Below, one piece after another: positions 1 through 64,000 of a stretch of 64,000 nucleotides of DNA. A program made the translations under genes and the position numbers. This stretch comes from Eledone cirrhosa (lineage: Eukaryota). Below the pieces are notes generated by a model. It had not been told where the DNA came from. It ran no database searches and worked only from the letters and a program-made list of their open reading frames with translations. Location of the stretch: NCBI GenBank assembly GCA_964016885.1, contig OZ024747.1:80290001-80354000 (forward strand), read 5' to 3'. The stretch's first letter is position 1. Each line of letters opens with the position of its first letter.

Positions 1-240
1 GGTAGAATATTAAATGTTAAGTGTTAATTGAACAACTACTTTCATGCTTTCGCAATCTTCAGGTTCATATTCAGTGGTAACAGTCAAGTTTGCAATTGCA
101 AACTTGTACAAATAAAACTTAACATTTAATATTCTACCATACTGTTTCATTATACTATCATTATAATTTTAAAGGATTTTAAATAAAATGAGTAAATCAG
201 ACAAAGTTGGAATTTCTTTTATAAATATAATCTTTTATAC
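1..240. mobile_element. Mini Penelope-like remnant: inverted arms (1-22 / 117-138) plus probable 3' tail; left end cut by window edge
   Basis: ggtagaatattaaatgttaagt at 1-22 is the reverse complement of acttaacatttaatattctacc at 117-138; internal palindrome caagtttgcaattgcaaacttg at 85-106; contains a minus-strand HHR-like motif. Confidence 0.5.
29..67 (-). ncRNA. Minimal type I hammerhead ribozyme motif (probably one stem III mutation)
   Basis: Minus strand reads tgaac-CTGAAGA-t-tgc(gaaa)gca-t-GAAA-gtag-TT-gttca: stem I tgaac/gttca, stem II capped by a GNRA loop, vestigial stem III (ACTAGT-like palindrome with one change). Confidence 0.55.
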
Positions 241-256
241 ACAATCATACACACCC

Positions 257-291
<35 letters not shown>

Positions 292-292
<1 letters not shown>

Positions 293-371
293 TCTCGCTG
301 ATGATGCCCGTGGATTATCTGTTACAAACACACTCAGGGCGAAACAGATTAATCCCTAATCTGTCCGAGAG
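292..371 (+). ncRNA. Canonical type I hammerhead ribozyme
   Basis: ctctcg-CTGATGA(298-304)-tgccc...gggc-GAAA(341-344)-cagatta-atccc-taatctG-TC(364-365)-cgagag; stem I 6 bp, stem II gccc/gggc, stem III 7 bp, GUC cleavage triplet at 363-365. Confidence 0.85.
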
Positions 372-605
372 ATATAATTGTTATTGAGGCGGTTTGTATA
401 ATATAATTTTATTTTATTTTATCATTGTCTGCTTCATGGTTAAATATTTCAAACAAATGTGGTTCTTCAACCCTCGTAATATTAGACACACGATTTACTG
501 TGTTTCTTACTACATATATTATTATAATGCTCAGTATTTATACTTTGAGGTTGTTGATTACAGGGTTTCAGTATGAGTTATTAACTCTAACTTTCATTTA
601 TATAT

Positions 606-680
<75 letters not shown>

Positions 681-810
681 GAGGTTATATTTAATTTGTT
701 GGGATACAACAAGCAATATATTTTTATAACTGATATAAAGCCCTCAACAAATTATTGGAGTAAATATACAATATATTAACAAATGGAAACTATATTTATA
801 AAACCATATT

Positions 811-876
811 TATTTCATTATACATATTTCAAGGGCCACCAAGGCAAACTATGGTCCGCTTTCATCAGATAAAATA
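811..876 (-). ncRNA. Minimal type I hammerhead ribozyme (family B)
   Basis: Minus strand reads tattttat-CTGATGA-aagcggacca...tggtggccctt-GAAA-tatgta-TA-atgaaata; 8-bp stem I, near-absent stem III, AUA cleavage triplet. Confidence 0.7.
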
Positions 877-946
877 TCTGATGAACGCGCACCATAGTGG
901 TCCTTGTGACACCATTGGTGGCCCTTGAAATATGTATAATGAAATA
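874..946 (+). ncRNA. Second family-B hammerhead core, stem I 5' strand truncated at the inversion junction
   Basis: CTGATGA at 878-884, GAAA at 927-930, tatgtaTA, then atgaaata at 939-946. Confidence 0.55.
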
Positions 947-984
947 AATATGGTTTTATAAATATAGTTTCCATTTGTGAATAT

Positions 985-1124
<140 letters not shown>

Positions 1125-1246
1125 CTCTAATATGTTTATGCCTTGAACTATTCTTTTTTATTTAGTATTTCTAACATAGTATATACCTCAAAGCATTAAT
1201 TTTTCCACCACTCCGGTAGACTCATGCTTCGGAATATGTATCTAGG

Positions 1247-1351
<105 letters not shown>

Positions 1352-1366
1352 ATGTATATGTGTGTG

Positions 1367-1397
<31 letters not shown>

Positions 1398-1741
1398 GTG
1401 TGTGTGTGTGTGCGCGCGCATATTGATTTTGGTTTGGTACAGGAAGTATTCTATTTGCACTTTAACATAATGACTTGCCTTGCGTATGTTTTTATCTCTT
1501 TGGTAACTCTATTACCCCACCCCCCTTCAAACTCTCAATTGTAAAACCATGTAACTATCTATCTAGTTAATTTGACAAAATAGCTTCTAGATAAATAACA
1601 AAATATAAAACAGTTCTCTACCATTACTCTCTCTTTTGACCGATTAATTTGTTCATTCATTCATTTCTTCTTCTTTTCGATTGTTTCACCCTCTCTCTGA
1701 GCTTCCCTTCCTCTACTGCTTGTTAGGATTATCTTAGTATT

Positions 1742-1789
<48 letters not shown>

Positions 1790-1799
1790 TAAAAAATAT

Positions 1800-2400
1800 T
1801 AAACTATATAGAAACTGAACACAGGGAATTTTAATTCGTTTCCTGAACATACAGATGAGGTCTGTTTAACGAGTTTTAAACGAAGTATGTCTGTTGCTTT
1901 AACGACTCAATTAGACATTTTTCATATATCTGTTTTGCATTCATGATGTTTTTTTCAGACATTCTAGTGTAATTTCTGAACTTCATAATAACACTTCCGA
2001 TTTCGCCTCGGCGTAAAATTTTTGGTTTCCTACCATCAGTTCCAGTTGAGTTTCGCTATAAATATTTTTGGCTGCTTGTCACATTTTCTTCAATTCAAAC
2101 AATAATTTCGATGCTTCAGAGTCATTTCTCCTCCAGCTTTGTTCGGACATAACTGATTGGTCTTATGTATTTCCTTGTTTCACGTAATTTCCGTTTCCTC
2201 TTCAGCACAATAATGTAGCTTTTAAAAAGATACTACATCCGGTTCAATCTGGCACTATCGTGTGGCTTTATGTATCATTTCTTTACGTGGTTACATAACC
2301 TTTATATTTTTCTCTTCAGCACTGGCCTTGTGGCTTCCATTTTCTTATTTTATGTTTTAGTTTCATATTACTTCCTGTTCCAACCCAATACATCTTTCAT
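1800..2400 (-). pseudogene. Highly degenerate non-LTR retrotransposon fragment (probably R4/Dong-like N-terminal half)
   Basis: Broken minus-strand reading with weak resemblance (e.g. QAAKxIYSE) to the pre-RT region of the 44-47 kb element; next to a (TAA)n tract. Confidence 0.3.
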
Positions 2401-3226
2401 GTTAGGTGACATCACCTATATTTCACGGTGATTAACGTGAACAAAACCTGACAATAACAACAACCACAGAATTATTTGCCTTCTAAGTATTCTCTACCTG
2501 GTCGCCCGACCTGTAACGATCACAACATATCCTCTTAGAAAAGAACTCGTTGGATAATGTGTTCATGAATTCTCTCTTATAATGGTTGGTTTGTCTTTGA
2601 TCATAGGCTTGAACAAACAATTCCGCCAATCCACGAATCTGAAAAACAGGAAAGGTCACGCTGATCTAAGATTAAACTGATTCAGAAAAGATGACTGAAT
2701 ATGAAGTCGGATTGCAAGGCAATGAATCACATCAACATTTCTCTTTTCGTTAAATGATCTTTTAACTGTTTTAATTGGACATCGGTCAACACCTTCACAT
2801 CGATTCCAACACACATACACACACACATATATATATCGATCTCTATTTATTAAAATTGCCAATCTGACAAATTCTGACATTTTATGCCATACAGCACAAA
2901 CAAAACGACATAAATACGCACACACACACACGCACATGCACACACACACATATATATATACACACACATATATACTCATATGTACTCACACACATATATA
3001 TACATATATATATATAAATATATATACATACATACATATACAAATATATATGCACACATATACGCACATATGTACATATATATATATATACACACATGTA
3101 TAAATATATATATATACATATGCATATACATATACACATATATTTACACACGTATACATATATATATGTATGTATTCATATATGTGTACGTATACACACA
3201 CATACACACACACACGTACACACACG

Positions 3227-3264
<38 letters not shown>

Positions 3265-3277
3265 ATGTATATATGTA

Positions 3278-3327
<50 letters not shown>

Positions 3328-3380
3328 GATAGATAGATATACGTTCATATACACACACACATATATATATATATATATAG

Positions 3381-4240
3381 ATAACTGAACAAAAAAGAAA
3401 AACGAACACAGACATATACATGTATGTGTTCAAACCGTAAGGGACCGGATTGGCTAAGGTGAAGAGAATACTAACTACAGACAATAGGGTTTGCTAGACT
3501 CAATTTAAGAATAAATCAATAAAAATAAATACCAACTAGAATTGTGGTAACTACCAATGACCCGGACAGTTTTGATAATACTGTTTCGCAATATTAATTG
3601 TGAAGTGGAATACCAAAATTCTAGCTCATCAGTGGATGAAGAATTATTAGTATCCTGGTCACTTCTAAGTATATTAAAATACTGGATAGTGTGCGTATAT
3701 ATAACGCACATGGTACCAGAACTTAGCGTGTCTCGCAAACTCACGCCACTAAAAATAGCAGCCGGGTTTACTCGACATTTGAATTAGCTCGACGAATTAA
3801 CGTAGCCGATTATATCAAAAGCATGTATTGAGTTAGAAACTCAAAATAGTCTCTTACAATAAAATTAGCTCTAGGAAAGAGGTTTTTCCGAGCCCTATAA
3901 TATAGATGAGCTAGAATTTTGGTATTCCTCTTCACAATTAATATTGCGAAACAGTATTATGAAAACTGTCCGGGTCATTGGTAGTTACCACAATTCTGGT
4001 TGGTATTTATTTTTATTGATTTATTCTTAAATTGAGTCGAGCAAACCCTATTGTCTATAGTTAGTATTCTCTTCACCTTAGCCAATCTGGTCCCTTACGG
4101 TTTGAACACATACATGTATATGTCTGTGCTCGTTTTTCTTTTTTGTTCAGTTATATTATACGGCTCGGAAAAACCTCATTTCTAGAGATAATTTTATTGT
4201 AAGAGACTATTTTGAGTTTCTAACTCAATTCATGCCTTTG

Positions 4241-4243
<3 letters not shown>
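3381..4243. mobile_element. Non-coding HHR-bearing element: complete ~521-bp monomer on minus strand (3384-3904) plus inverted partial copy (3905-4243)
   Basis: 3381-3630 is mirrored at 3905-4154 and 3811-3904 is mirrored at 4152-4243; flanked by (TA)n; no credible ORF. Confidence 0.85.
3560..3637 (-). ncRNA. Type I hammerhead ribozyme
   Basis: Minus strand reads atcca-CTGATGA-gc...gc-GAAA-cagt-attatcaaa-actG-TC-cgggt; stem III cagt/actg, GUC triplet (plus-strand gac 3565-3567), stem I with one A-C mismatch next to the core. Confidence 0.75.
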
Positions 4244-4314
<71 letters not shown>

Positions 4315-4710
4315 GTATATATATACATATATACACAGATACTTATCAGATAGACCAGGGGCTTGCGTCTCACTTACATACGTTACCACAATCAACAGAG
4401 AGTGACGGGTCTTGTTATTGTGGCGTCAGAGTAGCATGAACAAACAGCAACAACGTTATTAAGAGGGAAAATATGAAGCAAATAAAGGAAGAGATCTAGA
4501 ACGGTTATTTTTACACCTTCATTAGATATATACAAACAGGCCATATTAGTGTCCTCTTAGGAATGATACATTAAAAGTTTTATTTTTAAAGGTTAGGAAA
4601 CACTGAAGGCGTTCGTTATTTTTCCGATGAAACTTCGTAGAATTGTGAAACACGTATTCTGTATAATTCAATATGTAAGAGAGGAAATGAGAAATGACGA
4701 AATAATAATT

Positions 4711-5105
4711 GTTTCTACTTTTGGCACAAGGCCAGAAATTATCCCAGTGCATTACTGGTACTTTATTTTATCGAACCTGTAAGGATGAAAGGCAAAGTTA
4801 ACCTCGGCGGGATTTGGACTCAGACCATAAAGGCTGTAACTCTTTGCTGAAAGGCATGGTGTCCAACCCTCTACCGATCCAGGAAATAATAATGGTTTCT
4901 TATATAGGCACAAGGCCAGCAATTTCGGGGGAGGGGAAAGTAGATTAAATAGACCACAGTGTGTTACTGGGACTTTATTTATCGACCCCGTAAGGATGAA
5001 AGGCAAAGTTAACCTTGGCGGAATTTAATCTCTGACCATAGATGGCCGTAACTCTTTGCTGCAAGGCAATGGCGTCCGACCCTCTACCGAGACTGCTAAT
5101 CCACG
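4711..5105 (-). mobile_element. Two head-to-tail tRNA-derived SINE copies (octopus-type family 1)
   Basis: Shared core gccgaggttaactttgcctttcatcctta..ggtcgataaa..aagtaccagt and B-box-like ctgagttcaaatccc; gaaataataat repeated at all three junctions. Confidence 0.8.
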
Positions 5106-5626
5106 AAATAATAATGTTATTTGTTTTATTTCAATCCCAACGGGAAGAGAAAACAAAAATGGACGGATAAAAAAAGAGGAATTGGTATAGTTGATTTTAT
5201 ATATTCCTTAGATAATTTGCCATTGTGGTTATATAAATTTTTACATTTTATTTTTCTCCAAGAATTTCAGTTGAGTTTATTGAAAACAAAACAGACGGAT
5301 ATAATTTCTAAAAAAAAAAACAAAAAAAAACGCAAGAAAATTATCGAAAATCTGAAAATGTTATTGGAAAAAATAATAAAAGCCCACCTTACCCAATCTC
5401 CCAGACCGGAGAATGGATGACTCTTGTATGAAATGTTTAGAAAGATACAGAGATATATATATTGTTATTATGATTATTATTTGTAATATTATATTACTTT
5501 TAGCAATTATTGATATACGATGATCGAACTTAGATGTAACGTGTTTGGGTAGGTATAGGCACACACACATACACACACACACACATATATATATCCATAC
5601 ATATATACATATATACATATATATTC

Positions 5627-5684
<58 letters not shown>

Positions 5685-5842
5685 TATATATATATATATA
5701 TTCATATACATATATATATTCATTTATATATTCATTTATATGTTTTCTATACCTTTCATTTATATATATATATATTCATATATATATATTTATATATAAG
5801 TAGAATGGGTATTAAATTTGTTGAAGTCCGACAAATATAAAT

Positions 5843-5908
<66 letters not shown>

Positions 5909-7208
5909 AGAATCAGGACCTCAACGGCTGAACTTCGGCCGTTTTGACAGCTAAATCAGAACTATGTATGTATATATATATATATATATATATAGGAACC
6001 AGTAAGACCCCGACAGCTGAGCTCAAGCCGTTTCGACGGCTAATTCAGGACTAAATGAAAATTTATCCTGGTATTTAAATAGCCGATCTTCTCAAGGGGT
6101 AATTCCATATATGGTCAAAGTGATTGTCAAAAATCAGTAGTAATTCTGTGGTTGCAAATTAGTAGGGGAGATGGTGGCTAAACCTGCCAGTAGGAGAAAG
6201 AGGGGAGGGGGTGGAGTAGACCCAATCAAGCGTTGGTAGTGCCAGCTACAGCTGGGCATGAGGTCAAAGAAGATACAGGGGAGGGGGAGGGGGAGGAAGT
6301 CGGAACGGTAGGTAGAACAATGGGGGGTAGAAATAGGAAAGAAAAAATACTGAGAGTGAAGAAAAGCAAATAAGTGTAAAGAAAAAGAAAAGTAAAGTAA
6401 ATTAAATTCAACGACCTAGGTGTCAGGCTATTGTTAGGCGAGAATAAAATAAAGAAAGAAAGAAAGAAGTAAATAAATAAATAAATAAATAAATAAGGAA
6501 ATAAGTAAGAGAACTAGGTGGGACGGATAAGGCAAGGACCCTTTTAAGAGGTATAAGTACGTAAATGATACGGTGACGGGTCAACAAAAGGGGCCAAAAT
6601 ACTAAAGAGACTACCACGAAATAAACAATAAAGGTTTCCATCCCGGGCCAGCAACGACCCAGTGCAGCAAAGTGAACTTGTACGAGATAATAATTCTGAG
6701 TCCCGGGAAAAATATATACTAATGCTAACTCTAAAAGATCTAAAACAAGCTACATGAAAGTTCGTACGAAATAAAGGTAGAATACGGAGAAATAAATTCA
6801 GAATCCACCCCGCCCAGAAGAAAAGCGAAGCAAGAAATACTGAAACGAAAAAATAAGGCATAAGTGCCACTAAGAAATATAGAGGGCACAGAGAATAGTG
6901 GGAGCGGTCGGAAAAAGGGGGAAAGTATCCGGGGTCTAAGCCAACTGCTATAAAGGGCGGAGTCCACCAAATCTATCAAAGACTAGGGGAGGGGGGGGGC
7001 TACTAAGGCTACATGGGGCCAAAGGGCAGCCTCGGGTGGGCGAGAAAAGACGCCGACAAAGGAGAAGAGCTGGGGTAGAAGGACAAAGGAGAGAGGGGGG
7101 AAGGAAATAAAGGAAGCGATAAAAGAATACAAAGAAGATCTTACGTCTTCCTTGGCAAGCAGGGGTTACCCATTGCAAAATCGGCAACTGGGGTGTTATA
7201 GCTCTAGT

Positions 7209-8183
7209 CTACCCCCCCGGGTCATTATGGGGTTTGAGGGCGAGGTAAGTCCTACGCAATCTATGTTTACATGCAGTAACCAGTTCATCTTTCTTGTTTA
7301 GGAGTTGGTCCGTCGAAAACAGCATTTGTAAAGTTTCCTCCGAGCATAAATTGCACGGACGGCGTCCTCCCGTGTAAGAATTGGCTCTGGACAGTAATCT
7401 CCAAGTGAGATCATAGGTGATGTTGTTGTCCTTGAGGTCCCATATGTGGCCCGAAAGTGTAGTGGCGTGACGCCGGGCCGGGTTTCGGAAGGTATGTCTA
7501 TGTTGGTATAGCCGGGTCTTGAAGTCACATGCGGTAAGTCCTATATAGGCTTTGTTGGAGGTATCCGTCCTCACGTTGCACTGGTAGATCACATTACGGT
7601 CTCTGCATCTATTGTCGAGTGGGCAAATAGATCTATCCGGGCAGTTACACCTCCTGGTCGGTTCTCCACTGCTAATTAGGTTATTTCGGCCATCGGGGTT
7701 GAGTTTTTTGTTGTTAGAGGAGACGATGTTTTGTGCGAAGTTTGGTGTAGTGCTGTAAGAGAGTTTGATGGTATTTTTGTTAATTATGTTGTGGTAGCGG
7801 TGTTGTAATGGGAAGTGTTTTTCAATGAGCCTAAAGAATAGTTTCCCGATCGGAGTAGTCACCTCTGCGTTGTGGGGAGGATTGAACCATGTTACATTGC
7901 GTGAGCGGCGGTGTCTCCTGCTGGTTCCGCTAATGGGAGCTGGGCAGTAGGATATTTCCTCCCGGAAACCACTCCGCTTGAGGGCCTGATTGTAATAAGG
8001 CGCATGTTCATCGAATATCCGCTCATTAGCTGACAAACGGGATATGCGGAGGGAGATGTTTTTGACCAGGTTGTTTGTGATGTTCCTAGGATGGTTTGAT
8101 CGGCGGTGGATGTAGTGCAGATTGTCATTAGGTTTCCTGTATGGGTAGTACAGGTCGTTTTCGAGATCGAGGGTTACGTCCAG
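7209..8183 (-). pseudogene. C-terminal part of Naiad-type PLE protein: RT thumb, linker and GIY-YIG endonuclease (5'-truncated, frame open)
   Basis: Frame extends upstream of the called ORF: LDVTLDLENDLYYPYRKPNDNLHYIHRRSNHP...; then WFNPP, KLSYS, CNC..CPLDNRC, VIYQC...AYIGLT..FKTRLYQH and CNLC.EE...LLNKKDELVTACKH. Confidence 0.9.
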
Positions 8184-8515
8184 GACTTACCGCATGTGAC
8201 TTCAAGACCCGGCTATACCAACATAGACATACCTTCCGAAACCCGGCCCGGCGTCACGCCACTACACTTTCGGGCCACATATGGGACCTCAAGGACAACA
8301 ACATCACCTATGATCTCACTTGGAGATTACTGTCCAGAGCCAATTCTTACACGGGAGGACGCCGTCCGTGCAATTTATGCTCGGAGGAAACTTTACAAAT
8401 GCTGTTTTCGACGGACCAACTCCTAAACAAGAAAGATGAACTGGTTACTGCATGTAAACATAGATTGCGTAGGACTTACCTCGCCCTCAAACCCCATAAT
8501 GACCCGGGGGGGTAG
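8182..8515 (+). pseudogene. Inverted duplicate of the GIY-YIG C-terminus of the same PLE
   Basis: Protein identical to the last ~110 aa of 7209-8036 (GLTACDFKTRLYQH...HNDPGG). Confidence 0.9.
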
Positions 8516-9671
8516 ACTAGGGCTATAACACCCCAGTTGCCGATTTTGCAATGGGTAACCCCTGCTTGCCAAGGAAGACGTAAGATCTTCTTTGTATTCT
8601 TTTATCGCTTCCTTTATTTCCTTCCCCCCTCTCTCCTTTGTCCTTCTACCCCAGCTCTTCTCCTTTGTCGGCGTCTTCTCTCGCCCACCCGAGGCTGCCC
8701 TTTGGCCCCATGTAGCCTTAGTACCCCCCCCCCCCCCCTAGTCTTTGATAGATTTGGTGGACTCCGCCCTTTATAGCAGTTGGCTTAGACCCCGGATACT
8801 TTCCCCCTTTTTCCGACCGCTCCCACTATTCTCTGTGCCCTCTATATTTCTTAGTGGCACTTATACCTTATTTTTTCGTTTCAGTATTTCTTGCTTCGCT
8901 TTTCTTCTGGGCGGGGTGGATTCTGAATTTATTTCTCCGTATTCTACCTTTATTTCGTACGAACTTTCATGTAGCTTGTTTTAGATCTTTTAGAGTTAGC
9001 ATTAGTATATATTTTTCCCGGGACTCAGAATTATTATCTCGTACAAGTTCACTTTGCTGCACTGGGTCGTTGCTGGCCCGGGATGGAAACCTTTATTGTT
9101 TATTTCGTGGTAGTCTCTTTAGTATTTTGGCCCCTTTTGTTGACCCGTCACTGTATCATTTACGTACTTATACCTCTTAAAAGGGTCCTTGCCTTAACCG
9201 TCCCACCTAGTTCTCTTACTTATTTCCTTATTTATTTATTTATTTATTTATTTACTTCTTTCTTTCTTTCTTTATTTTATTCTCGCCTAACAATAGCCTG
9301 ACACCTAGGTCGTTGAATTTAATTTACTTTACTTTTTCTTTTTCTTTACACTTATTTGCTTTTCTTCACTCTCAGTATTTTTTCTTTCCTATTTCTACCC
9401 CCCATTGTTCTACCTACCGTTCCGTCTTCCTCCCCCTCCCCCTCCCCTGTATCTTCTTTGACCTCATGCCCAGCTGTAGCTGGCACTACCAACGCTTGAT
9501 TGGGTCTACTCCACCCCTCCCCTCTTTCTCCTACTGGCAGGTTTAGCCACCATCTCCCCTACTAATTTGCAACCACAGAATTACTACTTATTTTTGACAA
9601 TCACTTTGACCATATATGGAATTACCCCTTGAGAAGATCGGCTATTTAAATACCAGGATAAATTTTCATTT

Positions 9672-9718
9672 AGTCCTGAATTAGCCGTCGAAACGGCTTG
9701 AGCTCAGCTGTCGGGGTC
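9672..9718 (+). ncRNA. Variant hammerhead-like motif in the Naiad terminal repeat (mirror copy at ~6006-6052, minus)
   Basis: gtc-CTGAATTA-gccgtc-GAAA-cggct-tgagctc-agctG-TC-gggg; stem III pairs and is kept in diverged copies, but the core is non-canonical and stems I and II are weak. Confidence 0.4.
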
Positions 9719-9808
9719 TTACTGGTTCCTATTACCCACTCTACTACCTCAAGTATTGAGTACTTTGGTGCGTTATGGTCCACCTGGTTCCTTACCACAT
9801 TTCCTTCG

Positions 9809-9861
<53 letters not shown>

Positions 9862-10315
9862 TATATATACATATATACATACATATATAGGCGTGTGTAT
9901 GATCGTAAACACTTTTGTTATTTAATTCCAATCAATTATACTACTGGAAAAGAAACAAACAACAATTTCACATCTTATCGTGCAAGATTTCCATCATATG
10001 ATTTGCTTTAAAGTTTTTCATTTGTTTTTAGCAAGTCTTCACATTTTACAGATGTTATTTAGGTAATTGTATTCTTTTCCCTGATCTATTCATCCTTTCC
10101 CCATTTCCCCAAGCAAGTATTTTTCAATGTGTTTCGCATTATTATTATAAATGAATTTTAATCAATTATTTTCACACAATTTTTCGACTATTTTTCCCCA
10201 CAAAATATTTAGTCGAAAAAGAATACAGATATACATCTAGATAATTTATATTAACATTCAAATATATTCACATATAGGTATTAATCTATGTATGTATATA
10301 TATATATATATATAT

Positions 10316-10499
10316 ATAGGAACCAGTAAGACCCCGACAGCTGAGCTCAAGCCGTTTCGACGGCTAATTCTTTAGCCGTCGAAACGGCTTGAGCTCAGCT
10401 GTCGGGGTCTTACTGGTTCCTATTACCCACTCTACTACCTCAAGTATTGAGTACTTTGGTGCGTTATGGTCCACCTGGTTCCTTACCACATTTCCTTCG

Positions 10500-10501
<2 letters not shown>
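10316..10501 (+). mobile_element. Miniature copy of the Naiad terminus (52-bp inverted arms plus 78-nt tail)
   Basis: Same left end (tataggaaccagtaag) and same tail as 5992-9810; in (TA)n. Confidence 0.9.
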
Positions 10502-10549
<48 letters not shown>

Positions 10550-10569
10550 ATATTTGTATGCATATATTA

Positions 10570-10613
<44 letters not shown>

Positions 10614-10640
10614 GAATGTGTGTGTATATATATGTTTAAA

Positions 10641-10675
<35 letters not shown>

Positions 10676-10680
<5 letters not shown>

Positions 10681-10911
10681 GAAAATATATAGCTTTCACC
10701 GTATTTTTGACTAAAGGAATTTTAGCCTGATAATGGGGTTTAGAACCCTCAGATAAATGGAAAAAGATGAGTATTGACGTCAATACTCATCTTTTTCCAT
10801 TTATCTGAGGGTTCTAAACCCCATTATCAGGCTAAAATTCCTTTAGTCAAAAATACGGTGAAAGCTATATATTTTCTAATTTCAAACCTGCTCACTGTTT
10901 CAAAACATACT

Positions 10912-10915
<4 letters not shown>
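10676..10915 (+). mobile_element. Perfect 206-bp palindrome (10676-10881) plus ~34-nt tail in (TA)n; probable mini-PLE
   Basis: 103-bp arms meet with no spacer at gac|gtc (10778/10779); the identical ORF starts on both strands in the track confirm the symmetry. Confidence 0.75.
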
Positions 10916-10970
<55 letters not shown>

Positions 10971-11039
10971 TGCCCCAACATTGCCTCAGCCGGATGGCTG
11001 GAACAGGTAAAAGAGTGCATATATATATATATAAATTTT

Positions 11040-11390
11040 CTTCGTCCACTTAGTCTTGAGAGGGTCGTAGGTGCAGATACTTCAAACACTCCTTCCAGTG
11101 GCTCCTCTGAGAAGCAGCCCTCTCCAACGGATCCGGCTAGATCTCCAAGCGAGACCAGCCAAGCTCATGGATGTTATCCAACAATCCTGATCAGTGTCTA
11201 GCCCTGAGCCCTTGGTCTCCTGCCAGTTCATTTTGCCAGTAAAATCTGTTCAGCGATTTTTTCCTCAGACATGCTAACCAAATGCTCATAGTATCAGAGC
11301 AGTGATCTCTCAATTCAGAGAAATAGCGGCTCTATCTGGAGTGACATTCTGATCTCCGAGCCGCGTACTCTATCGAGTAACGTTACTCCA
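11040..11390 (-). pseudogene. Degenerate RTE-clade LINE 3' fragment
   Basis: Minus strand translates GVTLLDRVRGSEIRMSLQIEPLFL*IERSLL*YYEHLVSM...TGRRPR, a decayed RTE C-terminal motif set. Confidence 0.65.
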
Positions 11391-12055
11391 AAGACACACA
11401 CACTACAAAGAAACACATATATGATGGGCTTATATACCCATTCGCTCTTTGGATTAAGCATGAAAAGCAAAGTTGATGTTGGTAGGATTTGAAACCAGAG
11501 ATGTTTAAGTTAGTAACAAAAATCTGCGATGAATTTCATCCAACGCAGTAACGATTCTAATAATAATAATTATGGTACCGATACTGATATAAAATAATAT
11601 AACGTGAACAATGCAGACAATGTAAAACAAATAATTTAGAAAATCCAGGATTAAAATGTGCCAAATAGAAAGAAAAAGGAAAGAAAAAGAGAAATAAGAA
11701 AGCGTAAAAAAACGAAAGTATTTAAGAAAAAGCAACATGTTCTTTCTTGTTGTTTGCTGAATGAACAATTTTGTTCATGTAAAAATTGGTTGAAATAATT
11801 GGAAAGCGTAGACATACCGAATAGATCAAATTAATTGTAGAATCCAATTCAACCTCTGTTTTCCACTTCCAGCATCGCATACACGCACATATACACGCAC
11901 ATATACACGCACACATACACGCACACAGACACGCACACAGACACGCACACACCTCAAACAAACACAACACATATACACACATAATACATATATGCATGTA
12001 TGCATGCACACATACAAACGTATACTGGATCCACATTACAACACGCACATGTATA

Positions 12056-12140
<85 letters not shown>

Positions 12141-12167
12141 ACATCTATATATGAACATATATATATG

Positions 12168-12200
<33 letters not shown>

Positions 12201-12315
12201 GTGAATATATATATATGTATATGTGTATAATATATATATATAAAATATATGAATATATATAAATACACACCCACACACACATATATATATATATGAATAT
12301 ATATATGCATATATA

Positions 12316-12418
<103 letters not shown>

Positions 12419-13446
12419 TATATACGATATATATATATACATATACATATATATATGAACATACGTATATGTATATATATATATATGAATATACGTATGT
12501 TCATATATATATGTATATATATATATATATATATACTGTTACTCACACATTTATAGAAACACTCATATACATATACACACAGGCGTACTCACATACTTAC
12601 ATACTTTTATTCACACGCCTTGTCTCTCTCCTTCTCTCTGACGTACAAACCTTCATAAGATGTAGAATGTGTGACGAAAGTCTGTTCTATGGTAATTCTT
12701 TCAAAAAACGTTTTCCCTTCAATAAATTCAAGAGTTGAATTTAGCACGCAAATACACAACTGTTCTTCAGTATATGTTGGTATGGTGGAGGAAAGATGGA
12801 GGAAGATAGACAATTGAAAGATAAAGGAAATGGCGGACGAAAAAAAAAAAAATATAGGAAACAAAAGAACGATAATAAACAAATAAACAGACGATAAAAA
12901 AAATCAATTTATAATAAAATTTATAATAAAAGTTAATGATGTAATTGATGATGCTGATAATGATGCTGATGTTGATGAGGCTGATGATGTTAATGACGAT
13001 AATGATGATAATGATGATAATGATGAGAACAATAATGATGTGATTAAAAAAAAATAATGCGATAATGATAATGATGTTGATGATGATGATGATAAAGAGA
13101 TGGTTAAGGATTAAGAAAGCGCAATAATCAACCATAATGATACGCTATGTGTGTTTGTAAGTTTATACATATCTCCGTTTGTAACACCTTCAAATTTACA
13201 CGCACGTACACACATATTGCGTTTTCTATGCAAACGCGCAAATGCGTATAGAAAATTACACACATTAAACACAAACACATCCATGGCGTGTGAATAAATT
13301 GGAATGTTGACGGTGAAAGTGTATGGAAAAGAGAAGAAACAGCGTGGTAAGATATGTAAGAGTTTATATTTTAATGAATATCTATCTCTCTATCTAACTA
13401 TCTATCAAGCTATTGATCTATCTATTTATCTATCTATCTATCAAAA

Positions 13447-15420
13447 CAGACGGGTGCTACTTGAGCCCAAGCGGATGTGCGCGGCCTTTGAGCGGCACTT
13501 TGCGAAACTGTTCGGGCAGAGTGACGGTGCGTCGAACGAGGCAATGGACTTCGGTTCATACCTCGACGGCCTGCCGCGTCTCTCGAGCATGGACGCCGAG
13601 TTCTGCGAAAGACCGATCACAGCCACTGAGATACGGGACGCTCTGCGGGAAACGCAAATCACCCGGTCTAGATGGTCTACCCTATGAGTTTTGCATAGGC
13701 ATGCCGGACTTTTTCTCTGGCGTCCTCGAGGCCGTCTACTGCAACTGGCAGCAGAACGGGAGGATTCCCAGTTCGTCATCCTTGTTCTCGTCTTTCCTGA
13801 TCAGCGTTACTACGCCCCTGCCTGCAGAACTGGGAATCCTCCCGTTCTGCAGGCAGGGGCGTAGTAACGCTGATCAGGAAAGACGAGAACAAGGATGACG
13901 AACTAAGAAACTTCAGGCCCATGATTCTCTGCTCAACACAGAGTTAAAGATTTTGGCCAAGGTGTTGGCAACGAGGTTGGCGCTTGTCGTTGAGAACCTC
14001 CTAGGAAAAGCGCGAACGTGTGCAATCCCAACCAGGTCCATACACGACAATCCCCACCTCATGCGATACATCATAGAGAGGGTGGGGTGTAAACCCGGCT
14101 TTGGTGGGGCTCTGATCAATGTAGATCAATCTAAGGCGTTCGATAGGGTCGACCATCGATACTTGGAAGCGGTTCTCAAGGCGGCCGGTTTCGGACTCGT
14201 CTTCAGAGGCTGGATCGCCGCAATACACATCAACATCTGCTCGATGGTCAAGGTGAACACCTACCTATCGGAGCCGTTCGCAATCACGCGTTCCATCCGA
14301 CAAGGATGCCCTCTCTCCTCCATTCTGTACGTACTGACACTAGAGCCACTACTGCGGAAGCTGGAGCTGCTGCAGGGCATTCCGTTGGAACCGGGACTGC
14401 GGAAAGCGGTAATGGTGTCGGAAGCCTCCGAAATCGGAAGCCGATCGGCAACTTACTGCAGGAATATGAAAGGTTCACAGGAGCAAAACTGAACCCGGAC
14501 AAGTCTGTCGGTTTTCAACACGGAACGTGGAGAGGCAAACCGATGCCGTCCGACAGCGGTCAAATTCCTCGGGGTCTGGTTCGGTCCAGACCTCCAGGTG
14601 GAGAAAAACTGGAACGAGGTCACAGCCAAGGTATTTGCGCTCACCCAGAAATGGGCAGAGTGCAAACTATCCTTGAAAGGTCGAGCGGAGGTGGCGAACA
14701 CTTTCATAGCGTCCGTCATCTACTACCGCTTGACCGTCATGCCTGGTCCCCGTGAACACCTCACCAAGATGGAACGCATGCTCTTCCAGTTGAAACCGTC
14801 TTGCACGCAATTGTACACTGCCCGGGCGTAACCGACCTGTGGAACTATGCAGAACAACTGCTGTCGCGTATGGAACAAATCCAGTTGACTGCCGAGTCCA
14901 TAGTAAGGATCAAACCGCCAGCCTCTTTCAAAAACGAAAGAGAGGCGGTTTTCCTCTGTACGGTGGCTATGGTGAAAGAGGTTATATGGTGAACGAGATT
15001 GAGAGGACTGAGGACAGATGCCTTTCTCTCCGGACAACAATTGATTCCCTTCTTTAAGTATCACTTTAGAAGGAGAATCAGAGTGGAGAGAGAGGCACTG
15101 CACCCCAGTAAATTTACTGAAAGGTGGGTGAATGAAGTGAAAATGGCCCGAGTGATTGGGCCATCTCTGTTTATAAGCCTGTAGGTTAAAGAAGAGAGCA
15201 AAAGGAAGAAAGGAGCACTTGCACAACACGCTCCTGAAGTTGAGGGTTGTTCTATCAATGGGGTATTAAACAACCCATTTGTGACGCTTCCCCCTATTGG
15301 GGATTTCGATTGTTATAATTGTTTGTTTCAATATTTTTACACGACTGTATGTAAAATCCCCGGCATGTGTCTTTGTATTGTCCCCTTTTCTTGTGCGCCC
15401 TTGTGGCAAATAAAAAATCT
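13447..15420 (+). mobile_element. Degenerate 5'-truncated Tx1/L1-like LINE (ORF2 fragments plus 3' UTR) in (CTAT)n
   Basis: KSPGLDGLPYEF, DQSKAFDRVDH, RQGCPLS and LSLKGRAEVAN match the ORF2 at 51033/57102; frameshifts and deletions; ends cccttgtggcaaataaaaaatc then (tatc)n. Confidence 0.9.
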
Positions 15421-15450
15421 ATCTATCTATCTATCTATCTCTCTCTCTCT

Positions 15451-15975
15451 ATCCTTGAAAGGTCGAGTCTTGACTGTCGTGTCTTGTCCCCGTGAACACC
15501 TCGTCAAGATGGAACGCATGCTCTTCCAGTTTCTGTGAAAGAAGCAGGCTCCGCTGGTGAGGAGATCCGTCTACTGTCAGCACCCTTCCAACGGAGGGCT
15601 GGGAATGTCGTGGCTGATGATGCGCAAACATGCGCTGAGGCTGCGGCATCTCCAGGTATTCCTCATCGACCCCCCAACCGGTGTGGGCACCATTTGTGAG
15701 ACAGGCTTTCCTGCAGCTCGTCTCGCTGACGGAGCTGCAGTCCAGGGTCAAGAAAAGACCGAAAACGATGGGCGCCTGGCACATTGAATGCGCCCAGGCG
15801 CTGACAGTCCTCTGGCAAGCGGGCACAGCAATCAGTGAAGACTCCACTTCGACATTCTATAGAAGAATTGTACGTTACAAGAGCGACGACGTGCTCGGAG
15901 AGACTCTGGGCGTCGAAGACGATGACCTCACCAGTCTGTTTGGTAGGACTTTCCGCCCGGGACCTATGGACCATA
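15451..15975 (+). pseudogene. Additional internal ORF2 fragment of the same Tx1-like family
   Basis: RRSVYCQHPSNGGLGM.WLMMR.HALRLRHL and SDDVLGETLGV...FGRTF.PGPMD match the intact ORF2. Confidence 0.85.
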
Positions 15976-16519
15976 TATATATGCGCGCGCGCGCACACAC
16001 ACACACACATACATACACGCACACATACATATATACATACATACATACATATATACATACATATATATATGAAGTAAAATACAGCATGAGTGTTTGCATA
16101 CTTATACAACTCTTCATCTGTAACTCATTAAATATAACACACTTTCTGACAACGCATTTCTCCTCTCGATTGTGTGTTAATACAATAAGTTATAGATTCA
16201 GAATTAAGATTGATTTGACACATCGATGAATAACGAAGCCCCATCACAGTGATGAGCTCAAAATAAATCCATTAATGTATGGTAAATGTGACATGAAGCC
16301 AAGAAAAATCGACAAAGAACGTAAACAGTGTTTAAATGTTGCTGATGGATCACAGACAGACAGAAAAATAATCAAAAAACATTTCGATACCACTGACCTC
16401 ACAAAGGGCCGACGGCTACGCTTTGCTTACATACATTTGCGTATTTTGCAAACTGAATTTAGCCCGTTTTATCATGGAAACATCAGTACAGAGGTTGATA
16501 TGTCTTTGATATAACTGAA

Positions 16520-16680
16520 GAGGCCCCAGTCCTTTGTTTGAGAAGTTTGTAACTAGATTAAATATGTATGGGTTCAGTCCTACTGTGTGGTACGTTGGGA
16601 AACGTTCTTGTATTGCTTTATTTTGTGCAATGCCTTTTAAGTTGAATCTGGTAGACAGAAACTGTGTAGAAGCCCGTCAT
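16520..16680 (+). mobile_element. Degenerate SINE remnant (family 3; related minus remnant at ~43160-43300)
   Basis: gggttcagtcctactgtgtggtacgttggg...ggtagacagaaactgtgtagaagcccgtc resembles a common octopus SINE. Confidence 0.4.
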
Positions 16681-16702
16681 ACACACACAATATATATATA
16701 TG

Positions 16703-17101
<399 letters not shown>

Positions 17102-17111
17102 ATATATATAT

Positions 17112-17241
17112 AAAGCAGCGATTCTTTGCTTAAACTTTAATATGTTATTTTAATAAATATTTGCTTTAGGGTTCCTATATATTTGATATATTCGATATTA
17201 TCGAGCCCTCTTTGTATTTTAGTCTTCACAATTATTATTAT

Positions 17242-17246
<5 letters not shown>
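17112..17246 (+). mobile_element. 3' end of mini-PLE family D in (TA)n
   Basis: Homologous to the reverse complement of 28044-28180. Confidence 0.6.
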
Positions 17247-17278
<32 letters not shown>

Positions 17279-17899
17279 TGCGTACGCGCACATATATGTC
17301 TCTTAAATATAATTGTTTGATATATAGTGAATCTTTTCTTCGATAAACGTATGTATATATACAGACAGGACTGTATGTGTGTATATACACATATGATTGT
17401 GTGTGAATTTGTGTATTCGTGCAATATTGAGAGGTGTTTGCTGTTTATAACAAGCTATCTTATTATTGCCTAATGGCTTGAAACGAATAACCTTTAATCC
17501 GGAAGCAAAGGACATGAATGTAAGAACGAGAGAAACGAGTGCGTGAGAAAGATATTGTGATGGTAGGACAGAGGGACAAAGAAAGTAGAAGATTGAGGGA
17601 GAGAGAGATGGAAAGAGACTAAATGAGATATGAGAGATTAATAGTCATATACTAATTAGGGGAGCGGTAAGGAGGATGACTAATATACGTGCGAAGAGGT
17701 AATGATAGAAAGACTATTAGTTTAAAACATACGTCAATATTTTCAAACGCGCTCAAATTTATAATTACAGGCGCTATTAGTTTTTACTGATTTCTTCTTT
17801 CGTATTGAACTAATTTTCGCCACCACCTTCACTACCGCTACCACACCCACCACCACCACCACTACTACTATTATTATATTATATATATTTATATGTGTG

Positions 17900-18200
17900 A
17901 AGGTACATGGCTTAGTGGTTAGAGCACTGGGCTGACAATCGAGAAGTTGTGAGTTCGATTCTCGGACCGGGTGATGCGCTGTGTCCTTGAGGAAGACATT
18001 TTATTTCGCCTTGCTCCAGTTTACTCAGCTATAAAAATGAGTAGCGACGTCACAAACTCTATTGGTCATTGCCCCTTCGTTGAACAACATCGGTGCCGTG
18101 GAGAAGGGAGACTGGTATACATGGGCGATTGCTGGTCTTCCACAAACAACCTCGCCCAGACTTGTGCCTCGGAGGGGAACTTTCTGGGTGCAAATCTCTA
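17900..18200 (+). mobile_element. tRNA-derived SINE (family 2)
   Basis: A box tggcttagtgg, B box gagttcgattc, conserved body gtgtccttgag.aagaca...tgctccagt..actcagct; related minus copies at 25370 and 38066. Confidence 0.8.
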
Positions 18201-18599
18201 TATATATATATAATGTACCTAACGGGAAAAAGTTGACTCTGTTGGCTGAGAATTTCTTTGAAAATAATAATCTATATAATCTACCACAACAAGGGCATCT
18301 GCTCTTGGAATCTGATCGACGGCTTGCCAGCTTCGCACAGGTACTCCCACCTCACTTGTTTTTCTCACTTTCTTCACTGATATTTTGTCCAACTACCACA
18401 CCTCACACTAACTACTAAGCATAGTCTTTCTTCTTACAATACTGTCCTTCAGAAATAGTTTTCCTGAACGTGTCTTTGATACATACTTATACATACACAG
18501 ACTATATAAATATATACCTACATATATGTGCATACACAAACATACATGTATGTACACGCACACACACCTATTTATTCTACCTCCATTGATGCTTCTCCC

Positions 18600-18680
<81 letters not shown>

Positions 18681-19008
18681 ATGTGAGTGCGTGCGTATGC
18701 GTGTGTGTGTGTGTATTTTCTCTCTGTATATTTGTCTCTCTTCTATGTATTATTTATTTGAAGTATATAAACTTCTGAGGAGCTAGTAACCAACAATAGA
18801 CTGAAAAGTATCTAATATTCTGCAGAATTAGGAAACGGATATGAGAAAATCAGAGAGAATAAATGTCTAGGCAACAATAATGTGTGTATATATATATATA
18901 TATACGAGAGACATATTATCTATCTATCACTTTACCTAAACACACACACACACACATACATATATATATACACTTATATGTGTGTATATATATATACACA
19001 CACTTATA

Positions 19009-19057
<49 letters not shown>

Positions 19058-21002
19058 TATGTGTACATATACACGTAGAAACATGTATTCTTCATAGACT
19101 CTTAATTATATTGCTTAGTGTATCATGTTCAATAAACAGTCTTCAAAATTTGCTTCGAGGTTCGATGTTGTATTTGAATGGTCTCAGCCGCTGGCGAGTT
19201 GAAATTTCCTCACAATGTTTAGTTACCGTTCAAATAGATTATGATAATGATTTCACGTTTTAAACGCAAGACTTCGTTTTCATAACGATTATTTTTTTAT
19301 GCATCCATCTAGCCTCAAATAGATTACCTGTCTAAATATTGTATCCACAATCTTAGAGTATGCAAATGTATAGTCGTTTATGAATGATTAGGTTACATTT
19401 CAACAACTACTTGATATATATTTATATCTTGTAACACTTGCAGCTATCTCTGTTTTGCCCGTAGTTAAACCGACGCAGCCATCTTTAGTATCAGTAATAG
19501 TAACATTATCATTATTACTAGTTGTAAATATAGTATTACTAGTACTACTATCAATAATGATGATTTCTAATATAAGCACAACGTCACACACACACACACG
19601 ATTTTGGAGGAAGCTTATAGTCGATAGGCAAAGTTAATCCCGACAGGTTTTTAACTACGACCAACAAGGACAACAAGAATATTATATAAAATTATAGCAC
19701 CATGTAGGGGGGAAAATCAATTATATCGTACCAAGGGAAAGACAACTCTTGTAGAATTTAAACAGCATAACCGACAATGAAGCAATCTTTTACAAGCTTC
19801 TTAAATACATTCCTTTTTTTTTTCAAGAATACAATATCCCTACTTTTTATATCACTAAATTATACCTCATTGAAGGAGTAATATTTATAGATAGGCCGAG
19901 TGAGACATAGTGTTAAGTATTTTTGTTAAAATCAGAGTTGCGCAAGCTAGCCCAACGAAGAAGCCTCTTTGAAGTCGATCGCCCTGTTAGAAATAATAGG
20001 CAAATATTTCACAAATTGCACACACTATCGTATTAAATAAGGATAGTCATCGTTGATACACTGATTAAAAATCAACTCGAGGGTCACAGCGAGAACACCT
20101 TTCATTATAGATCACCTCGACCAAGTATGACTTGAGGCTAAACAAAAATAACAATCCCGTATTGGTGACTAATTTCGAGCAATCTGTTCTTTTCTATACA
20201 GATAGTAGTTCTAACAACGACACCTTCTCCTCCTCTGTGTCTTATCAAAACGTAACGCTGGTCTTGATCCTAGTCAAGAAAAACCATTATTGATGCATCT
20301 TAGATATCAGATAATTATTTAGATTATCATGAGATATTACAGAATGGAAGTAATATTGACTTGGAAAAAAAAGCCAAATAAAAAACAATCAAATAAACAA
20401 ACATGTCAAAAGGAAAAAAAATGGAAGAATAAACTTCTATAAATGTTCTATTAATACTGAGAATGGTTATTTTCTTACCAAAGATGGTAACATTGATTCT
20501 ACTGAAGATAAAGTCAATATGAATTACAGCTCTCATATATTTAGTTCACGGTGGAAGACGACACCTACTTGAAGTGAATCTAATGTATACAGATAGAGTT
20601 GCTGACATTTTGTTATTTTGACTCGAGTTTATTATAACGTATATTTATTTATTGGCTCAGAGATGTTAGCTATTGGATAATAGCAACATTTACTCAACCG
20701 ACGTCTTAGAAGATTTTATAACTTCCACACACAACAAACTATATTGTGTACGTATCTATTATATGTAAGTGTGTATGTGTATATTAGTGCATATATATTC
20801 ATTCACGCCTGTGTTAGAAAAGTGGATTTGGATTGTTTGAGATGAGATTTTCTAAGAAAGACGAGTCAGCTAAGTTTAATATACTTGGCTGATGATCAAG
20901 TTTGAAAATTCAAAAATTTTAAGATTGGTTAAAATTAAGAAAAAATATTCTTTTTCAATATATTTCTTTGAAATATTTAGCTTAAGAAAAGTGAATTTAA
21001 AT

Positions 21003-21400
21003 TTAGGCACACAACCAACAATTTGTGGTGAGGAGAAGTCAATTACATTGATTCCAGTACGTGAATTGTACTTCATTTTATAAACCCCTGAAGGATGAAA
21101 GGTAAATTAATCTTGGTGGGATTTGAACTAGAAATTAAGAGTCGAAACAAATACTGTTAGGTATTTCGTCTAACGCTCTAACCACTCTGCGAACCCACCG
21201 GCCTGAAAGGGAATTTAATAACTGTTTCTACTTTTGGCACAAGGCCATAAATTATCCCAGTGCATTACTGGTACTTTATTTTATCGACCCCGTAAGGATG
21301 AAAGGCAAAGTTAACCACAGCGGGATTTGAACTCAGACTGTAAAGGGACGTAACTATGCTAGAAAGCATGGCGTCCAACCCTCTACCGACACTGCCAATG
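21003..21400 (-). mobile_element. Two tandem family-1 SINE copies (first one degenerate)
   Basis: Same core as 4711-5105. Confidence 0.75.
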
Positions 21401-21519
21401 ACATGAGATATTTTGAGCAACTCAGGCAGAACACTTATCAAAAGGGACGTTATCCGAAAGTACTGGTTTATCTGTTTACATGTCACCAATATACATCTTC
21501 GAAAGATACGGGCATGTAC

Positions 21520-21688
<169 letters not shown>

Positions 21689-21973
21689 CACATACAAACA
21701 TACTTGTCGAGTGTCCGCACAGTTTTCGTTTCCTATATTCTACTGACATGGTGTAGGTCAATCTGAAGCTAATTTAGAAACCCTCACCGAAAATATCAGG
21801 AATCAAAGCTGTTGCCAAGTGAAACTTTTAACATACAACATAATATATTACTCTAATATATTGTGTGTTGATTGCATCTACTACATATCCTCGTTACAGT
21901 ACTTGTGCTGTGTGTAAGTAAGAACTATTTCTATTATGTTTTCTACTAGTTTCTGTGTGTATTATTGTATAAA

Positions 21974-22420
21974 GGGCGGTGGATTGGCAGTATCGGTAGA
22001 GGGCCGGACGCCATGCTTTGCAGCATAGAGTTACGGCGCTTTATGATCTGAGCTCAAATCCCGCCGAGGTTAACTTTGCCTTTCATCCTTATGGGATCGA
22101 TAAAATAAAGTACCAGTCACGCACTGGGGTCGATTTAATCGACTTTCCCCTCCCCCCAAATTACTGGCCTTGTGCCTGTATAAGAAACCATTATTGTATA
22201 AAGGGCGGTGGATTGGCTGTATCGGTAGAGGGTCGGACACCATGCTTAACGTGGCACAGAGTTATGTCTCTTTACGTTATCAGTTCAAATCCCGCCGAGG
22301 TTAGCTTTGCCTTTCATCTTTACGGGGTCGATATTATAAAGCACCAGTAATGCAATGGGGTCGATTTAATCGGCTTTCCATTCCCCCCAAATTGTTGGCC
22401 TTGTGGCTAAATCAGAAACC
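21974..22420 (+). mobile_element. Two tandem near-full-length family-1 SINE copies
   Basis: Both start ggcggtggattggc.gtatcggtagaggg; attattgtataaa precedes both. Confidence 0.85.
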
Positions 22421-23199
22421 ATTTTTGATATGTATATTTGATTTTACTTATTTGGCTTTTGTTATTGTTTTGTGCTCACCTTTGTGACTGTATGTATGTA
22501 GGTGGATACGTATGTGTACATGGTGCGCATGCGTGTTGGGGGGGGGGGGGGTACTGAAAAAGAAGATAGTATGTTGTAAATTTGTGAAATTTATTTTAGA
22601 TTCATATATTTTGCATTTTGTGGAAACGTCTCTAAGAAATGCATGGCACATGACAAGACACTACTTTAAATAATTGATAATCTATTTTTTTGTAAAGTAT
22701 TTTATTTTCGATAACTTTGACGGTTCTATTATTATAAAGATCAACATTTTCCCATGTTTGATTTCTTTGCAGCATCTATCTGAAGATATGTTCAATTTTC
22801 CAGTCCTTTTTTAAAATACGACATGAAAAAGCAGCACTAAAAACAAAATGCATATATTAAAACAAATCTTTCTGTAGCAAGTAATCGAACAAACTAGATA
22901 AGCCTGAAAGGAACAGAGAAAAATTTCTGTTGTGGACCTGCAGTTTGCAGATATGTATCTTAGTATCAAAGGCTTCATATTTGATAATGAAAAAACCCCA
23001 TCTTAAACAGATGTGGAAATCACATGATATATATTTGAAGATTTTGATGAACAAAATGATTTAGCACTCGTTCATCAGATACTTATGTCTTTGATTATTC
23101 CCAGTTTAACCTTCATCGTGCAGATCTATGTATAGTCAAAGAGATTTCAGCCTGGACCATCCCGACTTTTTAGAGTCATTTACAACAACATTATTTATA

Positions 23200-23558
23200 G
23201 CAGTATCAGTAGAGGGTCGGATGCCATGCTTTGTAGCATAGAGTTACGCCATTTTACGGTCTGAGTTCAAATCCCACCGAAGTTAACTTTGCCTTTCAAC
23301 CTTATGGGGTCAATAAAATAAAGTACCAGTAATGCACTGGGATAATTGCTGGCCTTGTGCCAAAAGTAGAAACAATTTAGTATTGATAGTAGAACGTCAG
23401 ACACCATGCTTTGTAGCATAGAGTTACGCCCTTTGACAGTCTGAGTTCAAATCCCGCCGAGGTTAACTTTGCCTTTCATCCTTATGGGGTCGATAAAATA
23501 AAGTACCAGTAATTCACTGAGATAATTGCTGGCCTTGTGCCAAAAGTAAAGACAATTA
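23200..23558 (+). mobile_element. Two tandem family-1 SINE copies
   Basis: Core and 3' end ggccttgtgccaaaagta.a.acaatt present twice. Confidence 0.8.
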
Positions 23559-23845
23559 TTTATTGTTCTCTTTTTATGGCTGGAGGGTGAAACTTGAAGG
23601 AGAATTGGGGACAATATCGTATCTGCCTTCGTGACACAGATATCTAGTAAATGTTACAGTTAGATCGCTGGATATCACTACTCCCATCTTCTCAACAACA
23701 CTGCATGTGAAAGCCACTAATTCGGAATCAATTCTCATTATCTGCTCAATTTATTTTATTACTCCTTTTAACTTTTGTGAAACACTTACATTTCAATATC
23801 AATTATGATACATATACAACACGAACCAAGACTGGAATGATAATT

Positions 23846-23846
<1 letters not shown>

Positions 23847-23916
<70 letters not shown>

Positions 23917-23966
23917 GTAGTAGTAGTAGTAGGAGGAGGAGGAGAAGGAAGAAGAAGAGGAGGAGG
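23847..23966. repeat. (GTA)n then (GGA/GAA)n microsatellite
   Basis: Direct observation. Confidence 0.9.
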
Positions 23967-24091
23967 ACAAAAATAAAGGCTAGAAGGGAAAAATGGTTTT
24001 GAATTTAATCTGTAAATGTTTAGCCTTTATTTCAATGAAGTCGATGAGGTGTAATAACTAAACAAACGGAATGATGTAAGTTATCATAATA

Positions 24092-24360
24092 ATTGTTTAT
24101 ACATTTGGCGCAAGACGAGCAATATGGGTGAATATAGATTAAATTGACTCCAGTGTGTCACTGGTACTTTATTTTATCGACCCCGTAAGGATGAAGGGAA
24201 AATATAACCATGTCAGAATTTGAACAATAGTTATCTTTACTTTTCGCACAAGGCCAGCAAATTGAAGGAAGGGGAAAAGTCGATTAAATCAATCTCAGTG
24301 CGTTACTGGTACATTATTTTATCGAACCTGTAAATATGAAAAGCAAAATCGACTTTGGGA
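24092..24360 (-). mobile_element. Two partial family-1 SINE copies
   Basis: actggtact..attttatcga.cc.gtaa..atgaa present twice. Confidence 0.65.
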
Positions 24361-24410
24361 AGACACGATTTCGAATAAAACCCAAAAAGAATTACTATAA
24401 TTATTAATAA

Positions 24411-24999
24411 CTAGCAGTGGTACCCGGCGTTGCACGGGATAAGGTATTTTGGAACACGGGCCGCCAACAGACCTAATCGTGGAGAATCTGCATGCCTGGA
24501 CAATATGTAAAGAAAATAAACCGAATACTCTGAAGGCTGGATAATATTTAAGATTTTCCTCAATGAAGCAGGAAAAATGCAGGTTTTCACCTAATGCGGG
24601 CCCTAGGGGATCAAGAAAATAAATTTTTTTTATCTGCATTTCAGGAAAATCGGCTAGACGTAACGCCTCCAAAAAGCCCTAAAAAGCTGAAAAAAAATGA
24701 AGTTTTTCACCTAATGCGGGCCCTAGGCCATAAAAAAGTTGGATGTTCTTTGTTCATGGTATGAAGAAGAGACTGACTAATACATAGTTACAATTTCAAG
24801 GAAATCTGTCTGACATAACGCCTCAAAGAAACCCTAAAAAGCTTAAAAAAACGCAGTTTTTCACCTAATATCAAAAAGTTGAATTTTTTAATATGCATAA
24901 CACTCCATGAAACATAAGTAATACACATGTAAAGTTTGAAAAAAATCGGTTGGGTACTTCTCGAGTTTTAGGGATTCAAACTCACAGACACACACACAG

Positions 25000-25030
<31 letters not shown>

Positions 25031-25349
25031 TATATCCTCAGGGAAGTGACGTAATGCAGACATCCAGACATACAGACAGATATTATAAGGGTGCGACGTT
25101 ATATGTATGTATCTATTTAAAAAGAGAAAGACTAAGAATTATAGAGAGAGATCGCTAAATCGCCTAATGCGGTCCCTAGGGCATTAAAAATTTGAAATTG
25201 TTTTTGCTCAGAACACTTCCTGAAACATAAGTATTACATGTGTAAAGTTTGAAAACAGTCGGTTGGGTGCTTCTCGAGTTTTAGGGATTAAAACGCACGC
25301 ACACACACACACACACACACAGACATCCTCAGTTTTATATATATATAGA
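24411..25349 (-). mobile_element. Non-autonomous Helitron
   Basis: Minus strand starts A|TC(tatatata...) at 25349 and ends cccgtgcaacgccggg hairpin (24423-24438) then CTAG|T at 24411; internal subrepeats cctaatgcgg.ccctagg and (CA)n. Confidence 0.85.
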
Positions 25350-25369
25350 TGATATATGTGTGTGTTGGA

Positions 25370-25660
25370 GCCCCGTTGGTTTTAACTGCAAGTATCGCAA
25401 TTGTTCAAACAACGGAACTTCCTTCATGTGATATTAACAATTAAGTGAACCCTCATAATAATTATCAAGGAGATTCAGCGAGACACTTTTTGTGACAAGG
25501 TCGGTTCCTTGAATTACTGGTACAACTCGGTTTTGCAAACTGAAAGGACTGTAACAAAGTAAAATAGTGTCTTGCTCAAGAACACAGCACGTCGCCAGGA
25601 CTCGAACTTACAACGTTACGATGGTGAGCCTAATATCTTACTCACTAAGCCAGGCGCCTT
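25370..25660 (-). mobile_element. tRNA-derived SINE (family 2 head, different tail)
   Basis: Reverse complement of ggcgcctggcttagtg...gttcgagtcctgg...tgtgttcttgagcaagacact. Confidence 0.7.
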
Positions 25661-26616
25661 TACAATTATTAATGGTAACAGAATTCAGTCAGTCAGTCAG
25701 TCAGTCAACAAGTAAATAGAAAGAGGTTAAATGGAAGATGAAGAACGATGGGAATTTAGAGCAAATCTATAAAAGGGGTTAATATTACAGGAATAACTTC
25801 TTAACGAAGCATCAGATTCCTCGCAATGTAGGAACGATTGCTTGAAAAAAAAAAAATCCCAGTTGTTACCAATCTATCCAGTGCGTTGCAATTAAGAAAA
25901 ACATGAAGTACATTGAAAGCTAACAGAAAAACTCCACTCATCTTCTTAAGTCGTACATTATTTGTGTAATCCGATGGCCTATTCAATAACAATATACAAG
26001 AGTTCTATCATTCCGTCAAGGAAAAGAAATCCATTAAAACATGATACGGCGGTTTCCTGACAGCTTCTTGTTGCTCGCCAACGTTATCGGCTGCCATCAT
26101 ATTTGAAGATCATGTGGCACTCAGATAAGTGGTTACTGACACTGCATCTCCTCTTCGTTCAACAATATTTCCCACCCCACCATTTCCTAAAAGTAGCAGC
26201 GACCATTACAATTGTAATTACAAATCAAGTCATTCAGAAATCTTTGAAATATTACATTTTACATGTATGTATTTACGATATTTAGTTATTGTTTTACTGT
26301 AGAGTGAAACACAACCCAGTGAGAATAATTCGATACGTTTATTTAGAAGTGTTTACGTTATAGAAATATAGACTTCGATTTACATCTATGTGCCTGCGTC
26401 TCGCCACTTATCTTATCTCTTCATACACACACACACACACACAGACACAGATATACACAGACACACAGACACACACATATACTCTCATGTACACACGCAC
26501 ACACACACACATACACTTTCCTGTATACATGTGTATGGACGAACACATTGCATAAGGCTTCTGAGTATATATATATATATGTATATGCATATACATATAT
26601 ATATATATGTATATGC

Positions 26617-26665
<49 letters not shown>

Positions 26666-26728
26666 TATATATATGTATATGCATATATATATATATATAT
26701 ATAAACACATAGATACATGCATACATAC

Positions 26729-26802
<74 letters not shown>

Positions 26803-26930
26803 AAGTGTGTGTGTTTGCATACATAAATGTTTTCAATATAACCATATATAGCGACACACACACAACAAGCACTCTCACACACACACCACATACGCATTCA
26901 TACTTACAAAGACACACAGACACACAGACG

Positions 26931-26962
<32 letters not shown>

Positions 26963-27450
26963 AACACACACACACATACACACACACATGCAGATATAGA
27001 AATGAACACCTTCACTTGAAGGTAACATGATCTAATAAACATGCAATCAAATGATCCATTATGCACTGTTAGTATACCAGAAATATAATACAGAGAGAAG
27101 CAAGATATAAATACATAGAGCAACACCCTTCACTTACATAGAGGCGCAGGCAACAAGAGGGGCATGCGACGACGAAATTCACACATATATGAATAGAAGT
27201 GATCATATTTACGTAAATATCGGTCATATATCTGTGTTATAATCACATATTTCTCACACGTTCTCACAGCCACCCACATGTGCTTGTATACAGACATACA
27301 CGCATACACACACGTACATACACACAGACATACACACCCACCCACACATACACATACATACACTTACCCCCCCCCCCCACACACTCACACAGTCTATCTT
27401 GATCTCAGTGATCATTTGATGATATTATATCATCATGCTAATTCAAATTC

Positions 27451-27483
<33 letters not shown>

Positions 27484-27492
<9 letters not shown>

Positions 27493-27606
27493 ATACTTGG
27501 GGAGGGTCATATTTGTGTAATATTGCCAGAATTCCCCAAGTATAACAATATTTGTTTCGACGCACTATTTCATATAAAAAACCTCGCAAAACTAATTCAT
27601 CGCCGC

Positions 27607-27610
<4 letters not shown>
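27484..27610 (+). mobile_element. Very small inverted-arm plus tail element in (TA)n
   Basis: atattgttatacttgggga / tccccaagtataacaatat arms followed by ~60 nt of unique tail. Confidence 0.5.
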
Positions 27611-27651
<41 letters not shown>

Positions 27652-27659
<8 letters not shown>

Positions 27660-27974
27660 TAATAAATGGAAACTATATTTATAAAACCATATTTATTTTA
27701 TTATACATATTTCAAGGGCAACCAAGGTAAATTATGGTGCGCTTTCATCAGATAAAATACAGATTTGGTTTATAAATAAATATTGACATACCCGGAAAAA
27801 AAGACAACCTTAACGGTTTGAGCTTCCTGGATAGTCTGTATAATAAAATAAATATGGTTTTATAAATATAGTTTCCAAATATAATGTGTATTTACTCCAC
27901 TAATTTGTTGAGTGCTTTATATCAGTTATAAAATTGTTAAGCTTGTTGAATCCCAACAAATTAAATACAACCTC

Positions 27975-27978
<4 letters not shown>
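27652..27978 (+). mobile_element. Mini-PLE family B copy with intact minus-strand minimal HHR at 27694-27759
   Basis: tattttat-CTGATGA-aagcgcacca...tggttgccctt-GAAA-tatgta-TA-ataaaata (perfect 8-bp stem I); tail homologous to 678-770. Confidence 0.8.
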
Positions 27979-28043
<65 letters not shown>

Positions 28044-28047
<4 letters not shown>

Positions 28048-28636
28048 ATAACAATGAATTTGAAGACTAAAATCCAAAGAGGACTGGATAAGGATAAATA
28101 TATATCAAATATATAAGAACCGTAGAGGAAATATTTATTCAAATAACAGATTAAAGTTAAAGCAAAGAATCGCTGCTTTCACCATTAACGGGATATTCTG
28201 AAACTAACAAAGTCAGTCTGCGAACGCAGAAGTGAATATTTCAAAAAACGTTGCAACCGGAGGAAGACGGGAAGACGATACTTTGGTTCGTGGACGTGTT
28301 CCCTGGCAAAGAACGGGAATAATACGTCATTATTTGGAGCGGTGGATTGGCAGTATCGGTAGAGGGTCGGACGCCATGCTTTCCAGCATAGTCACGTGCC
28401 TTTACGATCTGAGTTCAAATCCCGCCGAGGTTGACTTTGCCTTTCATCCTTACGGGGTCGATAAAATAAAGTACCAGTAATGCACTGGATAATTGCTGGC
28501 CTTGTGCCTAAAGTAAAAACAATTATTTGGAGCGGTGAAAAACAATTACACGCAAAGACAAAACCACGTTTATGAAGATCCTGTTAAGGGTGAAATCAGC
28601 GATTCTTTGCTTAAACTTTAATCTGTTATTTTAATA
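28044..28636 (-). mobile_element. Mini-PLE family D (tail 28044-~28135, arms ~28136-28198 / ~28572-28636) interrupted by a SINE
   Basis: aaataacagattaaagtt.aagcaaagaatcgctg is mirrored at 28597-28633; (TA)n flanks; decayed HHR-like (a/c)tgaaga...gaaa. Confidence 0.65.
28339..28521 (+). mobile_element. Family-1 SINE with 16-bp target-site duplication
   Basis: attatttggagcggtg at 28329-28344 and 28522-28537. Confidence 0.9.
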
Positions 28637-28653
28637 TATATATATATATATAT

Positions 28654-28843
28654 AACGAAGGAAGTGTTGTAAGGAACCAGATGGACCACAACCAACCAGA
28701 GTACTCAATGCTTAGAGTAGTAGAGTGGGTCATAGGAAAATGTTTAACCCCGACGGCAGAGCCAAGCCGTTTCGAGGGCTATTCCCAGAAATAGCCGTCG
28801 AAACGGCTTGAGCTCTGCCGTCTGGGTTAAACATTTTCCTATA
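28654..28843 (-). mobile_element. Diverged miniature Naiad terminus (inverted arms plus tail)
   Basis: Homologous to 10316-10501 in reverse orientation; same end points; in (TA)n. Confidence 0.85.
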
Positions 28844-28851
28844 TATATATG

Positions 28852-28882
<31 letters not shown>

Positions 28883-28884
28883 GA

Positions 28885-28916
<32 letters not shown>

Positions 28917-28928
28917 GTATATATATGA

Positions 28929-28961
<33 letters not shown>

Positions 28962-29345
28962 TATTTGTATATACATGTGTGTATATATGTATATACATGT
29001 GTGTATATATGTATATATATGTGTATATGTGTATATATATGTATGTATATGCATATATATATATATATCTGTATATATGTATGGATATATATATATTTGT
29101 ATATATATGTGTGTATATGTGTATATATGTGTGTATATGTGTATATATATGTTTATATATGTATATATATATATATGTATATATATTTGTTTATATGTGT
29201 GTATATATATATGTGTGTATATATATGTATGTATGTGTGTGTGTATATATATATGTATATATATTTGTTTATATGTATGTTTATATATATATACGTATTT
29301 ATATATATATGCATATATATGTGTATATATGTGTGTCTGTATGTA
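28844..29345. repeat. Compound (TA)/(TG) low-complexity tract
   Basis: Direct observation; similar tracts at ~2920-3380, 5560-5900, 12050-12535, 26420-26990 and 43600-43985. Confidence 0.9.
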
Positions 29346-29419
29346 TGATAATAATAACAAAAATAAGAATATGTTGATTCAGTAATTTAAGTAAATTTTA
29401 TTATTTATAATAAGGACAG

Positions 29420-29790
29420 TAGAATGTCAGAATCACTAGGTTGTCAAATAAACATGTAGCAGTATTTCTTCTGACTCTTTACTAACTGAGTTCAAATTCT
29501 GCCGAGCTCGGCTTTGCCTTTCATCTGTCTTTGGTCAAGTACTGGTATTGATATAATCGACTTTCCTTGCCCACAAATTGTTGACCTAGTGCCTGAATTA
29601 GAAATCAGGTGGATTGGCAGTATCGGTAGAGGGTCGGACGCCATGCTTTGCAGCAAAGAGTTACAGCCCTTTATTTTCTGAGTTCAAATTTCGCCGAGGT
29701 TAACTTTGCCTTTCATCCTTATGGATGAAATAAAGTACCAGTAATACACTGTGATAATTGCTGGCCTTGTGCCAAAAGTAGAAACAGTTA
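29420..29790 (+). mobile_element. Two tandem family-1 SINE copies (first one degenerate)
   Basis: ctgagttcaaatt..gccgag...ctttgcctttcatc present twice. Confidence 0.7.
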
Positions 29791-29825
29791 TTTAAAATGA
29801 TGCAGCATGATATTCTTATATGACT

Positions 29826-29948
<123 letters not shown>

Positions 29949-30105
29949 TATAAAATTAAGGAAGATCGCTGGTGTTAAATCCACGATCTTCGGACAGCAT
30001 CACTACCGAACTGCATTAATGCAGTTGCAAGCAATCTGTTTTCAAAGTGCACACATTTAGTTCATAGCATATACTTTGGGTGTCTTTTTATCTGTACAGT
30101 ATATG

Positions 30106-30148
<43 letters not shown>

Positions 30149-30220
30149 AAAGGTAAACAGAAATAAAAACACAATCGGTACAGTATATGGAAGTAATATA
30201 TATATATATATATATATATA

Positions 30221-30571
<351 letters not shown>

Positions 30572-31027
30572 ATATGGTACACACTTACATACAAGTGGAA
30601 CGGTGACGTCAATGATGACAATAATGTTGAATATATTTAAGTTTTGGAGTTCAGTATTAATATGCCATATATACCAGAACTATCGGTTATATGAACAATC
30701 ATAAACTTGGCAAATTTGCGTTTTGATAAATAAATAATTTGTATAGTTTAGGTTGATTTCAGAGGCGTAGAAGTGATTAAAGATAAGAATGATATTTAAA
30801 TATTTGATTTCTAGCAGATATTAACAATTGTATGTTCCAATGACATACATGTTTAAATATAAGCGTAACCTTAGAGAAAGATCTATTTACAAGGACAAAT
30901 CTAGTGATAGAACACTGGAATATGTGATATAAATACAATGTTTATATTGTAGTAGGATAGGAAATGTGGGTGTTCTGTGTGTAGGTGTTTGTGTGCGTAA
31001 ATGTTTTCAGAGATACGGATATATATG

Positions 31028-31059
<32 letters not shown>

Positions 31060-31275
31060 TGTATGTATGTATGTACGTACGTATTTTCTTCTGGTTTTAT
31101 AATTTCATAATTTTTTACCAATAAAGAGAGAGTCAGTTTCTAACATAGACACAATACTCTCTCATTGGAATTTAAACAACATCAACTATGTAGATATGTC
31201 TGGAAGTCTCCATGCAAGCGTGTGTGTGTGCAGGTGTGGATGTTATTGTATGTGTGGATGTGGATGTATGTATCC

Positions 31276-31313
<38 letters not shown>

Positions 31314-31400
31314 ATATTAAATAATAAATGGAAACTATATTTAAATCAGTTATAAACATTTATGTTTGTCGGACTTCCAACAAATTAAATACAACTTCTA

Positions 31401-31465
<65 letters not shown>

Positions 31466-31470
<5 letters not shown>

Positions 31471-31659
31471 AACGAGCAGGACAACCGACAGCTGAGCTCA
31501 AGCCGTTTCGACGGCTAATTCTGGACAGCATTATCCGTCGAAACGGCTTGAGTTCAGCCGTCGGGGTCCTACCCGTTCCTATTACCCACTCTACTACCCT
31601 AAGTATTGAGTAATTTGGTGCGTTATGGTCCACCTGGTTCCTTACCACATTGACTCCGT

Positions 31660-31660
<1 letters not shown>
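31466..31660 (+). mobile_element. Diverged miniature Naiad terminus (inverted arms plus tail)
   Basis: Homologous to 10316-10501; same end points; in (TA)n. Confidence 0.85.
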
Positions 31661-31690
<30 letters not shown>

Positions 31691-32699
31691 TGTATATGCA
31701 CGTACAGTCAATAATAGATATCATACCCCTAGAGCTACAATAATTAGGAATCGAAACACGCAAGTGCAAACACACTGGTGGGAGTGTTGAACCACAAATC
31801 TAATGCTTACCGGGTGATTTCTTAAGCGATTACCGATATACACTTTGTGTCACACCAGTGGCTTTATTGACTTTTTTTGTATTACAAATTTACGGTTAGA
31901 TGGTTTCCAATGTTTAATATCATTTATATTGGCATTTTATCATATTTTATACATATATATCCGAACACACATACACATATATGTAAATATATGTATGTAT
32001 GTATGCATATGCATGTACGTGTATATGCATATGTATTCTTGTATATATATGTACATGTATTTATATATATGTATATATATCTGTGTATGTCTGTACTTGT
32101 ATGTATGTGTATATATATACATATATAAACATGTATGTATATATGTGTGTATATATATATATATATGTGTTTGTATGTATGCATCTATATATAATTGTGT
32201 GTGTGTAACTAACAAATATCGAACGATGTCCCTCGTCATATAATCTGATATATTCCCTATGCTATTGCAAAAAATGTGTAAGTAATATATTTGCATACAT
32301 TTGGAAAGTAATTTATTAAAATCGTTATCCAAAAGGCGGTACAGTGGCAACTCAACATCCGATACCGAGAAATATAACAAATATATATTAGACTTATTTC
32401 TTCAATTATTGGTAGTTCTTGTTTCTCTTTTTGTTCAGTTGGATATCTAGCTCACTCTAAGCTAACTTGGTGGACATAGTCGCATAGGCGTTCATAATCC
32501 TTTGATTTCACTTTATATACAAAGACTACCGAGTATCAACCAGATACTTAGGGGAGGCATCGTTGTTTGTTTTGACAATTTTCGGTAGCTTTTTTCCACT
32601 ATTTTGATCCGTCCCCGCACTCACTTTACAGTTTTACAAATTACAGTTTTCTGCACCTTCTGCGTTGTATTTTTTACTTGTTTTTTGCTTATTATCTAG

Positions 32700-33500
32700 T
32701 TGATATATTTCGCCACTTTATCATGTTTAAATTTATATTATTTGGTGCTAATGTAGGACATTCTGATATTATATGGTGAGTTTCAAGCTGAACGTCACAT
32801 ATCCTGCATTTAGGATTTGTGCCATCTCTGAACATATTTGCCTAGTAAAGAGGCTCTGGTTCTGGGCAGCAAAACTAAAGTCTTCTGTTTCAGCTTTTAA
32901 TCCCGAACTTCATAGCCGCTGATGGATTCTACATCAACATTTGGGTGGGAAGTGGCAATTGGCCATGCAGAGATTTTGTTGTCATCTATCTCTAAATACT
33001 TTTAGACCTTCAAGCTTCAACTTGCTTCTGTGGACGTAGTTGGAATTAGGTCAGCTTCACTATTTAGGTATATGTCTTCAGGTTTTAGTTCTTTCCTGTA
33101 GTTTCCTGCCTCTTTCAATACTGAATGGAGTTACTTTTGGTATTCGTGTTCCTTTAATAACACTATCATCCTCTCATTGGTGATATCTAGGTACGTTAGT
33201 AAGCCTAGTGTAGCTATTTTGTATGACAGTTCCATTTGTATTAATCCTCTTCCATCTTCTTGTCTGGGCAATCTACGTCTGTCTTGGGGTGATGCATTTT
33301 GTTGGCTGTAAGGGGTTTTCGAGTTTTGGAGTCCATTCTTTGAATGTCAGATAAGTTCCGATAGATGATGTTATAACTGTATCGTGTCATTGGTACAGCT
33401 AAGGTATTTATAGTTTGGAAATGTTTTTTAGAATTGAGTTTAGTTTTCAGGATCCGCCTTACTCTTCTGTAATATTCTTTCCATATCTTCTTCTCCTTCT
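32700..33500 (-). pseudogene. Degenerate R4/Dong-like retrotransposon fragment
   Basis: Broken minus-strand motifs MHHPKTDVD..LPRQE.GRGLIQME and SGLKAETE.F..AAQ.Q.L match the post-RT region of 44184-46571. Confidence 0.6.
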
Positions 33501-34597
33501 CCCCCTTCTTGTGTATTACTTCTGTATTTGGATCTAGATATTGTAGAATTGTTTAATACATGCAGGATTAGTTCTGTATCGTGTCAGGTGGATTTATTAC
33601 AAAGAAATCCGAATCTGTTATCTATTTTCTCATTTTCTTTTAGTTCTTTTAGAAAAATATACGTTTGAAAACATTTTTTATTCAACTGGCTTCGCTTACA
33701 CATTTTCCATAATATCTTTTTGCATTGGATGTGCTCGTCACAGTAGTGACAACATCAAACACACATACACACGGGTTTAACAACGGAAAATAGTAAAAAA
33801 TATAGATGAGCGTTAACCATGCCCGAACAGAAACAAAAATGACTTTGTGTTAGAAACAATATTGATTTAAATATTTGATCGAATAGGCAAAACAAAAAGT
33901 ATACAGATACGCGCACACACATTTTAGCACACGTAAAAGTTGGTGGCCTTGAAAGCAGTTTTATGAATGTTGCTTGCCAAAAGAATATACTGGACAGGAG
34001 AAAGTTCCAGTATGGGAAAAAAGAGTTGGCAACGTTGTATCAAAAATAGTGAGTCTCTTTGTTTGAGAAATTGTTCAAGAATGGGTAAGAGGAAAAGTTA
34101 GATAAACCTACTTTACAAAGTGTGTATGTGTGGAGGATTTTCAGAACAACTGAAGTCCTGTGCTATGTGTAGTTAAGGGTGCTGTCAACTGACATACACA
34201 TTATGTGGGAGTATCTGGCTGATGTTCAGAACCGGGAGCGAGACGGATCAACAACTAAATTTAGTACGATATACACAACTATTTATAGGATCATACTCCA
34301 ATATTTAGGCCGGTCCAGTACTAGCAACCTACTTTAAACTCTTAACAATGATATACAAAGATAAAATGATTGGGATCATATGTATGCTCCATCAGAGCTC
34401 ACCGGGCGTTAAACTAATACATCCACATTAGAGCAGTCATGTCCGAAAACCTATAAATGTTCGCCTAACAATGATGGTTTTTGATTCTACAGCACGCCAC
34501 AAACCCTGTGGCGAATACAGAGTTCACGGAAACTACAGAAGCCAGCCAGGCAAATGGATTGTATTTGTAATACGCGAATGGTCATACATTTTTTGAT

Positions 34598-34735
34598 TAT
34601 TTTACTTGTTTTAGTCTGTAGACTGCGGTTATTCTGGGTCACCGCCTTCATTTAGTCGATCATATTGACTACACTACTTCAAGACTGGTACGTATTTTAT
34701 CGATCTCTTTTTTTTATCAAACCGCTGTTATGCGA
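34598..34735 (-). mobile_element. Degenerate SINE 3' remnant
   Basis: ttttacttgtttt agtc...gactgcgg...caccgcct...tttagtcga...actggtac.tattttatcga resembles an octopus SINE related to family 1. Confidence 0.4.
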
Positions 34736-36623
34736 CACACACACACACACACACACATATATATTCTTAAAAATCATGAGTGACCTAGAAAGTTGTCCCC
34801 ATCAAAGACACACAATACTCACTGCCGATAAAAATTGAGGATCCCTTTACTTTTTACATCAGTATACACATTTCATTTCACATATTCTTTCCTAATTTGA
34901 TATTCCATTTGGACAACCAATGACTCCATTGTGAGTTGTTAGTTCCCAAGTAGAGCCTAAATTCTTCAAGCAATAATTTCAATTGTCACTGCTGCCATTT
35001 CATATATCACAGTAATTGTGATGTCTTCAACCATTTTGGTTTTATCTCGCCACTTCCCGGGTATTCTCTCCATCTTTGTTTACTCAGAAATATTCTTTTC
35101 AACCTCCTCCCCCATCCTCTTCCTCCTCCATCCTCTTCCTCCTCCCTTTTCCTCCTCCCTCCTCCTACGCCTCCTCATCATCAACATCCTCCTTCCCCGC
35201 CTCCACCCACCCCACACCTTCTCTTCCTCTCCCTAATCTTTCTCATCTTCCTCCCTCCCTGTTACCCCTCCTCCACCTTCCCCAAATTCTTACACCCCCA
35301 CCCCTTCCTCCTCTTCTTCCCCCACTATATCTCCCCCAAACCCCTCTCTTTACAACACATTTATGCTGTAAAATAATTCTAATGCACAAAACAAAATAAG
35401 ATCGCTTCATTCTCAGTAAGTAAAACTTCACTAGCTTCTGCGATCTTCCTCGGTGAAAAACATTTAAAATAAAACTCCATAAAATATATACAGTCGACAT
35501 TTGCAGAAAGTATCTATTTAACCAGCATTTCCAAGCCATGTCTTTCTATTCAGACGTATGCAATTTAATTTATTTATATGTCTGGAGGATAAAAAGAGCT
35601 GGATGGAATATTTAGATATCGCTAAAACGTAGTTATTAAACTCACTGTTTAATTTCAACATAATGCATCTTCACAAGATTATTATATATATTTAAAATTC
35701 CTTTTTTTATCGCTGAATGCTTAAAATATTGGTTTTGTAAAGCCATTCATTGAGTCTTTATTAAATGTGAAATATACTTTTTTAGTGGTAGCATTAAGAA
35801 TAATCTGCATAATTTTGTTGAGTGCAATAGGATCTAAAGCAAATATGATATGGATGTTGGCATGAGACAATGATAGCAACACAGAAACATTAATTTAGGT
35901 TGTTGAAAGCAAAGAAAAAGAAGAAAAAAGATGTTACGTAGAAAGTAAGGCTGAAAATACAAAAAAAGTAAAAATAACTATATTGTAAATAAATTGATTT
36001 TAGAATATTGGCATTGATCTTTTAACGTTGAATATTTGCTCGGGGGAGACTGGAGAATGAAAAAAATCGAATTCCACTGTGATTCCAGAGAGGGCGAACA
36101 CGGGAGACAGTTCTAGTGGGAATTCTGAAATATGAAATATATGTTTCAACGGCAAGAGAGAAAGGCCCTTTAATGGAAAGGAAAAACAAGGAGAAAAAGG
36201 AGAAAAAGCAACATATATTTTACATAGAAGAGAAACTGAATGATACAAGCTTCGGGAATAAAAGACCGAGAAAAAGGAAAATGTAGCATCAGCAGTAGTA
36301 TTAGAAGTAGGAGTAGAAGATGGTGATGATCATGATGATCAAATAAGAAAAGTAATTAGGCCAAGAGAAAATTGCAGAATGTATTGAAGAAGAAAGAAGC
36401 TGTGCTATAACAAAACAGGTTGTTTTTCGTAGAAAGCTTTTCTTACTATGTAAACGTGTAGGAAATTTGAAAATTTGCCTATTTTTGAAATACATGATTA
36501 TCTTTAGATTCACAAGTAATAAAAGCAGTAGTTTATATCAGCTTCTTTCACAATTTTTAAAGATTAATGTTAATTAATTTTTGTTAAAGTTGTCTTTGTA
36601 ATAAAAGAAAACTTAAGGGTCAT

Positions 36624-36805
36624 AATTGTTTCTACTTTTGGCACAAGGCCAGCAATTACCCAGTACATTACTGGTACTTTATTTTATCGACCTCTGTATG
36701 GATGAAAGGCAAAGTTAACCTCGGCAGGATTTGAACTCAGATCGTAAAGGGACGTAACTATGCTGGAAAGCATGTCCGACCCTCTACCGATACTGCCAAT
36801 TCACT
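36624..36805 (-). mobile_element. Family-1 SINE
   Basis: Close match to 21222-21400. Confidence 0.85.
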
Positions 36806-38065
36806 ACCAGATAGTAGTTGAAGGCTTTGGTTTATGACTAAATCAATCTCAGATTTTCTTTATTACTGTTTTGCTTTAAATGAATCACGTTTGATTAGTT
36901 TACAAAGACATAAGTACATATTACTGAATTAAATGAATTTATGATAATGTAGCGCTAAAGAATTCGTAACAAAGATTATTTGCAATTACATTGTAGAAGA
37001 AACATCTTAGTCATTGAAAAACAAAACATAAAACTAATTTACTCACTTCTCATTTCTTTCGTGCCAACCCACAGAAGTATAAAATGAATATAACAGTTAT
37101 TGTGTGTTTTTAAATGGCTTAAATATGTATTTAATGACGAATCTACTTTATTCTCAACAAGCCATTTCAGATCAATTCTCCTAAATTACAAGTGTGTACG
37201 TATGGATCCTTAACGCCTGGTCGAATCGAAATGACGCCATACTCATATACGGTCTTTCTTGGGTACTTTTAAAATCTGGCGAAGCCTATTCATCTGATTT
37301 CATCTATAAAGCGAAGAAATTGATAGAAAGACGTCAGCAAAACATATCGGGGACGAATCGATTCCAGTACTTGACTGGTACTTTTCTATTGACCTCGAAA
37401 AGATAAAATGCAAAGTTGACCTCGGAGGAATTAGAACTCAGAGAAGGCAAAGAGCTTGAAGGAATAACGCAAAGCATTCTATAATACGTTCTAAGTAAAA
37501 CCCCTAAATAAATATTTGATAGTAGTAGAAAGGTCAAGGATTAGCTGACCATCAACTCTCTGGTGATTTAATATTTTAATACAAAAATATAATTTTATCA
37601 GGATAACGTTTTCAGCTCAGCTGTGTTATGTATCGATCTGAATTTAAAATTATAATAGTACATTATCCTACACCCTCACTTATAGAATATCATTAAATAG
37701 GGGAGCTGCTAATTGCTGTCAGGCCAGCAGTTCGGGTTATATTCTTGTCATTGCGTAGTTTTAGTGGTTATGGTATTTACCTTCTAAATCATTCAGTTAT
37801 AAATAAGTACTGAGTTCGATTTTCATAAGCGAAAAGAAAGGGTTCTCAGGTGAAAACCAATATCATCCTACTTATGTATTATTTAAAGTAAGCTTCACAG
37901 TATATAGACTACGACATCCTTATATAAAGGCAAAATAAATATACATGCGTATAAATAAACAGAAAGAGAAGTAAATTTTGATAAACTCTTCTTACGTTAA
38001 TCGGTTAGAAAGCTTAAAACATAGACACGCACACACTAAAAAAAATACCTTCAGTATATATATCG

Positions 38066-38400
38066 TTAGCTCCCTTCGGTTACAAATGACGATGGTTTTG
38101 CACCTTGAAAGTCCTCTCCCCACAAGGCTCAAGCCAGGACAAGGTGTGTCAGTGGAAGACCAGCAGTCACCCATGCTTGAAAAATTCCCCTCTTTACGCT
38201 ACCGATGTTGTCCAAGGGAAAGGCAAAGGCCTATATAGCTTTGCACCAGTGACATCGCAACTCATTTCTACACCTGAGTAAACTGGGTCAACGTGAAATA
38301 AAGTGTTTTGCTCATGAGCACAACGCATCGCCCGGTCCAGGATTCGAACTCACAACCTTAGCATTGTGAGCTCAACGTTCTAACCACTAAGCCATGTGCC
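38066..38400 (-). mobile_element. Family-2 SINE
   Basis: Reverse complement of 17900-18200 type, with A and B boxes at 38335-38395. Confidence 0.8.
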
Positions 38401-39219
38401 TACCCCCCCCCTCCCCACACACATTTATGTATTTGTTCTGCAAGATTCTTGATGTGAAATCGTGCGCTGTAACCGATATATGGTGCGTGTTTCTTTCTAT
38501 TGGCGATATTGACATAATCATCCCCAAATATAACAATACATACACACATACATATATAGGCTTTCTTGATGATTTCCTTCGAACGAAACAGTTCTAGTCC
38601 CGTAGAATCCATTTCTATATTAAATGTGATATTTACACTCTATAAATGTATTGAGTACCTTACTGTGGTTACCTCGGATAGAACACGGGACTCACACAAA
38701 CACATATCCATATATATGTATATATGGATACGTATCTTTCTTTATATATATAGATATGTTTGTAGATATGCATATGTATGTGTTGTGTGGGTGTGCATAA
38801 GGAAATCTATCTCTTTGCATAGACACATACATGTATATGTATGTGTATAAATCATGCAAATAATATAAACACGTTTATATAACCATATACATATTAAGAT
38901 TACCATCTTTCTCAATATTAATATCAATGTTATATCTATATATGCACGTACATATGAACTCTCACGTAAAAGTACATAAATACACCCACACGCCACTCTT
39001 TTGTACACACATACGTATACGTAATACATATACATGTATATATGTACTTGATAAGAATAGGACAATTTTGTCATGGTGTTATTCCTTCTGTTCTAAGTCA
39101 GTAATCCAATTGATCACATGATACATATCGATCTATCCTGTCCATTTCCCCGAAGAAACAGTTTATTTCATCGCTATGCAACATACACACCTCAACCTCA
39201 CCACCCTCTACTAACCACT

Positions 39220-39832
39220 ACCACCGACAACATCACTCCCGCCAATATCACCACTACCACCACCACCACCACCGACATCACTCCCGCCAATACCACCACC
39301 ACCACCACTACACACTTCCACCGACATCACTCCCGCCAATATCACCACCACCACCACCACCACCACCGACATCACTCCCGCCAATACCACCACCACCACC
39401 ACCACCACCACACACACTTCCACCGACATCACTTCCGCCAATATCACCACCACCACCACCACCACCACCAACATCACTCCCGCCAATATCACCACCACCA
39501 CCACCGACATCACTCCCGCCATTATCATCACCACCACCACCACCACCGACATCACTCCCACCAATACCACCACCACCACCACACACACACTTCCACCGAC
39601 ATCACTCCCGCCATTATCATCACCACCACCACCACCACCGACATCACTCCCACCAATACCACCACCACCACCACACACACACTTCCACCGACATCACTCC
39701 CGCCATTATCATCACCACCACCACACCACCGACATCACTCCCGCCAATACCACCACCACCACCACCACACACACTTCCACCGACATCACTCCCGCCAATA
39801 CCACCACCACCACCACCACACACCACCACCGA
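39220..39832. repeat. Minisatellite: core caccgacatcactcccgccaata + variable (cac)n, with or without acacacttc; about 15 units
   Basis: Direct observation; explains the His-, Thr- and Gly-rich ORFs. Confidence 0.9.
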
Positions 39833-40865
39833 CTCCCTATATATCCTTCCTGTATCCCCTAATTAAATAACATTACCTCCACTTGTCATATTCTAATTTA
39901 CTGGACAATATCAAAAGCAAAATGCAAAAACGTAAAACTGTTACGGCTGGCACGTTTCCAGCGATGTATGACTTCTAAATTCTCGTCTCCATATCTCTTC
40001 CTCATTCCATACCACACACAGTCTACTACCAGGAACAACCAGCCTGACCAACAGCACCATCCACGTTCTAACCTTCCTTCTTTCTTTCTATTTTCTCTCC
40101 TTTACTTTAAGTCTCTCTCCCACTCTCTCTCTCCCTCTCCTCCTCTCGCTCTCTCTCCCTTTCCCTCTCTCTCTCCCTCTCCCCCTCTTCCTCTCTCCCA
40201 CTCTCTCTCTTACTCTCTTTCACTCCCTCTCTCTTACTCTCTTTCACCCCCCTCTCTCTCTCAAGTAATTCCTCCTATGATGCTCTCTTCTCTCTCCGTT
40301 CATAATACAAGTGGAAACAATGCGTAGTTTTCATGTGTAAAAGTATTAAAACCTTATCTTCTACATATTGCTTCTTAGAACGGTTGCTGATTCTTCAGTC
40401 CTACTATACCTGTTCCCACTCCTTTCCCCACCAACTGAACAATACCACCACCTCCACCACCACCACTGCCACCGCCACCACCACCACCACCATCGCCACC
40501 ATCCAATACAGTATCTCGTCACGAAGCTGTCTGCAAAATCCGAATGATAGGCAGAATAAGACAGAGAAAACACGATAAACAGAAACGCTTCAGAAGGCTG
40601 GAAATCTCAAAATGGCGGCCATTCGATTTGACTTGACTTAAGAGGTTTAAGATGATCTGTTCAGACCTTGTCGAGCACGTTTTGCCGGCGTTAAAGATGC
40701 GTGGGAAAAGGATTTGATGAAATGTCGATTAGTATTTAGACATATGTTGCATCTGAAATATTTTTGTTATTATCTCTTTCACTCTTTTCCATCGTTACTC
40801 CTCTCCTCCATTTTTGTGTCTCCCAGACCTTCGTATTCTCTCTGTCTCTCCGTCTGCATCTCTCT

Positions 40866-40915
<50 letters not shown>

Positions 40916-40979
40916 TGTGTGTGTGTTCATAAAGAGATAGAGGGGGCGATGTATCAATACACCAATATAAATACGATCA

Positions 40980-41063
<84 letters not shown>

Positions 41064-41105
41064 GTTTGTATATTTACACACATACACACACATCTATCTA
41101 TCTAA

Positions 41106-41170
<65 letters not shown>

Positions 41171-41185
41171 AATCTATCTATCTAT

Positions 41186-41240
41186 ATGTCTTTGTATTGT
41201 CCCCTTTCTCGTTGCGCCCTTGTGGCTAATAAAAAAATCT
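41186..41240 (+). mobile_element. Extreme 3' end (~55 bp) of Tx1-like LINE in (CTAT)n
   Basis: tgtctttgtattgtcccctttc..gt.gcgcccttgtggc.aataaaaaa.tc matches 15368-15420. Confidence 0.75.
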
Positions 41241-41307
41241 ATCTATATATATATATATCTATATATATCTATATATATTTATGTTTCTATATCTATCTAT
41301 ATATATT

Positions 41308-41440
<133 letters not shown>

Positions 41441-41643
41441 GGGCATATATCTATATACTAATACACATATGTAAATATCTTTGCGTGAATGAGAGTTAAA
41501 TGAAGAATAACAAATACACGAACGAAAGCAAATCTATTATTGGAGAATATCTTTAGTAAATATATCATTTCTCACTTTATTTTGTTACGAGTAAATAGTC
41601 ACATGATTACCACTACATGTAACGTCGCACGCATGTGTTTACT

Positions 41644-41730
<87 letters not shown>

Positions 41731-41759
41731 ATATGTATATGTATATACTAACATATTTA

Positions 41760-43060
41760 TATGATGGCTGCCCCCTCGTTATCGAGTATGGCCATTGCAC
41801 GAGAAAAAAAAACCCATAATAATAACAATAATAATAATAATAACAACAATAATAATAAAGACAACAACAACAACAATAATAATATACATATATACACACA
41901 CGCGCACACACATAAACATATCTACACACACACACACGATAGCAACTAACTTTTTAGCCCAGCCAATGATCTAAAATGTCTTGCACAGAGTCGGCAACCA
42001 AAACATTCACTGGGAATAGCCGGCTGTGGTTGGAATTCATGTACTTTTGCATGTCGTTTGAGCCCTCCTGCTGATTTACATTCTCTACCACATGCTTGGC
42101 AAGCATGATGAGTAGCATCTCCAACAGCATCCAGGTAGTCAACCACTGGTCTTACTTTATGACTGCGAAGATGACTTTCGAGTTCAGCTTTGCTTAGGCA
42201 GAGTCTCGCACAGACGCTGCATGTCAGCACCATAGGAGGACCCTCTCCGTCTGGAAGTGCAACAGCAATGCCCTTCCTCACATCCCGCTTTACTTTCTCG
42301 TATGCGATTAGAGATGCCACAAAGGCAACTTTTCCCTCATAAACAGTCTTTCTCCATTTATTACGATCAGCAGCAACATTTTCCCATTTATCAGTAGAGA
42401 TGTTAGCGTCTTTCAAAGAAGCTTTCAAGGAATCCTTATACCTCTTTTTTGGTTTATGTGGCGGTCGTTTCCCTTTAACTAACTCTTCATAAAAGAGATG
42501 TTTTGGTATTCTAGAATCCTTCATCCTGGCAATGTGACCACTCCAACGGAGTCGTTGCTTAAGCACAAGAGCTTCTATACTGTCACACAGAGAGCTTTCC
42601 AAAATCTCGACATCACTGATGTGGTCCCTCCAGTGAACGCCATAGATCCGTCTGAGATACATCTGATGGAAACGCTCCAATTGCTTAAGGTGGTGTCGAT
42701 ATGTGACCCATGTCTCGCAGGCATAAAGAAGAGAAGTGAGCACACATGCCTTGTACACCTTTACCTTTGTCCTCTTGCATATGTCTCGCCGACCCCAGGT
42801 TCGCCTTTCTAGCTTTCCGAAAGCATCACTTGCTTTCCTAATCCTGGGTGGGATTTCATTATCAAGGTTGCTGTATCGATTGACAGTGCTTCCCAGGAAG
42901 ACAAACTGATCAACCACTCCAAGTCGTTTACCATACACATAGATATTTGGTCCACTGTACTGCTTACTAGGGGCAGGTTGGTACATGACGACGGTTTTCT
43001 TGAGAATGACAGTCAATCCTATGGCAGTGCAAGCATCAGAAAATGCATTCAAAATGATTA
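41760..43060 (-). mobile_element. 5'-truncated RTE-clade LINE; open C-terminal frame 41946-43052 ending in C2H2-type zinc fingers
   Basis: KKTVVM, FVFLGS, RIRKASDAFG, LLYACETW, RLRWSGHIARM.D.RIPK, GKRP..KPKKRYKD; RTE-type 3' end atggccatactcgataacgagggggcagccatcat at 41761-41793. Confidence 0.9.
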
Positions 43061-43627
43061 ATGTCCGTGCTGTCAGCTGTTATAAACATGTCAAATATAT
43101 ATTGAACTGACAAGAATATCCCAGGGTTATTGAGCCTTACTCAACGTGTCTCAAAGTTAGATCCTTGAATTAAAGATAAAGTACATTCAACAGACTCCTA
43201 AAGATTTTCCGTCGACCTAATTTCACTCAGAAGGTTTAGGTCGACTCGGGATTATGGTAAATAATACTTACCCAAGCGTCCAAACATTGGGAACGTATGC
43301 AATAACATATATTCGCTTAGGTACTTATTAGCCAGCATATGTTATCCGAGAAATATGTAAGTATCCATATAATCGCTAACACATACATACATTCATGTGA
43401 TACATTGCGAGGACAGTGAGAGTGTGGAGCTGCTACTGAGAATGAAAGGATTTAATATGGAAGGGAAGAAAGAGATGGAAAGATTGCAACAAAATTGTGA
43501 GAGAAAGAAAGTTTCTTCCATTATTATTATTATTAAATATACGATATTATTAAATAAAAGAAATTCTTCTTCTTCTTCCTCCTCCTCCTCCCCCTTCTTT
43601 ATATATATATATGTTTATATATATATG

Positions 43628-43664
<37 letters not shown>

Positions 43665-43679
43665 GTTTATATATGTATG

Positions 43680-43771
<92 letters not shown>

Positions 43772-43791
43772 TATACATACATATATATATA

Positions 43792-43829
<38 letters not shown>

Positions 43830-43839
43830 TATATATATA

Positions 43840-43897
<58 letters not shown>

Positions 43898-44109
43898 CAC
43901 ACATACACATATATATATATGTAAATATATGTATATGTATGAATGTATATATGTGTATATATATAATATATATATGTATATATATACGTGGAGGTGTGTG
44001 TTTGTGTGAACTAAAAAGGAAGAATGTACTCTTATCCATGTGGAGTGTATTATATTTTCTTCTTCCTCCTCATCATCCTATTATTATTATTATTATTGTT
44101 GTTGTTATT

Positions 44110-47100
44110 CCTTGAATCTCAGTCATTGATGTTGGTTAACTGGAAAGTCCGTTGGATTGAATATCAAGCCACTACCTGCAGCCTCAGATATTCAGGACGT
44201 ATCGGAGGGTTCTTGCTGTTCCAAGCAAGCATGCCTTTTGAAGCGTTCCAAAAAGCGTGAAGGGGCCGATTTTCTTTAACCATCCCTGGAAACTTTTGGA
44301 GATAGTCCCCAGTGCGCCTATGACAATCGGGACCACTTTGACTTCATGGCAGTTCCAAATCCTTTTCACCTCCCACTTTAGGTCCTGGTATCGGTTAATT
44401 TTCTCCCTCTCCTTCTCTTGCACTCTCGTGTCGAATGGGCAGGCCACATCCACAATCAGACACGTTCTTTTTTCTTTGTCCACACCCTCCAGGTCAGGTC
44501 TATTGTGTTCCAGTTTTTTGTCCGTCTGTATCCTAAAATCCAACAGCACCTTCACCTGATTGTTCTCCATCACCGCCTCCGGCCTATGCTCATACCATTT
44601 CTCAGAATGTGGTAAATTGTTTACTTTGCACAGGTGCCAGTGGATCACCCTGCCCATCACATCGTGTCTCCAGCCCTTATAGTGGGTCTGGGCTAGGTGT
44701 TTACACTCGGACACAATGTGAGCCACAGTCTCCTCTCTCTCTCCACAGATCCTGCACAGTGGGCTAGCCTCCTCCTTGTAGATATGGTGCTTCAACCACT
44801 TCGTTTTGAGGGCCTGCTCCTGCGCAGCCATTAGCATTCCTTCTGTAGCCTTTTTGAGGTCTCCTCTTCTCAACCAGTTCCATGTCTGTGGATCTCTAAA
44901 TTCAGTTTTCTCAAAGAAGGTACTATGAAGAGATTTTCCCTTAAGGCTGCTCTTCCGCCTTGATGTTATTTCCTCCTTGGACATCCCCTGGCCTACTGTC
45001 CCCTCCTTCAGTACAGTTCTGAGCATTGGCTCCTTACTATAGGTCACGTATTTGTATAGGTTGTTTTTCTCCATCTGAACACAGTCCTCTATGCTGATAA
45101 GACCTCTTCCACCCTCAGATCTCCTTAGGTAGAGTCTATCGACATCACTCCTCTTGTGGAACATGTTGTAGATAGTCAATAGCTTCCTAGTCTTCCTATC
45201 CATTTCTTTTTGTTCAGCAACATTCCATCTCAGAATTCCCGCACTGTACCTAATAATAGACACAGCTCGGGAATTTACTGCGCTTATGGCATTTCTGCTG
45301 TTCAGATGTGACTTCAATACGCTCCTTACTCTTCGAATGTATTCAGTTCTTAACAATTCCTTCATTTTTTTGTTCTTTATGCCATCAGCCTCCAGAACGC
45401 CCAAATACTTGTATCCTTCCTCAGAGTCAATTTCCTTTATCATCTCACCTGTTGGTATCTGGATCCCGTTACTTCTGCTCAACCTACCCCTCTTCATCAC
45501 AATGACTCCACATTTACCAATACCAAACTGCATACATATATCACTGCTGAAAATACGGACAGTGTCAACAAGCACATCCAACTCCTTCTCACTTTTCCCG
45601 AAGAGCTTAAGATCGTCCATGAAGAGGAGGTGATTGATGGTAAGCTCTCCCCTTCCCAACTTGTATCCTGCTCTCACTTTTCGCAGCAAAATGGTCAAGG
45701 GCATCAGGGCAAGGACAAACAACAGAGGGGACAGGCTATCTCCCTGGAAGATACCTCTCTTGATCTTCACGCTTCCCAAGGATACTCCAGTTGATGTCAA
45801 CTCTGTCTCCCAGGACCCCACACTCCTGCCTAGCAACTGTCTGATGTTATCTGCCACCCTGAAGATCTCCAGGCTTTTGGTGATCCAGGAATGAGGCACC
45901 ATGTCAAATGCCTTTCTGTAGTCTATCCATCCCATGGCAAGATCAGTGTGTCTCCTCCTGCAATTCCCCATTACCATCTTATCAATAAGTAACTGGTCCT
46001 TTGTACCACGTGACTTCTTTCGGCATCCTTTCTGTTCGTCCGGTAACAAGTTGTTTGTGTGGAGGTGATGGTAGATTTCCTCAGACACAATGCTCGTCAA
46101 CAGTTTCCACATTACGGACAGACATGTGATAGGTCTATAGTTGGTAACATCATTACCCTTGATTCGGTCTTTCATTATCAGAACTGTGGTACCTTTTGTC
46201 AACCACTCTGGCACCTCACCCGACACCAAGCAGTCATTGAACATGGCCGTCAGCTCCGGATGGAGGAATGTTAAATGTTTAATCCAATACCCCTGCACAC
46301 CATCTGGGCCTGGTGATTTCCAGTTGGTTAGTTTTTTGGCCTGCCCCTTAAGAGTTTCAACTGTGATACTCAAATCAGTTTGTTGTTGTGCCTGCTCACC
46401 GATCTCCCTCTGTACTGTCTCAATCCACCCTGCCTGGGCATTGTGTCTAACATCCTGCTCCCATATTCCTCTCCAGAATGTTTTAGTTTGCTCCGCCCCA
46501 GGGATCAAGTCGTTGCCTCTTTCTTTCCCCTCAAGCTGTCCAAACAGCATCTTCTGGTTGTTGTCGAACATGCGGTTCTGTTTATACTGACTGACTCTGT
46601 TCTCGTATCGCCTGATTTTTGCACTCTTTGCTACAATACGTTGCTTCAGTTCCTCTATGATAGTATTTAGCTTTTTCCTCCTATGTTTTGTATTTTATTT
46701 CCAGTCTATTTTTAGTGCCTATGTTTTTTAGTGTCCCATTCAGTAGTGACTCAAGCTTTCCTATGTCATTTCTCATTTCCCCGATTTGCCCACTCAGTCG
46801 CTTCTTCCACCACGGCTCTGCTCTTTCTTGTCTGTTGTTTCCTCTCGCTTTTATACCAAGTAGTTTCCTCACCGTATTTGCTGTTGCTTTGAGGATATTG
46901 TTGCACTGGTGAAGGCTCCTCGCCTCAAGGTATGGGATGACTTTGTTTACCTTAGCTGTTGTTTCTTTTAACTTTTTCCTGTCTACAAATCTTAGGTTCA
47001 TAGGTCTCCCACTATCATTGTTCAATTCATCGACCACTAAATTTAGGATGTCAACCGAATCTTGTCCTAGCCCGTCAGCATTCATCTCCTCAGTGGCCGT

Positions 47101-47700
47101 ATCTCTGTTCCAGGTATTATTTATCTCAGTATTCAGATCATTGTCTGCTTCGGGTGGTTCCTCCGTTCTCAGGACCTCTTCACCTTCATTTCCCACTGGC
47201 TCGCTTGTCTGGCATACTACACCCGCCATCTCCAAGCCATTCTCTCTGCTCAGTTCCTCCAGTTCCAGCTCGCTTATCCATCCATTAGTTCTTATTACCC
47301 GAGCCTGCCCGGCCAATTTTTGTTCATCTAATTTAAATAAACCAATCTTGTTCCAGATGTTATGCATCCGTCTCCTGTAGCCCCTCTCCTTGGGGTTACT
47401 TTTCAGGTAACATTGCATAACAGTTCTATTCAATTCTTTCGTCCAGTTGGTTCTGGCCCCTTTCCTTCTTCTCCTTCCTCCAACATCAGCAGTATTTGGT
47501 TGACAGTCAGGTTCCTGCTGCTGAGCCAGGGGGCACCTGTTGGGTGAGAGTCTGTCACATGACGTTCTAGTCTCCATTTCACCGTTATTCGAACTGTTTA
47601 TGTTCGATATTTAAACACTCTTATCGAGGATTGGCGAATGTATGGTTACATATCCATCTGTGGATCCGCCATTCCACTTGGCCCTTGTGTGGCATTATCA
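44110..47700 (-). mobile_element. Near-full-length RLE-type non-LTR retrotransposon (R4/Dong-like)
   Basis: Single long coding region, short 3' UTR ending in (AAC)n(AAT)n; 5' boundary approximate. Confidence 0.85.
44184..47577 (-). pseudogene. RT + CCHC + restriction-like endonuclease polyprotein split by one frameshift near 46686
   Basis: KSPGPDG, NYRPITCL, IDYRKAFDMVPH, GIFQGDSLSP, HLLFMDDLK, CRIC...ETVAHIVSEC, RHD, NRPDL...IVDVACP, EKINRYQDL; the downstream frame stays open up to ~46682 (RRKKLNTIIEELKQRI...QNRMF). Confidence 0.9.
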
Positions 47701-48633
47701 CCACGCTGTATACGAACACACATAAACAAACAAACACACAGGCAGAAAGGGCCCCAAAAATGAATAAGCATAAGTTTCATTGTAATGTAGTGTTCGAATG
47801 TCTGACTTAGTTTTTGTTTTTTAAGTTTTAGTTTTTCCCCCCTCTTCTCTGTCCGTCCGCCTGCTTCTCTCTTCATTCTTATTTTCTTTACGTTTTTTGG
47901 GTTTTTTGTTTTTTTTTTGTTTTTGTTTTCTCTGTTTGTTTTTCTCGTTTTTTGCTGTTGTTGCTGTGCTGCTTTGGTTTTGTTGTTTGTTTTTTCTTTT
48001 TTCTTTTGAGTCTATCTATATATTTTGATGCCTTCCTCTTTTTTAGCAGTAGGGATTCTATAATGAGGTGGCAGCAGCCAGCTAAAGAAGTGGGAGACTG
48101 GCGGCGGTAGCGATACTGAGACAGTGGTGGTGGTGATGTCGATACCGAGGCAGTGGTGGCGGTGATGTGACCGTATTACTGTAGTGATGGTGCTGTAGCG
48201 GTGGTAGCAGTGAAGGAGTGAAGGGGTGGTGGCGGCGGTGATGGGATAATGGTTGTAATGATGGCCGTAGTGAGCGGTGGTGGTTTAGTGTACACAGGTG
48301 ATGGGGTGGGTGGTGTATCTAGTTTCTGGTGTTGGTGAGTTTGGCTGTTCTATATAGTGTAGACAGAGGAGGAGGGGGGGGGGTTTCTTCTTCCATTTAT
48401 AGCCATTTTCTTTTTTGGATATACAGTGTACAATACAAAGTTGAATATTTGAATATTTGAGCCTTATAACAATATATTTTGGGTCCGAATTTTTTGGGGC
48501 TCAAGCCGGGTGCTTTACGTAGCATTTGTACTAAGAGTTGTTATTTCACAAATGATTTAAATATGTTAAAAATTCAAAACTTACGGGAGCGATTTCATGA
48601 CCTCCGTCACCTCGTGCGTCTTCTTCCCTTAAT

Positions 48634-48683
<50 letters not shown>

Positions 48684-48899
48684 GAATGCCATGGTTGACG
48701 GAGGCTCGGCTCTGTAAGGTATAGTAATTTTTAACCGTTAAAACAATTGTAAATTGTTTAAAACTTGAACCAAATTGTTGATAAAGACACCCTCCTCCTC
48801 GTGAGAGGGGTCTTTCTGTCCGTTATTTGGCCCTTCGGGGTTGAATAACCAGTTGTTGGGGTTTTGTACCCAAAGTTTCATTTTAAACAAAAAAACAAC

Positions 48900-50997
48900 A
48901 TGGCTACGAAAAAGAAATTTCATACGTCACTCCCACTCATTCCGTCTTCTTCTTCCTCAATCATCACTACAGCAGAGAGAAGATTGTCTCTCTCCCTCCC
49001 TTCTTTAAATGTGTCTCTCTCCCTCCCTTCTCTTTCGCAAGTGACGAAAGAAAAGAAAAGTCTCGTGCAAAGCGTGCAAGGTTTCTCCACGACGACGACG
49101 ACAGCGACGAAACAGGTGTGCGGGAAATACGAAAACCCAGTTCATTCGTCTGACGTCAGGAATAATAGCAGTAGCAGCCGTAATAACAACAGCAACAGTG
49201 ACAATGAAAACAACAGTAGCAGCCGCAACAGCATCACCAGCAGCATAAACAACAACAGCATTAGCAGCAGCAACACCAACAACAACCACAGCAACAGCGG
49301 CGGAGGCAGTAGTCGTAGTACCTGCAGCAACAACAAAAGTACCAGCAGCTCTAACGACAACAACAACAGCAGAGAAAAACCAATCTCATTTGCAGGTATT
49401 GCGAAAAACTTGGAAACAATCCTCATAACAAATGAGGAATTAGAGGAAGCGAAGAAGATGGTGACAAAGAACGGACACCGAGCAATCTGCAAGGCAGCGA
49501 AAAATTTTTTCGAAACCCAAGAGCACTGTACGGTCACGTACCGTACAGTAAGTACAAAATCCCGTAGGGTGGAAAGAGCCACAGAGGCCCAAATACAAAA
49601 AGCCTTGGGGTCTGTGTGGCAGAGGAAAACGCACATCACCCGAGGCAAAAAATACGCCACCGTAGACGTACTTTTTGCCACACCCCAGGAGGCAAAGGCC
49701 CAATCAGTAGTGACCCTAAGGAGCGAGGAAATGGTGTTGGTGCCCTCCTACTGCGGGCAAAAAATTGTGAGGGTCAAACTGACCCACGTCCCCCCCCGGA
49801 ATGACCCCTTCTTGGCTGGCCGCGTCTGTCCTCGTCGGAATCGAGGACAAAACAACTGTACTGCAAGTACAGAAAAAAGTAAGAGAAGATTGGGTCGGCT
49901 CCTCCATTGAGATGCTAATCCAAACCAACCAGGAGTGCATCGAAGCTATCCCGGATGTGATAGACTTCGATAACGGCACTCAACTGCCCATAAGTGTTGA
50001 GGGCAAACGCCCGAAATGCTTTCGCTGTGGATCGAAGACTCACCTCAGGGCCTTCTGCAACGAGAAGACCCTGAGAAAGGAGAAAACCCCCCTCCTTCCG
50101 AATCCGGCTCCACGGCTACCAGCAACAGGACAAGCGGCAACCAGGAACGATAGGTCCGTGGCACCCATACCCACTCCACAGAAATCAAAGACAGCAGCAG
50201 CAGTGGAAATATTAACAACAACAACAGCAATACCAAATGCAGCTGCAACAGAGACTCCAGTGCAAACATCACCAACAACAACAAGTGAAAGAGTGGAGCT
50301 GGTACCCCTCCCCGACCTTACAGAATCAGACATGGAGTGTGAGGTGGGAGAGGGATGGCAAAAGGTCACAAGAAGGCACAAACGCAGAAGCAGCGCATCG
50401 TCGCCTTTGAAAAGGGAGGAAAGAAATGAGAAAAGGGTAAAGTCTACTGCAAAGAGACCCACAGCAGCAACACCACCAACACCATCACCACCCACACCAG
50501 CACCACCATCACCACCGGCGACAACCCCACCGCCAACAACACCTTCAACACCACCACCACAAGCACCAACATCGCAAACACAACAACAAAACACACACAC
50601 CCAGCAACAACGACAAGAAAATAGCAGAACCACACCCCACCCCCAGAAAAACAAATGCACGGCAATAAACACACACAACAAGAAACTAATGATATATATA
50701 TTTGAACACACAGACATTTCACAACAGGACTACATAATACCAGCACCAATCAAAACGCCAACTAACATAAGACTGCTAAAAATAGCACAGAAACAATACA
50801 CAAACATTAAAACGAAATTCCCCAACGCAGTAGGTGATTTCAGGGACCTAGGAGGAACCATCAATCGAAGAGTATATTCAGACATTCTCTTAGAAGAGCC
50901 GACGACCAGCCGAAGGGACGATTCAACGGTCCCTTCACCAGACGATCAAGTGAAAAGGGATGTAAAAACCATCCCTCCTCTACCAAAAGTACGGTAA
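48900..50997 (+). pseudogene. ORF1 (gag-like, CCHC knuckle) with +1 frameshift in the C run at ~49790-49797
   Basis: Matches 54970-57066 except one extra C; CFRCGSKTHLRAFC. Confidence 0.9.
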
Positions 50998-51032
50998 GTG
51001 GTCTTTCCCATCTTTTCCACTCTATTTTAAAC

Positions 51033-54000
51033 ATGACCTCACTCAGAATAGGCAGCATAAATGCGCGTGGCTTGGGGTCGTCATGGAAGCAGGGTCACCT
51101 GCTCAACGACCTCAGGTCACTAAACATAGATGTAGTGGCCATCAGCGAGACCAGAATCTCCGAAGCACGGGCCTTCGCACCGATCTTCGGCGGCTACGAT
51201 GTGTACGCATCTCCCAGCCGTCCTGGATCGGGTGGAGGAGTTGCTGTGCTTTTTCGGAGAGGTTTGGATCTCGCCATACGGGCCATCTTCCTGGACCCAG
51301 AGGGTAAGCTGGTGGTGCTGGACGTGACCAGCGGAGACGGGCAAGCTTTCAGGCTAGTGGCCGTCTATGCCCCGACAGGAGCAGGGCGGCCTGATTTCTT
51401 CCGGCGTCTGGAGACCTTTCTTGGAACGTCCCGCTCTTTAGTGTTAGTGGGCGACTGGAACGGGATCTTAGATGCACGCTGGGACTGTGTGGGATTAGCG
51501 GATAGGGGTGGAGGGTGCAAGAGCCTCACCAACCTGCTCAGGCGTTTTGAACTGTCTGACAGGTACCGATTGGATTTCCCGAATGTGCCAATGTGGACTT
51601 GGACAAACCGCATAGGGTCATCCAGATCATATCTAGATAGAGTATTTTGTAGGGAAATAGATAGGTCTAGCATAGGCTGTCCACAATTCAAGATAGTCAG
51701 CTACACGGACCACAAATTCGTGACCTGTATGCTTGACTTAGATAGGCTTCATAGACGAGGACCCGGCTACTGGAAGCTAAACGCGTCCTTACCAGCGCGC
51801 AAGGCCTACAGAGACCGGATTAGCGAACTAGTTAAGCGGGCGTTGACGGGGGCCATCGTCAACAACAAGTGGTGGTTTGCTCTGAAAAGAGCGATTAGAA
51901 TAGAATCGATTAGGTTTAGTAAGGCTTTAGCAATAGAGAAAAATAGAGCAGAGGGAGAACTAGTTAGAAAATTAGACGAGGCGCTTAGCAAAGGCATTGC
52001 GACCGACGTGCTTGCGGCGAAATTGGCCCTTGACCAATTCTTCAATGCAAAGCACGAAGGCTGCGTTGTCAGAGCTAGGGTGCGTGCTCTCAGACACGAG
52101 GGGACGAAAGCCGTTCAATGGGCCCGAGTGGCGGAGGCGCGTCGTGGCAACAAAGCCACGATCCGGTCTTTGGTGGACCACGACGGGCGCATGCTACTCG
52201 ATCCCGGGCAAATGTGTGAAGCTTTTCAGCGACACTTCGCTCAGCTGTTCGGGGGCAGCGGGGGGCCGGGTAGAGGGATGGACTTTAGTGTCTACCTCGA
52301 CGGACTGCCGCGGCTCTCGGCCACTGAGGCGAAGTGTTGCGAAAAGCCGATAACAGCCGCTGAAGTAAGGGAGGCAATGACTGGCTGCACAAGGGGCAAA
52401 TCGCCTGGTTTGGATGGTCTGCCCTATGAACTTTACGTACAGATGCCAGACTTGTTCGGAGGCCTCTTGGCGGACGTCTACTGCAACTGGCAACAGAACG
52501 GGAGAATTCCCAGTTCTGTGAGCCGAGGAGCGGTGGCACTGCTGAGAAAGGATCCGAACAAGGGGGATAACATAGACAATTTCCGGCCCATAACTCTGCT
52601 AAACACAGAGTTTAAGATTTTGGCCAAGGTGCTAGCAAAGAGGTTGGCGCCTGTCGTTGGTGGTCTGGTGGGAGAGGCGCAGACATGCGCCATTCCCGAC
52701 AGATCCATCCACGACAACCTCCACCTCATGCGATACATCGTAGAGAGGGTAGCTAGGGAACCTGGCACGGGTGGGTCCTTGATCAATTTAGATCAGTCGA
52801 AAGCTTTCGATAGGGTCGACCATCGTTACCTAGCGGCAGTCCTGAGGGCGGCTGGCTTTGGGCCCGTCTTCAGAGGCTGGATCGCTGCCATGCACAGCGA
52901 CATCTGCTCTGTGGTGAGAGTGAACGGTCACCTGTCGGAACCGTTCAACATCATGCGCTCGGTCCGCCAAGGATGTCCCCTCTCGTCCCTCTTGTACGTA
53001 TTGACTCTCGAGCCATTACTGCACAAACTGGAGACGTTGAGGGGAGTCCCGCGCGAACTAGGATGCGGAAGATCCGTGTCAGCATATGCGGACGATGTCA
53101 CCGTAGTGGTGTCGAACGCCAAACACATCGAGGCGATCGGCACTACACTAAGAGAATACGAAGCGGTGACAGGAGCAATGATCAACCAGGAAAAGTCAGT
53201 GGGCCTGCAGCTCGGCACCTGGAGAGGCAGGTCCATGCCGTCCAACAGCGTCGTCGGGCGCTGGACGGACGGACCGGTTAAATTGCTAGGGGTCTGGTTC
53301 GGTCCGGACCTCCAGACGGACAAAAACTGGGACGAGGTGACGATCAGGGTGGCTTCTCTCACCCAGAAATGGGCGGAGAGGAAGCTATCCCTGAAAGGTC
53401 GAGCGGAGGTGGCTAACGCGTACATCGCGTCTGTCATCTGCTACCGCCTAACCGTCGTACCTTGTCCTAAGCCTCGCCTGACTGCGCTGGAGCGTTTGCT
53501 CTTTCGCTTTTTGTGGAAGGGACGTGCTCCGATGGTCAGGCGGTCCATCTGTTGTCAACACCCGCTACGTGGAGGGCTGGGCATGCCGTGGCTGATGATG
53601 CGCAGGCACGCGCTCAGGCTACGACATCTCCACCTCTTCCTCGACGGTGATCAGGTGTGGTCGCCGTTTGCTAGACGCGTTTTTCCCCAGCTCGTTTCCT
53701 TGACGGAGCTGCAGTCCTGGGTCAAGCGAAGACCGAGAGGGAGCGCCTGGAGACTGGAATGTCTTCAGGCGCTCACAGCCCTCGACCAATCGGGCAATGT
53801 GATCGGTGGAAACTCCACCTCGGCGTTCTATAGAGGATTAGTGGAGGGGAAGAGCGACGACGTACTTGGGGAAACTCTAGGCGTCGACGAAAATCAACTA
53901 GCCAATCTCTTCGGAAGAACTTTCGGGCCAGGGCCTATGGACAACTTCCAGAAATCTCTGGCCTGGCAGTGCTACCGAGGAGCCTTGCCAGTTCGGGATA

Positions 54001-54452
54001 AACTCTACAGGCATGGAGGTGCCGTCAGCCGGGCATGTCCGAGATCCGCGCAGGGCGACGAAACCGTCCTGCACGCACTCGTCCAGTGTCCGAAAATTGC
54101 TGACTTGTGGGTTTATGTCGAACACCTGCTGTCGCGTTTAGGACGGATCCAGCTATCATCTGAGTCTATCGTGAGGATTGCCCCGCCCTCCTCATTTAGC
54201 CGGGAAGGGCAGGCAGTTTTTATCTGTCTGGTGGCCATGGCGAAAGAGATAGTATGGTGGACACGTTTGAAAGGGCTGAAGACGAGCACTTACCTCTTCG
54301 GTGATGCTCTGATTGACTTTTTCAAATTTCATTTGAAAAGGAAAATCAGAGTAGAGAAGGAAGTGCTCTCTTCCCAGCATTTTGTTGAAAGATGGGTGAG
54401 AGAAGCAAGAATGGCCCGAGTGAATGGGCCGACTCTGAGTATATATCTGTAA
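51033..54452 (+). CDS. ORF2: APE endonuclease + reverse transcriptase, 1139 aa (C-terminal knuckle CPRS instead of CPRC)
   Basis: SINARGL, ISET, VYAP, GDWN, YLDR, TDH; DQSKAFDRV, RQGCPLS, YADD. Confidence 0.95.
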   Translation: MTSLRIGSINARGLGSSWKQGHLLNDLRSLNIDVVAISETRISEARAFAPIFGGYDVYASPSRPGSGGGVAVLFRRGLDLAIRAIFLDPEGKLVVLDVTSGDGQAFRLVAVYAPTGAGRPDFFRRLETFLGTSRSLVLVGDWNGILDARWDCVGLADRGGGCKSLTNLLRRFELSDRYRLDFPNVPMWTWTNRIGSSRSYLDRVFCREIDRSSIGCPQFKIVSYTDHKFVTCMLDLDRLHRRGPGYWKLNASLPARKAYRDRISELVKRALTGAIVNNKWWFALKRAIRIESIRFSKALAIEKNRAEGELVRKLDEALSKGIATDVLAAKLALDQFFNAKHEGCVVRARVRALRHEGTKAVQWARVAEARRGNKATIRSLVDHDGRMLLDPGQMCEAFQRHFAQLFGGSGGPGRGMDFSVYLDGLPRLSATEAKCCEKPITAAEVREAMTGCTRGKSPGLDGLPYELYVQMPDLFGGLLADVYCNWQQNGRIPSSVSRGAVALLRKDPNKGDNIDNFRPITLLNTEFKILAKVLAKRLAPVVGGLVGEAQTCAIPDRSIHDNLHLMRYIVERVAREPGTGGSLINLDQSKAFDRVDHRYLAAVLRAAGFGPVFRGWIAAMHSDICSVVRVNGHLSEPFNIMRSVRQGCPLSSLLYVLTLEPLLHKLETLRGVPRELGCGRSVSAYADDVTVVVSNAKHIEAIGTTLREYEAVTGAMINQEKSVGLQLGTWRGRSMPSNSVVGRWTDGPVKLLGVWFGPDLQTDKNWDEVTIRVASLTQKWAERKLSLKGRAEVANAYIASVICYRLTVVPCPKPRLTALERLLFRFLWKGRAPMVRRSICCQHPLRGGLGMPWLMMRRHALRLRHLHLFLDGDQVWSPFARRVFPQLVSLTELQSWVKRRPRGSAWRLECLQALTALDQSGNVIGGNSTSAFYRGLVEGKSDDVLGETLGVDENQLANLFGRTFGPGPMDNFQKSLAWQCYRGALPVRDKLYRHGGAVSRACPRSAQGDETVLHALVQCPKIADLWVYVEHLLSRLGRIQLSSESIVRIAPPSSFSREGQAVFICLVAMAKEIVWWTRLKGLKTSTYLFGDALIDFFKFHLKRKIRVEKEVLSSQHFVERWVREARMARVNGPTLSIYL

Positions 54453-54713
54453 ACTAAAGGTGGAAAACTGGGAGAGGGCACTTGCCTTGGTGGTCAGGGT
54501 CATTGTGGCTTTTTACTGGGCTTTCTCCACAAACGTCCCTCCGAAGTCTCCCCCCTATTGGGGAATTTTTCATTGTTATTTTCATTGTTATTTTTGTTAC
54601 ATCCTCTGTTTTTGTTTTTTTTACACGCAGAAATGCCCATTTGTACCGTCCTGCATTGTCCTGCACTGTCCTTAATGTCTACTTTATGTAAACCCTTGTG
54701 GTTAATAAAGAAA

Positions 54714-54754
<41 letters not shown>

Positions 54755-54969
54755 GAATGCCATGGTTGACGGAGGCTCGGCTCTGTAAGGTATAGTAATT
54801 TTTAACCGTTAAAACAATTGTAAATTGTTTAAAACTTGAACCAAATTGTTGATAAAGACACCCTCCTCCTCGTGAGAGGGGTCTTTCTGTCCGTTATTTG
54901 GCCCTTCGGGGTTAAATAACCAGTTATTGGGGTTTTGTACCCAAAATTTCATTTTAAACAAAAAACAAC

Positions 54970-57066
54970 ATGGCTACGAAAAAGAAATTTCATACGTCAC
55001 TCCCACTCATTCCGTCTTCTTCTTCCTCAATCATCACTACAGCAGAGAGAAGATTGTCTCTCTCCCTCCCTTCTTTAAATGTGTCTCTCTCCCTCCCTTC
55101 TCTTTCGCAAGTGACGAAAGAAAAGAAAAGTCTCGTGCAAAGCGTGCAAGGTTTCTCCACGACGACGACGACAGCGACGAAACAGGTGTGCGGGAAATAC
55201 GAAAACCCAGTTCATTCGTCTGACGTCAGGAATAATAGCAGTAGCAGCCGTAATAACAACTGCAACAGTGACAATGAAAACAACAGTAGCAGCCGCAACA
55301 GCATCACCAGCAGCATAAACAACAACAGCATTAGCAGCAGCAACACCAACAACAACCACAGCAACAGCGGCGGAGGCAGTAGTCGTAGTACCTGCAGCAA
55401 CAACAAAAGTACCAGCAGCTCTGACGACAACAACAACAGCAGAGAAAAACCAATCTCATTTGCAGGTATTGCGAAAAACTTGGAAACAATCCTCATAACA
55501 AATGAGGAATTAGAGGAAGCGAAGAAGATGGTGACAAAGAACGGACACCGAGCAATCTGCAAGGCAGCGGAAAAATTTTTCAAAACCCAAGAGCACTGTA
55601 CGGTCACGGACCGTACAGTAAGTACAAAATCCCGTAGGGTGGAAAGAGCCACAGAGGCCCAAATACAAAAAGCCTTGGGGTCTGTGTGGCAGCGGAAAAC
55701 GCACATCACCCGAGGCAAAAAATATGCCACCGTAGACGTACTTTTTGCCACACCCCAGGAGGCAAAGGCCCAATCAGTAGTGACCCTAAGGAGCGAGGAA
55801 ATGGTGTTGGTGCCCTCCTACTGCGGGCAAAAAATTGTGAGGGTCAAACTGACCCACGTCCCCCCCGGAATGACCCCTTCTTGGCTGGCCGCGTCTGTCC
55901 TAATCGGAATCGAGGACAAAACAACTGTACTGCAAGTACAGAAAAAAGTAAGAGAAGATTGGGTCGGCTCCTCCATTGAGATGCTAATCCAAACCAACCA
56001 GGAGTGCATCGAAGCTATCCCGGATGTGATAGACTTCGATAACGGCACTCAACTGCCCATAAGTGTTGAGGGCAAACGCCCGAAATGCTTTCGCTGTGGA
56101 TCGAAGACTCACCTCAGGGCCTTCTGCAACGAGAAGACCCTGAGAAAGGAGAAAACCCCCCTCCTTCCGAATCCGGCTCCACGGCTACCAGCAACAGGAC
56201 AAGCGGCAACCAGGAACGATAGGTCCGTGGCACCCATACCCACGCCACGGAAATCAAAAACAGCAGCAGCAGTGGAAATATTAACAACAACAACAGCAAT
56301 ACCAAATGCAGCTGCAACAGAGACTCCAGTGCAAACATCACCAACAACAACAAGTGAAAGAGTGGAGCTGGTACCCCTCCCCGACCTCACAGAATCAGAC
56401 ATGGAGTGTGAGGTGGGAGAGGGATGGCAAAAGGTCGCAAGAAGGCACAAACGCAGAAGCAGCGCATCGTCGCCTTTGAAAAGGGAGGAAAGAAATGAGA
56501 AAAGGGTGAAGTCTACTGCAAAGAGACCCACAGCAGCAACAACACCAACACCATCACCACCCACACTAGCACCACCATCACCACCGGCGACAACCCCACC
56601 GCCAACAACACCTTCAACACCACCACCACAAGCACCAACATCGCAAACACAACAACAAAACACACACACCCAGCAACAACGACAAGAAAATAGCAGAACC
56701 ACACCCCACCCCCAGAAAAACAAATGCACGGCAATAAATACACACAACAAGAAACTAATGACTTACATAATTGAACACACAGACATTTCACAACAGGACT
56801 ACATAATACCAGCACCAATCAAAACGCCAACTAACATAAGACTGCTAAAAATAGCACAGAAACAATACACAAACATTAAAACGAAATTCCCCAACGCAGT
56901 TGGTGATTTCAGGGACCTAGGAGGAACCATCAATCGAAGAGTATACTCAGACATTCTCTTAGAAGAGCCGACGACCAGCCGAAGGGACGATTCAACGGTC
57001 CCTTCACCAGACGATCAAGTGAAAAGAGATGTAAAAACCATCCCTCCTCTACCAAAAGTACGGTAA
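54970..57066 (+). CDS. ORF1 gag-like nucleic-acid-binding protein, 698 aa
   Basis: Intact ORF; CX2CX4HX4C knuckle; Ser/Asn-rich and Pro/Thr-rich low-complexity segments; W.KV.RRHKRR basic patch. Confidence 0.92.
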   Translation: MATKKKFHTSLPLIPSSSSSIITTAERRLSLSLPSLNVSLSLPSLSQVTKEKKSLVQSVQGFSTTTTTATKQVCGKYENPVHSSDVRNNSSSSRNNNCNSDNENNSSSRNSITSSINNNSISSSNTNNNHSNSGGGSSRSTCSNNKSTSSSDDNNNSREKPISFAGIAKNLETILITNEELEEAKKMVTKNGHRAICKAAEKFFKTQEHCTVTDRTVSTKSRRVERATEAQIQKALGSVWQRKTHITRGKKYATVDVLFATPQEAKAQSVVTLRSEEMVLVPSYCGQKIVRVKLTHVPPGMTPSWLAASVLIGIEDKTTVLQVQKKVREDWVGSSIEMLIQTNQECIEAIPDVIDFDNGTQLPISVEGKRPKCFRCGSKTHLRAFCNEKTLRKEKTPLLPNPAPRLPATGQAATRNDRSVAPIPTPRKSKTAAAVEILTTTTAIPNAAATETPVQTSPTTTSERVELVPLPDLTESDMECEVGEGWQKVARRHKRRSSASSPLKREERNEKRVKSTAKRPTAATTPTPSPPTLAPPSPPATTPPPTTPSTPPPQAPTSQTQQQNTHTQQQRQENSRTTPHPQKNKCTAINTHNKKLMTYIIEHTDISQQDYIIPAPIKTPTNIRLLKIAQKQYTNIKTKFPNAVGDFRDLGGTINRRVYSDILLEEPTTSRRDDSTVPSPDDQVKRDVKTIPPLPKVR

Positions 57067-57101
57067 GTGGTCTTTCCCATCTTTTCCACTCTATTTTAAA
57101 C

Positions 57102-60100
57102 ATGACCTCCCTCAGAATAGGCAGCATAAATGCGCGTGGCTTGGGGTCGTCATGGAAGCAGGGTCACCTGCTCAACGACCTCAGGTCACTAAACATAGAT
57201 GTAGTGGCCATCAGCGAGACCAGAATCTCCGAAGCACGGGCCTTCGTACCGATCTTCGGCGGCTACGATGTGTACGCATCTCCCAGCCGTCCTGGATCGG
57301 GTGGAGGAGTTGCTGTGCTTTTTCGGAGAGGTTTGGATCTCGCCATACGGGCCATCTTCCTGGACCCAGAGGGTAAGCTGGTGGTGCTGGACGTGACCAG
57401 CGGAGACGGGCAAGCTTTCAGGCTAGTGGCCGTCTATGCCCCGACAGGAGCAGGGCGGCCTGATTTCTTCCGGCGTCTGGAGACCTTTCTTGGAACGTCC
57501 CGCTCTTTAGTGTTAGTGGGCGACTGGAACGGGATCTTAGATGCACGCTGGGACTGTGTGGGATTAGCGGATAGGGGTGGAGGGTGCAAGAGCCTCACCA
57601 ACCTGCTCAGGCGTTTTGAACTGTCTGACAGGTACCGATTGGATTTCCCGAATGTGCCAATGTGGACTTGGACAAACCGCATAGGGTCATCCAGATCATA
57701 TCTAGATAGAGTATTTTGTAGGGAAATAGATAGGTCTAGCATGGGCTGTCCACAATTCAAGATAGTCAGCTACACGGACCACAAATTCGTGATCTGTGTG
57801 CTTGACTTAGATAGGCTTCATAGACGAGGACCCGGCTACTGGAAGCTAAACGCGTCCTTACCAGCGCGCAAGGCCTACAGAGACCGGATTAGCGAACTAG
57901 TTAAGCGGGCGTTGACGGGGGCCATCGTCAACAACAAGTGGTGGTTTGCTCTGAAAAGAGCGATTAGAATAGAATCGATTAGGTTTAGTAAGGCTTTAGC
58001 AATAGAGAAAAATAGAGCAGAGGGAGAACTAGTTAGAAAATTAGACGAGGCGCTTAGCAAAGGCATTGCGACCGACGTGCTTGCGGCGAAATTGGCCCTT
58101 GACCAATTCTTCAATGCAAAGCACGAAGGCTGCGTTGTCAGAGCTAGGGTGCGTGCTCTCAGACACGAGGGGACGAAAGCCGTTCAATGGGCCCGAGTGG
58201 CGGAGGCGCGTCGTGGCAACAAAGCCACGATCCGGTCTTTGGTGGACCACGACGGGCGCATGCTACTCGATCCCGGGCAAATGTGTGAAGCTTTTCAGCG
58301 ACACTTCGCTCAGCTGTTCGGGGGCAGCGGGGGGCCGGGTAGAGGGATGGACTTTAGTGTCTACCTCGACGGACTGCCGCGGCTCTCGGCCACTGAGGCG
58401 AAGTGTTGCGAAAAGCCGATAACAGCCGCTGAAGTAAGGGAGGCAATGACTGGCTGCACAAGGGGCAAATCGCCTGGTTTGGATGGTCTGCCCTATGAAC
58501 TTTACGTACAGATGCCAGACTTGTTCGGAGGCCTCTTGGCGGACGTCTACTGCAACTGGCAACAGAACGGGAGAATTCCCAGTTCTGTGAGCCGAGGAGC
58601 GGTGGCACTGCTGAGAAAGGATCCGAACAAGGGGGATAACATAGACAATTTCCGGCCCATAACTCTGCTAAACACAGAGTTTAAGATTTTGGCCAAGGTG
58701 CTAGCAAAGAGGTTGGCGCTTGTCGTTGGTGGTCTGGTGGGAGAGGCGCAGACATGCGCCATTCCCGACAGATCCATCCACGACAACCTCCACCTCATGC
58801 GATACATCGTAGAGAGGGTAGCTAGGGAACCTGGCACGGGTGGGTCCTTGATCAATTTAGATCAGTCGAAAGCTTTCGATAGGGTCGACCATCGTTACCT
58901 AGCGGCAGTCCTGAGGGCGGCTGGCTTTGGGCCCGTCTTCAGAGGCTGGATCGCTGCCATGCACAGCGACATCTGCTCTGTGGTGAGAGTGAACGGTCAC
59001 CTGTCGGAACCGTTCAACATCATGCGCTCGGTCCGCCAAGGATGTCCCCTCTCGTCCCTCTTGTACGTATTGACTCTCGAGCCATTACTGCACAAACTGG
59101 AGACGTTGAGGGGGGTCCCGCGCGAACTAGGATGCGGAAGATCCGTATCAGCATATGCGGACGATGTCACCGTAGTGGTGTCGAACGCCAAACACATCGA
59201 GGCGATCGGCACTACACTAAGAGAATACGAAGCGGTGACAGGAGCAATGATCAACCAGGAAAAGTCAGTGGGCCTGCAGCTCGGCACCTGGAGAGGCAGG
59301 TCCATTCCGTCCAACAGCGTCGTCGGACGCTGGACGGACGGACCGGTTAAATTGCTAGGGGTCTGGTTCGGTCCGGACCTCCAGACGGACAAAAACTGGG
59401 ACGAGGTGACGAGCAGGGTGGCTTCTCTCACCCAGAAATGGGCCGAGAGGAAGCTATCCCTGAAAGGTCGAGCGGAGGTGGCTAACGCGTACATCGCGTC
59501 CGTCATCTGCTACCGCCTGACCGTCGTACCTTGTCCTAAGCCTCGCCTGACTGTGCTGGAGCGTTTGCTCTTTCGCTTTTTGTGGAAGGGACGCGCTCCG
59601 ATGGTCAGGCGGTCCATCTGTTGTCAACACCCGCTACGTGGAGGGCTGGGCATGCCGTGGCTGATGATGCGCAGGCACGCGCTCAGGCTACGACATCTCC
59701 ACCTCTTCCTCGACGGTGATCAGGTGTGGTCGCCGTTTGCTAGACGCGTGTTTCCCCAGCTCGTTTCCTTGACGGAGCTGCAGTCCTGGGTCAAGCGAAG
59801 ACCGAGAGGGAGCGCCTGGAGACTGGAATGTCTTCAGGCGCTCACAGCCCTCGACCAATCGGGCAATGTGATCGGTGGAAACTCCACCTCGGCGTTCTAT
59901 AGAGGATTAGTGGAGGGGAAGAGCGACGACGTACTTGGGGAAACTCTAGGCGTCGACGAAAATCAACTAGCCAATCTCTTCGGAAGAACTTTCGGGCCAG
60001 GGCCTATGGACAACTTCCAGAAATCTCTGGCCTGGCAGTGCTACCGAGGAGCCTTGCCAGTTCGGGATAAACTCTACAGGCATGGAGGTGCCGTCAGCCG

Positions 60101-60521
60101 GGCATGTCCGAGATGCGCGCAGGGCGACGAAACCGTCCTGCACGCACTCGTCCAGTGTCCGAAAATTGCTGACTTGTGGGTTTATGTCGAACACCTGCTG
60201 TCGCGTTTAGGACGGATCCGGCTATCACCTGAGTCCATCGTGAGGATTGCCCCGCCCTCCTCCTTTAGCCGGGAAGGGCAGGCAGTTTTTATCTGCCTGG
60301 TGGCCATGGCGAAAGAGATAGTATGGTGGACACGTTTGAAAGGGCTGAAGACGAGCACTTACCTCTTCGGTGATGCTCTGATTGACTTTTTCAAATTTCA
60401 TTTGAAAAGGAAAATCAGAGTAGAGAGGGAAGTGCTCTCTTCCCAGCATTTTGTTGAAAGATGGGTGAGAGAAGCAAGAATGGCCCGAGTGAATGGGCCT
60501 ACTCTGAGCATATATCTGTAA
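57102..60521 (+). CDS. ORF2: APE endonuclease + reverse transcriptase + C-terminal CCHC, 1139 aa
   Basis: All APE and RT motifs present; CPRC...ETVLHALVQC intact. Confidence 0.95.
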   Translation: MTSLRIGSINARGLGSSWKQGHLLNDLRSLNIDVVAISETRISEARAFVPIFGGYDVYASPSRPGSGGGVAVLFRRGLDLAIRAIFLDPEGKLVVLDVTSGDGQAFRLVAVYAPTGAGRPDFFRRLETFLGTSRSLVLVGDWNGILDARWDCVGLADRGGGCKSLTNLLRRFELSDRYRLDFPNVPMWTWTNRIGSSRSYLDRVFCREIDRSSMGCPQFKIVSYTDHKFVICVLDLDRLHRRGPGYWKLNASLPARKAYRDRISELVKRALTGAIVNNKWWFALKRAIRIESIRFSKALAIEKNRAEGELVRKLDEALSKGIATDVLAAKLALDQFFNAKHEGCVVRARVRALRHEGTKAVQWARVAEARRGNKATIRSLVDHDGRMLLDPGQMCEAFQRHFAQLFGGSGGPGRGMDFSVYLDGLPRLSATEAKCCEKPITAAEVREAMTGCTRGKSPGLDGLPYELYVQMPDLFGGLLADVYCNWQQNGRIPSSVSRGAVALLRKDPNKGDNIDNFRPITLLNTEFKILAKVLAKRLALVVGGLVGEAQTCAIPDRSIHDNLHLMRYIVERVAREPGTGGSLINLDQSKAFDRVDHRYLAAVLRAAGFGPVFRGWIAAMHSDICSVVRVNGHLSEPFNIMRSVRQGCPLSSLLYVLTLEPLLHKLETLRGVPRELGCGRSVSAYADDVTVVVSNAKHIEAIGTTLREYEAVTGAMINQEKSVGLQLGTWRGRSIPSNSVVGRWTDGPVKLLGVWFGPDLQTDKNWDEVTSRVASLTQKWAERKLSLKGRAEVANAYIASVICYRLTVVPCPKPRLTVLERLLFRFLWKGRAPMVRRSICCQHPLRGGLGMPWLMMRRHALRLRHLHLFLDGDQVWSPFARRVFPQLVSLTELQSWVKRRPRGSAWRLECLQALTALDQSGNVIGGNSTSAFYRGLVEGKSDDVLGETLGVDENQLANLFGRTFGPGPMDNFQKSLAWQCYRGALPVRDKLYRHGGAVSRACPRCAQGDETVLHALVQCPKIADLWVYVEHLLSRLGRIRLSPESIVRIAPPSSFSREGQAVFICLVAMAKEIVWWTRLKGLKTSTYLFGDALIDFFKFHLKRKIRVEREVLSSQHFVERWVREARMARVNGPTLSIYL

Positions 60522-60782
60522 ATTAAAGGTGGAAAACTGGGAGAGGGCACTTGCCTTGGTGGTCAGGGTCATTGTGGCTTTTTACTGGGCTTTCTCCACA
60601 AATGTCCCTCCGAAGTCTCCCCCCTATTGGGGAATTTTTCATTGTTATTTTCATTGTTATTTTCGTTACATCCTCTGTTTTTGTTTTTTTTACACGCAGA
60701 AATGCCCATTTGTACCGTCCTGCATTGTCCTGCACTGTCCTTAATGTCTACTTTATGTAAACCCTTGTGGTTAATAAAGAAA

Positions 60783-60829
<47 letters not shown>

Positions 60830-61329
60830 ATAGTCATGATGCTCAATTGTAATGGAAGCCGTAACACATATATATAAAAAAAGTCTAATAAGACTGGAGG
60901 CTCATGGGAATGTTGGGGCTGGTAATTTTGTTGCTGGCAACACGCTGTGTCAGCTGTAATAAACATGGCGAATGTATGGTGAACAGAAAACTAAATCCGA
61001 TTGGATTCCCTGTACACATTCGTATTTTAGCGTCAGTATTGGTATCGATGTTTCTCAATAATTCCTGTATATGTTTTAGAAATGTTCTATATGGAAGCAG
61101 TATTATGCATGAGTTCGTAGTTATAAACATGCATTTTTGGATGTGTTTTTATGTAAAACATAAATTCATGAACATATATACGTATGCAAGCACGCATACA
61201 CACATATAGATGCAAGTACCCTCAACTATGCACAATACAGCTTTCATATCTATGTATATATGTATGTGTGTGAGTGTGTGTGTGTGTGTGTGAGAGAGAG
61301 TGGTTGAGAGAGTGTGTGAGAGAGTGGTT

Positions 61330-61364
<35 letters not shown>

Positions 61365-61601
61365 TGTGTGTGTGTGTGTGAGTGCGTGTGTGTGAGTGTG
61401 TGTGTGTGTGTGATAGAGAGTGTGTGTGTGTGAGTGTGTGTGTGTCTGTGCGTGTATGTATGTGTGATTTTTAAAATGTTGAGTGGATATGTATTCATTG
61501 AAAATTCATCGAGCTTCAACGTACGTAGTTTTTGACTATGAAAAATAGTAAAAAAGATACGTGTTGAACCTTCCAACACGCACATATATATGTACCCACA
61601 G

Positions 61602-61668
<67 letters not shown>

Positions 61669-61900
61669 TCTCTCTGTATATATATATATATATAATATAA
61701 GATCAAAAGATGGTTAAAGGAGTTCCAAGTATTTTATTATGGGCATTTCAAAAACAAACATCATCATGCAATAATATTTGTGTTTTCATCAGATAAATCA
61801 GGAGAACATGATATGAAGGCTAAAAAACACTTGTGGATAGTGCAGTTTTAAATCAACATATGAAAAGTGGTTTTAGATTGATGTGTGATATTGGGAAAAA

Positions 61901-62217
61901 TATTTTATTTAGAGAGGGGGGGGGGGGGTGGAAAGGATGAAAAAGGGGAGGAGATGAGAGGGAGAGATGGGTGATAGAGAGAAAGAGATAGCTTTTGTAA
62001 CTGAGAGGAGATATACTGTCCCACACAGAGAGGTTGAAAACCGTTGGAAGATAATGTATAAACCCAAAAAAATTTTTGAAAATCAACGAAAGGAGGATAT
62101 GTGCGAGGAAAAAGTATTTTATTTAGGGAGGGTGGGGGTGGGGGGTGGGGGGTGGAAAGGATGAAAAAAAGGGGGAGGAGATGAGAGTGAAGGTGGAGAG
62201 GGAGAGATGGGCGATAT
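61901..62217 (+). repeat. Imperfect direct duplication of a ~75-100 bp G-rich polypurine segment
   Basis: tattttatttag.gaggg(G-run)tggaaaggatgaaaaa..ggggaggagatgagag...ggagagatggg.gata at 61901-61976 and 62115-62216. Confidence 0.7.
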
Positions 62218-62656
62218 TGTACTACAATAAAACTCACCTCCTACATATATATATATATATATGTTTGTTAAAGGTAAACAGAAATAACAACACAATCGGT
62301 ACATATATATTACTCCAAGTAATCAGTGTTGGTTGATCGAGCAATCGAGCGTCTTTAGTGTAATCACTTAATACTCCACGCCGTGTGTACCAAAAGGTAT
62401 TACCTATATGGTATCAAACGGAGTGTCAATATTATAAAAAACGAAGAGTGACGGTATCATGCAAACATCTTCAGTTTATTTACTGAACTACGTACTTTCT
62501 CATGGAAATATCTTCAGCCAATCTTTGACCAGGATGGGTTGATACATAAACAGTTGATGCAACAATAATTTAATATAAAACTAAGAATGTATTTATTGTA
62601 CTGAATTTGTTGTAAATTACTCATCACTGGTTCATGGATTTCTCTTTTCTTTTCAG

Positions 62657-62733
62657 GTAGTGAACAAATTACCACCACTTGGACAGCAGACCTTCACGAG
62701 AGTGCATGATTTCATTCTGCAATTCCAAATGGA
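62657..62733 (+). CDS. Candidate 77-bp internal exon of an unidentified host gene
   Basis: Strong acceptor tttctcttttcttttcag, open frame VVNKLPPLGQQTFTRVHDFILQFQM, donor GA|gttagt; more GC-rich than flanks. Confidence 0.5.
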
Positions 62734-63049
62734 GTTAGTAATATTTCAATCTTTTCCTGTTTATATTTTAAAGTTTAACTAACGTTTACTTAATCCATCA
62801 TATTACATTGGTTATTGTCGTCTTTTTAATTCAAGTGATTTCTAAACCTTTTTTTCAAAAACTAAGATGTGACATAAAAACGGGTAGCAGATTGCTTTCC
62901 ATCTGCACGAATAGAAGACGGGGTTTGATTTGGCCCCAGTTTGGGATCTACCAAAAATCCATAAATATTCAGACAGAATCTTATTTCTTGTTGTTTTCAT
63001 TGACGCCATTATTATTATTTACATAGTCGGGATACCTGATACGGGATAC

Positions 63050-63168
63050 GGTCTGAGTTCAAATCCAATCGAGGTTAACTTTGCCTTTCATCCTTACAGG
63101 GTCGATAAATCTAAAGTACCAGTAATGTACTGGGTAATTGCTGGCCTTGTGCCAAAAGTAGAAACAAT
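63050..63168 (+). mobile_element. 5'-truncated family-1 SINE
   Basis: ctgagttcaaatcc..tcgaggttaactttgcctttcatcc...ggccttgtgccaaaagtagaaacaatt. Confidence 0.8.
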
Positions 63169-64000
63169 TATCATTTACATAGTCATTTTCATTATTATTA
63201 ATTCCATCACACTCTAGAGGAATACGACTCGTACTGGTTCGCCCCTTATCTCGCTTTGACGTCTAGCAAAGAAGAGTTCCACAACAAAGGGAGATAAGAA
63301 CGCTTAAATCCAGCAGCCGATCACAATTTCGTACACATTTCTTTTCGTATTCCATATGTGTTTTTCATTCCTGATATATTGTGCTTGTATTGGTAAGGTA
63401 GAACAACAATATCTTGTGAGATTGGTTTCTATGTGTATGTATCATGTTTACTCTAACGGAATCCAACCATCTTTAAACAAGAAAGCGGAGTTTATAAATG
63501 TATTCCGTTGGCTTATTGAAATGGAATATTTACCAGCCGTCTTCACTATATTGACTTTGATCTTGTATACATCTGTTTCTTCTACCAGTCGATATCCTGT
63601 ATTCTAGTATTCTCACTGTGACTCTCACTACGAAGTTACGGCTGCTATCAACTGCAATTTGAATGCCTACAGTAGAGGATGTTGATTAACAACTTTATAG
63701 TTTTCCTTACTAGTCGTAGATTGTAATTCAATTATGTAAACCATTAAATAGCCCATAGAAAGGAAAACAGATTTTAGGCAATATATTTCACGTTTTCGAC
63801 GAGCTAAAGCGATTCCCGTAGACATCTTACATAGGCAGCAACATGCAACAAAATGCAACACTCTAAGTTAATACATAAACATAGCTGATATTTAAACACT
63901 AATTACAAAGAACCAGACCTTTTACTTTTTCAGTATTTCTCAATAATTGTGTTGGAATGAAATATCCATAAGGAATGACCATGTGATTAAGACTTTTGCT

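Follow-up and report, generated by a model that had tools for sequence, protein, structure and literature searches.

The window, a 64,000-nt stretch of the Eledone cirrhosa genome (C7:80290001-80354000), contains at 3384..3904 (minus strand) one full 521-nt unit of a non-coding repeat, here called family A, with unit positions u1-521 running from 3904 down to 3384. The unit opens with segment T (u1-94; 3811..3904, minus), the PLE-type tail sequence between two fixed 3' ends, and continues through a non-coding middle segment with several predicted hairpins (u95-265; 3640..3810, minus) and a type I hammerhead motif (3558..3639, minus) into segment E (u348-521; 3384..3557, minus), which leads from the hammerhead to the untailed 3' end at 3384; the 5' end of this copy is truncated at u1. 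An inverted, 5'-truncated arm on the plus strand (u275-521; 3905..4151) is 97% identical to the minus arm, with 7/247 mismatches over u275-521, and passes unbroken at 4152 into a 94-nt tail (u1-94; 4152..4245, plus), which ends in the second fixed 3' end and differs from the other T copy of the locus at 6 of 94 positions. The insertion target on the left is a (TA)n-rich microsatellite (3248..3383), and a (TA)n/(CA)n microsatellite forms the right flank (4246..4333). The order of T, middle, type I hammerhead and E from 3904 to 3384 on the minus strand, as given in the initial annotation, is thereby confirmed, as is the PLE-type insertion scar in (TA)n that it had described, with microsatellite on both sides and both tail and inverted arm in place.

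The hammerhead of the minus arm has the intact core that had been noted there (CUGAUGA..GAAA..GUC): the 5' strand of stem I occupies 3639-3633, the core 3632-3626 and the GAAA 3587-3584, the GUC precedes a predicted cut at 3565/3564 (after u340), and the 3' strand of stem I follows at 3564-3558. Two stem I pairs are broken, one of them adjoining the core, and for this reason the hammerhead fold lies 24 kcal/mol above the minimum-energy fold of the window copy, compared with 8 for another copy (L007); Rfam scans of the window and of 3400-4230 reported no hammerhead. On the plus strand the hammerhead is missing the 5' strand of stem I together with C3 and U4, its sequence starting only at G5 of the core, so that the earlier description of the plus arm as hammerhead, E and T is right about E, which does run unbroken into T, and wrong about a complete hammerhead. 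With a single hammerhead whose stem I is broken, the window copy is likely an inactive, decayed insertion and no source. The join of the unit's end to its own start, taken in the initial annotation as the signature of a tandem or circular template, is real but is an ordinary PLE tail; tails of this kind also occur in autonomous PLEs of this genome, and alone the join does not show a circle. The unit has a GC content of 35% and no LTR-element signals, and it is ORF-less as first described: read twice in tandem, its longest ATG ORFs are 68 aa (sense) and 76 aa (antisense), its two longest stop-to-stop frames have no credible Pfam match, and it has no similarity to nine PLE proteins of this genome (best E 0.63).

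This unit belongs to a dispersed, circularly permuted, ORF-less 521-bp family that is present hundreds of times in the genome. A DNA search of the 3.0-Gb genome returned 3,044 candidates, and the 40 that were scored all hold a near-full unit at 89-100% identity; the best 30 copies diverge on average by 4.8% from their own majority sequence. Exact genome-wide matches number 129 for the 26-nt junction of E and T and 497 for the 17-nt hammerhead 5' motif, with 0 matches for the reversed-pattern controls of either, and because decayed copies escape exact patterns we estimate that the family truly numbers in the low thousands of segments. The copies with a period near 520 bp that the initial annotation had proposed to look for thus exist. 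All 31 exact matches to a 30-mer of the window's subfamily are dispersed, none with a same-strand neighbour, and hence no master array of tandem units was seen; nothing but isolated pairs at unit spacing occurs in the first 100 places listed for the junction and for the hammerhead matches. Many matching short contigs are present in three contig sets from one sample, from which nothing on expression follows.

How these copies end was surveyed in 120 family A loci, which yielded 171 distinct arms in 100 insertions; the loci were chosen by similarity or motifs, which favours long copies but not the pairing of E with tail ends. Seventy-five arms end at u75-100 (55 of them exactly at u94), 68 at the E end and 28 elsewhere, and the two fixed 3' ends lie 94 nt apart, whereas 5' arm ends vary freely. 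A (TA)4 stands within 25 nt beyond 63/75 tail ends and 55/68 E ends (118/143 together), compared with 11.4% of 16,212 random flank positions. Both strands are represented in 59/100 insertions, all 59 arranged head to head; one E end is paired with one tail end in 42/44 of the inverted insertions with two classifiable ends (binomial 5.6e-11 against independent choice), the other 15 having an unclassifiable end. Many loci also carry a partial unit in line with a full one, that is, a pseudo-LTR partial tandem. The two start sites are rich in TA, and no more than a few bases beyond each stands a short candidate motif, RCTC, in family A, in its sister families B, C and H (see below) and in the window's young autonomous PLE; in one Neptune-type family RCTC follows the first site. 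Clusters of 5' ends at u1 and u442-481 in family A and at u63-85 in family B coincide with TA-rich stretches, and we read them as microhomology joins and as no proof of exact unit-length circles.

On this anatomy, family A is very probably a PLE-driven non-autonomous retroelement. That proposal, a non-autonomous hammerhead element with PLE-type ends, was already made in the initial annotation and has come through both computational checks: periodic copies are found, and in none of the loci examined does a copy lead from T or the middle segment into the ORF of a PLE. One may ask whether the copies merely derive from an autonomous PLE, as its 5'-truncated ends or through one-off deletions, given that most PLE insertions are 5'-truncated, that a tail and inverted arms are generic PLE features, and that PLE protein similarity lies within 1.5 kb at 39/181 family loci. 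This explanation is largely refuted already, and we regard it as highly improbable. Among 30 junction-picked loci (including two pairs that are the same or a duplicated insertion), T stops at u92-95 in 24; in the other 6 the middle segment follows, and no locus leads into an ORF. Upstream of all 30 hammerhead-picked loci lies family sequence or a truncation. Together with the lack of similarity to PLE proteins, these observations indicate that the unit is not the end of an ORF-bearing element. The neighbouring PLE pieces moreover come from many families and are mostly set apart by (TA)n, and a long history of its own is evident from the subfamilies and sister families. Equally small is the chance that the repeat spreads at the DNA level, as a satellite (by unequal crossing-over), a fold-back or a MITE-like element, or else as a SINE moved by LINEs, the hammerhead being a passenger. 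The inverted arms do look like terminal inverted repeats, and local tandem amplification from a pLTR has been proposed by Li et al. (bioRxiv 10.64898/2026.07.22.740005); against this, copies are dispersed on many chromosomes, arms vary freely in length on their 5' side while their 3' ends are fixed, the inverted arms always point outward with unlike ends (E and tail), and there is no poly(A) or other LINE-type 3' end.

Which PLE might provide the protein? The genome holds many PLE families, and active-looking ones with the same end anatomy are abundant. An autonomous PLE sharing alignable sequence with the unit was found in none of the 50 loci examined of 150 listed GIY-YIG loci (10,596 candidates), and 30 loci of the young PLE, 10 extended neighbours and 20 loci of one older family likewise contained only nested independent insertions. 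Family-like matches in six GIY-YIG loci (L125, L143, L150, L217, L230 and L231) were rejected as PLE ends, being separate (TA)n insertions on either strand. At L059, L194 and L249 a family arm abuts a 5'-truncated autonomous PLE with little or no (TA)n, each time a PLE of a different family; these joins are possibly template switches or later insertions, and the PLE family at L249, surveyed at 20 loci, shares no ends with the unit. By anatomy the closest element is a very young autonomous PLE that lies in the window itself as a complex inverted insertion (5993-10504; ORF piece at 7212-8186, minus). It encodes a full protein of 784 aa at another locus (L111), for which Pfam-A has no match, is represented by at least 123 scored copies that are 99-100% identical, and has an 80-nt tail, (TA)n ends and, at one place, a four-unit tandem (L121-L122); its full-size hammerheads in the window, at 6100-6007 (minus) and 9624-9717 (plus), have U3-A8. 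It was rejected as the partner since it shares no sequence with the unit. Several other PLE families of the genome have 40-66-nt tails and minimal hammerheads; we call them Neptune-type, a label taken from their Cys-rich linker and the accessible text of PMC8557442, homologue search and Pfam having given no clade name.

The hammerhead core varies less than the unit as a whole. Across 51 family A units the core is intact in 38, of which 23 also keep all 14 stem pairs; core columns vary by 2.3% against a unit average of 6.3%, and 94.7% of the hammerhead pair cells in the alignment are paired. Twenty two-sided changes fall on three pairs, one adjoining the core (G-C/A-U) and two in stem III, and 0/500 shuffles came as high, in a control that ignores the relatedness of copies; the number of covarying pairs within the family, only three, was attained by 285/500 shuffles. 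RNAalifold on the 51 decayed copies gave a weak fold that did not recover the hammerhead, the hammerhead fold is not the minimum-energy one even in a copy with intact stem I, and the folding z-score is -5.0 in one copy but -1.55 in another. Stronger support for the maintenance of the hammerhead comes from sister families with different, fully paired stems I than from family A alone.

Family A is one of at least six related families with units of 474-559 bp, its sisters having been recognised as nested insertions. Family B (559 bp) is 70% and family C (512 bp) 81% alike to A, and families D and E are represented by single loci; in all four the stems I differ and pair fully, which points to type I hammerhead stems kept by compensatory change. 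In family B, C3-G8 is replaced by U3-A8 in all 17 parsed of 21 units, a swap already known in PLE hammerheads (PMC4209133, accessible part). Family H (about 474 bp) has a copy in the window at 292-598 (plus), a 5'-truncated copy of a circularly permuted hammerhead unit; its search gave 2,431 candidates, of which 40 were scored, at 91-100%. Its profile similarity to family A is weak and lies around T and the hammerhead, and the middle segment of A is homologous in B, C and D and weakly so in H. Hammerhead units that are more remote but share the flanking motifs occur at L269:530-885, L267:3379-3462 and L005:450-541, single loci that possibly represent families F and G. Taken together, the families appear to form an undescribed superfamily of non-coding hammerhead retroelements with the full PLE insertion pattern.

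What is the template of these insertions, a hammerhead-made circle or an uncut tandem transcript? This long-standing question, as it concerns PLEs at large, becomes testable with a unit of about 520 nt that many insertions run round more than once. Of 45 junction-picked family A arms, 26 run across the cut site, 3 do so twice and a single one ends within 10 nt; for all 131 family A arms with a proper end the corresponding numbers are 98, 14 and 3, and of 38 family B arms 7 cross twice and one three times. No indel was seen at the cut column in 51 units. Since cDNAs pass u341 without a pile-up, the template would have been circular or uncut, and no cut linear monomer. In family C, for which the arm sample was picked with a short query, the 40-nt bin with the cut site holds 9 stops for 31 arms at risk, 3 of them within 10 nt. 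Two hammerheads in line occur in a minority of arms (14/131 in A, 7/38 in B), and the window locus has one core. The longest array seen, of family B, comprises 3.3 head-to-tail units (L207:1270-3065; C2:326751674-326753474); these are 95% alike to each other and 95-97% to sister loci, and being no closer to each other than to sister loci they do not reflect recent local duplication. Identity within an insertion exceeded that to the best other locus in only 11/20 cases, a result that fits a circle and a tandem transcript alike.

Given mobilisation by a PLE, these data incline us moderately towards a circular template. The alternative that deserves most attention keeps the same PLE-mobilised element but takes as template the linear, uncut read-through of a source with the structure pLTR-middle-pLTR-tail, in effect a miniature PLE, and assigns the hammerhead to another step, for instance trimming or terminating transcripts. 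We think this less likely than not, though several observations fit it: no family A arm is longer than about 1.6 units plus tail, second-round cDNAs of this family end by u202 (38 second-round ends; longest arm 841 nt), which would also fit a linear template with a fixed start, and the missing pile-up at the cut site fits a linear uncut template equally. For the Poseidon PLE in vitro, uncut RNA was the main substrate, and no RNA-seq reads ended at the cut site (PMC11167929). The linear alternative accounts less readily for family B, in which arms span two and three whole units (L153, L188 and L207), indicating that this family is without a fixed 5' limit. Nor was a long tandem master seen for the window's subfamily; the hammerhead, with its full stem III, could act as a monomer, and it is conserved across families that are only 70-81% alike.

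Returning to the circular template, we propose the following model, in which a non-coding 521-bp hammerhead family is copied into (TA)n by a PLE reverse transcriptase-endonuclease from circular RNA, a combination that we consider a little better than evenly supported. A source copy with two in-line hammerheads would be transcribed and cut twice, and the released monomer (u341 round to u340) would be ligated. The PLE protein would bind the circle near T and nick both strands of a (TA)n tract, and cDNA synthesis would be primed internally at the two UA-rich sites, likely with help from base pairing between the template and the nicked (TA)n end. If one strand is primed at each site, the two cDNAs would meet head to head, giving an insertion with one tailed and one untailed end. 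Their length would decay roughly geometrically, and the minority that exceeds 1.35 rounds would regenerate a two-hammerhead source. More tentatively, at somewhat less than even odds, we suggest an ancient and so far undescribed radiation of parasitic circular RNAs of viroid size, with at least six families (474-559 nt) and thousands of copies. They would encode nothing apart from a hammerhead and a docking site for a PLE, and their insertions would record how PLE integration proceeds, through two primings on opposite strands of (TA)n, one at each UA-rich site marked by RCUC.

Several hammerhead satellites of animals, in newt, Schistosoma (SM-alpha) and Dolichopoda (pDo500), consist of type I units of several hundred base pairs in tandem arrays. 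Unlike these, the longest array found here has 3.3 units. The satellites are cited among metazoan hammerhead reports in the accessible part of PMC4209133, where a circle-templated PLE cDNA of more than unit length was proposed in 2014. Closer relatives are the non-LTR retrozymes, tandem type I hammerhead repeats expressed as circles, for which PLEs have been proposed as movers (PMC7229834, accessible text) and which Li, Clavereau & Pollet regard as non-autonomous PLE derivatives, arguing from co-occurrence and pLTR trees in 31 vertebrates, three insects and a coral and leaving the mechanism open (bioRxiv 10.64898/2026.07.22.740005). Family A resembles them in its short, non-coding, low-GC (35%) unit with one type I hammerhead, in the occurrence of some head-to-tail repeats and in its co-occurrence with PLEs, and PLE mobilisation and rolling-circle cDNA were proposed there (PMC7229834, accessible text; bioRxiv 10.64898/2026.07.22.740005). 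At 521 nt the unit is longer than the 170-400 nt given by Cervera & de la Pena 2020 (PMC7229834, accessible text) and falls within the 51-972 bp of Li et al. In contrast to the dimer-to-multimer arrays of retrozymes, family A consists mostly of dispersed, sub-dimeric insertions with fixed PLE-type ends. Expression and circles have been shown for the retrozymes and are proposed here for family A, whose hammerhead has a 5-bp stem III and a long loop II. PLE mobilisation is based on co-occurrence and pLTR trees for retrozymes and on insertion anatomy for family A, which seems to work like a PLE-mobilised retrozyme.

The known PLE pattern comprises a partial tandem, an inverted 5'-truncated copy, a tail often at one end only and a bias for microsatellites (PMC8557442, accessible text); the 94-nt tail of family A compares with 30-40 bp quoted for PLEs in the same source. 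Non-autonomous PLEs have been noted in Chlamydomonas (PMC8557442, accessible text) and short non-autonomous Penelope elements in Heliconius (PMC6685494, accessible text). The MRC1-type Chlamys elements of the former and the Penelope elements of the latter share with family A the lack of an ORF, pLTR-like partial tandems, head-to-tail multicopy insertions and microsatellite bias. However, according to the accessible text of PMC8557442, the 3' ends of non-autonomous Chlamys are generally similar to those of their autonomous partners, whereas for family A no partner similarity was found in the loci examined, and most Chlamys are without canonical hammerheads, whereas a conserved hammerhead is central to family A. 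For PAc, the Poseidon PLE of Anolis, in vitro experiments showed that reverse transcription starts at two internal sites and that the tail is the stretch between them; uncut RNA was used, hammerhead cleavage not being needed (Frangieh et al. 2024, PMC11167929). Family A shares with PAc two internal start sites that bound the tail, AT-rich targets, the (for family A proposed) cutting and extension of both strands and a hammerhead near the tail. PAc encodes its own protein, whereas family A codes for none; PAc start sites are described as not homologous to the cut DNA and as equal between strands (PMC11167929), whereas those of family A are UA-rich like the (TA)n target and serve one strand each in 42/44 inverted insertions.

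What, then, is new? A description of family A was not found in the literature searched, a scope with Repbase/Dfam and most subscription journals outside it, where a consensus may stand unnamed or Penelope-labelled; the term "ribozyme" is absent from the main text of a recent octopus repeat annotation, as far as the accessible part extends (PMC13282606). The earlier remark that no description of the family was known therefore stands for the family within that literature; the general idea is in print (PMC7229834, accessible text; bioRxiv 10.64898/2026.07.22.740005). Retrozymes had already been proposed as non-autonomous PLE derivatives; the novelty lies in the insertion-level evidence and in the undescribed superfamily. 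PLE mobilisation of animal retrozymes has so far been argued from co-occurrence and from similar pLTRs; a non-coding family that carries the complete PLE insertion pattern provides direct genomic evidence for mobilisation in trans. The rule of one tailed and one untailed end (42/44) constrains any model of PLE integration, as does the conservation of the hammerhead in a parasite devoid of any ORF whose processing it could serve. Should the reading as a radiation of RNA parasites be correct, the unit would serve PLE reverse transcriptase as a minimal trans-acting substrate, and the RCUC motif at the start sites would be common to autonomous PLEs of the same genome.

Other repeats accompany the family A copy in the window. 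The 3' untranslated end of a Neptune-type PLE, with matches at L152 and L217, lies at 1-260 (plus) directly before (TA)n, and minimal type I hammerheads of other PLE ends are present at 821-936, as an inverted pair in (TA)n, and also at 23081, 27754, 30322 and 61795 (minus). A SINE-like repeat (family D19) that recurs very often in the loci examined is present twice at 4700-5110, its copies lying 211 bp apart. From about 47900 to 61000, two near-identical blocks about 6 kb apart mark a local duplication, visible in matching tandem-repeat rows and motif matches at 53768/59837, 52873/58942 and 54276/60345.
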